Shown piece after piece: positions 1 through 37,209 of a DNA stretch of 37,209 nt. The translations under genes and the position numbers were made by a program. Positions within the stretch are counted from its first letter, which is position 1, and each line of letters begins with the position of its first letter. The stretch spans positions 1 to 37,209 of the forward strand of contig JBNJHQ010000004.1 in NCBI GenBank assembly GCA_051748705.1. Direction: 5' to 3'. Below the pieces are notes generated by a model. The model was not told where the DNA came from, ran no database searches, and saw only the letters and a program-made list of their open reading frames with translations. The DNA is from Bacteroidota bacterium. Its GTDB lineage: Bacteria; Bacteroidota; Bacteroidia; Bacteroidales; VadinHA17.

Positions 1-2006
1 CCGTCTGCAGGATTAAGGGGATAAAAGCCCATGGCTGAAAATACATACCATGCTGACATCTGCCCGCAATCTTCATTACCACACAGACCATCCTTACCGG
101 AATGATACATCTCCGTCATTATCTTGCGTACCAGTTCTTCAGTACGATGAGCTTCACCCAGGCTACGGAATATGTAGGTGGTATGGTGACCCGGTTCATT
201 ACCGTGTGCATAAGCGCCTATCAGTCCGGAGATGTCAGAAGAAGCATTTTCTCCTGTAACTCCCTCCTCCTGGAGAAATAATGAATCAAGTTTCTGAAGC
301 AGGCTATAGGGTCCACCCATCAATGATGCCAGCCCGTACAGGTCATGAGGCACAAACCAGGTGTATTGCCATGCATTACCTTCGGTATATTCATCCTGGC
401 GGTGACTGGAATATAATGGATCAAAAGGGACTTTCCAGCTTCCGTCAGAGAGTCTTCCCCTCATAAAACCAGTTTCCTCATCAAAGATATTTTTGTAGTA
501 GGTCGATCTCCTCATGTAATAGCTGTAATCCTCCTCTTTGCCAAGTAAATTGGCCATCTGGGCTATGCACCAGTCATCATAACAGTACTCAAGTGTTTTT
601 GAGACGGATTCGTTTTCGAGATCTGCAGGAATGTAGCTGTACCTCCTGTAATAATCCAGGCCCTCATGATCGAGGTTTGATGAATGCCTGGCAGCTTCGT
701 AAGCCAGCTCATAATCGAAGCCTTCCACTCCCTTCAGCATTGCATCGGCAATCACCGGCACCGCGTGGTATCCTATCATGGTATTGGTCTCATTGGCCAT
801 AAGCGACCAGACCGGAAGTTTGCCCTGCTGCCTGTAAATATTAAGCATAGCATTTATCATATCAGGCACCCTGCCTGGTTGCACTATGGTAAAAAGAGGA
901 TGTGCCGCCCTGAAGGTATCCCAGAGAGAAAAAACTGTGTAGTTAGTAAGCGAGTCAGAATGGTGAATTTCCAGGTCGGCGCCCCTGTAGCGGCCATCGT
1001 GATCAGAATATGTGTTAGGAGCAATTTTACTGTGATACAGGGCTGTATAGAATACTGTCAATGTTTCAGGGTCACCGGAAGATGCCTGTATAACAGATAA
1101 TTCCCTGTTCCATTCATCATAGGCTGCTTTTCTTATCTCTTCAAATTCCCAGCCCTGTATTTCTGTTACAAGGTTATTCAAGGCCCCTTCTTCATCAACT
1201 GCTGACAGGCCGGTTTTGACGAGTATCTCCTCCCCCTTTTCGACATTGAATGAAAATATCATTCCAACACTACTGCCCTTTACCGAAGACCGGTCATTAA
1301 ACAGACCATCCTTAACCCCCCTTACTTTCACCGGCTCTTTGGAAAACATACTTGCAAAATACTGGTATTGACGCTCGGCCCATCCCGTAGAGATCCTCAT
1401 CCCCTTAAGCACCTCTCCATCAAAGTCAAGGGAGCAATCCACCGGGCTGTCCCAGTTGATAGCAAAACCCAGGTCAATGAGAACATTCATAATTCCATCA
1501 TCATCTGCAATATATTTCTGCAGTCCCGCCCTGCGGGTAGCAGTAAGACAAACAGTCACACCATTATCCAGTTTCACTGAATAATAACCCGGTTCTGCTG
1601 ATTCATCAGCATGATCAAAGACGGAGCGGTTTTCCTGGGCCACAGATGATCTGTCATCCGAATATCCTTCCCTGAAATCATTCATTGATGGCAGGAACAC
1701 TATATCCACCAGGTCACCTATTCCTGTCCCCGACAGGTGCGTATGACCAAAGCCGGCTATTACGGTATCAGAATAATGATAGCCTGAGCACCAGTCCCAT
1801 CCGTTTGTTCCGTTATCCGGGCTTAGCTGTACCATACCAAAAGGAAGGGTGGCCCCCGGGAATACATGCCCGTGATAGGCCGTACCTATGAATGGATCGA
1901 CATATGCAACCGGATCAAGTCTTTCTGGTGTATTATGTTCCCTTTGCCCGGTACATGAAATAAGTAAAGCAAGCAGGGCAGCCGGAATTACATAAATATT
2001 TCTCAT
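1..2006 (-). CDS. GH92 family alpha-mannosidase, lipoprotein; partial, 3' end runs off the window (not in ORF track)
   Basis: Manual translation from ATG at 2006 gives MRNIYVIPAALLALLISC (lipobox) then YVDPFIGTAYHGHVFPGATLPFGMVQLSPD..GWDWCSGYHYSD. The window edge reads GLCGNEDCGQMSAWYVFSAMGFYPLNPA in the same frame. Both are hallmark GH92 motifs. Confidence 0.93.
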   Translation of the reverse strand, partial: MRNIYVIPAALLALLISCTGQREHNTPERLDPVAYVDPFIGTAYHGHVFPGATLPFGMVQLSPDNGTNGWDWCSGYHYSDTVIAGFGHTHLSGTGIGDLVDIVFLPSMNDFREGYSDDRSSVAQENRSVFDHADESAEPGYYSVKLDNGVTVCLTATRRAGLQKYIADDDGIMNVLIDLGFAINWDSPVDCSLDFDGEVLKGMRISTGWAERQYQYFASMFSKEPVKVRGVKDGLFNDRSSVKGSSVGMIFSFNVEKGEEILVKTGLSAVDEEGALNNLVTEIQGWEFEEIRKAAYDEWNRELSVIQASSGDPETLTVFYTALYHSKIAPNTYSDHDGRYRGADLEIHHSDSLTNYTVFSLWDTFRAAHPLFTIVQPGRVPDMINAMLNIYRQQGKLPVWSLMANETNTMIGYHAVPVIADAMLKGVEGFDYELAYEAARHSSNLDHEGLDYYRRYSYIPADLENESVSKTLEYCYDDWCIAQMANLLGKEEDYSYYMRRSTYYKNIFDEETGFMRGRLSDGSWKVPFDPLYSSHRQDEYTEGNAWQYTWFVPHDLYGLASLMGGPYSLLQKLDSLFLQEEGVTGENASSDISGLIGAYAHGNEPGHHTTYIFRSLGEAHRTEELVRKIMTEMYHSGKDGLCGNEDCGQMSAWYVFSAMGFYPLNPAD

Positions 2007-2007
2007 A

Positions 2008-4653
2008 TCAGTTAATTTTATATAGAGTCTTAAGTATTTGTTCCCCTATGCCTATACGGTAACCTTCAGACATATAATAGATATTGCCTTCAGGGTCACT
2101 GTAGATAACAAAGGGTAGTTGAACGGGTGAAGCGGTCTCTCCCCTTACGGAGTTCAGTATTGCAAGGTCTTTATCAAAAGCGAACAGTGATTTTAGCGGT
2201 AAACCCTTAAACTGCCCGGGTTTATATGAGGCACTCTGAGCTGAGGGGTCAGATAAAAAGACGAGCTGGCAAGCAAGCTCATCGAGTTCCCCTTTTACCA
2301 GTGGCAGGTCATTCAGGATATGTTTGCTGGGTTCCCTGTTATGATCTATCCAAACAATAAGCAACCCCTGGTCAGCATATTCCAGGAGTTCTGCAGCGGT
2401 ATCGTCAAACAGAAAAGCCTGGTCAAGGTCAATCTTTCCAAGTAACTCAAGGGCTTTCACCTCTTCCCTCAATTCAAAATGTAAAGTTTTCTTCTCTCCT
2501 GGCTCAAGATTAAAAAACCTTAGTGAACTCAATACTTCCGAGTCGCCTGTCCTGTTACCCGTCGCAAGCATATATTCTCCCGGGGGCAATGACAGGCAAT
2601 CATCAAAATCTTTCACATTCCTGTTATATTCATAATCCAGTGTTATATACCTGCCCTCCTCAAATCTTGCAATGGTGAAGTGACGGTAATATTCAGCTGC
2701 GCTTTCAGGGGGTCCGTCGAAGGACAGCTTAAGACAGGCTCTCTGTATGTCTTTCGTCTTCTGCTCATTAATACTTACATCCTGCCATTTCTCATTTCTG
2801 AAAAACTGGGGTATGTTTGTTCCGGGCTCAAGCCTTGCAGGTATACCTAAGGTTCTGCAGCATGCCACAAAAAGTATTTTGTTTGAGAGTTCGTCGGCAA
2901 AACCCGTTCTCAGGACACCTTCGGGGCTAAGTGGAACCCTGTAATGGTTCATATCATCCTGCTGCCTAATATTAGAGGACAGCCAGCCGGCAATGATAGC
3001 TGGATCAGCAATGAAACTTTCTGTTTGAGCGCTGTCAAAATAATTCAGGATATATGATCTCCAGGCAGTAATTATTTCATGGGAGATTCGAGGGTTAAGA
3101 ATATAATCAACAAAGAATGGTAATGGGTATTCATTCCCCTTATAATAATCCACCGTATGAAGAATATGATCCTCGAGTATGCCGGCTTTTGTATCCCTGA
3201 GGTCTTTTTCGGCCACTACTTCCAGCAATTCCAGCATTAACTCCCTGTATTTACCGGGCACTTTCTTCATAAGTGTTCTTATCTCGCTGTAATTGCCCAT
3301 ACTTTTGTCTATAAGGCTTTTCACCCGGGCCGTGTCCATATCCATTGAAAGGGCCAGATCAACCGCTTCCCTGTCATTCATCCAGGTGTTCATATAAGCA
3401 TGTCTTATGCTGTCTTCCTTTTTCAATCTTTCGGCATTCTCCTGTTTCATATGCAGGGGGACGGTATCGGGAAAAGGAATATGTTTTACGGGCGGCTGCA
3501 TATCAAATTCATAATAATCTTCAATATCCTCATGTGATCCGAGCTGCAATACCAGAGTGTCATTTTCTTCAACACTGATTTTTTCAAAAGCAAAATTGTC
3601 ATCTTTGGAAGCCCATATCAACAGATCGCCCAGGCCTGTTTCGAACCTGCAAAAACCCTGATCATCGCTTTCCAGTTCTGCAAGCGGGTAAAATTCTGCA
3701 AAATTATATAATCGGGGTTCCACAATGGCTCCAACAGCTGCCTTCTTCTGGGCATCAAGCACCTTAATAAGGATTGTTTTAGTACGTGCATACTTCGCCA
3801 GTGTATTAATTTCTGCGTACTTATCCTTTTTCTTAATTATATTTTCATCACCCCGGTATAGTCCAAAAGCTAAGGTATGTGTAAGCATTGCCCGCCGCGA
3901 CGGTTCTGTAAACCATCCCCTGTCCAGAACCGGTTCCGGTTCACATGCCCCGAGGTATTTCCATTCACCATCCACCCATACTTCCACCCAGGCATGGTTA
4001 TCATCGCTGTGGGCCCACCTTGGGGTATAAATCTGTCGCGCAGGTATTCCTGCAGTCCGCAGGGCAGCAACGGTAAATGTAGATTCTTCACCGCACCTAC
4101 CCCGGGCAGAAAGTACAGTTGCCATTGGGGCTGATGTTCTTATGTCGGCCGGCTGGTAGGCAACTTTTTCATGGCACCAGTGATTAATCTCAAGAGCAGC
4201 CTTTTCAATATTCCTAAGACCAGCTATGCGTTCATGAATTTCATCGAAACAGGCAAGCCTGAATGAATCCAGGTTCTCATTATTCACCCTGACAGGCAAA
4301 ACGAAGTGAAGGAAAATATTTTCAGGTATAATTTTTCCCCAGTCTGTCTGTTCGCGTGCTTTTAGGGCAAGACTTGCATTATCAAGAAAAAAGCGGCCAT
4401 CATAATCAGCAATATCGCTCAGGGGCATATAGGCAAACAGGAATTTCAGGGCCTCTGATTCAGCTGTGCTTATATCAGTATTAAGGATTGCAAAAAGGTC
4501 ATTTCCATGTTTTGAAAAAAGTTCCTTTCTCTCCTGGAATTTTTCATTTACGCTGTTACGGTAAGCCTCATCTTCTATCAGGTGCTCATTATTAACACAT
4601 GAAGCTGCTATAAAGAAGGTGGAGATCACGAGGGAAAATATTTTCAATTTCAT
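2008..4653 (-). CDS. Transglutaminase-like (Cys-His-Asp) domain lipoprotein, 881 aa, with a second degenerate transglutaminase-like domain
   Basis: Lipobox FIAASC; catalytic motifs ARGRCGEES and NHAWVEVW; a second repeat FVACCRTLGIPARL lacks the RCGE motif. Confidence 0.85.
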   Translation of the reverse strand: MKLKIFSLVISTFFIAASCVNNEHLIEDEAYRNSVNEKFQERKELFSKHGNDLFAILNTDISTAESEALKFLFAYMPLSDIADYDGRFFLDNASLALKAREQTDWGKIIPENIFLHFVLPVRVNNENLDSFRLACFDEIHERIAGLRNIEKAALEINHWCHEKVAYQPADIRTSAPMATVLSARGRCGEESTFTVAALRTAGIPARQIYTPRWAHSDDNHAWVEVWVDGEWKYLGACEPEPVLDRGWFTEPSRRAMLTHTLAFGLYRGDENIIKKKDKYAEINTLAKYARTKTILIKVLDAQKKAAVGAIVEPRLYNFAEFYPLAELESDDQGFCRFETGLGDLLIWASKDDNFAFEKISVEENDTLVLQLGSHEDIEDYYEFDMQPPVKHIPFPDTVPLHMKQENAERLKKEDSIRHAYMNTWMNDREAVDLALSMDMDTARVKSLIDKSMGNYSEIRTLMKKVPGKYRELMLELLEVVAEKDLRDTKAGILEDHILHTVDYYKGNEYPLPFFVDYILNPRISHEIITAWRSYILNYFDSAQTESFIADPAIIAGWLSSNIRQQDDMNHYRVPLSPEGVLRTGFADELSNKILFVACCRTLGIPARLEPGTNIPQFFRNEKWQDVSINEQKTKDIQRACLKLSFDGPPESAAEYYRHFTIARFEEGRYITLDYEYNRNVKDFDDCLSLPPGEYMLATGNRTGDSEVLSSLRFFNLEPGEKKTLHFELREEVKALELLGKIDLDQAFLFDDTAAELLEYADQGLLIVWIDHNREPSKHILNDLPLVKGELDELACQLVFLSDPSAQSASYKPGQFKGLPLKSLFAFDKDLAILNSVRGETASPVQLPFVIYSDPEGNIYYMSEGYRIGIGEQILKTLYKIN

Positions 4654-4657
4654 GATG

Positions 4658-4665
4658 CAAAGCTA
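4658..4665 (-). promoter_or_regulatory. Bacteroidota primary-sigma -7 element (TAGCTTTG) just upstream of the transglutaminase-like gene
   Basis: The minus strand reads TAGCTTTGCATCATG, an exact TAnnTTTG match 4 nt before the ATG. Confidence 0.5.
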
Positions 4666-4667
4666 AT

Positions 4668-5702
4668 TTATAATACTGTTCCACAGGACTTCTCAATTAT
4701 GAGTTCCGGGCTGATCTTGACTGACCGCTTAAATTTACCTTTCCCGTTATTTTTTACTTCGGACCAGAGCATCTGTGATGTTTTAAGTGCCAGCTGGGTG
4801 TATTTCCTGTTTATCCTGGTAACGGGCGGATCCATCAGATTGAAGCCTACTCCTGCATCCATTGAAATGAGGGCAATATCACCCGGGATACGGATATTTT
4901 TTGTTTTCAAAAAAGACAGGAGGGGGTAAATGAATTCAGAATGTTTAACTATTAACATCTCTGATGCTTCCGGCGGTCTGAGGGCCCTGACAATTTCATT
5001 TGCATCATCAGGATCCATGTTACTGTTTCCTGCCAGGATATGTTTTGACAGCCTTATACCCGGGATCATTTTAGTTATGGTTTCGGTAAGTAAGCGGGTA
5101 TTAACTATACAGTTCGTGCAGTTCTCCTGCTCAATAACAGATACACTTTTGTACCCGAGCCTGAGTATGTGTGCTGCCACCAGCCGGCATGCCTCTTCGG
5201 CATCACTGTAAATCTCATTTATCCTGTGCTTCATCAATTTTTTTTCAAGGACGACAAAGGGATAATGGCTTTCCTTAAGGTTCCTCACCGTCTCATCATC
5301 GGCAGCATCTCCATAGAGGATAAGACCACAGTAAAAATTTTTAAGTTCATTGATAAGATAACTGAATTTTTGCTCATTGTCATTCCTGGGTATCAGTGTA
5401 AAGGCCAGCCCTATACCAGAAAATGCCCGGTTCAGCAGAGGACTGATCTGGAAGACAAAGTGATTATCCAGGTCGGGCACTATCATAGCTACCATACTGA
5501 CTGCAGATGATTCTACCACATTGCTCCTTATGGCGGTAATATCTTCAAAATAGCCCATCTGGCGAGCAACGAAAAGTACTTTTTCCTGGGTGTCAGGCTT
5601 TATTCCATACAGGGAAGCCTTATCGTTAAGCACCAGGGAAACGAGTGTGTTGGAAAAGCCACACTTTTTAGCAATGTCTTTAATTTTTACCCTTTTGCTC
5701 AT
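4668..5702 (-). CDS. LacI-family transcriptional regulator
   Basis: N-terminal HTH VKIKDIAKKCGFSNTLVSLVLN; C-terminal periplasmic-binding-protein-like domain (IRIPGDIALISMD, PPVTRI). Confidence 0.9.
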   Translation of the reverse strand: MSKRVKIKDIAKKCGFSNTLVSLVLNDKASLYGIKPDTQEKVLFVARQMGYFEDITAIRSNVVESSAVSMVAMIVPDLDNHFVFQISPLLNRAFSGIGLAFTLIPRNDNEQKFSYLINELKNFYCGLILYGDAADDETVRNLKESHYPFVVLEKKLMKHRINEIYSDAEEACRLVAAHILRLGYKSVSVIEQENCTNCIVNTRLLTETITKMIPGIRLSKHILAGNSNMDPDDANEIVRALRPPEASEMLIVKHSEFIYPLLSFLKTKNIRIPGDIALISMDAGVGFNLMDPPVTRINRKYTQLALKTSQMLWSEVKNNGKGKFKRSVKISPELIIEKSCGTVL

Positions 5703-5754
5703 TTCACCATATCTTATGTTTTATATGTAGCTGGATATTTTTTTCAGATTATAA

Positions 5755-7758
5755 TTATTTCTTCTTTTTGGGCTTCTGATAGCCTCGCTGTTTAGCAGCT
5801 TCTTCAAGTCTTTGCTGGAATTTTGATTTTTTGGCCGGTTTCTTCTTATTCTCATTTAGTTTTCTAAGAACGGCCTCTTCATCAATAAAGCGCTTGGAGA
5901 TCAGATTTTGTCCGAATGTAATAATGTTTGCCAGGAAATAATAATAAGTAAGGCCCGCTGAGAAATTATTCAAAATGAACATGAACATAAAGGGCATTAT
6001 ATAGGTCATCATTTTCATTCCGGGCATCTGCTCCTGGCCGCCTGATGTAGGGCTGTTAATCTTCATTGTAATAATGGTCGATATGGTCATAAGCAGGGTG
6101 AAAAGGCTTACATGATCTCCATAGAGAGGAATAGTGAAAGGAAGATCCAGTATTGAATCATATGTGGAAAGGTCATCGGCCCACAGGAAAGCTTCCTGTC
6201 GTAATTCGATAGACGTGGGGAAAAACCTGAACATGGCAAAGAGGATGGGCATCTGGAGCAACATGGGCAGGCAGCCTCCCATTGGGCTGACACCGGCCTT
6301 TTTATAGAGGTCCATGGTAGCCTGTTGCTTTTTCATTGCATCTTCCTTCTTGGGGAACTTTTTACCGATCTCATCAACCAGTGGTTTGAGCACTTTCATC
6401 TTGGCCTGTGACTGGTATGATTTAAAAGTCAGGGGGAAGAGTACAATCTTGATGATCAGCGTCAATATCAGAATGATAATACCGTAATTCCCTATAAACT
6501 GATTCAGCCAGCCAAATATCTGGACAATCACATATTTATTTATGAACTTAATAATATTCTTACCAAGCATTACCAGCTCTTCCAGTTCAAGATCATACTT
6601 CTTCAGTGTCTTGTAGTGGTTTGGACCGAAATAGAGGCTCATATCATATTCTACTTCCTGTCCCGGCTCAAAAGGTATACTCAGTTCCGAAGTACAGAAT
6701 CGCAGATATTTACTGTCTTCAGGCATCATGGTATATGACATATAGCCGTTTGAAAAAGACTCTCCGGCAATAAGTACAGATGAAAAGAACTGGTCTTTGA
6801 AGGCAACCCACCTCAGGGGAGTTGCTATATCGGCTTCTTCAAAGTCTTTCTGTGATCTTTCCCGGAATCCGTCAACGTCATCCTGATAATGTTTATATTT
6901 AATATTGACATAGTTATTCTCGTTTTGTCTTCCCTTTTCCTGTTGCGGGATATATGCTTCCCAGTCAAAAGACAGCGAGTTTATATTTGAAGCCATTATA
7001 TCAGACAAACCAATAAACCTGACATCAAAATCAACCATATAAAGGTCAGGCTCAAGGCTATAAACATATTCGATATACTGTTCTTCAGACACTTTGGCTC
7101 TGAATACCACACTGGCTTTTGAGCTTGTTGCATCAGTATATTCAGGGGTATTGACCGGCTCGAAGAACATCTTATCGGTTTCTATCCTTTTGTTATCCCG
7201 TGTAAAGAATTTGAAACCAAATACCGTTGAATCTCCATCAAATAAAACCAGGGGTTTATTGTCATATGTTTTATAGTCTTTCAGTGTGGCAGAGTATACG
7301 CGACCTCCCCTGGCAGAAATCTCAAGTATAAGCTTTTCGTTCTCAACAGTAAAAAATTCCTGCTCTCCCCTGTAAGCTTCGGAGAAGGCCCCGGCTGCCT
7401 GTTCACTCTGTATTATATCATCAGGCTGCCGTCCTGTCACTTCACTGCTTTGTTCCTGGAGCTGACGGTCCTGCACCTGTTCCGGTATCACGGTATCCTG
7501 TTCAATTACAGGTGTATCCGGTTGTATTATCCGGTTAATTTCATTTACCCTGTTGACTGCCTCAGGTGTTCCGGGTTTAAATTCAAGGGCCCTCAGGTAC
7601 TGGAGCCGTGCCGACTCATAATCTCCTGCTTCATATAAAGAATCTGCAATTACGACTGCTGAGTCATAAGACTTCTGCAGTTTATTGCTGTTATATAAGC
7701 TGAATCCTATAAAAATAAGGAAGATAAGTACCAGTCCAATAATAGTATTTCTGTCCAT
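5755..7758 (-). CDS. yidC: Membrane protein insertase YidC
   Basis: MDRNTIIGLVLI N-terminal TM, large periplasmic domain, GNYGIIILILTLIIK, GVSPMGGCLPMLLQMPILFAMF, FSAGLTYYYF; next to pyrG as is usual in Bacteroidota. Confidence 0.97.
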   Translation of the reverse strand: MDRNTIIGLVLIFLIFIGFSLYNSNKLQKSYDSAVVIADSLYEAGDYESARLQYLRALEFKPGTPEAVNRVNEINRIIQPDTPVIEQDTVIPEQVQDRQLQEQSSEVTGRQPDDIIQSEQAAGAFSEAYRGEQEFFTVENEKLILEISARGGRVYSATLKDYKTYDNKPLVLFDGDSTVFGFKFFTRDNKRIETDKMFFEPVNTPEYTDATSSKASVVFRAKVSEEQYIEYVYSLEPDLYMVDFDVRFIGLSDIMASNINSLSFDWEAYIPQQEKGRQNENNYVNIKYKHYQDDVDGFRERSQKDFEEADIATPLRWVAFKDQFFSSVLIAGESFSNGYMSYTMMPEDSKYLRFCTSELSIPFEPGQEVEYDMSLYFGPNHYKTLKKYDLELEELVMLGKNIIKFINKYVIVQIFGWLNQFIGNYGIIILILTLIIKIVLFPLTFKSYQSQAKMKVLKPLVDEIGKKFPKKEDAMKKQQATMDLYKKAGVSPMGGCLPMLLQMPILFAMFRFFPTSIELRQEAFLWADDLSTYDSILDLPFTIPLYGDHVSLFTLLMTISTIITMKINSPTSGGQEQMPGMKMMTYIMPFMFMFILNNFSAGLTYYYFLANIITFGQNLISKRFIDEEAVLRKLNENKKKPAKKSKFQQRLEEAAKQRGYQKPKKKK

Positions 7759-7780
7759 TTAATACCAGTCTAGTTAATTT

Positions 7781-9430
<1,650 letters not shown>

Positions 9431-11515
9431 TTATTCATAATTGATTCCCGACTCATCGATCAGCCTTATCTTCTCTTCCAGCAATTCAATTGATTTCCTG
9501 GCATTGTCAATTTTAGACTGCACCTCCTGGATCATTGATTCTGCATTACTGGACTTTGAAAAGAAGCCAATATTATTTTCCCACACCACTATATCGTTTT
9601 CGAGCTGTTTTATCCTGGTCAGGAATTTCTCCCTTTCGCCTCTGAGTTTTCTTGTAGCCTTTGGCGTTTCCTTGATATTTTCAAGCCTGGTCTGGTATTT
9701 TAGAATTGCTTTATCTTCTTCATCAATCTTCAGCCTGTCGAATTGTTTATTGAGGGCCGTCCTGTACCTGCCGGCTATCCTGTCTTTGTCCTTATAGGGT
9801 ACAAAACCTATTTCGGCCCATCTTCTTTGAATATCCTTGAGCTTTTCAAAATCCTCATTTATATTTTCTCCTGGCTTGAAATTCTCCAGCTCTTCTATCA
9901 AGGCTTCCTTTTCTTTAAGGTTATCTTCAAAGGAGCTATCCAGTTCAGCAAAATGTTCTGATTTTCTTTCAAAGAAATGATCACATGCTTTTCTGAATCT
10001 CTTCCATAATTTGTCAGAATGTTTTCTTGGTACAGTTCCAACCTCTTTCCATTCTTTCTGAAGTTTAATCAGTGCTTCTGTTGCTTCTTTCCATTCAGTG
10101 CTATCCTTGAGTGTTTCCGCCTGAACGCAGAGATCGGTTTTTTTCTGGAGGTTAGCCATTTGCTGCTCCTTGTTTTCGGCATAAAAAGCTCTTTTCGCCT
10201 GGAAAAAAGCATCACAGGCTTCCCTGAACCTTTGATAAATGGCATTATTATGTTTCTTGGGTGCAAAGCCAATGGTACGCCATTCCTTTTGTATCTGTAT
10301 CACTTCCCTGGCCTTGCTTTCCCAGTCCTTAAAGCTGTTTAATTCAAGGCTGTTGATTCCCTCCACTTTTTCGCAGAGTGCTGTTTTTGCTTCAAGGTTT
10401 TTCTTTTGCTCCTCTTTCTGCTTTTCAAAATACTCGTGGTGCCTCTTATTTATATTAGAGGTTGCCAGCTTAAATCGTTCCCATAATTCTGATCTCGATT
10501 CCCTTGGAACAGGACCTATCTCTCTCCACTGCTGATGATATTCCTGTAAGATCCTGAAGGCATTTACAGGGTTTGGGTCAAGCAGAAGTTCTTCCGCTTT
10601 TTCGCAAAGTTTGATTTTGCTCTCGAGGTTTTTCTTAAAATCAAGATCCCTGAGTTCCTTATTGATTTTGATAAAATCGTAAAAGATCTCAACATTGAGG
10701 TTGTAGGTCTCCCAGAGGTTCCTCAGTGAAGACTGGGGCACCATGCCAATTGAATGCCATTGAGCCTGTAGTTCCCTGAATTCCTGGAATGTTTTGTTTA
10801 TGGATTCCTCCCTGTTAACCAGGTCCTTTATTTTGTCTATTATCTGATATTTCTTACTGAGATTTTCCTGCTTCTCTATCTCCAGCTGTTTATTATACTC
10901 TGTTTTCTTTCCCCTGAAACGGGCCAGCAGGTCTTTCATTTTAACCTCGAGCGGATCATCAGCAGGTTGATAATCCTCTATCCTCCCTCCTTCCTCAAGA
11001 AAAGTATGCTTTTTCTGATCGAGTTCTGCCTTGTACTTTTTATAAAATATGGTTTTTATCTTGTCAACATCATCGACTATCTCATTCAGAGGCCTGTTTT
11101 CAATAAGCAATTCCAGCGTTTCAACCAGCTCGGCTTTCGATCTTCCGCTATAGTCAACCTCCGGCAATTCTTCCAGTTCTGTTTCAGGATCCTGCTTTGT
11201 TTCATCCCCAGGTTCAGGAGCGTCATCACTGTCTCCCGTGGCTTCAGAAGCTTCAGGCGCCGGTGGCTCCTTTTCCTTATCCTCCCCCCCGGGCTCAATT
11301 GAAGCAGATTCAGTTTTTTTCTCCTCTTCAGCTGAGTTATCTCCTGGGTCTGAATCCTCTTTCTGAGCCCTGGAACTCATATCTTCATCAGCTGAAGGAG
11401 CCGCAGCATCGTCATTGTTTTCAACTTCATTATTTTCACCATTAGTTTCGGCAGACTTATCATCTGCATCGAATTGTTCATTATGAACAGGATCATCCGG
11501 ATTTATAACAGTCAT
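9431..11515 (-). CDS. DUF349 domain-containing protein with acidic disordered N-terminus
   Basis: Repeated helical units W(R/K)xIGxVP...LWxRF...FF; roughly 115-aa D/E-rich N-terminal tail. Confidence 0.85.
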   Translation of the reverse strand: MTVINPDDPVHNEQFDADDKSAETNGENNEVENNDDAAAPSADEDMSSRAQKEDSDPGDNSAEEEKKTESASIEPGGEDKEKEPPAPEASEATGDSDDAPEPGDETKQDPETELEELPEVDYSGRSKAELVETLELLIENRPLNEIVDDVDKIKTIFYKKYKAELDQKKHTFLEEGGRIEDYQPADDPLEVKMKDLLARFRGKKTEYNKQLEIEKQENLSKKYQIIDKIKDLVNREESINKTFQEFRELQAQWHSIGMVPQSSLRNLWETYNLNVEIFYDFIKINKELRDLDFKKNLESKIKLCEKAEELLLDPNPVNAFRILQEYHQQWREIGPVPRESRSELWERFKLATSNINKRHHEYFEKQKEEQKKNLEAKTALCEKVEGINSLELNSFKDWESKAREVIQIQKEWRTIGFAPKKHNNAIYQRFREACDAFFQAKRAFYAENKEQQMANLQKKTDLCVQAETLKDSTEWKEATEALIKLQKEWKEVGTVPRKHSDKLWKRFRKACDHFFERKSEHFAELDSSFEDNLKEKEALIEELENFKPGENINEDFEKLKDIQRRWAEIGFVPYKDKDRIAGRYRTALNKQFDRLKIDEEDKAILKYQTRLENIKETPKATRKLRGEREKFLTRIKQLENDIVVWENNIGFFSKSSNAESMIQEVQSKIDNARKSIELLEEKIRLIDESGINYE

Positions 11516-11732
11516 AACTAATCCTTTTATTTGAGCACTTTTACAGATCTAATAACAGCATAAATCTGCAACAAATCAAGGTTACGAAAATATCGAATAA
11601 TTTAGAAAATCTCAAAGAATAACAATTATAATATTTAGTAACTGTAAGACAGCTATTTATAGACACAGACCAGTCATGAAAGCCATACAGGATACTGAAA
11701 AATCTAAAGAATTGGCAATAAAATTACTGTTT

Positions 11733-13049
11733 TCATGATTCATCTGATCTCCTGTTCTTCTCCAAAAGGTATTTGAATGGATAAACCAGGCGGTCTATCA
11801 GGCGCATATCTTCAGTAATAATCTCAGCTCTTCCTGACATACTCTGGCTAAAATCAAGTTGCTTCCCATAGAAAGTTGAAAGGCCATCAGGCAGCTCCAC
11901 ATCAAGCACATATAAATTATCCTGTGGCACAAGCGATCTTGATCTTACTATACCCCGCACCATTCCGTACTCAAGGTAAGGATAACTTTCAAGCTGAATG
12001 TTAACATCCTGTCCTACCCTTACCTTGCCGGATCCTGTCATTGGTATCTTTATGCGTGCAATAATTTCATTGTCCCCGCCCGGGACTACTGTCATCACGG
12101 TTTCTCCTTCCCGGACGGACTGGTTCTCTGACCAGAAAGAAGTAAAAGTGACTTTGCCCCTGGTTGGTGAGACAAGCAGGTAATTCTGGATCCACCAGTC
12201 GAATCTGGCCTTAAGCTTCAGTAGCTGGTCTTCCATTGCAGATTTGAATTTCTGTCTTTCCTCATCGCGAAAGGCGAGCAGATCCTGCAGTTCCTGTTTT
12301 TTTGAAGCCAGGTCTATTTGTCTTGATGCGGCTTCCAGACGTACCTGCACAAGTTCAATCCGGGTTGAGTAATAATTTTGCTTTGAATTTTCGAGTTCAG
12401 CATCCGGAAGTATGTCCTGTTGATTAAGAAGAGAGTCTCTCAGGTATTTTTTCTTTTCCACTTCCAAATTCGAATAGCTGATCTGTTCCTTGTGCTTTAG
12501 CTGCCGGATATAATCCTCAATACTTTTCACTTCGTCCCGGACAGCTTCGATCTTTTTCCCGTAATAATCAATTTGAACATGATTGAAATAGTCAAAAAAT
12601 GTTTTCCTGAATGCTGAATACTGGTCCTGTATTTCCCCCAGCACAGGGTTACCAGGCAGGTTGAACTCATGTTCAATCATTGATGAAGGCAGTTCATCTG
12701 ACTTAACGGTATCGAGCATTGCACTGAGCCATTTAATGCTTTCATAGGAAGCAGTAGTTTCCATAATACCCAGTATTGACCCGGAAGAAACAATATCTCC
12801 GTCATCAACAAAGAGCTCTTCAATGCTGCCGGATACTCTGGCCACGATATTTGCCGGAGGATTTTCAGTTGTAATAACAGCTTCGGCCCTTATTATGTAG
12901 GGGTATTTAATGAAGTACGACAGTAATAAAAGCAAGACAATAACTATTGTTACTATTACTGTTCCCCTGCGTACCAGTGAGGCCGGAGGTGTATTCATTA
13001 TATCCTCAACGGTCTGTGAATATCTTATTTCCTGAGTTTGCTTTTTCAT
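11733..13049 (-). CDS. HlyD-family membrane fusion (type I secretion adaptor) protein
   Basis: N-terminal TM, lipoyl-like half-motifs (VSGSIEELFVDDGDIV; SPTRGKV), long coiled coil, KVRVGQDVNIQLESYPYLEYG; starts 5 nt after the exporter stop. Confidence 0.93.
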   Translation of the reverse strand: MKKQTQEIRYSQTVEDIMNTPPASLVRRGTVIVTIVIVLLLLLSYFIKYPYIIRAEAVITTENPPANIVARVSGSIEELFVDDGDIVSSGSILGIMETTASYESIKWLSAMLDTVKSDELPSSMIEHEFNLPGNPVLGEIQDQYSAFRKTFFDYFNHVQIDYYGKKIEAVRDEVKSIEDYIRQLKHKEQISYSNLEVEKKKYLRDSLLNQQDILPDAELENSKQNYYSTRIELVQVRLEAASRQIDLASKKQELQDLLAFRDEERQKFKSAMEDQLLKLKARFDWWIQNYLLVSPTRGKVTFTSFWSENQSVREGETVMTVVPGGDNEIIARIKIPMTGSGKVRVGQDVNIQLESYPYLEYGMVRGIVRSRSLVPQDNLYVLDVELPDGLSTFYGKQLDFSQSMSGRAEIITEDMRLIDRLVYPFKYLLEKNRRSDES

Positions 13050-13054
13050 AATGA

Positions 13055-15241
13055 TCAGTTACCAAGCTCGAGCTGTTCTCTTATCAGGTTGAAATACATA
13101 CCCTTCTTTTCAATAAGGTCCTCGTGTGTTCCACTCTCAATCATACGTCCCCTGTCAATTACGACAATATTATCTGCCTGACGCACTGTACTCAGCCTGT
13201 GCGCAATAATTACCACGGTTCTGCCAGGGTAAAAATCATTGAGATTTGAAACTATTTGTTTTTCATTGGATGCGTCGAGAGAATTTGTGGCCTCATCGAA
13301 GAACAGGTATTCAGGGTTTTTATAGACCGCCCTGGCTATTAATATTCTCTGCTTCTGTCCCTGCGAAAGGCCCTGCCCGTTATGACCTATCCTTGTATTT
13401 ATTCCCAGGGGCAAAGTATCGATAAAGCTACTGATATTTGCTATTGTAGTGGCTCTAATCAGTCTATCCTTATCAATTGTTTCCACCCCGGGGGCAATAT
13501 TGTTGGCTATGGTATCAGGAAAAATATATCCATCCTGCATAACAACTCCCACCTTGCTCCTCCAGACTTTGAGGCTGAGGTTTCGCAGGTTGGTGTCACC
13601 TATCATCACATCTCCCTCCACCGGTACGTAAAAACCAAGCATCAGTTTCAAAAGGGTTGTTTTTCCGCTTCCGCTGGTTCCAACTATGGCAGTGATCTTT
13701 TTCCCGGGAATAACAATATCGATATCCTTCAGGACGAATGGTGACCGGGGGCCTTCATACTGAAAAGAAAGGCCATTAATAAAAATACTTCTGTTTGCCG
13801 GGAGGTCTTTTACTTTCATATCGGTAACTGACTCCTCGGTCTCACTGGCCTGTACCTCCGACAACCTGTCAAGGCTCAGTCTTGCGTCCTGGGCTGTCCT
13901 GAAAAACACAACCATCTGGTTTACAGGGATATTCAGTTGCCCTATTATAAACTGAACGGCGAGCATCATACCAAGTGTCATGCTGCCTGACAAGACAGCC
14001 AGTGCAGCTATGATTGTGATCAGCACATTGGATACCTCATTTATCAGTTTCCCGCCTGCAAGCTGGTACTGGGACAGGCTCATTGCTTTAACCCTTGTTT
14101 TGAAGAGGGAAGCCTGGAGGTTTTCCCAGTCCCATCTTTTACTGGTTTCACTCTGGGTAAGTTTGATTTCCTGCATGCCCGTGATTATTTCAATCAGCTT
14201 GGCATTATTATCGGATAACTGTTTGAACCTACGGTGATCAAGTTTGGCCCTGGGCTTCATAAAAAAGGTCACCCACCCAATATACAGAAGCGTTCCTGCT
14301 ATGAAAACGAGCAAAATATTAAGATTGTATATTGCCAGCACTATGCCGAATACCAGGAGGTTGACAAATGAAAACAAAACACTCAGGGACGTATTGCTCA
14401 GGAAAGATTCTATGCGCTGGTTATCTTCAATCCGCTGGAGTATATCACCACTTAACTTTTTATCAAAATAAGAAATGGGCAGGGCCATCATTTTATGCAA
14501 AAATCCGGAGACGACTGCCACATTCACCCTTGTGCTTATATGCAGTAATAACCACCCCCTTACAAATTCAACTGTCATTCTTCCGATAACAAGAGCCAGT
14601 TGTGCAAAGAGCACAAGGTAAATGAACCCCAGGTCCCTCGTGTTTATCCCAATATCTATAACAGCCTGGGTGAGAAAGGGAAATATTAGCTGTATAATGC
14701 TGCCTATAAGTAAGCCAAGGAATATCTGGAAGAAATACTTCCTGTATAGCTTAATATACTTGAAAAGAAAAGCGAAACCGGACTTCCCCCCTTCATTCTC
14801 TTCCTGTTCATAAAATGACGGTGTGGGCTGGAGAATCATTACAAGACCAACTTTTTCACCGTCAATCGTGGTCATTGCCCAGTTCTTTTCAAACTCATCC
14901 CTTGTATATTTTACAAGGCCCCGGGCAGGGTCAGCAACATAGACTATCCCTTTTTTTATCTTATATACCACGATAAAATGCTTTTGTCTCCAGTGGACAA
15001 TACATGGCAGGGGGGTATCTTCAGCAAGCCTTGAAAAGGGAATCCGCACACCCAGGGTCCTCAAACCGAGCGATTCGGCTGCTTCCGAGATACCGAGAAA
15101 GGAGACTCCTTCACGGGTAATATAGGAGCGTTCCCTTAAATCGGGGAGACTGAATTTCTTACCGTGAAAACGTGCAATCATCTGAAGGCAGGCGGGGCCA
15201 CAGTCCATTGCATCTGCTTGCCTTTCGAAGGGGAATGACAT
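13055..15241 (-). CDS. Peptidase C39-containing ABC transporter (PCAT; double-glycine leader processing and export)
   Basis: C39 motif QADAMDCGPACL (Cys14), HFIVV, VADP; ABC TM domain; Walker A GTSGSGKTT, signature LSQGQKQR, Walker B LFFDE, IAHRLSTV. Confidence 0.96.
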   Translation of the reverse strand: MSFPFERQADAMDCGPACLQMIARFHGKKFSLPDLRERSYITREGVSFLGISEAAESLGLRTLGVRIPFSRLAEDTPLPCIVHWRQKHFIVVYKIKKGIVYVADPARGLVKYTRDEFEKNWAMTTIDGEKVGLVMILQPTPSFYEQEENEGGKSGFAFLFKYIKLYRKYFFQIFLGLLIGSIIQLIFPFLTQAVIDIGINTRDLGFIYLVLFAQLALVIGRMTVEFVRGWLLLHISTRVNVAVVSGFLHKMMALPISYFDKKLSGDILQRIEDNQRIESFLSNTSLSVLFSFVNLLVFGIVLAIYNLNILLVFIAGTLLYIGWVTFFMKPRAKLDHRRFKQLSDNNAKLIEIITGMQEIKLTQSETSKRWDWENLQASLFKTRVKAMSLSQYQLAGGKLINEVSNVLITIIAALAVLSGSMTLGMMLAVQFIIGQLNIPVNQMVVFFRTAQDARLSLDRLSEVQASETEESVTDMKVKDLPANRSIFINGLSFQYEGPRSPFVLKDIDIVIPGKKITAIVGTSGSGKTTLLKLMLGFYVPVEGDVMIGDTNLRNLSLKVWRSKVGVVMQDGYIFPDTIANNIAPGVETIDKDRLIRATTIANISSFIDTLPLGINTRIGHNGQGLSQGQKQRILIARAVYKNPEYLFFDEATNSLDASNEKQIVSNLNDFYPGRTVVIIAHRLSTVRQADNIVVIDRGRMIESGTHEDLIEKKGMYFNLIREQLELGN

Positions 15242-15263
15242 AACTATTCGTGCTTAAAGCATG

Positions 15264-15294
15264 TAAATATATTTATAATTTAATTCTATTCAAA
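15264..15294 (-). promoter_or_regulatory. Putative primary-sigma promoter for the PCAT-HlyD operon
   Basis: Minus strand TTTG (15294-15291), 19-nt spacer, then TATATTTA (15271-15264), one mismatch from TAnnTTTG. Confidence 0.4.
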
Positions 15295-15351
15295 TACGAT
15301 GGCCCCGTGCTTAATGCTGTGGAATCATTCAGTTAATTATACCGGAAATAC

Positions 15352-15359
15352 TATATTTG
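15352..15359 (+). promoter_or_regulatory. Primary-sigma -7 element upstream of the ECF sigma gene
   Basis: TATATTTG is an exact TAnnTTTG match, 19 nt before the GTG start. Confidence 0.5.
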
Positions 15360-15378
15360 CCACAAATAATGAAATGAT

Positions 15379-15945
15379 GTGTTAAAAAAACACTCAGATA
15401 AAAAATTAATAGAGGGAATACGAAAGGGGGATCAGAATTCTATTAACTACCTCTATGACACATTTTTCGATACCATTAACTCATATATAGTAAAAAATAC
15501 AGGTACGGAGGATGATGCCTATGATATATTCCAGGATGCGATGATGGTAATCTTCAAAAAGATACAGCAGAACAACCTGGATGAATCAACGGATGTAAAA
15601 GGATATCTTTTTGGTGTTGCCCGCAATTTATGGCATGAACATCTGAGGAAGGAAAAGAAGAAGGTGGATCTGGACCCTGATGTGAGCGATGAATTTGATC
15701 CTTCAAGCCTGCTTGATACTCCCCTGGAGCAAATAGTGCAGAGATCATTCCTTGTTCTCAAGCCGGAATGCAGGGAAGTGCTCAATATGCTAATCAAAGG
15801 AGCTGACTATAAAGAGATCGCAAAAACCATGAATTATAAATCGGAAGATTATGCCCGAAGGAAAAAGTATCTCTGCAAAGAAGCGCTCATTAAAATAATC
15901 AAAGCTGATCCTGAATTCAGTGATTATTCTTTTACTGACCTGTAA
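15379..15945 (+). CDS. ECF-type sigma-70 factor (GTG start)
   Basis: Region 2 (EDDAYDIFQDAMM..YLFGVARNLW) and region 4 (LKPECREVL..YKEIAKTMNY..RRKKYLCKEAL); 188 aa. Confidence 0.92.
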   Translation: MLKKHSDKKLIEGIRKGDQNSINYLYDTFFDTINSYIVKNTGTEDDAYDIFQDAMMVIFKKIQQNNLDESTDVKGYLFGVARNLWHEHLRKEKKKVDLDPDVSDEFDPSSLLDTPLEQIVQRSFLVLKPECREVLNMLIKGADYKEIAKTMNYKSEDYARRKKYLCKEALIKIIKADPEFSDYSFTDL

Positions 15946-18923
15946 TAATACCGTATTAAAAGGTAGGCGATTGCCAGAACCATTATTATTAGAATGTATC
16001 TCTTCACAGGTAAATAAACAGCATCATCATCGCCTATAATAACCATGGTACTCCAGAAATAGGGATGTGATCGCATCTGGTCAGCACTGGAGAGGTAGTC
16101 CATTCTCGCTTTCCTGAGGGATCTGCTCTTCGTATGCCCCCGTTTCAGGTATAAATAGAAATTTTTTACCATTTCACTGCCCGACATGTCATCCACTTCC
16201 CAGAGTGACATAATCACACTCGGGCTTCCTGAGTAGAAGAAGCCTCTTGCCAGGCTCATTACACCCTCACCTGATTGCAGGAAGCCGCTGCCTGTGTTAC
16301 AGGAACTAAGGAACACCATCTTTGATCTGAATGGTATATTATAAACCTCGAAAGTATTAAGCATGCCATCTTCAACAGTATCGGCCTTCATATCGAATAT
16401 CATTTTTGAATACATTGGCTCACGATCATTTAAAAGGGTGTGCATCGAAAGGTGTATGATATCACCTTTGAGAACATTATTCTTGAATGCACTTTCAGTG
16501 GCCCGGTCATCAATGAACAGGTCTCCACCAAGTAATTTATTGATATAGATTGCTTCCTCACGAGCACCGGGTATATTGCCAAGGCTGTCACGAAACGACT
16601 GCCTGGTCATCATGAGCTCATTGACATCCATGTTACTACTGTATTCCGGGGCAAAGACAAGTGTGCGGTTTTTAATGCTCCTTCCGTATGATATTTTTTC
16701 TGACAGCAGGGTGGCTGAGTATTCGTATACTATATTGTATTCGTTCAGCAGGTAGGACAGCTCCCTGTAATTTACCTCGTCATAGTCGGGCATTTCAGAG
16801 ATCAGTGATTCAAAAGGGATGTATGAAAGAATATCATCAGCTGAAATAATCAACCTGTCAGAAACCAGGTAATCCTCCACCGGCAACACCAGTCTCTTGT
16901 ACAATTCTGAAGCAAGGCTGATAAATTGCCGGTACTGGGAAACTGACCCTTTTACAATGGAAGGCTCTATAAGTATATTCCTGAAATCAAGGAGCATTCC
17001 TCTTAAATCATCCTTACTGCTCACGGTCTTAACCTCAAATACCCGGTCATTTATAAGAAAAATATACAGCAGGCTGTCAGACAGGTAATACTCAATAAAG
17101 TTGCCATCTTTTCCTACCCTTTCCCTGATTTCTTCTATACTGCTTATTTCAGAATTGTGTTTAAGGTTAAAGTAGCGCGGATAATCTTTTTCAAAAATTC
17201 GTATAAGTGAGTCATGACGTGCCCCGGTTTTCAAGCTGAGCTGGCGGTAATGATTTATTAAATCATAATCAGGTTCCTGTTTTGCAGACTCATTATAAAT
17301 CACTTCGTTATAATCCCTGAGATCTGCCATCAGTTCTCTTTCGAGACCGGCAAGATCAGGGGGCAGGTGGTAATCCAGGGCCCTGTTGTTCCTTGTTGCC
17401 AGCAGCAGGCCGGCTGCCCTTGATTTCTCCGAAACTGCGAAGGCGCTCTCAGCATAAACAGGATCGCCCGTTAGCTCGAATAAACTATGCAAAATTGAAA
17501 GTGACAGATCATAAGCTTCAAAAAAATTACCGGAAACCCTGCTGCTGCTTTCATATTCCTTTACCCTTATCCTGGTATCTTCAATTAAGGCTACAGTCTT
17601 TTCTGCAGCAGACAAAGCCTCCTTCAGTATCTTCATATCACTTTCTGCCCCGGGCATACCTATGAGTATCCTGCTTTTATAGAGGTGGGCCGCTGTCCTT
17701 ATCCTTGATGACATTATCAAAGAATCCCCGATAAGCAAATTGATATATTCAAGGGCTTCACTATTTCTCCCGGTTTCATACATCAGCCTTGCATGATAGA
17801 GGTATGCCTCCCCTTTCACCCTACGGTCGTGTTCATTATTTCCTGCATATATAAGTGCCTGTTTTAACACTTTATCTAACTGTGTGTAATCGTCTGTTTC
17901 CTGGAGAAGGAAATAGGCATAATTCAGAAGCTGGATAATATGGTCGCGGCTGTTTGTCCCATAAGCCTTCTCAGCTTCATCAACCGATAAGAGCAAATAT
18001 TTCCTGGCCCCCTCCAGGTCATCAATTTCCGACAGCAGCCGGGAATAATTATCATAAAGTGAATAGAGGATCCTGCCCTTATAATGTGTGGATTCTACCA
18101 GGTCAATTGCTTTCTTAAAATAGTATTCTGATTCTTCGATGTTCTGCAGTTCAAAATTAGATGCTGCCAGTGATACATATGATCTCAATATATCCGCTAT
18201 ATCAATAGTTTCAGTCCTGGACTGGAGTGAATAAGCAAGTTCAAAATTGCGCTTTGCCCGGTTGAAATCAAAGATATTCATATAGGACACACCGGTATTG
18301 AAATATAAATTAAGCAGGTTTATATTATCTGTGAGATCCGGGTATGCCTCCGCAAGGTTTATCCCCCTTAGCGATACAGAAAGGGCCCTTTCATACATGC
18401 TCATATCAATATATACTGCAGAAAGGTTGACAAGTGTCTTTAGCAATAAGGGAGAAGTCGGCCCAAAGAGTTCTTCCCTTGTGGCAACAGCCAGTTCGAG
18501 GTTCTCCCTTGCCTGCTCCGGCTGCCCGCTATGATAATATGACAGTCCCAGATTTGTTCTTGCTTTGGTGTAAATATCATCAATACTGTCTTTTGCCAGC
18601 CTGAAGCGTATAGATTTTTGTAACAATCCTTTTGATTCATCGTATGAATCTGTAAGATATTTATATGTCCCGGCATAATAGTAACAATCGGATAAGAGGA
18701 TAGTGTCACGTGTATCATGGGTGGCAAGGTAATCCAGTATCCATTCATAGTATTCGCCGGCTGCGGGATTACTCTCCTGCATGGCAAGTTTAAAAGCGTC
18801 AAGCTTGTTGATCAGGGTGGAATCACCGGTAAGCGGTAAAGTATGATCGCCGGCATATAAAGGGGGAAAATAAGAAAAGAGAAAAACTGATAAAATTAAT
18901 ATGCACCTGCAGATTATGCCCAT
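15924..18923 (-). CDS. TPR-CHAT (caspase-like) protease with signal peptide and C-terminal TM anchor
   Basis: Signal-like N-terminus ending PLYA/G; many TPR helices; CHAT motifs LSYIPFESL, IHLSMHT (His), FLSSCNTG (Cys), GEGVMSLARGF, SLWEVDD, HPYFWS; hydrophobic C-terminal helix followed by basic residues. Confidence 0.92.
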   Translation of the reverse strand: MGIICRCILILSVFLFSYFPPLYAGDHTLPLTGDSTLINKLDAFKLAMQESNPAAGEYYEWILDYLATHDTRDTILLSDCYYYAGTYKYLTDSYDESKGLLQKSIRFRLAKDSIDDIYTKARTNLGLSYYHSGQPEQARENLELAVATREELFGPTSPLLLKTLVNLSAVYIDMSMYERALSVSLRGINLAEAYPDLTDNINLLNLYFNTGVSYMNIFDFNRAKRNFELAYSLQSRTETIDIADILRSYVSLAASNFELQNIEESEYYFKKAIDLVESTHYKGRILYSLYDNYSRLLSEIDDLEGARKYLLLSVDEAEKAYGTNSRDHIIQLLNYAYFLLQETDDYTQLDKVLKQALIYAGNNEHDRRVKGEAYLYHARLMYETGRNSEALEYINLLIGDSLIMSSRIRTAAHLYKSRILIGMPGAESDMKILKEALSAAEKTVALIEDTRIRVKEYESSSRVSGNFFEAYDLSLSILHSLFELTGDPVYAESAFAVSEKSRAAGLLLATRNNRALDYHLPPDLAGLERELMADLRDYNEVIYNESAKQEPDYDLINHYRQLSLKTGARHDSLIRIFEKDYPRYFNLKHNSEISSIEEIRERVGKDGNFIEYYLSDSLLYIFLINDRVFEVKTVSSKDDLRGMLLDFRNILIEPSIVKGSVSQYRQFISLASELYKRLVLPVEDYLVSDRLIISADDILSYIPFESLISEMPDYDEVNYRELSYLLNEYNIVYEYSATLLSEKISYGRSIKNRTLVFAPEYSSNMDVNELMMTRQSFRDSLGNIPGAREEAIYINKLLGGDLFIDDRATESAFKNNVLKGDIIHLSMHTLLNDREPMYSKMIFDMKADTVEDGMLNTFEVYNIPFRSKMVFLSSCNTGSGFLQSGEGVMSLARGFFYSGSPSVIMSLWEVDDMSGSEMVKNFYLYLKRGHTKSRSLRKARMDYLSSADQMRSHPYFWSTMVIIGDDDAVYLPVKRYILIIMVLAIAYLLIRYYYRSVKE

Positions 18924-19140
18924 CTGTAATAATATTATGCTTCAAGCATCCAAATATCAGTATAAGAACTTAAAAAGCAAAATAAAAATCACTATGCATA
19001 TCCTTGTATACCTGTATTTTATAAAAAATGTAAAAAAAAAGTCACTTTTTTTATGTCACAAAAAGGTTAAAAATGACATGTATATATGTAAAGCAAATTT
19101 TAACCCGATTAATTAAAAGTGTAACCAAAAAATTTAAACG

Positions 19141-19278
19141 ATGAAAACTTTAAACCAGGAAAACTTTGAAAATTTCAGTGACTTTTTACTTTCAGACGAA
19201 GAAATGATCCTCGTACGTGGCGGAGACGGTGAAGAAAAAGGTATGACAGTACCCCCGGTCACAGACCCTGAAATATAG
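19141..19278 (+). CDS. Double-glycine-leader precursor peptide, 45 aa (not in ORF track)
   Basis: MKTLNQENFENFSDFLLSDEEMILVRGG / DGEEKGMTVPPVTDPEI*. The leader matches LSxxE(L/M)xx(I/V)xGG, the start context is A-rich (aaaaaatttaaacgATG), and a C39 exporter lies 3.9 kb away. Confidence 0.85.
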   Translation: MKTLNQENFENFSDFLLSDEEMILVRGGDGEEKGMTVPPVTDPEI

Positions 19279-19280
19279 AA

Positions 19281-19532
19281 GCAGGCAATCCAGACGAAAT
19301 ACAGCGATCTGTAAAATATTTTAACCGTATTGAGCGGTGCCGTATGCTTATTGCGAAAGCTGCGGTGTGTAAAGGCACGCGAAATATGTCATATTAAGTT
19401 AGATGACATATAAGAAATGCTACGAAGCACGGTTGGCGTATACCCACCGGGTGTGCACACGGAGCAACTGCGGGGCAGGCAGAAATGGTATTTTCCATAA
19501 TCAGGCCTGCAGCATGACGGCCAGTAATGGCC
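19281..19532 (+). ncRNA. Candidate structured RNA or structured intercistronic region
   Basis: A run of hairpins found by eye, including GGCCA-GTAA-TGGCC and GC-GAAA-GC (GNRA loops), ATATGTCAT-N10-ATGACATAT and GCAGGC/GCCTGC. I recognise no known family. Confidence 0.35.
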
Positions 19533-19578
19533 AGGTAGTGAAATAGTAATATATTATCCAGATGAAATATAATAAATC

Positions 19579-20316
19579 ATGAAAAAAATTGAGTTCAACC
19601 GCTTTCTCGAAAGGTACCTCGAGGGAAAAATGCAAAGCGCCGAGAAGAAATGGTTTGAGGCTGAGCTGGAAGGTAATCCGGGACTTAAGAAGGAGCTCGA
19701 ATTGCGCAAAAAGGTCATTAAGCATCTTGAAAACCAGGATGCAATTGCATTCAGGCAAAGCCTTATGAGTGCCGAGGCAAGGCACAGAAAAGACAGGGCA
19801 AAACGAAAGGCAGCTTCCAAACACGTCATTCAGTATGCAGCTGTATTCGCTGGTCTCATTATTATTGCAAGCCTGGGTCTTTTTACCCTGAGAAACAATA
19901 TTGATGCAGATATTGCATCAAAGTATTCACCGGAGTATGTCCCTCTTTCAGTCTCACGTACATCGTCTGCAATGATTGATGAGGCATATTCAATGGCCAC
20001 AGAGTATTATAATTCAGGAAACTATGCTGAAGCAATAAAATGGTTCAACAGGATAGTGGATGCTGATATGCAGGTTGAATTTCTGAAGGGATCATCACAT
20101 ATGCAGATCAGCCAGTATAATGAAGCCATTGGCTCCTTCAGCAAAGTAGTTGAGGACAATGATAACCTCTTTATTGAAGATGCCCGGTTTTACCTTGCCG
20201 TATGCTATCTGCAGACAGGAGAAAAAGAAAGCTCGAGGCACTTGCTTGAGGCTATCACCAGGTCTGAAAACAGGCATAAGAAGGATGCAAGGAAACTTTT
20301 GAAAAAGATTGACTAA
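19579..20316 (+). CDS. Putative anti-sigma factor: N-terminal anti-sigma-like domain, single TM, C-terminal TPR domain
   Basis: ERYLEGKMQSAEKKWFEAELEGNPGLKKELE resembles a Zn-less anti-sigma N-terminal domain; basic stretch then TM (VIQYAAVFAGLIIIASLGLFTL); TPR motifs YYNSGNYAEAIKWF and ARFYLAVCYLQTGE. Confidence 0.7.
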   Translation: MKKIEFNRFLERYLEGKMQSAEKKWFEAELEGNPGLKKELELRKKVIKHLENQDAIAFRQSLMSAEARHRKDRAKRKAASKHVIQYAAVFAGLIIIASLGLFTLRNNIDADIASKYSPEYVPLSVSRTSSAMIDEAYSMATEYYNSGNYAEAIKWFNRIVDADMQVEFLKGSSHMQISQYNEAIGSFSKVVEDNDNLFIEDARFYLAVCYLQTGEKESSRHLLEAITRSENRHKKDARKLLKKID

Positions 20317-20345
20317 GAGGAATAGTACAAAAGCGGGAGATTTAC

Positions 20346-21164
20346 ATGACTTTTGGGAGAAATACGGAAAAGGTGTCACATACAGTTGACAAAGGGAAAC
20401 CAGGTGAAAAATCTCATATTCAGCAAAACGATATGCTTACTACTCCATCCATACTGACAGGATTGTCTCATGAAGTGCGAACATACATGAACTCGATTGT
20501 TGCATTCACTTTCCTGAGCAATAATGATAACTGCACGGATGAACAGAGGAATGAGTACAACAGGCATATCATGAAATCATGCGACCAGTTAATCACATTA
20601 TTTGACAATTTCCTTGATTCAGCACTGATCGATTCCGACATCCCAAGATCCACATATACAAAGTGCAAGCTTAATACCTTACTGGAAGATCTTCTAGATG
20701 ATATAAATAGTTCCATCAGCAGGTTTGATAAAAAGAAGGTTACACTACTGCTGGATGAGAGATCCGGAGGTGACTCATTATATATTGATAAGGAGAAAAT
20801 TAATCGGGTTTTAAAAAATCTCTTTTTCAATGCTTTTGAGAACACTGACGCGGGTTATATCAGGATGGGTTACAGGAAACAAAAAAACAGGGTTGATTTT
20901 TACATCATTGATTCGGGTAATGGTTACACAAAGAATCAACAACTGCTTGCCTGTGACAATTTTGAGGAGGAACTGGTGCAAAGCCAGAATACTTTTAACA
21001 CTGTTTCATTCATACTATCTCGCAAGCTTATCGAGAGTATGAATGGTGAATTATGGATACGACCCAATGGCGTTCACGGAACTGCTATGTATTTCTCGGT
21101 TCCCGAACCCAGGGTAATGAAAGAAGGAACATCTGAACATATTTCATCCAGAATCGCAATCTGA
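20346..21164 (+). CDS. Sensor-less, degenerate histidine kinase-like protein (HisKA + HATPase-like); start uncertain
   Basis: H-box LSHEVRTYMN, N-box LKNLFFNAFENT, G1 IIDSGNG, G3-like GVHGTAMYFSVP; G2 box GxGLGL is absent; no TM or sensor domain. Confidence 0.75.
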   Translation: MTFGRNTEKVSHTVDKGKPGEKSHIQQNDMLTTPSILTGLSHEVRTYMNSIVAFTFLSNNDNCTDEQRNEYNRHIMKSCDQLITLFDNFLDSALIDSDIPRSTYTKCKLNTLLEDLLDDINSSISRFDKKKVTLLLDERSGGDSLYIDKEKINRVLKNLFFNAFENTDAGYIRMGYRKQKNRVDFYIIDSGNGYTKNQQLLACDNFEEELVQSQNTFNTVSFILSRKLIESMNGELWIRPNGVHGTAMYFSVPEPRVMKEGTSEHISSRIAI

Positions 21165-21219
21165 TAATTATCAGAATTCTTTCTCACCTGTTTTTCAATG
21201 TCTGCCAAGAAAATGGGTA

Positions 21220-21256
21220 AAAGGGCACCTTTAAAGAAGGTGCTCTTTCTTTTTTT
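21220..21256 (+). terminator. Intrinsic terminator closing the peptide / anti-sigma / HK unit, possibly bidirectional
   Basis: AAAGGGCACCTT-TAAAG-AAGGTGCTCTTT forms a 12-bp stem with one G-U pair, followed by CTTTTTTT; it lies between convergent genes. Confidence 0.8.
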
Positions 21257-23235
21257 CATTCTGCAATTTTAAGTATCCGTATTTCAGTCCTCCTGTTCCG
21301 ACGCATACTCTCCTCGCTGTCGTTATCATTAAGAGGCATTTCCTCACCATATCCCTTATACCGGAGACGGTCAGCGCTTATACCCTTATCAATAAGATAG
21401 TCCCTGACAACAAGTGCCCTTTTTTCCGAAAGAACAATGTTGTGCTCATCACTGCCCGTAGAATCAGTATGCCCGCCTATCTCAACAGTCAGCCCGGGAT
21501 TGGCTTTTAGCAGATTGAACAGCTTTTCCAGTTCAGGCATTGACTCTTCCCTTAGCTCCCATGAATCAAAAGAGAAGAACACATTATGCAGGTTCATTTG
21601 CTCACCAACCATAATGGGACTTAATAATATGGTTTTTTGATAAGGCTCAAGCGAGCTATGCTCACCTTCAAGCATGAAATTCTCAGAATAGAAAAGATAG
21701 CCTTCGCTGCTTACATTGATACCATAGTTATGTCCAGTAGGCAGGCAAACGAGGAAATCACCCCGTTGATCTGTGTGCGATTGAATTACTGTTCTTTTTG
21801 TGCTCAGGTTTATCAACTCATAGCTGGCTTTAAGTTGTCTTCCCGTTTTCTTGTCCATTACCCTGCCTTTAAGATAGGAAACTGGATCGGGCCGGAGTGC
21901 TTCAGGCATTTCAAAAAAATAAAGATCCCTGCCTTTGAGGGGATTGATCCTGGAAGAAAAATATGCAAGCTTACCCGAGGAAGAAATTATCATCCCTATC
22001 TCATCGGTCTGGGTATTTATCGGGTAGCCAAGATTCTCAGGTTCTGTCCATGTACTGTCGGGCTTCATCCGCGACATAAATATATCAAATCCTCCCATGC
22101 ATGGACGGCCATTGGAAGAAAAGTAAAGTGTTTTACCATCAAAATGAATAAAAGGAGACATCTCATCTCCAGGGGTGTTAATTACATTTCCCAGATTAAG
22201 GGGCTCTGACCAGCGGCCATCCTTAACCTGCCTGCTTACCCATATATCCATTCCCCCGTATCCTCCGGGCCTGTTACTTACAAAGAAGAGCATGGAGCCG
22301 TCGGCGGAAAGTGATGGTTGTGATTCCCAGTACCTGGTGTTGACCGGCCCTCCAATATTTATCCCTTTCTTCCACCCGCTTTCAGATCTGGCTGAATAAT
22401 AAATATCACAGCCTCCCTTACCATCTTCCCGGTTACAGGCTGTGAAATACATATAATTACCGGATGCTTCCAGCGTTTGTGCACCCTCGTTGAATACAGT
22501 ATTCAGTGGTGCTCCGGCATTCCTGGCCTCAGTCCACTCACCTTCAATATTGTAACTGTAATAAAAATCTTCCTGCATGCCGCTGCCCATATTATTCCGG
22601 CTGCGTGAACTTTTCTGCCTGGTAAAAAGTAACATATTATTATCCGCTGTTATAGCCGGCCAGTATTCATCATCAGCAGTATTAATTGCATCACCCATGT
22701 TCACCGGGTTAAAATCTACAGGGTTCAATATTGCCTCCAGTGCAAACTCACAATCCATTAAATATTTCCTTGCCTTTCCTGCATTAACTGAATTTTCACC
22801 TCCCAGTTGCAGGTATAATTCAAATTTGCTTTTTGCATCCGAATAATTCCCTAACAGGAAATGTACCTCCCCGTATTCATACCATGCCGGCACAAAAAAT
22901 ACTGAATCAATACGCATAGCCTGCCGGTATGCATACGCAGATTGCTCATAATCAAGTATGTCCTTTGATAACTCGGCCAGGAGAATATAAGCTTCAATAA
23001 AGCCGGGATCAATCTCAACTGCTTCACGAAGATGCTGTTCAGCTGACCTGTAATCCAGGAAAGAATAAGCTTCCCTGCCAAAGTTATATGCTTTCAATGC
23101 CTTGTTTGACCTGGTATGAAGCTCCTGTGACATCAGGTTATGTGGCTGGATAATAAGTAATCCCAGGAATAAGACCCTAAGAAAGCATCTTAAGGTATAC
23201 CCATGAATTTGTGACTTTGTAATGATATTGACCAT
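21256..23235 (-). CDS. PorE-like protein: TPR + PD40/WD40 propeller + carboxypeptidase-regulatory-like + OmpA peptidoglycan-binding domain
   Basis: TPR N-terminus; PD40 repeats (SQPSLSADGSMLFFVSNRPGGYGGMDIW); OmpA motifs GGHTDSTGS, LSEKRA and NRRTEI. Start is uncertain because it overlaps queE by 46 nt. Confidence 0.88.
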   Translation of the reverse strand: MVNIITKSQIHGYTLRCFLRVLFLGLLIIQPHNLMSQELHTRSNKALKAYNFGREAYSFLDYRSAEQHLREAVEIDPGFIEAYILLAELSKDILDYEQSAYAYRQAMRIDSVFFVPAWYEYGEVHFLLGNYSDAKSKFELYLQLGGENSVNAGKARKYLMDCEFALEAILNPVDFNPVNMGDAINTADDEYWPAITADNNMLLFTRQKSSRSRNNMGSGMQEDFYYSYNIEGEWTEARNAGAPLNTVFNEGAQTLEASGNYMYFTACNREDGKGGCDIYYSARSESGWKKGINIGGPVNTRYWESQPSLSADGSMLFFVSNRPGGYGGMDIWVSRQVKDGRWSEPLNLGNVINTPGDEMSPFIHFDGKTLYFSSNGRPCMGGFDIFMSRMKPDSTWTEPENLGYPINTQTDEIGMIISSSGKLAYFSSRINPLKGRDLYFFEMPEALRPDPVSYLKGRVMDKKTGRQLKASYELINLSTKRTVIQSHTDQRGDFLVCLPTGHNYGINVSSEGYLFYSENFMLEGEHSSLEPYQKTILLSPIMVGEQMNLHNVFFSFDSWELREESMPELEKLFNLLKANPGLTVEIGGHTDSTGSDEHNIVLSEKRALVVRDYLIDKGISADRLRYKGYGEEMPLNDNDSEESMRRNRRTEIRILKIAE

Positions 23236-23813
23236 CCAGTATGCTTTTTAACGTATTCAACCACTTGAGGCATTATCTTCTTATAGCTGCTCCATTCGGG
23301 CTGAAGGTACAATTTACATACAGGGTTTACTTTTTCCCTGTATTTTTCAGCCCAGTTAAAATCATCCTCACTTTCAATTATTACCTTCAATTCTCCTGCC
23401 AGACTGCAAATATCTCCGGTTGGTGGAAGATTTTTTTTCGGAGAAAGGCATATCCAGTCCCATATACCTGTCAATTCATGAGAACCTGAAGTTTCCAGAT
23501 ATGTTTTTATATTCAATGCTTTTAACTCCCTGCAGAGGGGGTCCAGGTTATACATCAATGGTTCACCACCTGTTATAACAACTGAATCAGCACCTGAATC
23601 CCTTACAGCATAAATAATTGAATTTATATGGGTCATCTCCCATTGGGCGGGATCCCAGGCAAATTTCGTATCGCACCAGCTGCACCCTACATCACAACCA
23701 CCGATGCGTAAAAAAAATGCAGCCTTACCGGTATGGAAGCCTTCCCCCTGTATTGAATAGAACTGTTCAACCAGTGGAAGATAAATACCTGTATCCTTTG
23801 ATTCACTACTCAT
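23190..23813 (-). CDS. queE: 7-carboxy-7-deazaguanine synthase (radical SAM)
   Basis: FYSIQGEG, CDVGCSWCD (CxxxCxxC), VITGGEP, ETSG, CLSPK, LQPEW, SLQSHK. Confidence 0.92.
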   Translation of the reverse strand: MSSESKDTGIYLPLVEQFYSIQGEGFHTGKAAFFLRIGGCDVGCSWCDTKFAWDPAQWEMTHINSIIYAVRDSGADSVVITGGEPLMYNLDPLCRELKALNIKTYLETSGSHELTGIWDWICLSPKKNLPPTGDICSLAGELKVIIESEDDFNWAEKYREKVNPVCKLYLQPEWSSYKKIMPQVVEYVKKHTGWSISLQSHKFMGIP

Positions 23814-23819
23814 TATGTT

Positions 23820-24689
23820 CTATTCTATATCTGCCAGCCTGATCCTGTATATCGCCTGGGGAACTGAACTTTTCTCCGAGGCAAGGTAAATATAATCTCC
23901 TTTAACAAAAACTGATTCCACCTGTGTGGATCCTAATTCAGGCAATACATACCTGGTATATTCCCCGGAGAAACCCGGTTCACCGCTCACTGTAAAATGC
24001 AAAAGATAAGTTTCTTTTTTATGGTAACCACATAGAAACAGCGAATTACCGCCGGTATAATAATATGCACCCGTAACCAGGAAACCCGCATTAAATGAAT
24101 CTGCAGGAGATAGGTAATTATAAGTATTTTCCCTGACATGGTACATCCTGGTTATCATGTCCTTCCTGTTTTTAGAAAACAAAAATATCCCCCCCGATGT
24201 AACCGTCATGGCCTCACAATCCCATTCATTTTCACTTTTGGGGGTCGCTTCTTTCTCCTGTGCAAGATATTCCATCCCGGTAACCGCTACAGGGGGTTCA
24301 GGGTAATCCAGACTATCAACTTTTATCCTGTAGATGGCAAGATCTGTTCTTAGTCCCCTGTTATTTCCAAAATCACCTATATATAAATAACCCTGATACA
24401 CTGAAAGTTCCTCCCAGTCCCTGTTCCTAAGGTTTCGAAACCTGTATTTTTCTTTTAACTCACCTGTCTCCGGATCAAGCTTAAAAATATAAGCACCGTT
24501 CCCTCCGTCATTAAGTGCATAGATATAATTATCATAATAGCACATTCCTGATATTTCGGCAAGCAGGGGACTAATAAAAAAATAAGAATCCAGATTAAGA
24601 ATCCTGTCATCCTGTGACTGCAGCCTGGTATTTACTGACAGCAGGAATATTAAATACATGAATGGCAGACATATAGCTCTTGTTCTCAT
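23820..24689 (-). CDS. Secreted hypothetical protein, probable beta-propeller
   Basis: Signal peptide; motifs EISG, NDGGN, DWEEL..YIGDFGNN and DCEAM recur in a Bacteroidota secreted family of unknown function. Confidence 0.6.
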   Translation of the reverse strand: MRTRAICLPFMYLIFLLSVNTRLQSQDDRILNLDSYFFISPLLAEISGMCYYDNYIYALNDGGNGAYIFKLDPETGELKEKYRFRNLRNRDWEELSVYQGYLYIGDFGNNRGLRTDLAIYRIKVDSLDYPEPPVAVTGMEYLAQEKEATPKSENEWDCEAMTVTSGGIFLFSKNRKDMITRMYHVRENTYNYLSPADSFNAGFLVTGAYYYTGGNSLFLCGYHKKETYLLHFTVSGEPGFSGEYTRYVLPELGSTQVESVFVKGDYIYLASEKSSVPQAIYRIRLADIE

Positions 24690-24695
24690 CTCCTG

Positions 24696-25814
24696 CTAGC
24701 GAACCCCGAGGACTTCTTTTATTTTCCTGGAATAATCCGTATTATCAAAGAAACCTGTAAAATTCTCAGCACCCGGACCAAAGGCAAAAACAGGGACTAT
24801 AACCCCTGTGTGGCCTCTTGTTGCAAAGCTGGCTTTCACTGACTTATCTTCCAGGTTACCGCCGGGGAGTGCCATACCGCCTGTCTCATGATCAGCTGTA
24901 ACAATAACCAGGGTATTCTTGGCAAGTTTTGCAAATTGCAGTGCCACACCTACGGCCAGGTCAAAATCAAATGTTTCTTCCAGAATATACTGGGGATCAT
25001 TAGCATGGCCCCCCCAGTCGATCTGGGAACCTTCAACCATAAGAAAAAAACCATTGGGGTTTTTCACAAGTACTTCAATTGCTACATTGGTAGCTTCAGC
25101 CAGTGCATAATCCCTTCCGTCTGAGTATCTTGACATATGCCCCTCTGAAAGTAAGCCCGCCACCTTATCAGAATTAACCTGCTTAAGATCCTTCATTGTA
25201 TAAACAACCTCATAACCATCATTCTCAAGGACTTTAACAAGATCACGCTGATCTCTGCGCTGAACAAAATTGTCCTTACCACCTCCGATAAATACTTCAG
25301 GCTGGTTTCTGACATAATCAAGGGCAATACCTTCATAATCATTCCTGCTAATATTATGAGCAACAAAGGATGCAGGTGTAGCATGAGTAACAGCACTGGT
25401 GCTTACCACACCGTAAGCCATCTTTTTTTTGTCTCTCAACTCTTCAGTTATGAGCTTTACATCGGTACTGTCAGGCCCTTTGCCGATCATCCCATTTCGT
25501 GTTTTCTTTCCTGAAGAAATTGCTGTACCGCTGGCAGCTGAATCGGTAATATAATTATCATAGGACTGTGTTGTGGCAAAACCAATATGCCTGGTGGTGG
25601 TCATATTGAGGGCATTCCCGCTGATGGTCATTGCACCTGACACCTGGCTTATCCCCATACCATCACCAATCAGCAATATTACATTTTTCGGTTTTGTTGA
25701 GCCACTTGCAAATTCATACTGATTTCTGACTGCGCATGAAGAAACGGCAAAGCCGGTGACAACCAACAAAATTGTCAATACCAGCCTGCTTATTATTTTT
25801 TTATTATTCATCAT
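24696..25814 (-). CDS. Alkaline phosphatase, lipoprotein (likely start ATG 25814 or 25811 rather than 25874)
   Basis: NVILLIGDGMG, active-site TDSAASGTA, THATPASF, MVEGSQIDWGGHAND, TADHETGG; lipobox AVSSC; start overlaps the upstream gene's end. Confidence 0.93.
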   Translation of the reverse strand: MMNNKKIISRLVLTILLVVTGFAVSSCAVRNQYEFASGSTKPKNVILLIGDGMGISQVSGAMTISGNALNMTTTRHIGFATTQSYDNYITDSAASGTAISSGKKTRNGMIGKGPDSTDVKLITEELRDKKKMAYGVVSTSAVTHATPASFVAHNISRNDYEGIALDYVRNQPEVFIGGGKDNFVQRRDQRDLVKVLENDGYEVVYTMKDLKQVNSDKVAGLLSEGHMSRYSDGRDYALAEATNVAIEVLVKNPNGFFLMVEGSQIDWGGHANDPQYILEETFDFDLAVGVALQFAKLAKNTLVIVTADHETGGMALPGGNLEDKSVKASFATRGHTGVIVPVFAFGPGAENFTGFFDNTDYSRKIKEVLGVR

Positions 25815-27546
25815 TGGTAGTTTCTTTAAAAAGTTTCTCATATTCCCTGGTTTTGGATAATGCAATCCACTCACCGGGTATAATATACCAGTTACTGTCT
25901 GTTTCGATTACCGGATCTTCATTTTCCTCAAACCATTTAATCATATAATAGCGCAGGTCTTTATCGGTAGATTCCAGAAGCCTGCTGTCGAGCTCATCAT
26001 TTTCAAGGGAGCAGGCATGTTCCAGGTGCCCCCCTCCCCCGCTTCCCCGGTACGAATTCAGGGCCACCCTGTATTTTTTATCGGCTTCAAAAGGTCTCCC
26101 GTCCGAGAAAGCCCTGATATTTATTTTGTTGCCATCGGGCTTACTAACATCAACAGTATAATCAATTCCTGCCGCCGAATCGAAGTTATAGGTCCTGTTA
26201 CTAAAAGTGTAAGCCCTGTCGGTGACTTCTGTTTTGAAAAGATTATCACCCGGGCCTGTCATTGTATCAAACCATTGAGCATAAGAATATTCAAGGTAAC
26301 GGTCAATCTCATCACCTTTCATTTCCATGGTATAAAGCATGTTTTCATAGCGGTAAAGGTCAAACATATCCGACACGGTAACCTGGCCTTCTTCGAGTGT
26401 AACATCATAGGACAATGGTGCTGCAAAAGATATATCAGCCCCGCTTATCTGCAGCTGCACTCTGTGGATCAGGTCCATGAATCCCGAATCACCGAAATAT
26501 GCTTCCCTTGTAGTGATCCTTTTATCTAAATGGCCGATCGTACGGCTTACATAGTCCTTGATAAGCCCGTACTCTTCATCAAAATGTTCCATGAAACTGC
26601 CGCTTGCTTCCTGGCTGTTCATGTTAAGCAGTTCTCCGCTTATGGATACAATTCTCTTTTTTCTTTTTCCTTCAAGGACAAGTTCTGCAACTCCGAGATA
26701 GCCTGCCCGGCTTCCTGCATCGAGTATCAGGACTGAATCACCGGCTTCACTGATAACAAATTCATTCAGGGTGTCATGATCATGACCTATAATAACTATA
26801 TCAAAGCCTTCCACTTTTTTTGCCACCGCCAGCGAAGCATTATTATTCATATAAGAACCTTCCTCACCCTCATAGCTTTCATCCCACCCGGCATGAAATA
26901 AGCCGACTACCAGGTCAGGGTTCTCTTTTTCAATTTCCGGCATCCACTTTTCAGCCGTTTCAACCATATCCCTGAATTCTATCCCTTCATACAATATGCC
27001 GGGCAGCCAGCCGGGCACTCCGGGTGTTATCAGACCCATAACCGCTACTTTCAGACCACCTTTTTCAATAATGGTATAAGGTGTAAAATAAGGATTCCCT
27101 GTTCCTTCCACTACAGCATTGGCCGCAAGTAAGGGAAAATCATACTCATCTCTTATCCTGTCATATACCTGGTGACCTGCCTCTATATCATGATTCCCGA
27201 CAGTGGCAGCATCGTAGTCCAGGTAGTTCAAAACCCTTGCCCACAGGTGCACTGATGAAGTATCAACAAAATTATAGTAATAAACGGCAGGACTGCCCTG
27301 GAGATTATCCCCATTATCGAGCAATATATATTCGTCACGTTCAAAATTTTCAATATATGAAGCTATGTTGGCCATTGAAGAATAACTTTTGCGGCCGGTA
27401 AGCGGATCAGTATCGAATATTGCCCCATGCACATCGGTCGATGCAAAAATGTATATTACAGATTCCTCTTCCTGCTCATTGCATGACACAAAAGAAATAC
27501 TAAGAGCAACGATTAACAGAGCCTGTATTGTCAATAATTTATTCAT
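25804..27546 (-). CDS. Bifunctional metallophosphoesterase / 5'-nucleotidase (CpdB-like), lipoprotein
   Basis: TDVHG, DNGDNLQG, GNHDIE, HAG, GHDH, YRYENML, NSYRGSGGG; lipobox SFVSC. Confidence 0.92.
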   Translation of the reverse strand: MNKLLTIQALLIVALSISFVSCNEQEEESVIYIFASTDVHGAIFDTDPLTGRKSYSSMANIASYIENFERDEYILLDNGDNLQGSPAVYYYNFVDTSSVHLWARVLNYLDYDAATVGNHDIEAGHQVYDRIRDEYDFPLLAANAVVEGTGNPYFTPYTIIEKGGLKVAVMGLITPGVPGWLPGILYEGIEFRDMVETAEKWMPEIEKENPDLVVGLFHAGWDESYEGEEGSYMNNNASLAVAKKVEGFDIVIIGHDHDTLNEFVISEAGDSVLILDAGSRAGYLGVAELVLEGKRKKRIVSISGELLNMNSQEASGSFMEHFDEEYGLIKDYVSRTIGHLDKRITTREAYFGDSGFMDLIHRVQLQISGADISFAAPLSYDVTLEEGQVTVSDMFDLYRYENMLYTMEMKGDEIDRYLEYSYAQWFDTMTGPGDNLFKTEVTDRAYTFSNRTYNFDSAAGIDYTVDVSKPDGNKINIRAFSDGRPFEADKKYRVALNSYRGSGGGGHLEHACSLENDELDSRLLESTDKDLRYYMIKWFEENEDPVIETDSNWYIIPGEWIALSKTREYEKLFKETTNDE

Positions 27547-27556
27547 CCTGAATCTG

Positions 27557-27564
27557 CAAATTTA
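27557..27564 (-). promoter_or_regulatory. Primary-sigma -7 element for the nucleotidase / phosphatase operon
   Basis: TAAATTTG on the minus strand, 10 nt before the ATG at 27546. Confidence 0.5.
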
Positions 27565-27727
27565 ACTTCATTTAATTAATTAATGAACATTTTATACTTA
27601 TTTTGCCATCAAGCTGTCAACAATCTGAAAAAATCTCATTGAATATGATGACAGAGAAAGCATACATATTTCATATAATTAACATTCTTCGGTAATTATT
27701 TGTTTATTTGAAGCTTCTAAAATAGTT

Positions 27728-28903
27728 ATGTATATGGTTAAAACAGGCCTTGATAAGTACTCGAAAAGAATCTTTCCTTTCATTAGAAATAAAAAAGTCG
27801 CTGTGCTTTGTCATGCTCCAAGCATTAACAGCAGCTACAGACATATTCTGGATATTATTATGGAAAGCGATTCGGTTCAGTTATCAGCCATTTACGGCCC
27901 ACAGCACGGGCTGTTTGGTCAGACACAGGATAATATGATAGAATGGGAAGGTTATACCGATCCTAAATACCAGGTCCCTGTTTACAGTCTTTACGGGAAG
28001 ACACGCAAACCCACTGACAGGATGATGGCTGACACCGAAGTATTTTTGGTTGACCTGCAGGATGTTGGCAGCAGGCCATATACCTATGTGTGGACTGTAA
28101 AAAATTGCATGGAAATATGTGCCGAAAAAAATATTCCGGTGGTACTGATCGACAGGCCCAATCCGCTGGGTGGGAAAAAAAGGGACGGTGCTATTCTCAG
28201 CAGGAACTACTACACATTTGTGGGAGGGGCATCCGTTCCGCTGTGTCATGGCATGACCATGGGTGAATTAGCCTTATGGATGAATGACAAAGAAAATATC
28301 AACTGCAGCTTAAGCGTAATTAAAATGGAAGGATGGAACAGAGCGATGACCTGGCAGGATACAGGTCTGCCCTGGGTGCTGCCATCACCCAACATGCCCT
28401 CAGTCAATACAGCAATGGTGTACCCGGGGATGGTACTCATTGAAGCACTCAACATTTCTGAGGGCCGGGGTACAACCCTGCCATTCGAACTAATTGGTGC
28501 CCCATTCATTGATATTGATAAAATAATAAATGAACTAAGCAAGATGAAAATTCCCGGCTGTGCTTTCAGGTTGCATAACTTCATCCCGACTTTCCATAAA
28601 TTTACCGACGAATACTGCAATGGAATGCAGATTCACATCACTGACCACAATCTGTACGAACCTGTATATACAGCTGCCTGTATTTTTAAAAAGATTAAGG
28701 ATGTATCAGGCAACCTGGAATTTAAGGATCCACCCTATGAATACGAGGAGGAGTTAATGCCCTTTGATATACTATCCGGTGATAATAGTCTTAGAATGAC
28801 CATTTCTGACAATGGCTCACTTAATCACCTGAGGGAAAGATGGAGAAATGATATAAAGCAATTCAACAGGGAATTTAAAGAATTTTCGCTTTACGAATCA
28901 TAA
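27728..28903 (+). CDS. DUF1343 / NamZ-family exo-beta-N-acetylmuramidase
   Basis: YGPQHG, YSLYG, DLQDVGSRPYTY, DRPNPLGG, HGMTMGELA, WVLPSPNMP, SEGRGTTLPFE. Confidence 0.9.
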   Translation: MYMVKTGLDKYSKRIFPFIRNKKVAVLCHAPSINSSYRHILDIIMESDSVQLSAIYGPQHGLFGQTQDNMIEWEGYTDPKYQVPVYSLYGKTRKPTDRMMADTEVFLVDLQDVGSRPYTYVWTVKNCMEICAEKNIPVVLIDRPNPLGGKKRDGAILSRNYYTFVGGASVPLCHGMTMGELALWMNDKENINCSLSVIKMEGWNRAMTWQDTGLPWVLPSPNMPSVNTAMVYPGMVLIEALNISEGRGTTLPFELIGAPFIDIDKIINELSKMKIPGCAFRLHNFIPTFHKFTDEYCNGMQIHITDHNLYEPVYTAACIFKKIKDVSGNLEFKDPPYEYEEELMPFDILSGDNSLRMTISDNGSLNHLRERWRNDIKQFNREFKEFSLYES

Positions 28904-28905
28904 TA

Positions 28906-29997
28906 TTATAATGATTTAACTGCATCTAGTTCAATCTCAAAAAGCAAATCATCCCTGCATACTGTGCCACCAACAGTAAGAACGCATGAAGTGTCTATTC
29001 CCCTTGACATGCAATAATCTCTGAAGTGTTTTATATGCTGTGTATCCGGGAAGTATGCAATAGCGCGTACAATATTATCCCAATGGTATTGCTCATTAAC
29101 CAGAATAGCCTCCACCACCACCATTGAATGCTCTATCTGATCGACGACGCTATTTTCATAGAGTGTCTTCCCTTTCCCGTCAATTGAAGCCGTACCACTA
29201 ATGATCAGTCTTTTTGATGTTTTGAAGCTGATTTCCACCGCCCTGCTGAACGAGCTTTTGTATTTTATTGCATCACCCTGCATCGGGGAATCAATAATTC
29301 TAACCTTCTCCTTTCCATCTTTTGCCTTAAGTGCAAAGGCACTGATCAAAAGACATTTACCTTCAACATTGTCAAGGCCGATCCCGGTGCTGGCAGGAAT
29401 AAGGCCGTCGAGTATCTTCTCTTCAATAAAAAAGTCATTCCTGGCCCTGTTTAAATCACTATACCAACTCAGTATATCATGAAGATAAAGCCATGTGCGA
29501 GCAAGATTACTATAGTTGACAGCATATTCTTTAAGTATTTTGCCAAGTATTTTAAATGAAGAGTAAGCCTGACTGTAGCAATCATTCAGATGATCAGACT
29601 GTATGTTGCTTATGAAATAAAGTAAAGAATCATAATGACTGACAGTTTTAATACTGGCACTATCCTTATTTCTTATTGATTTAACATCCCTGCTATCAGT
29701 ACATATTAATTGAATATGGCAGCCTGATGAAACATTATGCCTCAGGAATATTATACCACCTGGTTCATCTGATAATTGATCAATTATCGGGGCTTCAAAG
29801 CCAAAGGCAAAACCAATTAATACCTGCAGTACATTATTCGTCAGATAAGCAGATAAATTTTTCATTGCCAGACAAATATCCTTATCCGGATGCACTGAGT
29901 AATTAATATAAAAAAATGAATGATCAGGGTATTCCTCCCGTACGGAAATCAAATCATTTTTGTCAGATACGGAAGCAGTATTCTTGCTAATTTTCAT
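28906..29997 (-). CDS. Rid/YjgF-fold (chorismatase-like, tandem domain) protein
   Basis: ARTWLYLHDIL, PASTGIG, SSFSRA, ISGTASID, VCRDDLLFEIE. Confidence 0.75.
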   Translation of the reverse strand: MKISKNTASVSDKNDLISVREEYPDHSFFYINYSVHPDKDICLAMKNLSAYLTNNVLQVLIGFAFGFEAPIIDQLSDEPGGIIFLRHNVSSGCHIQLICTDSRDVKSIRNKDSASIKTVSHYDSLLYFISNIQSDHLNDCYSQAYSSFKILGKILKEYAVNYSNLARTWLYLHDILSWYSDLNRARNDFFIEEKILDGLIPASTGIGLDNVEGKCLLISAFALKAKDGKEKVRIIDSPMQGDAIKYKSSFSRAVEISFKTSKRLIISGTASIDGKGKTLYENSVVDQIEHSMVVVEAILVNEQYHWDNIVRAIAYFPDTQHIKHFRDYCMSRGIDTSCVLTVGGTVCRDDLLFEIELDAVKSL

Positions 29998-32362
29998 TTT
30001 TTATGAGCTGATCCAAACTGTTTTGAATTGACTGCCTTTCGTTTGGTGAAAGATTTACATTATCCATTGCTTTGTTAAGTATAGTGATTGCTTTTGCTGA
30101 ATCACCCAGGCCGAGGTAAATGTCTGTTAAGAGCATGTATGAATCAAAAAAAGTGCTGTCGGCCTCTATTAGCTCATGAAGTATGTTTTTTGCAGCCTCT
30201 GTTCTATCTGATTGAAGAAGATAATAAGCATGAGTATAGCCATATTTCGGTTCATCAGGTTCCCATTCCATGGCTTTTTTACTCAGGTCAAGTGCCTTTT
30301 CCAGGTCATTTTCGGATTCAAGCACAGCAAGGTTATATGCAGCCACTGAATTTTTTTCACTCACATCCAACAGGCGCTTAAAGTAATGCCTGGCCATTTC
30401 ATTATTTCCTGTTTCACCGTACAAAAGTGCCAGGTTGAGCAATGCTGCTTCATGATCAGGGGCATAAGAAAGGGCCCTGGTAAACATCTCTTCCGCTGAA
30501 CTGTAATCACCCGAAAGGGAATAAATGAAACCGGCATTCACCATCGGCATAATTGCCCCTGGAAATAGTTTTATTGATGTTCTGTATGCATCCAGTGCCC
30601 GGTCATAGTCATCCAGACTACTGTAATAATTACCCAGGTTATAATGAGCCGACCAATCGTCGGAACGGACAACGAGTGAACTCTCATATTCATCCATTAC
30701 TTCACTTATCCTGTCTTCATCAGGGAGTGAAGCAATTTCACCGGAAAAAGGGCTAAGGGCATAAGCCGCATTGAGCCTCACCACCCTGTACCTGTCAGCC
30801 GTAAGTTCTGCCAGCCGTTCAAGAGCATTTACCGATCCATTGCCATAAAGGCTGTGGGCAGCGGCACCTCTGACCAGTGGAGAGTCGTGGTATGTAAGCT
30901 TTAGCATATGGGGCCACTTTGCAGGATCATCACAGTCTTCAAGCAGCCTGATAAAGGAGGTAGCATATACCTTATCGAAACTCTCTTTCTGCAGGCCATT
31001 CAGAATTTTATCCAGATCCGTCCAGTCGCCTTCCCTTGCTTTCCTTATCAGCAAACCATTCCTGATAGCTTCATCCTTGTAATTATTCATGCCTGCCCCG
31101 GTCAAAACACTGTCAGCCCAGCCTGCAGTCTGGTCCTCATGACATAAATTACAGGCATTAGGAGATCCGAAAACCACACTTGCCCCCGGCATTGGAGGTC
31201 TGAAAGAATGGTCACTCCGGTCCATCATCGCAAAGCTCGTTTTCGGCATATGACACAGGATACATTCACTCACCGTATTATCCGGCATAAAGGAGGTGTG
31301 AATTGCAGGACTATTAACTTTGTCTTCATGGCAGGGCATGCAGGCATTGTTGGCATCTGCTCCGGAGAAGCGATATCTGCCGCTTGATGTATGGCATGTC
31401 ACACAATGCAGATCACTGTTGCCGGCGCATTTATTCATTTCCCATGTCGTCATCGTATAGTTTTCACCAAGGTCGCGACCGTCAGCATAAAAATCAGGGT
31501 TTTCAAGCGTTATAAGATCAAAGTAGTCATAGAATTCTGACCCGGGAATAAAATCCTGTGCAAGAACAACGGCCTTGGCATGGCATGAGGCGCATGAAGC
31601 ATTATGCTGTTCAGGGGTGAACTCGCCTGTGACAACTATTTTGAGATCGTCCGGGATATTCCCCTCACCTGCCTCAACACAGGCAACTATGTGATCATGG
31701 CTGGGCCCATGGCATGTTTCACAGTTAATGCCGGCCTCTCTCCATGTGGTATTGTAGGTATTGTCCGAAAGGTTATAATTTGTTTCCAGCTGGCTCACGT
31801 GGCAGCTGTAACAGGTAGTATTAAATGTATACAGGTGGCTCATCCAGTCAAGGGGAGCATCGTCAATCGTTTCAAAATGTCTCACTCCGCTCTCGGGATT
31901 ATTATACCAGCTGTCATTATTACAATCATAGGCAAGCGGGAGAACCTGTAAGCGTCCCCTGTCAAGGGGTGTGAGGAAATAATAGATATACTTACCACCC
32001 ATAGCATGAATGGCCGGGTACTCATAACTATTTCCCGATCTCCTGGTTTCAGTGAAAATAAGTGAATCTCCCCTTGAAGAAACACTGAACAAATCCTCTC
32101 CAACCCTTATTTCCCCCTTAAATGATTTAATATTTTCACCGATGAACCGGCCAGTGACAGGCTGCATAGCCAGCCCGTGGTATGAATCATGCCAGAGCTG
32201 GTAGAACTTTTCATGGCAGGGTCTGCAACTTTCACTGCCGGAATATTTTGCTATGCCGGTGTTCAGGGCGTCGGAACGCTTCGTACGTATAATGGTAATC
32301 GCCACTATAAGCGCTATGAACAACAGGAGGATAAAGAGGGGAAAGAATAATCTCGATTTCAT
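29987..32362 (-). CDS. Octaheme c-type cytochrome fused to HEAT-like and TPR repeats
   Basis: N-terminal TM/signal; eight CxxCH motifs (CRPCH, CYSCH, CETCH, CASCH, CVTCH, CMPCH, CILCH, CNLCH); HEAT-like PLVRGAAAHSL; C-terminal TPRs (AHYNLGNYY, ALLNLALLY). Confidence 0.88.
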   Translation of the reverse strand: MKSRLFFPLFILLLFIALIVAITIIRTKRSDALNTGIAKYSGSESCRPCHEKFYQLWHDSYHGLAMQPVTGRFIGENIKSFKGEIRVGEDLFSVSSRGDSLIFTETRRSGNSYEYPAIHAMGGKYIYYFLTPLDRGRLQVLPLAYDCNNDSWYNNPESGVRHFETIDDAPLDWMSHLYTFNTTCYSCHVSQLETNYNLSDNTYNTTWREAGINCETCHGPSHDHIVACVEAGEGNIPDDLKIVVTGEFTPEQHNASCASCHAKAVVLAQDFIPGSEFYDYFDLITLENPDFYADGRDLGENYTMTTWEMNKCAGNSDLHCVTCHTSSGRYRFSGADANNACMPCHEDKVNSPAIHTSFMPDNTVSECILCHMPKTSFAMMDRSDHSFRPPMPGASVVFGSPNACNLCHEDQTAGWADSVLTGAGMNNYKDEAIRNGLLIRKAREGDWTDLDKILNGLQKESFDKVYATSFIRLLEDCDDPAKWPHMLKLTYHDSPLVRGAAAHSLYGNGSVNALERLAELTADRYRVVRLNAAYALSPFSGEIASLPDEDRISEVMDEYESSLVVRSDDWSAHYNLGNYYSSLDDYDRALDAYRTSIKLFPGAIMPMVNAGFIYSLSGDYSSAEEMFTRALSYAPDHEAALLNLALLYGETGNNEMARHYFKRLLDVSEKNSVAAYNLAVLESENDLEKALDLSKKAMEWEPDEPKYGYTHAYYLLQSDRTEAAKNILHELIEADSTFFDSYMLLTDIYLGLGDSAKAITILNKAMDNVNLSPNERQSIQNSLDQLIKNEN

Positions 32363-32394
32363 AACATTTTTTACATCATAGTTACTCGTCCTGC

Positions 32395-32778
32395 TTATTC
32401 GAACAGGCCTTCATCCCTTACCAGCAGAAGGACACTTGATTGTGAGACCACCACATATTTTTCCCTGTTGAATTCAATCTCCACGGCAGTATTCTGAAGA
32501 TAAACGGCAAGATCGCCCTCTTTTGGCTGAAGAGGTACATACTGAGGCTCTTCTGTTCTTTTCTTCCAGGGCTCGTCAACATCCGTAACGGAAGGTATCG
32601 GATAACCGGGTCCTACCTTGAGCACATATCCTACCTGCACCTTTTCATTCTCCTGTACCCCGGGGGGAAGATAAAGGCCCGACTTTGTTTTCGATTGTGG
32701 TGTGCTGGGTTTAATAAGTATCCTGTCGCCTACCACTATCAACCTGTCAAGATGCTTTTCATCCAAAAGAACATTCAT
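32395..32778 (-). CDS. GroES-like (Cpn10) co-chaperonin with no adjacent groEL
   Basis: GDRILIKP, KTKSGLYLP, GYVLKVGPG; insertion YPIPSVTDVDEPWK. Confidence 0.85.
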   Translation of the reverse strand: MNVLLDEKHLDRLIVVGDRILIKPSTPQSKTKSGLYLPPGVQENEKVQVGYVLKVGPGYPIPSVTDVDEPWKKRTEEPQYVPLQPKEGDLAVYLQNTAVEIEFNREKYVVVSQSSVLLLVRDEGLFE

Positions 32779-32804
32779 AAGCTCATTTCTTCTTTATGCA
32801 ATCA

Positions 32805-32812
32805 CAAATTTA
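32805..32812 (-). promoter_or_regulatory. Primary-sigma -7 element upstream of the GroES-like gene
   Basis: TAAATTTG on the minus strand in the divergent intergenic region. Confidence 0.45.
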
Positions 32813-32866
32813 TATATTATTTTCTGATCCCGTATTTTTTCGGAATATTTGTAGAAAATTACATAA

Positions 32867-33565
32867 ATGGATATCTCATTCGTACTGGTTGAACCAAGGG
32901 TGCCGGAAAATATAGGGGCAGCTGCACGAGCTATCAAAACAATGGGATTCAGGAGATTAGTCCTGGTTAATCCCTGCGAATACAATGAAGGAAAAGCACG
33001 CTGGCTGGCTCATGGCTCAGGGGATATCCTGGATGAGGCAGAAGTATTTGCAAGCCTTGAAAATGCCCTGGAGGCTTATGACTTTATTATTGGTACAACA
33101 TCAAAAGGAAGGATATCGAAACACGAATATATTGCAATTGAACAACTGGGAACTTTTCTGAAAAACAGGGAGGAAGAATATAAAAAAATTGCACTGGTGT
33201 TTGGCCGGGAAGAATCAGGTCTGACGAACGAAGAGCTCAAATTATGTGATATTGCCAGCACAGTGCCAATGGCTGGAGCATTCCCCTCTCTTAACCTGTC
33301 CCAGGCAGTGATGTTGTATGCCTTTAGCCTGCATGAAAGCAGTGAAGAAAGTAAAGCCAGCCATGTGGAAAAGCAGGAGCCTGCAAGCCTGGGAATTTTA
33401 AAAGAGAAGGCAGAGAGATTACTGGAGGGAACGGATATAGTAAAAAACAAAACATTGAAAGGACGGATCATGGAGCGCCTGTCCATGGCATCGATTACGG
33501 ACATTAAATTATTGCATTCGGTAACAAACTCCCTGATGGAAAAATATGAGGAGGGGGAAAAATGA
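32867..33565 (+). CDS. TrmJ/LasT-family SPOUT tRNA/rRNA methyltransferase
   Basis: VLVEPRVPENIGAAARAIKTMG, FGREESGLTNEEL, PSLNLSQAV. Confidence 0.92.
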   Translation: MDISFVLVEPRVPENIGAAARAIKTMGFRRLVLVNPCEYNEGKARWLAHGSGDILDEAEVFASLENALEAYDFIIGTTSKGRISKHEYIAIEQLGTFLKNREEEYKKIALVFGREESGLTNEELKLCDIASTVPMAGAFPSLNLSQAVMLYAFSLHESSEESKASHVEKQEPASLGILKEKAERLLEGTDIVKNKTLKGRIMERLSMASITDIKLLHSVTNSLMEKYEEGEK

Positions 33566-34422
33566 TATATCTTCTCCTTTGTATCGTATCTACGGCCGGC
33601 ATTATGGTTGTCTTCAAGATTGCGGGCAATCTGAAACTGGATACTTTCAGGATAATAGTGATAAACTATTTTACGGCAGCTATACTCGGTTTTTCATTTG
33701 CCGGTCTTCCATCCTTATCCGTCCTTAATACCGGATGGATAAACATGGCTGTTATCATTGGTATATTATTTATTGTTATGTTCTTTGTAATAGCCCTGTC
33801 AACACAAAAAGCAGGTATAGCTGTTACATCGGTTGCATCCAAGATGTCAGTGGTCATACCTATAAGTTTTTCCCTTTTTTATTTTAAAGAGGAGATAAGT
33901 ATACTGAAAATATCAGGTATCCTTCTGGCTATTGCAGCAGTCTTTATGACAACATATAGCAGGGAAAGAAAAGAAAAGAGGGGTATACAGGTGATTATAC
34001 TGCCTGTTGTTCTTTTTCTGGGTGCCGGGCTGATAGATTCACTGATAAAATATACCCAGGAGCTACATATAGTTGATCAGGGGTCGCTGATGTTCTCATC
34101 TGTTTTATTCTCTGTATCAGCTCTTACAGGTATAGTATTCAGTTTTTTCAGGAAGAGACCAGGTGAAACAAATAGGTTTATACAAATAATCATTGCCGGT
34201 ATTATCCTGGGAGTTGTGAATTTCGGATCCCTTTACGGGCTTATTATGGCCCTGGAGAGTAATATATTTGACAGCTCCATTATTTTCGGGATTAATAATA
34301 TGGGTATTGTTGTTTTATCGGTAAGCATAGCCCTTATCTTTTTTGGTGAAAAACTCAGTGTGCTCAATAAAGCAGGAATTGTACTTTCAATATTGACCAT
34401 TATTTTTCTCACTTATCTTTAA
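33562..34422 (+). CDS. EamA/DMT-family transporter
   Basis: About 10 hydrophobic helices in two repeats ending FKEEIS and FGEKLS; ATGA overlap with the upstream gene. Confidence 0.85.
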   Translation: MIYLLLCIVSTAGIMVVFKIAGNLKLDTFRIIVINYFTAAILGFSFAGLPSLSVLNTGWINMAVIIGILFIVMFFVIALSTQKAGIAVTSVASKMSVVIPISFSLFYFKEEISILKISGILLAIAAVFMTTYSRERKEKRGIQVIILPVVLFLGAGLIDSLIKYTQELHIVDQGSLMFSSVLFSVSALTGIVFSFFRKRPGETNRFIQIIIAGIILGVVNFGSLYGLIMALESNIFDSSIIFGINNMGIVVLSVSIALIFFGEKLSVLNKAGIVLSILTIIFLTYL

Positions 34423-34433
34423 GAAGCACGGGC

Positions 34434-35042
34434 ATGAAAGACGAGTACAGGAGCATAAAGGCAGAAGCAACAGGGCTTTTCAAGGACAGGGGAAGCAAAT
34501 TCATAGCCATTGCCAGGCCTGTCAGTTCAGAAGATGAAATAAAAGAGATGCTTGAGAATACCAGGAAACAGTACCACGATGCACGTCACCACTGTTTTGC
34601 CTACAGACTGGGAACGGGTGATGACACCTGGAGGGTGAATGATGATGGTGAACCATCCGGCACTGCAGGAAATCCCATCATGGGCCAGATAAGATCATAT
34701 GAACTTACCAATGTTTTAATAATTGTCGTAAGGTATTTTGGAGGCACCCTGCTTGGCACGGGAGGCCTGATAAATGCCTACCGCAGTGCTGCAAGGGATG
34801 CCCTGGAGAATGCCCAGATAATAAAAAAGACAATTAGCTGCACATACAGCCTGCATTTTCCCTATGAAGCCATGAATGATGTAATGAGGGTTATAAAGGA
34901 AGAGAACCTGGGACAGAGCGAACAGCTTTTTGAGCTGGAATGCTCCATGAAAGTGCATTTCAGGGCTTCGCTCGAGAAGAGAATAAAAAAGAAATTCGAC
35001 CTGATACAGAAACTTGAATACGAAAAGGTATTTATCAATTAA
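34434..35042 (+). CDS. YigZ/IMPACT family protein
   Basis: SKFIA, HHCFAY, DDGEPSGTAG, VVRYFGGTLLGTGGLINAY. Confidence 0.93.
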   Translation: MKDEYRSIKAEATGLFKDRGSKFIAIARPVSSEDEIKEMLENTRKQYHDARHHCFAYRLGTGDDTWRVNDDGEPSGTAGNPIMGQIRSYELTNVLIIVVRYFGGTLLGTGGLINAYRSAARDALENAQIIKKTISCTYSLHFPYEAMNDVMRVIKEENLGQSEQLFELECSMKVHFRASLEKRIKKKFDLIQKLEYEKVFIN

Positions 35043-35051
35043 TTATTAACA

Positions 35052-35085
35052 TTTGCTTTTAAATATTTCTTAGTTTTTAACTTTG
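35052..35085 (+). promoter_or_regulatory. Putative primary-sigma promoter of pyrBI
   Basis: TTTG (35052-35055), 22-nt spacer, TAACTTTG (35078-35085); the spacer is slightly long. Confidence 0.5.
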
Positions 35086-35123
35086 TTTAATAAACCTTTT
35101 TTAATCATATAAAACCCTGATTA

Positions 35124-36032
35124 ATGAATATTAAGAGCCTGGTTTCGATCGATGACCTGAGTACCGATGAGATGGTATCCATACTCGATCTTGCCGAAGA
35201 ATTTGAAAAACAGCCAAGCCAGCCCCTGCTTGAAGGGAAAGTGATCGCTACCCTCTTCTTCGAACCTTCAACCCGCACACGGCTGAGTTTTGAAAGTGCC
35301 ATATCACGCCTTGGAGGCAAGATTGTCGGTTTTACCGATGCCTCATCATCAAGTGTGACAAAGGGAGAAACACTCAATGACACTATCCGTACGGTAAATA
35401 GTTACTGTGACATGATAGTAATGAGACATCCTATCGAAGGAAGTGCCCGCCTGGCAAGCGAGATTGCTGACGTACCGGTTGTAAATGCCGGCGACGGTGC
35501 CAACCAGCATCCTACACAAACGATGCTCGACCTTTATTCTATAAGGAAGACACAGGGCACACTCGATAATCTGAATATCTTCCTGGTTGGTGACCTCAAA
35601 TACGGGCGCACTGTGCATTCACTGCTTATGGCAATGTCAAGGTGGAAAACCACTTTCAATTTTATTTCACCTGAAGAACTGAAGATGCCTGTGGAATATA
35701 AACTGTACCTTGACAAACTGGGATTAAAATACTATGAACACTCAGACTTCACCGAAATAATAAAGGAAGCTGATATTATATATATGACCAGGGTTCAGAA
35801 AGAGCGCTTCAGCGATCCCATGGAATATGAAAAGGTCAAAAACGTCTATGTTCTCCGTCAAAAGATGCTGGCCGGAACAAAAGAGAATATGAAAATCCTC
35901 CATCCCCTGCCACGGGTTAATGAGATACATACTGATGTGGACTTTGATCCTAAATCCTATTATTTCCAGCAGGCTCTCAACGGTGTATATACCCGTGAGG
36001 CAATAATTACCCGCTTGCTTAACCTGAAATAA
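35124..36032 (+). CDS. pyrB: Aspartate carbamoyltransferase catalytic subunit
   Basis: [42 protein letters not shown]. Confidence 0.98.
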
Positions 36033-36044
36033 AACATTGCTACC

Positions 36045-36503
36045 ATGAAAGAACCAAAACAGTTAAGTGTAAGTGCAATTGAGAACGGAACAGTAATCGA
36101 CCATATACCGGCATCAAACCTTTTTAAAGTCATAAATATACTCGGGCTTGACAAGATCAACAACCAGATAACATTCGGGACAAACCTTGAAAGTAAAAAG
36201 CTCGGTCAAAAAGCCATTATTAAACTCTCTGAGATATTTTTTGAAGAGGATGACATCAACCGTATAGCCCTTGTGGCACCTGAGGCAAAACTAAATATCA
36301 TCAGGGGATACGAAGTCGTTGAGAAGAGCGTAGTCAAGGTACCCGACCAGATAATAGGCATAGTGAGATGCGTAAATCCCAAATGCATTACAAACTACGA
36401 AAAAGTAACAACAAGATTCAGCGTTATTTCCAGTAAAAATGTAGTGTTAAAATGCCATTATTGTGAAAAGATAACTGACCAGGAGCATATGATTATATTG
36501 TAA
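36045..36503 (+). CDS. pyrI: Aspartate carbamoyltransferase regulatory subunit
   Basis: VSAIENGTVIDHI; Zn ligands CVNPKC and CHYCE. Confidence 0.97.
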   Translation: MKEPKQLSVSAIENGTVIDHIPASNLFKVINILGLDKINNQITFGTNLESKKLGQKAIIKLSEIFFEEDDINRIALVAPEAKLNIIRGYEVVEKSVVKVPDQIIGIVRCVNPKCITNYEKVTTRFSVISSKNVVLKCHYCEKITDQEHMIIL

Positions 36504-36521
36504 TCTCAGATGCAATTGTCA

Positions 36522-36989
36522 CTAACGGATCCTGTCGTAAGACTTAACCAGCAGTTCATCCTTGAGTATATTCCTGAAAGCCAGGTAACCACATATGGCC
36601 CCTGCAATGGGAAAAATAAGTTTGATATTGAAAATCATCTCTGCGTCAAGCTTCTTCCCGGCATAAAATATGTAAAATAACATCAGCAGGAAGGAGCCTA
36701 TTAGTAAGAGTGTCGAAAAAACGCATACCCTCATCTGTAATTTGCGGCGGCGGAAAAGAAATATGGCAAGTATGAAAAGCACCGGGACAGTTATCATTAT
36801 TATTGTGAGCGGAAGGCTTTTCTCGACTGCTTCCACCAGCATGCCATTATCAAGAGCATAAATACCCCTGTAATTAAGCTCATATGTTTCATTGCCTGAT
36901 TTCACCAGCCTCACTACAGGACCGTGTAACAGGAATCCTGATAAAGCAGCAGCAATTGCAAGGTATAGGGTCTGTATTCTCTGTATCAT
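36522..36989 (-). CDS. DUF4293 family membrane protein (start reassigned to ATG 36989)
   Basis: Family-typical MIQRIQTLYL N-terminus and DELLVKSYDRIR C-terminus; the ORF-track extension to 37097 overlaps another gene. Confidence 0.85.
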   Translation of the reverse strand: MIQRIQTLYLAIAAALSGFLLHGPVVRLVKSGNETYELNYRGIYALDNGMLVEAVEKSLPLTIIMITVPVLFILAIFLFRRRKLQMRVCVFSTLLLIGSFLLMLFYIFYAGKKLDAEMIFNIKLIFPIAGAICGYLAFRNILKDELLVKSYDRIR

Positions 36990-37017
36990 ATCCTGAAGGA
37001 TTTTATTCCATACAAAA

Positions 37018-37209
37018 TTACTTTCTTTTTTGGAAATACATCCAATCGAGATAATACAATATTTTAAGTGACAAGCTGTTTGTTGATCCCTTTCCAAACA
37101 TATGCTTCAGATTATCCTCAAAATCATAATATATCTCTTCCGAATCAGCATAGATCGAGTTTTTCCAGACCAGCGACATCTCACTTCCCGGGGCAAACCT
37201 CCAGGTGTA
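37018..37209 (-). CDS. C-terminal end of a probable outer-membrane beta-barrel protein (DUF5916-like), partial (not in ORF track)
   Basis: Manual translation YTWRFAPGSEMSLVWKNSIY...NSLSLKILYYLDWMYFQKRK*. The YxWRFAPGS and SLKILYYLD motifs resemble DUF5916 C-termini. Confidence 0.65.
   Translation of the reverse strand, partial: YTWRFAPGSEMSLVWKNSIYADSEEIYYDFEDNLKHMFGKGSTNSLSLKILYYLDWMYFQKRK

What the first reader, a model, noticed from the sequence alone, without database searches (positions are those of the whole stretch)
11733..21256. Candidate peptide-pheromone / CHAT protease / anti-sigma / ECF signalling circuit
Seen: one contiguous block between housekeeping genes encodes a catalytically intact C39 ABC exporter plus HlyD, a GG-leader peptide, a TPR-CHAT protease with His and Cys, an ECF sigma, an anti-sigma-like TM-TPR protein and a degenerate kinase, closed by a terminator. 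No RiPP-modifying enzyme or immunity gene is evident. Established: PCATs cleave after GG and export the core; TPR domains bind peptide pheromones (RRNPP family); the TPR-CHAT Csx29 of type III-E CRISPR cleaves Csx30, which controls an ECF-like sigma. Inference: the exported core is sensed by an extracytoplasmic TPR, activates CHAT cleavage of the anti-sigma and frees the ECF, which may drive more peptide. That would be a quorum-sensing-like, caspase-relayed system in Bacteroidota. I do not know it as a described system, but I cannot check the literature.
Basis: partly seen in the sequence, partly recalled or inferred. Interest (0 to 1): 0.92.

Follow-up and report, generated by a model that had tools for sequence, protein, structure and literature searches.

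The report
Exported peptide wired to caspase-like sigma switch
A conserved gene set in marine and sediment Bacteroidota couples a small exported peptide to a caspase-like periplasmic protease, a membrane anti-sigma factor and a sigma factor that switches the peptide gene on, which looks like an undescribed peptide signalling circuit in Gram-negative bacteria.

Summary
All seven genes and the terminator lie at the stated coordinates.

The set is conserved well beyond this genome. Of 80 related loci, 51 had enough flank to judge, and 36 of those carry all seven genes. A GG-leader peptide gene sits next to the CHAT gene in 64 of 65 loci that have at least 1 kb on that side. At least four different gene orders keep all the parts.

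A bipartite ECF-type promoter motif precedes the peptide gene. It occurs once per locus and once in the whole genome. In seven relatives the same motif also precedes the ECF gene itself. The sigma factor therefore most likely drives the peptide operon.

The "kinase" is a RetS-like pseudo-kinase.

Two steps were not shown: that the peptide is sensed, and that CHAT cleaves the anti-sigma.

The closest known system is Myxococcus DdvA/DdvS, where the anti-sigma is fused to the TPR-CHAT domain. Eight literature searches found no description of this composite. I rate it a new variant of a known kind, of high interest.

The parts
11733..13049 (-). HlyD-family membrane-fusion adaptor of the exporter. 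Single N-terminal TM at 29-47.
   Evidence: Pfam HlyD_3 E=9.8e-9. TIGR01843 E=2.1e-29, below its cut-off. Hydropathy. Lies next to the PCAT gene in 50 of 80 loci.
13055..15241 (-). Peptidase-containing ABC exporter (PCAT) with an intact C39 domain. It is the only C39 ABC exporter found in the assembled genome.
   Evidence: Pfam C39, ABC_membrane and ABC_tran. Catalytic and ATPase motifs kept in at least 95% of 54 orthologues. Single C39 hit genome-wide.
15242..15378 (.). Divergent PCAT/ECF intergenic region. It does not carry the peptide-type promoter motif.
   Evidence: PWM scan: the only hit in the window is at 19046. Sequence shown.
15379..15945 (+). ECF-type sigma-70 factor. Its 3' end overlaps the CHAT 3' end by 22 nt, convergently.
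   Evidence: Sigma70_r2 E=2.7e-8. TIGR02937 44.6 bits against a cut-off of 42.9. PDB hits to SigW and SigE. Next to CHAT in 80 of 80 loci.
15924..18923 (-). Membrane-anchored periplasmic TPR-CHAT (caspase-like) protease. Signal-like N-terminus, TPR region, CHAT domain at about 670-965, C-terminal TM at 972-990.
   Evidence: CHAT PF12770 E=8.1e-49. H824, H828 and C875 invariant in 60 sequences. Hydropathy.
19046..19085 (+). Conserved bipartite promoter-like motif, TTTTTTnGTGTCACAAAA-N11-cGACATGTA. Proposed ECF-dependent promoter of the peptide operon.
   Evidence: The regex matches 46 of 59 peptide upstream regions. The PWM, trained on those same upstream regions, gives no hit at score 14 or more anywhere else in 1.46 Mb of loci. 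One PWM hit in the 2.73 Mb genome. A homologous motif precedes both ECF and peptide genes in relatives.
19141..19278 (+). GG-leader precursor peptide: a 28-aa leader ending VRGG and a 17-aa acidic, Pro-rich core, DGEEKGMTVPPVTDPEI.
   Evidence: ORF and translation. Orthologues in 70 of 80 loci. G27 and G28 invariant in 60 sequences. TIGR04149 leader match is weak only, E=0.023.
19279..19578 (+). Spacer between the peptide and anti-sigma genes, moderately structured as RNA. RNA-library contigs run through it into the anti-sigma gene.
   Evidence: Fold z=-2.8. No Rfam match. Contigs X2 19298-19642 and X4 19347-19660.
19579..20316 (+). Putative anti-sigma factor. Cytoplasmic helical N-domain (1-85), one TM (86-104), periplasmic linker with near-invariant R127-S128, then three TPRs.
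   Evidence: TPR Pfam hits. Weak anti-sigma NCBIfam hits. Alignment A3. Hydropathy. Homologues lie directly after an ECF gene in 26 of 28 class-wide loci.
20346..21164 (+). Soluble HisKA + HATPase_c protein with no sensor or TM. RetS-like degenerate kinase.
   Evidence: Pfam. Best PDB hit is RetS 6dk8, E=1.4e-13. No G2 box, and H42 is Arg in 8 of 54 orthologues.
21220..21248 (+). Intrinsic-terminator-like hairpin that closes the peptide/anti-sigma/kinase operon.
   Evidence: 13-bp stem with 5 GC pairs, followed by CTTTTTTTCA.

Best explanation
This is a self-contained peptide-signalling ECF switch.

Shown directly:
- The block encodes a GG-leader precursor, the only C39 exporter in the assembled genome with its adaptor, an ECF sigma, a periplasmic membrane-anchored TPR-CHAT protease with an invariant His/Cys dyad, a single-pass TM-TPR protein, and a soluble pseudo-kinase.
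- The set is conserved across many Bacteroidales- and Marinilabiliales-type genomes in several gene orders.
- A unique bipartite motif precedes the peptide/anti-sigma/kinase operon.

Strongly inferred:
- The motif is the promoter read by the locus's own ECF. The ECF is the only conserved DNA-binding protein of the block.
- In relatives where the ECF and anti-sigma genes form an operon, the same motif sits before both the ECF gene and the peptide gene or genes.

Inferred:
1. The precursor is cut after Gly-Gly by the C39 domain and exported.
2. The short acidic core, which ends in an aliphatic residue, reaches the periplasm.
3. There it binds a TPR surface. I favour the fast-evolving N-terminal TPR of the CHAT protein, whose gene lies next to the peptide gene, facing away from it, in the window-type and Marinifilaceae-type arrangements.
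4. Binding activates CHAT as a site-1 protease, which clips the periplasmic linker of the anti-sigma. The near-invariant R127-S128 is the candidate site.
5. An RseP-type site-2 protease then frees the ECF.
6. The ECF raises transcription of the peptide (positive feedback), the anti-sigma (reset) and the pseudo-kinase.

The pseudo-kinase is the likely output, acting by RetS-like interference with another two-component pathway.

My odds:
- ECF controls the peptide operon: about 0.8.
- The TM-TPR protein is the cognate anti-sigma: about 0.8.
- The peptide acts on the CHAT/anti-sigma module: about 0.55.
- The full autoinducing loop: about 0.45.
For: **Gene content:**

**Conservation (built), of 80 loci:**
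- ECF 80, anti-sigma 68, kinase 59, peptide 70, PCAT 62, HlyD 50.
- Of the 51 loci with at least 3 kb on the left and 6 kb on the right, 36 have all seven genes.
- 64 of the 65 loci with at least 1 kb upstream of CHAT carry a GG-leader ORF.

**Rearranged orders that keep all parts:** L035 and L109 (HlyD-PCAT-HK-antiS-pep|CHAT...ECF), L151 (ECF-antiS|CHAT|pep-PCAT-HlyD), and L034/L101.

**Genome-level link:**
- A PCAT orthologue at 57-58% identity is present in 5 of 5 Marinifilaceae and Prolixibacter genomes whose CHAT locus lacks an adjacent exporter.
- Among 39 relatives, 20 of 22 with a strong CHAT orthologue (E<1e-90) have the PCAT, against 3 of 17 without one. Kin are not independent.

**Promoter:**
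- One motif per locus and none elsewhere in 1.46 Mb. One in the own genome. One per genome at the peptide gene in 3 of 5 same-genus genomes, plus one stray hit.
- The GGT[AT]ACCTTTT-N-GGAATAAAG motif sits before both ECF and peptide in G440, G441, G442, G444, L119, L120 and L151. That is 17 hits against 0 for the reversed control.

**Peptide:**
- The leader is conserved (58% mean identity) and the core is variable (38%). Cores are short, Cys-poor, acidic or neutral, and end in an aliphatic residue in most loci.
- Tandem arrays of 2-5 copies occur.
- It is the only GG-leader ORF and the only C39 exporter in the genome.

**Topology:**

**Site-2 protease:** an RseP family hit in 5 of 5 near-complete relatives.

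**RNA libraries:** contigs cover the peptide gene from 19099, 17 nt past the motif, in two runs of one study, and bridge into the anti-sigma gene in two others. This is a weak hint only.

Against:
- The anti-sigma N-domain matches no Pfam anti-sigma model at E<=1 among the listed families and no anti-sigma structure. NCBIfam hits are weak: 7 of 49 and 5 of 49, with best E values of 0.015 and 0.0031.
- Most full loci also share the flanking genes (OmpA-like in 43 of 44, DUF349 in 42 of 44). Much of the conservation is therefore inherited synteny.
- The wider ECF/anti-sigma/CHAT triads across Bacteroidia show no GG-leader ORF within 10 kb. The triad can therefore work without a peptide.
- The motif is absent before the PCAT, CHAT and ECF genes in this clade.
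- The 5' end seen in RNA contigs (19099) lies about 10 nt further from the motif than an ECF -10 box would predict. Contigs cannot prove a transcription start.
- A mirror-tree test did not single out a receptor domain.
- RseP was not found in the own genome, which is 78% complete.
- One locus (L070) keeps the promoter, anti-sigma, CHAT, ECF and exporter but lacks the peptide and kinase genes.
Confidence: 0.45

Rival explanations
1. The peptide is an output only. The CHAT/anti-sigma/ECF triad senses some other envelope or environmental cue, as the peptide-less triads elsewhere in Bacteroidia must do. It then switches on an exported peptide that acts outside the circuit, for example as a signal to another receptor, a competitor-directed peptide or a chelator. 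There is no feedback.
For: Peptide-less ECF/anti-sigma/CHAT triads are common: the anti-sigma family is found in 61 of 401 Bacteroidia genomes, and CHAT lies within 10 kb in 15 of 20 loci without any GG-leader hit. The motif places the peptide downstream of the ECF. Tandem peptide gene arrays fit a mass-produced product.
Against: No immunity gene or modifying enzyme is present. Cores are 12-25 aa, acidic or neutral and unmodified, which is unlike membrane-active bacteriocins (the comparison is recalled). The peptide gene stays next to and divergent from CHAT even where the exporter is 9-17 kb away. That adjacency is unexplained if CHAT and the peptide do not interact.
Confidence: 0.3
2. The peptide is a substrate or a securin-like inhibitor of the CHAT protease. 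Either CHAT matures or degrades the exported peptide, or the peptide blocks CHAT. The loop is then negative, or a maturation step, rather than autoinduction.
For: The peptide and CHAT genes lie side by side, facing away from each other, in most arrangements. Many cores share an acidic start of the GGD-x-D-P type that could be a second cleavage site. Separase is held by a pseudo-substrate, securin (passage in PMC11506125).
Against: No conserved residue is shared by all core types. The window's own genus lacks the D-P start. Nothing was tested.
Confidence: 0.15
3. These are two unrelated modules, a peptide exporter and an ECF/CHAT regulator, that sit together only through inherited gene order.
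For: The flanking genes are conserved along with the block in most loci.
Against: At least four gene orders in different chromosomal contexts keep the parts together. The ECF-type motif sits on the peptide gene. Genome-level co-occurrence holds.
Confidence: 0.05

Closest known systems
[quoted passage not shown]
   Same: An ECF sigma held by a single-pass anti-sigma. A periplasmic TPR-CHAT with a His/Cys dyad. CHAT proposed as the site-1 protease ahead of RseP.
   Different: Here the TPR-CHAT and the anti-sigma are separate proteins, each with its own membrane anchor. No fused form turned up in the 'longer' search. The anti-sigma N-domain has no Cys or His zinc motif (sequence). The periplasmic part of the anti-sigma is a small three-TPR domain. 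A dedicated exported peptide, its exporter and a pseudo-kinase are attached. No CBASS or CRISPR regulon is present, and there are no PADLOC hits apart from generic ATPase-type matches for the PCAT and one weak hit for HlyD.
Type III-E CRISPR craspase: Csx29 TPR-CHAT cleaving Csx30, which controls an RpoE-like sigma (PMC10028731; search listing and start of abstract only)
   Same: A TPR-CHAT protease placed upstream of an ECF-like sigma factor.
   Different: Craspase is cytoplasmic and RNA-guided. Here CHAT is periplasmic, there is no Cas7-11 or CRISPR, and the presumed substrate is a membrane anti-sigma.
GG-leader peptide pheromone systems of Gram-positive bacteria, such as ComC/ComAB/ComDE (recalled)
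   Same: A short unmodified GG-leader peptide. A C39 ABC exporter. The peptide gene sits under the control of the pathway it may feed.
   Different: There is no membrane sensor kinase or response regulator. The kinase-like protein is soluble and degenerate. The transducer would be a protease/anti-sigma/ECF chain in a Gram-negative periplasm.
DegS/RseA/sigma-E envelope stress pathway (recalled)
   Same: Exposed peptide C-termini activate a periplasmic site-1 protease. This leads to anti-sigma cleavage, then RseP, then release of the ECF.
   Different: The protease is a caspase-like CHAT with TPRs, not an HtrA/PDZ protease. The activating peptide would be a dedicated, genetically encoded, exported product.
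RetS of Pseudomonas aeruginosa (PDB 6dk8 and 6dk7 found; its function is recalled)
   Same: A DHp plus a degenerate catalytic domain. It is the best PDB match of the kinase-like protein (E=1.4e-13).
   Different: RetS is a large membrane hybrid protein. Here the protein is a 272-aa soluble DHp-CA unit co-transcribed with a peptide and an anti-sigma.

Membership tests
Peptidase-containing ABC transporter (PCAT) | N-terminal C39 domain with catalytic Cys/His (plus Gln and Asp) | tested here: met
   Pfam C39 E=1.7e-36. Q8, C14, H88 and D104 kept in at least 95% of 54 orthologues. Which residues are catalytic is recalled.
Peptidase-containing ABC transporter (PCAT) | ABC transmembrane domain and nucleotide-binding domain with Walker A/B, signature and H-loop motifs | tested here: met
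   Pfam. Motif conservation.
Peptidase-containing ABC transporter (PCAT) | A cognate GG-leader substrate encoded nearby | tested here: met
   45-aa ORF with ...VRGG. G27 and G28 invariant in 60 sequences. It is the only such ORF in the genome.
TIGR04149 rSAM-modified GG-leader RiPP | Score above the family cut-off | tested here: not met
   14.6 bits against a cut-off of 25, E=0.023, leader only.
TIGR04149 rSAM-modified GG-leader RiPP | A partner radical-SAM maturase | tested here: not met
   None in the block. The nearest radical-SAM gene is QueE-like.
ECF sigma factor | Sigma-2 and sigma-4 regions, above the superfamily cut-off | tested here: met
   Sigma70_r2 E=2.7e-8. TIGR02937 44.6 bits against 42.9, residues 22-166. 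PDB hits to SigW and SigE.
Class I anti-sigma factor (ASD / zf-HC2 type) | Sequence match of the N-terminal domain to anti-sigma models | tested here: inconclusive
   No Pfam anti-sigma family among those listed at E<=1. NCBIfam anti-sigma models hit 7 of 49 and 5 of 49 members, best E 0.015 and 0.0031. No anti-sigma structure was hit.
Class I anti-sigma factor (ASD / zf-HC2 type) | Gene directly downstream of its ECF, with a single TM and an extracytoplasmic domain | tested here: met
   Homologues follow an ECF gene in 26 of 28 class-wide loci. In the window's own clade the gene has moved behind the peptide gene. Topology.
Class I anti-sigma factor (ASD / zf-HC2 type) | Physical binding to the ECF | not testable with these tools
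TPR-CHAT protease (separase/craspase type) | CHAT domain with a His/Cys dyad, preceded by TPRs | tested here: met
   PF12770 167 bits, TPR_12. H824/H828 and C875 invariant in 60 sequences.
TPR-CHAT protease (separase/craspase type) | Fold match to solved TPR-CHAT structures | not testable with these tools
   The CHAT domain alone has no PDB sequence hit at E<=1.
DdvA-type anti-sigma | Anti-sigma domain, TM and TPR-CHAT in one polypeptide | tested here: not met
   They are separate genes. None of the 18 longer relatives carries CHAT (the tool warns this is weak).
DdvA-type anti-sigma | CHCC zinc-binding N-domain | tested here: not met
   No Cys in residues 1-85 (sequence). The motif definition comes from PMC11506125.
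Type III-E craspase module | Association with Cas7-11/gRAMP and CRISPR, and a cytoplasmic location | tested here: not met
   No such genes among the window ORFs. No PADLOC hits for CHAT, ECF, the anti-sigma or the kinase. CHAT has signal-like and TM segments.
Canonical sensor histidine kinase | H, N, G1 and G2 boxes, a sensor or TM input, and a partner response regulator | tested here: not met
   The H box is present in the window copy, but H42 is Arg in 8 of 54 orthologues. There is no G2 box and no TM. No response-regulator domain turned up among the Pfam hits for the block's ORFs. The best PDB hit is RetS.
RRNPP peptide receptors | A cytoplasmic TPR receptor fused to an effector domain, with a re-imported peptide | tested here: not met
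   Both TPR domains are predicted to be periplasmic. There is no HTH or phosphatase fusion.

The most novel reading that the evidence does not exclude
This would be a Gram-negative peptide quorum-sensing circuit of a new architecture. A ribosomal GG-leader peptide, exported by its own PCAT, gates a periplasmic caspase-like TPR-CHAT protease. That protease acts as the site-1 protease of a separate TM-TPR anti-sigma and frees an ECF sigma, which autoinduces the peptide. Outputs would run through a RetS-like pseudo-kinase and, in Marinifilaceae, a secreted gingipain-family protease that carries the same promoter motif.
Probability: 0.4. Interest if true: 0.9.

Novelty: new variant of a known kind. 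Interest (0 to 1): 0.78.

Why it matters
- Peptide-based cell-cell signalling is textbook for Gram-positive bacteria but barely documented in Bacteroidota.
- Bacterial caspase-like CHAT proteases have very few assigned substrates.
- For the only studied CHAT-linked anti-sigma, DdvA, the activating signal is unknown (PMC11506125).

This system supplies a candidate ligand, a candidate substrate and a candidate promoter in a single locus. It also occurs in cultured, non-pathogenic genera (Marinifilum, Labilibaculum, Ancylomarina, Prolixibacter). The open question of how a periplasmic CHAT protease controls an ECF sigma therefore becomes directly testable with a synthetic 12-17-residue peptide.

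Tried and rejected

**Searches that found nothing useful**
- CHAT domain alone against PDB sequences: no hit at E<=1.
- The CHAT profile search was swamped by generic TPR hits.
- Anti-sigma N-domain profile against PDB: no anti-sigma hit. The best hit was a Nif11 domain protein at E=0.0026.
- Search for a Rosetta-stone fusion of the anti-sigma with CHAT ('longer' search): 18 hits, none with CHAT. The tool warns that this is weak evidence.
- Rfam on 11400-21500: no match at E<=1.
- PADLOC: nothing except generic ATPase-type hits for the PCAT and one weak hit for HlyD.

**Tests that did not discriminate**
- Mirror-tree test of peptide-core divergence against each domain, on 34 loci. Partial correlations were 0.28-0.40 for every CHAT and anti-sigma domain, including the cytoplasmic one. 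It does not pick out a receptor.
- The window-type motif was not found before ECF genes of distant triads. This is uninformative because those ECFs are divergent.
- GG-leader searches in the wider triads were negative. My first regexes were too strict and missed the short Marinifilaceae peptides, which I found later. The leader HMM with positive controls is the better test.

**RNA contigs**
- No contig covers 19056-19098. This fits a non-transcribed divergent promoter, but a gap in contig cover proves nothing.
- Sparse cover of the PCAT and CHAT genes likewise cannot rank expression.
- All four runs come from one study and may contain DNA.

**Literature**
- Eight searches found no paper that describes the composite.
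- The ECF classification paper's main text has no mention of 'CHAT', 'TPR' or 'caspase'. Its supplements could not be read and may list this genomic context.

Full report
**1. Observation**

| Part | Coordinates | Key evidence |
|---|---|---|
| HlyD-family adaptor | 11733-13049 (-) | HlyD_3 E=9.8e-9 |
| C39 ABC exporter | 13055-15241 (-) | Peptidase_C39 E=1.7e-36 |
| ECF sigma | 15379-15945 (+) | TIGR02937 44.6 bits, cut-off 42.9 |
| TPR-CHAT, 999 aa | 15924-18923 (-) | CHAT E=8.1e-49 |
| GG-leader ORF, 45 aa | 19141-19278 (+) | MKTLNQENFENFSDFLLSDEEMILVRGG / DGEEKGMTVPPVTDPEI |
| TM-TPR protein, 245 aa | 19579-20316 (+) | TPR Pfam hits |
| HisKA/HATPase protein, 272 aa | 20346-21164 (+) | HisKA 1.7e-6, HATPase_c 1.1e-9 |
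| Terminator-like hairpin | 21220-21248 (+) | 13-bp stem and T run |

- The exporter's Q8, C14, H88 and D104 and all its ATPase motifs are kept in at least 95% of 54 orthologues.
- CHAT residues H824, H828 and C875 are invariant in 60 sequences.
- Hydropathy places the TPR-CHAT body outside the cytoplasm. It has a signal-like N-terminus and a C-terminal TM at 972-990 with a basic tail.
- The TM-TPR protein has a cytoplasmic N-domain, one TM at 86-104 and periplasmic TPRs.
- The ECF and the kinase-like protein have no TM.
- No modifying enzyme lies in the block. The radical-SAM gene at 23190-23813 is QueE-like.
- The assembled genome (2.73 Mb, 78% complete) holds one C39 exporter, one such peptide and one copy of the system.

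**2. Conservation**

A search of 40 relatives found CHAT matches in 31. Twenty neighbourhoods were fetched. They show the whole block in the same order in all same-genus genomes fetched and in two other genera. It is rearranged but complete in G022 (L035) and partly seen in G017 (L034).

A scan of one genome per species returned 590 CHAT relatives, of which the best 80 were kept with 10-kb flanks. I annotated these with HMMs built from the first set, with GG-leader searches and a final tally.

| Component | Of 80 loci | Of 51 loci with adequate flanks (>=3 kb left, >=6 kb right of CHAT) |
|---|---|---|
| ECF | 80 | 51 |
| Anti-sigma | 68 | 51 |
| Kinase | 59 | 47 |
| Peptide | 70 | 50 |
| C39 exporter | 62 | 44 |
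| HlyD | 50 | 39 |
| All seven | - | 36 |

- Most misses sit at contig ends.
- 64 of the 65 loci with at least 1 kb upstream of CHAT carry a GG-leader ORF. The exception (L070) keeps the promoter and anti-sigma but has lost the peptide and kinase genes.
- Caveat: in loci with an adjacent exporter the flanking OmpA-like gene (43 of 44) and DUF349 gene (42 of 44) are also conserved, so much of this is inherited order.

Independent support comes from other arrangements:
- L109 and L035: HlyD-PCAT-HK-antiS-pep|CHAT...ECF.
- L151: ECF-antiS|CHAT|pep-PCAT-HlyD.
- L034/L101.
- Cultured Labilibaculum, Marinifilum, Ancylomarina and Prolixibacter. Here 2-5 tandem peptide genes and the kinase gene lie beside CHAT and the ECF-antiS operon. 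A 57-58% identical exporter lies elsewhere in all five genomes searched. In Marinifilum flexuosum it lies about 9 kb from the ECF gene, if the tool's contig number corresponds to the record, with unrelated genes between.

Across 39 relatives, 20 of 22 with a strong CHAT orthologue have the exporter, against 3 of 17 without one. Kin are not independent.

**3. A wider family without the peptide**

The TM-TPR protein family occurs in 61 of 401 sampled Bacteroidia genomes at E<=1e-20 (the count includes the unpublished G130).

- In 26 of 28 loci examined it lies directly after an ECF gene. In 13 of 28 a CHAT gene is adjacent.
- With 10-kb flanks, 15 of 20 have CHAT nearby.
- A leader HMM that recovers all positive controls finds no GG-leader ORF in 18 of the 19 broader class-wide triad loci scanned or in 5 same-order or same-family loci. 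L151, not scanned with the HMM, carries a peptide by an earlier HMM and regex search; L033, already known to carry a peptide, scored and acts as a further positive control.

So there is a broad ECF / TM-TPR anti-sigma / periplasmic TPR-CHAT triad, effectively a split form of DdvA. One large subfamily of it has acquired the peptide, the pseudo-kinase and the exporter.

**4. Promoter**

Upstream of the peptide gene lies TTTTTTnGTGTCACAAAA-N11-cGACATGTA, at 19046-19085.

- TGTCAC-N15-GACAT occurs in 46 of 59 peptide upstream regions at fixed spacing.
- A PWM trained on those upstream regions hits 53 loci once each, always before the peptide gene. It hits nothing else in 1.46 Mb.
- It hits once in the whole genome.
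- In five same-genus genomes the exact pattern hits the peptide promoter in three, plus one stray site.

In related clades the motif is GGT[AT]ACCTTTT-N-GGAATAAAG, or GTATTAAC in Prolixibacter.

- It lies before the peptide gene or array and also before the ECF-antiS operon in the same genome.
- An exact-pattern search of four Marinifilaceae genomes gave 17 hits against 0 for the reversed control. It covered both sites in all four genomes.

Autoregulated ECF operons and bipartite -35/-10 boxes with about 16-nt spacing are the ECF norm (recalled). The ECF is the only conserved DNA-binding protein of the locus. I therefore read the motif as its promoter. In the window's clade the anti-sigma gene has moved behind the peptide gene, and the ECF gene no longer carries the motif.

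Extra sites in Marinifilaceae:
- a secreted Peptidase_C25 gene (three genomes);
- an EamA transporter (one genome confirmed by Pfam, a conserved site in a second);
- a small HTH gene about 5 kb upstream of the exporter on the same strand (two genomes).

**5. RNA**

Four metatranscriptome runs of one study hold 35-61% of the stretch's words. When laid on the window:
- contigs begin at 19099 in two runs (X1 19099-19459, flanked by adapter sequence, and X3 19099-19325);
- contigs bridge the spacer into the anti-sigma gene in two others (X2 19298-19642 and X4 19347-19660).

Contigs cannot prove a start, a strand or a level, and DNA may be present. This is a weak hint that the operon is transcribed from just downstream of the motif. 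The spacer folds with z=-2.8 and matches no Rfam family.

**6. The peptide**

- The leader is conserved: 58% mean pairwise identity, with G27 and G28 invariant.
- Cores are short (12-25 aa), variable (38%), acidic or neutral and almost free of Cys. In most loci they end in an aliphatic residue, for example ...PPVTEPEI...PPVKI...EDCIV...EDILV.
- This profile suits a signal better than a membrane-active bacteriocin (the comparison is recalled).
- The TIGR04149 match is sub-threshold and covers the leader only.

**7. The anti-sigma**

- Sequence support is weak. Context and topology support is strong.
- The periplasmic linker is variable (32% identity) but holds R127-S128 in at least 90% of 58 sequences. 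I propose this as a candidate cleavage site. That is inference only.

**8. The kinase-like protein**

- Its best solved relative is RetS (E=1.4e-13).
- The G2 box is absent in all orthologues. H42 is Arg, and the N-box Asn is Ile, in 8 of 54.
- Phosphotransfer is therefore dispensable in part of the family. A RetS-like protein-interaction role is the best guess (RetS function is recalled).

**9. Mechanism and rivals**

See the structured fields. The step from ECF to peptide transcription is the best supported. Peptide sensing and CHAT cleavage of the anti-sigma are inferred from topology, from the adjacency of the peptide and CHAT genes in most arrangements, and from the DdvA precedent.

An RseP-type protease is present in 5 of 5 near-complete relatives. 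It was not found in the incomplete own genome. TolC-like genes exist elsewhere in the genome. Seven loci of one clade have the exporter without an adjacent HlyD, so delivery to the periplasm alone may be enough.

**10. Comparison and novelty**

[quoted passage not shown] Eight literature searches found no description of the split triad with a peptide. Supplements of the ECF classification paper could not be read.

I file it as a new variant of known kinds: ECF/anti-sigma regulated proteolysis combined with GG-leader peptide export.

**11. Limits**

There was no structure or complex prediction and no experiment. Earlier scan notes were unavailable. The counts come from related genomes that are not independent.

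Noticed in passing
L061:8593-9514 (-); L108, L110, L113-L115, L119, L120: The peptide genes occur as tandem arrays: five identical copies in L061, 2-5 copies in Labilibaculum, Marinifilum and Ancylomarina, and four copies of two types in Prolixibacter.
   Followed up: partly
L183:1638-3029, L192:2-1390, L182 (Labilibaculum, Marinifilum): The same ECF-type motif precedes a secreted Peptidase_C25 (gingipain-family) gene in three Marinifilaceae genomes. It also precedes an EamA transporter and a small HTH gene about 5 kb upstream of the exporter. These are possible regulon outputs.
   Followed up: partly
L070:8698-9720: This is a natural variant. The promoter motif is followed directly by the anti-sigma gene, and the peptide and kinase genes are missing, while CHAT, ECF, the exporter and HlyD remain.
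   Followed up: partly
window 15924-15945: The ECF and CHAT genes converge and overlap by 22 nt. Orthologous loci show the same overlap (for example L041), so antisense interference is possible.
   Followed up: no
window 19279-19578: The 300-nt spacer after the peptide gene folds better than shuffles (z=-2.8) and contains a perfect 9-bp inverted repeat at about 19384-19411. An RNA-library contig covering 19099-19459 is flanked by adapter sequence on both sides, as if it were a discrete short RNA.
   Followed up: partly
window 19579-19833 (anti-sigma N-domain): The profile of the cytoplasmic domain gives its best PDB hit to a Nif11 domain protein (9zn4, E=0.0026), a family otherwise known as RiPP leader peptides. 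The meaning is unclear.
   Followed up: no
window 21256-23235 (-): The flanking gene encodes a TPR / PD40 / CarboxypepD_reg / OmpA protein that resembles T9SS PorE and the CHU_0125 family, below both cut-offs. It is conserved beside the block in 43 of 44 full loci but absent from the rearranged loci.
   Followed up: partly
L080, L084, L090-L092, L095, L097: In this clade the exporter has no adjacent HlyD adaptor gene, and the peptide cores end in ...PPVIIE[ILFV].
   Followed up: no
L099, L074, L107; G005:C16: Some loci show CHAT, ECF or the exporter split into several frames. This may reflect frameshifts or assembly errors. G005 carries a second copy of the system whose CHAT is interrupted by a TGA.
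   Followed up: no
window 29987-32362 (-): A 791-aa protein combines multihaem cytochrome c motifs, HEAT repeats and TPRs.
   Followed up: no

What the first reader, a model, noticed from the sequence alone, without database searches (positions are those of the whole stretch)
19141..19278. Unannotated 45-aa double-glycine precursor with an acidic, proline-rich 17-aa core
The ORF falls below the track cutoff. The leader ends LSDEEMILVRGG with hydrophobic residues at -12, -7 and -4 and Glu at -8, the canonical C39 recognition pattern (GG codons at 19219-19224). The predicted core DGEEKGMTVPPVTDPEI has 5 acidic and 1 basic residue, 3 Pro and no Cys. This is unlike cationic or amphipathic bacteriocins and fits a signal or protease ligand better (inference). 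It is the only plausible substrate I find here for the PCAT.
Basis: partly seen in the sequence, partly recalled or inferred. Interest (0 to 1): 0.85.

Follow-up and report, generated by a model that had tools for sequence, protein, structure and literature searches.

The report
Secreted peptide ligand for a periplasmic protease
A real, conserved 45-residue gene in uncultured Bacteroidales encodes a short acidic, proline-rich peptide that is probably cut and exported by the neighbouring transporter and then sensed by a neighbouring caspase-like protease tied to a sigma/anti-sigma switch, which would be a peptide signalling route of a kind not yet described in this phylum.

Summary
The ORF at 19141-19278 (+) is exactly as described. 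It is a real gene. It is full length in 13 of 14 genomes of the genus, only its frame is open in 13 of 13 orthologs, and pN/pS is 0.157/0.581. RNA-library contigs cover it.

It sits in a conserved module: HlyD adaptor, C39 transporter (PCAT), ECF sigma, exported TPR-CHAT protease, the peptide, an anti-sigma-like TPR membrane protein and a soluble histidine kinase. Across the order, similar GG-leader peptides with short acidic, proline-rich cores lie beside TPR-CHAT genes in 12 of 14 loci.

A profile search found 95 relatives among 1.84 billion proteins; the cores have a median length of 17 residues. No Pfam or NCBIfam model covers them.

Co-folding places core residues 31-45 in the concave TPR groove of the TPR-CHAT protein: ipSAE 0.73, best of 3 controls 0.00, partner pLDDT 42-44.

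Best reading: a PCAT-exported ligand of a periplasmic TPR-CHAT protease that controls the ECF sigma. Processing, binding in cells and the protease's substrate are all inferred. Predicted contact residues are not more conserved than their surroundings.

The parts
19141..19278 (+). Precursor gene: leader residues 1-28 (19141-19224), predicted mature 17-mer DGEEKGMTVPPVTDPEI (19225-19275), stop (19276-19278)
   Evidence: Translation. Orthologs. Purifying selection. Frame test. RNA-library contigs.
19054..19088 (+). Conserved promoter-like block: TGTCAC, about 21 nt, then TATATATG
   Evidence: Near-invariant in 15 aligned upstream regions, including two other genera. A related G[GT]T[CT]AC(C)...TA(T/A)TA(G) arrangement appears upstream of peptide genes in other families; this was judged by eye. 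The full strict pattern occurs once in the window.
19099..19140 (+). Likely 5' untranslated region, holding the conserved blocks AACCCGATTAAT and AGTGTAACC
   Evidence: RNA-library contigs of two runs of one study both begin at 19099. This is a weak hint only. The blocks are conserved.
15924..18923 (-). TPR-CHAT protein (999 aa), transcribed divergently from the peptide gene. It has an N-terminal signal-like segment, about 9-10 TPR pairs, a CHAT caspase-like domain and a C-terminal membrane anchor.
   Evidence: Pfam CHAT E 8.1e-49 plus TPR families. His828 and Cys875 are kept in 26 of 26 homologs. The terminal hydrophobic segments appear in nearly all of the 26 homologs printed, judged by eye and not tallied; L026 clearly lacks the C-terminal one. 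The best fold matches are craspase TPR-CHAT, separase and DdvA.
19579..20316 (+). Anti-sigma-like membrane protein (245 aa): conserved N-terminal helices, one membrane helix (about residues 88-105), a linker with near-invariant R127, and a 3-repeat periplasmic TPR
   Evidence: Weak NCBIfam anti-sigma hits, E 0.0033 and 0.027. Alignment. Homologs directly follow the ECF sigma gene in L076 and L074. The TPR part folds like peptide-binding TPR modules such as SycD, PcrH and Hsp90-peptide binders.
15379..15945 (+). ECF-type sigma factor (188 aa)
   Evidence: Pfam Sigma70_r2. TIGR02937 sigma70-ECF scores 44.6 bits against a cut-off of 42.9. Present in 15 of 17 syntenic loci.
13055..15241 (-). Peptidase-containing ABC transporter (PCAT, 728 aa)
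   Evidence: Pfam Peptidase_C39, ABC_membrane and ABC_tran. Q8, C14, H83/H88 and D104 are present. Full-length match to PCAT1 4ry2 at E 1.1e-106 and to ComA.
11733..13049 (-). HlyD-type periplasmic adaptor (438 aa)
   Evidence: Pfam HlyD_3. TIGR01843 at E 2.1e-29, below its cut-off.
20346..21164 (+). Soluble histidine kinase (272 aa) with HisKA and HATPase_c only. Pfam places no other domain in it, and no response regulator was found in the window.
   Evidence: Kept in 15 of 17 syntenic loci and in 4 of 14 order-wide loci.

Best explanation
The ORF is the precursor of a small, unmodified, secreted peptide.

1. The neighbouring PCAT recognises the double-glycine leader and cuts after Gly28. Together with the HlyD-type adaptor it exports the 17-mer DGEEKGMTVPPVTDPEI.
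2. In the periplasm, directly or after re-entry, the peptide's conserved C-terminal half (VPPVTDPEI) lies extended in the concave groove of the N-terminal TPR superhelix of the TPR-CHAT protein. That protein is exported and tail-anchored in the inner membrane.
3. Ligand occupancy changes the activity or substrate access of the CHAT (caspase-like His-Cys) domain.
4. The most likely substrate is the periplasmic linker or TPR part of the neighbouring anti-sigma-like protein. Its cleavage would start release of the ECF sigma factor. The logic matches DegS/RseA/sigma-E, DdvA/DdvS and craspase/Csx30/CASP-sigma.

The whole would act as an autocrine or cell-to-cell peptide sensing circuit.

Shown: the gene is real and under selection. 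The module is conserved. The catalytic residues of C39 and CHAT are intact. The co-fold passes its controls.

Inferred: cleavage, export, binding in vivo, whether the ligand activates or inhibits, the identity of the protease substrate, and the role of the kinase.
For: Gene reality:
- pN/pS is 0.157/0.581 overall, with pN 0.119 in the leader and 0.102 in the last 9 residues against 0.352 in the linker.
- Only the +1 frame is open in 13 of 13 orthologs.
- RNA-library contigs at 99% identity or more cover the ORF in 3 of 4 runs laid, all from one study.

Linkage within the family, 17 loci:
- A TPR-CHAT homolog lies beside the peptide in 17 of 17.
- The anti-sigma-like TPR protein is present in 16, the ECF sigma in 15, the kinase in 15 and the PCAT in 13. 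Most misses fall at contig ends.
- The genes stay together after rearrangement in L036 and L038.

Linkage across the order:
- The peptide profile hits 12 of 301 genomes. All hits have acidic or proline-rich short cores.
- 12 of 14 fetched loci have a TPR-CHAT within about 3 kb, 8 have the ECF sigma, 7 the anti-sigma-like protein and 7 the PCAT.

Machinery:
- The C39 catalytic residues are present and the CHAT dyad is kept in 26 of 26.
- A signal-like N-terminus and a C-terminal anchor followed by basic residues place TPR-CHAT in the periplasm.

Binding:
- ipSAE is 0.75, 0.73 and 0.72 in three runs; the best of 3 controls is 0.00. In the tool's calibration 58 of 80 solved complexes and 2 of 110 mismatched pairs reached the mark.
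- The runs share at least 42% of their contacts, and the partner pLDDT is 42-44.
- The confident interface uses only peptide residues 31-45. On the other side it uses TPR-CHAT residues 45-414, spaced about 40 residues apart as on a concave TPR face.

Precedents:
- The fold is nearest to craspase TPR-CHAT, separase and DdvA.
- DdvA, from passages read in PMC11506125.
- Csx29/Csx30/CASP-sigma, from passages read in PMC10028731.
Against: - Predicted contact residues are not more conserved than their surroundings: 0.589 against 0.604 identity, and 0.762 against 0.727 and 0.636 against 0.637 majority fraction, with permutation fractions 0.25 and 0.49. The conserved Asn ladder (N124, N166, N209, N292) is at least partly a generic TPR feature; this last point is recalled.
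- The peptide's own pLDDT in the co-fold is low (42-44). The score is a model's confidence only.
- The anti-sigma assignment is weak. NCBIfam E-values are 0.0033 and 0.027. No anti-sigma domain hit came from the PDB profile search or the fold search. No zinc motif is seen.
- The peptide was not tested against the anti-sigma protein's own TPR domain, which resembles C-terminal-peptide binders.
- TPR-CHAT homologs occur in 168 of 301 genomes of the order, but a GG peptide was found within 1.5 kb in only 9 of the 30 best loci. Most relatives may therefore use another signal.
- No outer-membrane channel gene and no response regulator were seen in the window.
- The RNA evidence comes from contigs of one study and cannot exclude DNA carry-over.
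Confidence: 0.5

Rival explanations
1. The peptide is sensed by the small periplasmic TPR domain of the anti-sigma-like protein encoded just downstream, alone or together with TPR-CHAT. TPR-CHAT would then be only the protease that acts afterwards, or would have an unrelated job.
For: The peptide gene and the anti-sigma-like gene share a strand. RNA-library contigs bridge the spacer between them, X4 19298-19642 and X9 19347-19660. The 3-repeat TPR folds like modules that clamp short, often C-terminal, peptides such as SycD, PcrH, IpgC and Hsp90-MEEVD binders. The protein accompanies the peptide in 16 of 17 family loci.
Against: Order-wide it is present in only 7 of 14 peptide loci, against 12 of 14 for TPR-CHAT. 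Loci such as L072 and L073 have the peptide next to a CHAT gene, and tblastn found no such protein in those 20-kb loci. The co-fold with TPR-CHAT already passes its controls.
Confidence: 0.15
2. The peptide is a securin-like inhibitor or a decoy substrate. It occupies the substrate-docking groove of TPR-CHAT and keeps the protease quiet in the producing cell, rather than carrying information between cells.
For: Separase, a top fold match, is held inactive by securin; this property is recalled, and only mentions securin as the inhibitor. The peptide and the protease genes are divergent neighbours in every family locus.
Against: The confident contacts lie only in residues 45-414, with none in the CHAT domain at 670-965. 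Dedicated export through a PCAT is an odd route for a one-to-one inhibitor of a protein that is itself exported.
Confidence: 0.12
3. The peptide is an antimicrobial (class II bacteriocin-like) or a RiPP natural product, and the regulators nearby merely control its production.
For: It has a GG leader next to a PCAT and HlyD. The leader weakly resembles TIGR04149, a RiPP precursor family (E 0.023). 18 of 94 relatives match that model at E 0.01 or better.
Against: The core has net charge -4, no Cys and only 17 residues. Among relatives 76 of 93 cores are net negative and only 9 of 93 have Cys. No maturase is present: the only radical SAM gene nearby is QueE-like and lies about 4 kb away, and it is absent from the module in other families. 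No immunity-like gene is seen. The C-terminal motif is near-invariant across the genus. The gene is single-copy and lies among housekeeping genes.
Confidence: 0.08
4. The ORF is conserved but the peptide has no extracellular role, for example a regulatory upstream ORF for the downstream genes, or a peptide that is never processed.
For: It lies upstream of the anti-sigma-like and kinase genes on the same strand. Translation has not been shown.
Against: Selection acts on the amino-acid sequence, and most strongly on the C-terminal motif. The leader fits C39 recognition. A PCAT with no other candidate substrate is kept in the module in 13 of 17 loci.
Confidence: 0.05

Closest known systems
[quoted passage not shown]
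   Same: A periplasmic TPR-CHAT with a His-Cys dyad is genetically tied to an ECF sigma. The proposed role is a signal-activated site-1 protease acting on a linker next to the membrane. DdvA structures 8rw5 and 8rot are among the top fold matches, E about 1e-12.
   Different: Here TPR-CHAT is a separate protein with an N-terminal signal-like segment and a C-terminal anchor, not fused to the anti-sigma domain. A separate 245-residue anti-sigma-like TPR protein, a kinase, a PCAT and a dedicated peptide gene are added. DdvA's signal is unknown and its regulon is a defence island. That paper reports DdvA-like proteins only in Myxococcota and one Comamonas species.
Craspase (Cas7-11/Csx29 TPR-CHAT) cleaving Csx30 to free the ECF-like CASP-sigma (passages read in PMC10028731)
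   Same: A TPR-CHAT protease is switched on by a ligand-bound state and cuts a sigma inhibitor. 7zoq_A is the best fold match, E 2.6e-13.
   Different: Craspase is cytoplasmic and is triggered by target RNA through Cas7-11. Here the protein is predicted to be periplasmic, no CRISPR genes are nearby, PADLOC finds no defence family, and the proposed trigger is a secreted peptide.
DegS/RseA/sigma-E envelope stress pathway of E. coli (recalled; outlined in PMC10028731)
   Same: In that pathway a periplasmic protease is activated when a peptide C-terminus binds its sensor domain. It then makes the first cut in a membrane anti-sigma factor.
   Different: DegS is a serine protease with a PDZ sensor, and the signal is the C-terminus of misfolded porins. 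Here the sensor is a TPR, the protease is caspase-like, and the ligand is a dedicated gene product with its own exporter.
RRNPP peptide pheromone receptors of Firmicutes (Rap, NprR, PlcR, PrgX, Rgg; recalled)
   Same: Short unmodified secreted peptides are bound in the concave face of a TPR-type receptor.
   Different: RRNPP receptors are cytoplasmic transcription factors or phosphatases. Their peptides leave by Sec or PptAB and return through Opp. Here the receptor is extracytoplasmic with a protease output, and export is by a PCAT.
Double-glycine peptide pheromones and bacteriocins exported by PCATs (ComC/ComA, PCAT1; TIGR04149 leaders of Bacteroidota)
   Same: The leader pattern and the C39-ABC transporter match: full-length hits to PCAT1 and ComA structures and a weak TIGR04149 leader hit.
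   Different: ComC-type pheromones are sensed by membrane histidine kinases. TIGR04149 peptides are partnered with radical SAM maturases. This peptide scores below the TIGR04149 cut-off (14.6 against 25 bits), has no maturase, and is linked to a TPR-CHAT protease.

Membership tests
Double-glycine leader peptide (PCAT substrate) | Leader ends in GG (or GA/GS), with hydrophobic residues at -4, -7 and -12 and an acidic residue at -8 | tested here: met
   LSDEEMILVRGG has V at -4, M at -7, E at -8 and L at -12. G27 is invariant and G28 nearly so (16 of 17; L027 has Ser), E21 is invariant and M22 nearly invariant in 17 orthologs. G27 and G28 are invariant in 94 relatives.
Double-glycine leader peptide (PCAT substrate) | A cognate transporter with an active C39 peptidase domain nearby | tested here: met
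   Peptidase_C39 at E 1.7e-36. Q8, C14, His and D104 are present. A PCAT is present in 13 of 17 family loci.
Double-glycine leader peptide (PCAT substrate) | Cleavage after GG and export of the core | not testable with these tools
   This needs biochemistry or mass spectrometry.
TIGR04149 family rSAM-modified RiPP (Bacteroidota GG-leader precursors) | Score above the curated cut-off of the family model | tested here: not met
   14.6 bits against a cut-off of 25, E 0.023, covering the leader only at positions 1-29. 13.1 bits in the genome search.
TIGR04149 family rSAM-modified RiPP (Bacteroidota GG-leader precursors) | A partner radical SAM maturase, usually with a Cys-bearing core (the Cys point is recalled) | tested here: not met
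   The core has no Cys. The only radical SAM gene in the window is QueE-like (TIGR04322, E 4.9e-33) and lies about 4 kb away. It does not travel with the module outside the family.
DdvA-type TPR-CHAT anti-sigma factor with ECF sigma | An extracytoplasmic TPR-CHAT with a His-Cys dyad | tested here: met
   CHAT at E 8.1e-49. H828 and C875 are kept in 26 of 26. Topology is inferred from the terminal hydrophobic segments. The fold matches 8rw5 and 8rot.
DdvA-type TPR-CHAT anti-sigma factor with ECF sigma | TPR-CHAT fused through one membrane helix to an N-terminal zinc-binding anti-sigma domain | tested here: not met
   TPR-CHAT begins with a signal-like segment and is anchored at its C-terminus. 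The anti-sigma-like domain sits on a separate 245-residue protein with no H/C zinc motif.
DdvA-type TPR-CHAT anti-sigma factor with ECF sigma | A co-encoded ECF sigma factor | tested here: met
   TIGR02937 scores above its cut-off. Present in 15 of 17 family loci and 8 of 14 order-wide loci.
Class I anti-sigma factor (for the 245-residue protein) | An N-terminal anti-sigma domain that binds the ECF sigma | tested here: inconclusive
   Only weak NCBIfam hits, E 0.0033 and 0.027. No anti-sigma hit by PDB profile or fold search. Support comes from architecture and from homologs placed directly after the sigma gene in L076 and L074.
RRNPP peptide-TPR quorum sensing | A cytoplasmic TPR receptor with an HTH or phosphatase output, and peptide re-import | tested here: not met
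   The receptor candidate has a signal-like N-terminus and a protease domain, with no HTH.
RRNPP peptide-TPR quorum sensing | The peptide is bound in the concave TPR groove | tested here: inconclusive
   The co-fold gives ipSAE 0.73 against 0.00 for controls, with the core in the groove. Contact residues show no extra conservation.
Class II bacteriocin | A cationic or amphipathic core, usually with an immunity gene (recalled) | tested here: not met
   Net charge is -4. 76 of 93 related cores are net negative. None of the proteins scanned near the locus matched an immunity-protein family; no dedicated search was made.

The most novel reading that the evidence does not exclude
Bacteroidales carry a peptide autoinducer pathway of a new design. 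A PCAT-exported, unmodified, acidic proline-rich peptide is read in the periplasm by the TPR arm of a tail-anchored caspase-like (CHAT) protease. The protease then cuts a membrane anti-sigma factor and frees an ECF sigma. The peptide promoter, with its conserved GTCAC...TATAT element, would be the sigma's target, closing a positive loop. This would be the first peptide quorum-sensing system in Bacteroidota (a recalled claim). It would also be the first natural ligand known for a bacterial TPR-CHAT protease outside CRISPR.
Probability: 0.3. Interest if true: 0.9.

Novelty: new variant of a known kind. Interest (0 to 1): 0.78.

Why it matters
TPR-CHAT proteases are known to control sigma factors in two settings, DdvA and craspase. 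For DdvA the signal is still unknown. Here the likely ligand is written in the genome next to the protease, so the question of what switches on a periplasmic CHAT protease becomes directly testable with a 17-residue synthetic peptide.

TPR-CHAT homologs occur in 168 of 301 sampled Bacteroidales genomes. A worked example could therefore explain a common but unstudied signalling module in an order that dominates guts and sediments.

It would also add peptide signalling to a phylum where, to my knowledge, none has been characterised. The peptide family itself has no Pfam or NCBIfam model: 95 representatives were found, and gene callers often miss ORFs this short.

Tried and rejected
- The search for related loci with the 17-row alignment failed for lack of a conserved stretch. 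A 10-row genus alignment worked.
- Rfam found nothing in 18800-19700. The simple scan found no terminator and only weak sigma-70-like sites, which is expected for Bacteroidota.
- PADLOC gave no hit for TPR-CHAT, the sigma, the anti-sigma-like protein, the kinase or the peptide. A known defence system is therefore not indicated.
- Conservation of predicted contact residues gave no enrichment.
- Profile and fold searches of the anti-sigma-like protein returned TPR matches only.
- The strict peptide-promoter pattern occurs once in the window. The looser TGTCAC...GACAT pattern has a second match inside the TPR-CHAT gene. The sigma/PCAT spacer holds an ordinary TAnnTTTG-type element instead.
- My first pattern scan for GG leaders had a spacing error and missed even the positive control. 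It was corrected.
- Beyond the order, the peptide profile gave 1 weak hit in 400 genomes of the phylum, E 0.0039 inside a 337-residue frame. I treat it as spurious.
- Five weak hits (E above 0.3, four of them in frames of 239-920 residues, one a 39-residue frame with an internal stop) were likewise set aside.
- Literature: nine full-text searches were run. None returned a paper linking a CHAT domain with a double-glycine peptide or PCAT. Searches returned nothing at all.
- The ECF classification paper PMC7826278 does not mention CHAT in its main text. Its supplementary tables could not be opened and might list such a gene neighbourhood.
- Parts of the stretch without RNA contig cover are not interpreted.
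Full report
**1. The observation**

Translating window:19141-19278:+ gives MKTLNQENFENFSDFLLSDEEMILVRGGDGEEKGMTVPPVTDPEI followed by a stop. Every detail in the finding holds:
- The GG codons are at 19219-19224.
- The leader has L, E, M and V at -12, -8, -7 and -4.
- The 17-residue core has five acidic residues, one Lys, three Pro and no Cys.

The ORF is too short for the usual ORF lists. It appears only at a 20-residue cut-off, together with an antisense 42-residue ORF.

**2. It is a gene**

The peptide alone found one copy in its own 2.73-Mb, 78%-complete assembly.
- In a sample of 40 relatives it found full-length matches in 13 of 14 genomes of the genus.
- It also found credible, more diverged matches in five other genera of the family.
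- Five further rows had E above 0.3, four of them in frames of 239-920 residues, and I discount them.

Among 13 genus orthologs, mean pN is 0.157 and mean pS is 0.581.
- The leader (pN 0.119) and the last nine residues (pN 0.102) are constrained.
- The D/G/E-rich linker is not (pN 0.352).

Only the annotated frame is open in all 13. The antisense ORF survives in 3 of 13. Third codon positions vary at 22 of 28 leader codons and 9 of 9 C-terminal codons, against 10-11 and 3 at positions 1 and 2.

Within the genus the C-terminus is PP[VI]TEPEI. The window's copy is the only one with TDPEI.

Contigs from metatranscriptome libraries of one salt-lake study cover the ORF at 99% identity or more in three of the four runs laid.
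- Two of them begin at 19099, which is 42 nt before the ATG and 11 nt after a conserved TATATATG.
- Others bridge into the downstream gene.
- This hints at transcription but is not proof, because contigs cannot exclude DNA carry-over.

**3. The neighbourhood**

Pfam and NCBIfam give the following gene order:
- a HlyD-type adaptor (11733-13049, -);
- a full PCAT (13055-15241, -);
- an ECF sigma (15379-15945, +);
- a 999-residue TPR-CHAT protein (15924-18923, -);
- the peptide (+);
- a 245-residue protein with a conserved N-terminal helical region, one membrane helix and a periplasmic TPR (19579-20316, +);
- a 272-residue soluble histidine kinase (20346-21164, +).

The PCAT keeps Gln8, Cys14, His and Asp104 of the C39 site. 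It aligns end to end with PCAT1 and ComA structures.

The TPR-CHAT protein keeps His828 and Cys875 in 26 of 26 homologs. In nearly all of the 26 homologs printed it starts with a signal-like hydrophobic segment. In nearly all it also ends with a hydrophobic helix followed by basic residues (judged by eye, not tallied). This places the TPR and CHAT parts in the periplasm, tail-anchored to the inner membrane.

Its predicted structure (pLDDT 83.5) is closest to craspase TPR-CHAT (7zoq, E 2.6e-13), separase and the anti-sigma factor DdvA (8rw5 and 8rot).

The rest of the window holds housekeeping genes such as YidC, CTP synthase, DUF349, a PorE-like OmpA protein, QueE and pyrBI. There is no maturase, no response regulator and no outer-membrane channel. 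PADLOC recognises no defence family in the module.

**4. Conserved linkage**

In 17 loci from the genus and family:
- The peptide sits beside a TPR-CHAT gene in all 17. For L037 the peptide was found, not by tblastn.
- The anti-sigma-like protein is present in 16, the sigma in 15, the kinase in 15 and the PCAT in 13. Most gaps are at contig ends.
- In L036 and L038 the order is rearranged but the genes stay together.

A profile of 17 orthologs hit 12 of 301 sampled genomes of the order. It hit only one weak, probably spurious place in 400 genomes of the rest of the phylum.

The order-wide hits share the leader (..EM..V/I-R/K-GG). Their short cores begin with D/E/G and are rich in Pro, for example DGATTPPPPVKTGTEEDIIL and GPDDDDPTPPINK. 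Of 14 such loci fetched with 10-kb flanks:
- 12 have a TPR-CHAT homolog within about 3 kb;
- 8 have the ECF sigma, 7 the anti-sigma-like protein and 7 the PCAT;
- the two without have the peptide at a contig edge.

In L072 and L073 the peptide lies directly next to a CHAT gene, and tblastn found none of the other module genes in those 20-kb loci. The constant pair is therefore peptide plus TPR-CHAT.

**5. The peptide family**

Against 1.84 billion representative proteins, the profile found 95 at E 0.001 or better and 9 at 1e-10 or better. One 816-residue hit was dropped, and one sequence was not split by my pattern. That left 93 cores:
- median length is 17 residues;
- the composition includes Pro 21.7%, Ile 12.7%, Gly 11.1% and Asp 10.4%;
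- 79 contain PP;
- 76 are net negative, 14 neutral and 3 positive;
- 9 contain Cys.

A typical form is GG, an acidic stretch, P..PP(I/V)x(I/V) and then the C-terminus.

Only 18 of 94 reach E 0.01 against TIGR04149, and no other NCBIfam model fits. The window's peptide scores 14.6 bits against a cut-off of 25 and has no Pfam hit. In the 5.8-billion-protein collection it has 11 close clusters, named 'hypothetical protein' where named at all. A motif scan of species genomes returned 16 loci, all uncultured Bacteroidales MAGs.

**6. Does the peptide touch the protease?**

I co-folded TPR-CHAT residues 26-968 (20-row alignment) with the whole precursor (17-row alignment).
- ipSAE was 0.75, 0.73 and 0.72 in three runs. 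The three controls scored 0.00, 0.00 and 0.00.
- The tool's calibration gives 58 of 80 solved complexes and 2 of 110 mismatched pairs reaching the mark. These counts hold only roughly because I used my own alignments.
- The runs share at least 42% of their contacts. The partner's pLDDT is 42-44.

The confident interface uses only peptide residues 31-45, which is the core and not the leader. On the protease side it uses residues 45-414 in clusters about 40 residues apart, the pattern of a concave TPR face. The conserved VPPVTDPEI lies against repeats 2-5. No CHAT-domain residue is in the interface.

No complex of this family has been solved. Peptides lying in TPR grooves are common in the PDB, however, so the pass may partly reflect that general likeness.

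The check I could add was negative. Contact residues are not more conserved than other residues of the same region. An Asn ladder (N124, N166, N209, N292) is kept across the order, but it is at least partly a generic TPR feature (recalled).

**7. How it most likely works**

The PCAT removes the leader and exports the 17-mer. The peptide docks in the TPR groove of the periplasmic TPR-CHAT. This alters CHAT activity towards a substrate, most plausibly the anti-sigma-like membrane protein, and the ECF sigma is released.

The last step rests on three analogies:
- DdvA is a TPR-CHAT fused to an anti-sigma domain, proposed to cut its own linker (PMC11506125, passages read).
- The Csx29 TPR-CHAT cuts the sigma inhibitor Csx30 (PMC10028731, passages read).
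- DegS/RseA (recalled).

The anti-sigma assignment is weak. It is helped by homologs that directly follow the sigma gene in other families, as in L076 and L074. A near-invariant Arg127 sits in the periplasmic linker. Whether it is a cut site is pure conjecture.

The region upstream of the peptide gene is unusually conserved for non-coding DNA. By eye, it shares a GT(C/T)AC...TAT/TAATAG layout with peptide promoters in other families. The sigma gene itself has an ordinary TAnnTTTG element. That fits a dedicated, possibly ECF-dependent, promoter, but this is inference.

Several things remain unknown:
- whether the ligand activates or inhibits;
- what the kinase does;
- whether the peptide acts between cells or only on its producer.

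**8. What cuts against it**

- TPR-CHAT homologs are far commoner than the peptide: 168 of 301 genomes. A GG-leader ORF lies within 1.5 kb in only 9 of the 30 best loci. Several of the rest have the sigma and the anti-sigma-like genes alongside. Most relatives may therefore respond to something else, or their peptides lie further away or are too diverged.
- The small TPR of the anti-sigma-like protein folds like C-terminal-peptide binders. It is an untested alternative receptor.
- Translation, cleavage and binding are all untested.

**9. Comparison and novelty**

The parts are known kinds: a GG leader with a PCAT, a TPR-CHAT, and an ECF sigma with an anti-sigma factor. The combination is not one I could find described. 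It consists of a dedicated secreted peptide linked to, and predicted to bind, a separate tail-anchored periplasmic TPR-CHAT next to a split anti-sigma protein and a kinase.

Nine full-text searches found no paper joining a CHAT domain with a double-glycine peptide or PCAT. The supplements of the ECF classification paper could not be opened and may list the neighbourhood.

It fails defining tests for TIGR04149 RiPPs, for DdvA-type fused anti-sigma factors, for RRNPP systems and for class II bacteriocins. I rate it a new variant of a known kind, with high interest because the hypothesis is cheap to test.

Noticed in passing
L027:9998-10138 (-), genome G002: One genus ortholog has VRGSG in place of VRGG, followed by PDNEKGMNVPPITEPEI. 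The cleavage motif is either GS or is shifted by one residue.
   Followed up: no
L028 and L031 (genome G005, two contigs): The whole module occurs twice in one MAG that has 8% contamination. In the L031 copy the peptide ends PPATEVEI, and the TPR-CHAT match covers only residues 28-678. This could be a decaying paralog or a second strain binned together.
   Followed up: no
window 20799-20810 (-): An exact second copy of the 12-mer AACCCGATTAAT, which starts the peptide's conserved 5' leader at 19102, lies antisense inside the histidine kinase gene. It could be chance or a second regulatory site.
   Followed up: no
window 19384-19412 (+): An inverted repeat, ATATGTCATATT...ATGACATAT, lies between the peptide gene and the anti-sigma-like gene. 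Its half-sites resemble the ATGTCA...TGACAT pair in the peptide promoter at 19053-19079. It is partly conserved in L022, L032 and L033.
   Followed up: partly
L076:9845-10100 (+), genome G252; also L077, genome G312: Some genomes carry two tandem peptide genes with near-identical leaders and slightly different cores. L076 also has two anti-sigma-like TPR paralogs, one after the sigma gene and one after the peptides.
   Followed up: no
L072, L073 (genome G298) and L078 (genome G041): A sub-type of peptides has polyproline cores ending in GGG(G/N), for example DGDESLLIPPPPPPPPPLPGGGN. They lie next to shorter, more diverged CHAT proteins of about 825-857 residues. Among the ORFs scanned in L072 and L073, Pfam recognised no sigma factor nearby.
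   Followed up: partly
Order-wide, loci L092-L115: TPR-CHAT homologs of about 1100 residues are very common: 168 of 301 genomes have a homolog. In L104, L108 and L110 an anti-sigma-like TPR protein of 248-249 residues is encoded next to them, and in L108 an ECF sigma as well. No GG peptide was found within 1.5 kb of 21 of the 30 best loci. This is a widespread, apparently unstudied module.
   Followed up: partly
window 29987-32362 (-): A 791-residue protein combines multihaem cytochrome c motifs, HEAT repeats and a long TPR array. It is unrelated to the finding.
   Followed up: no
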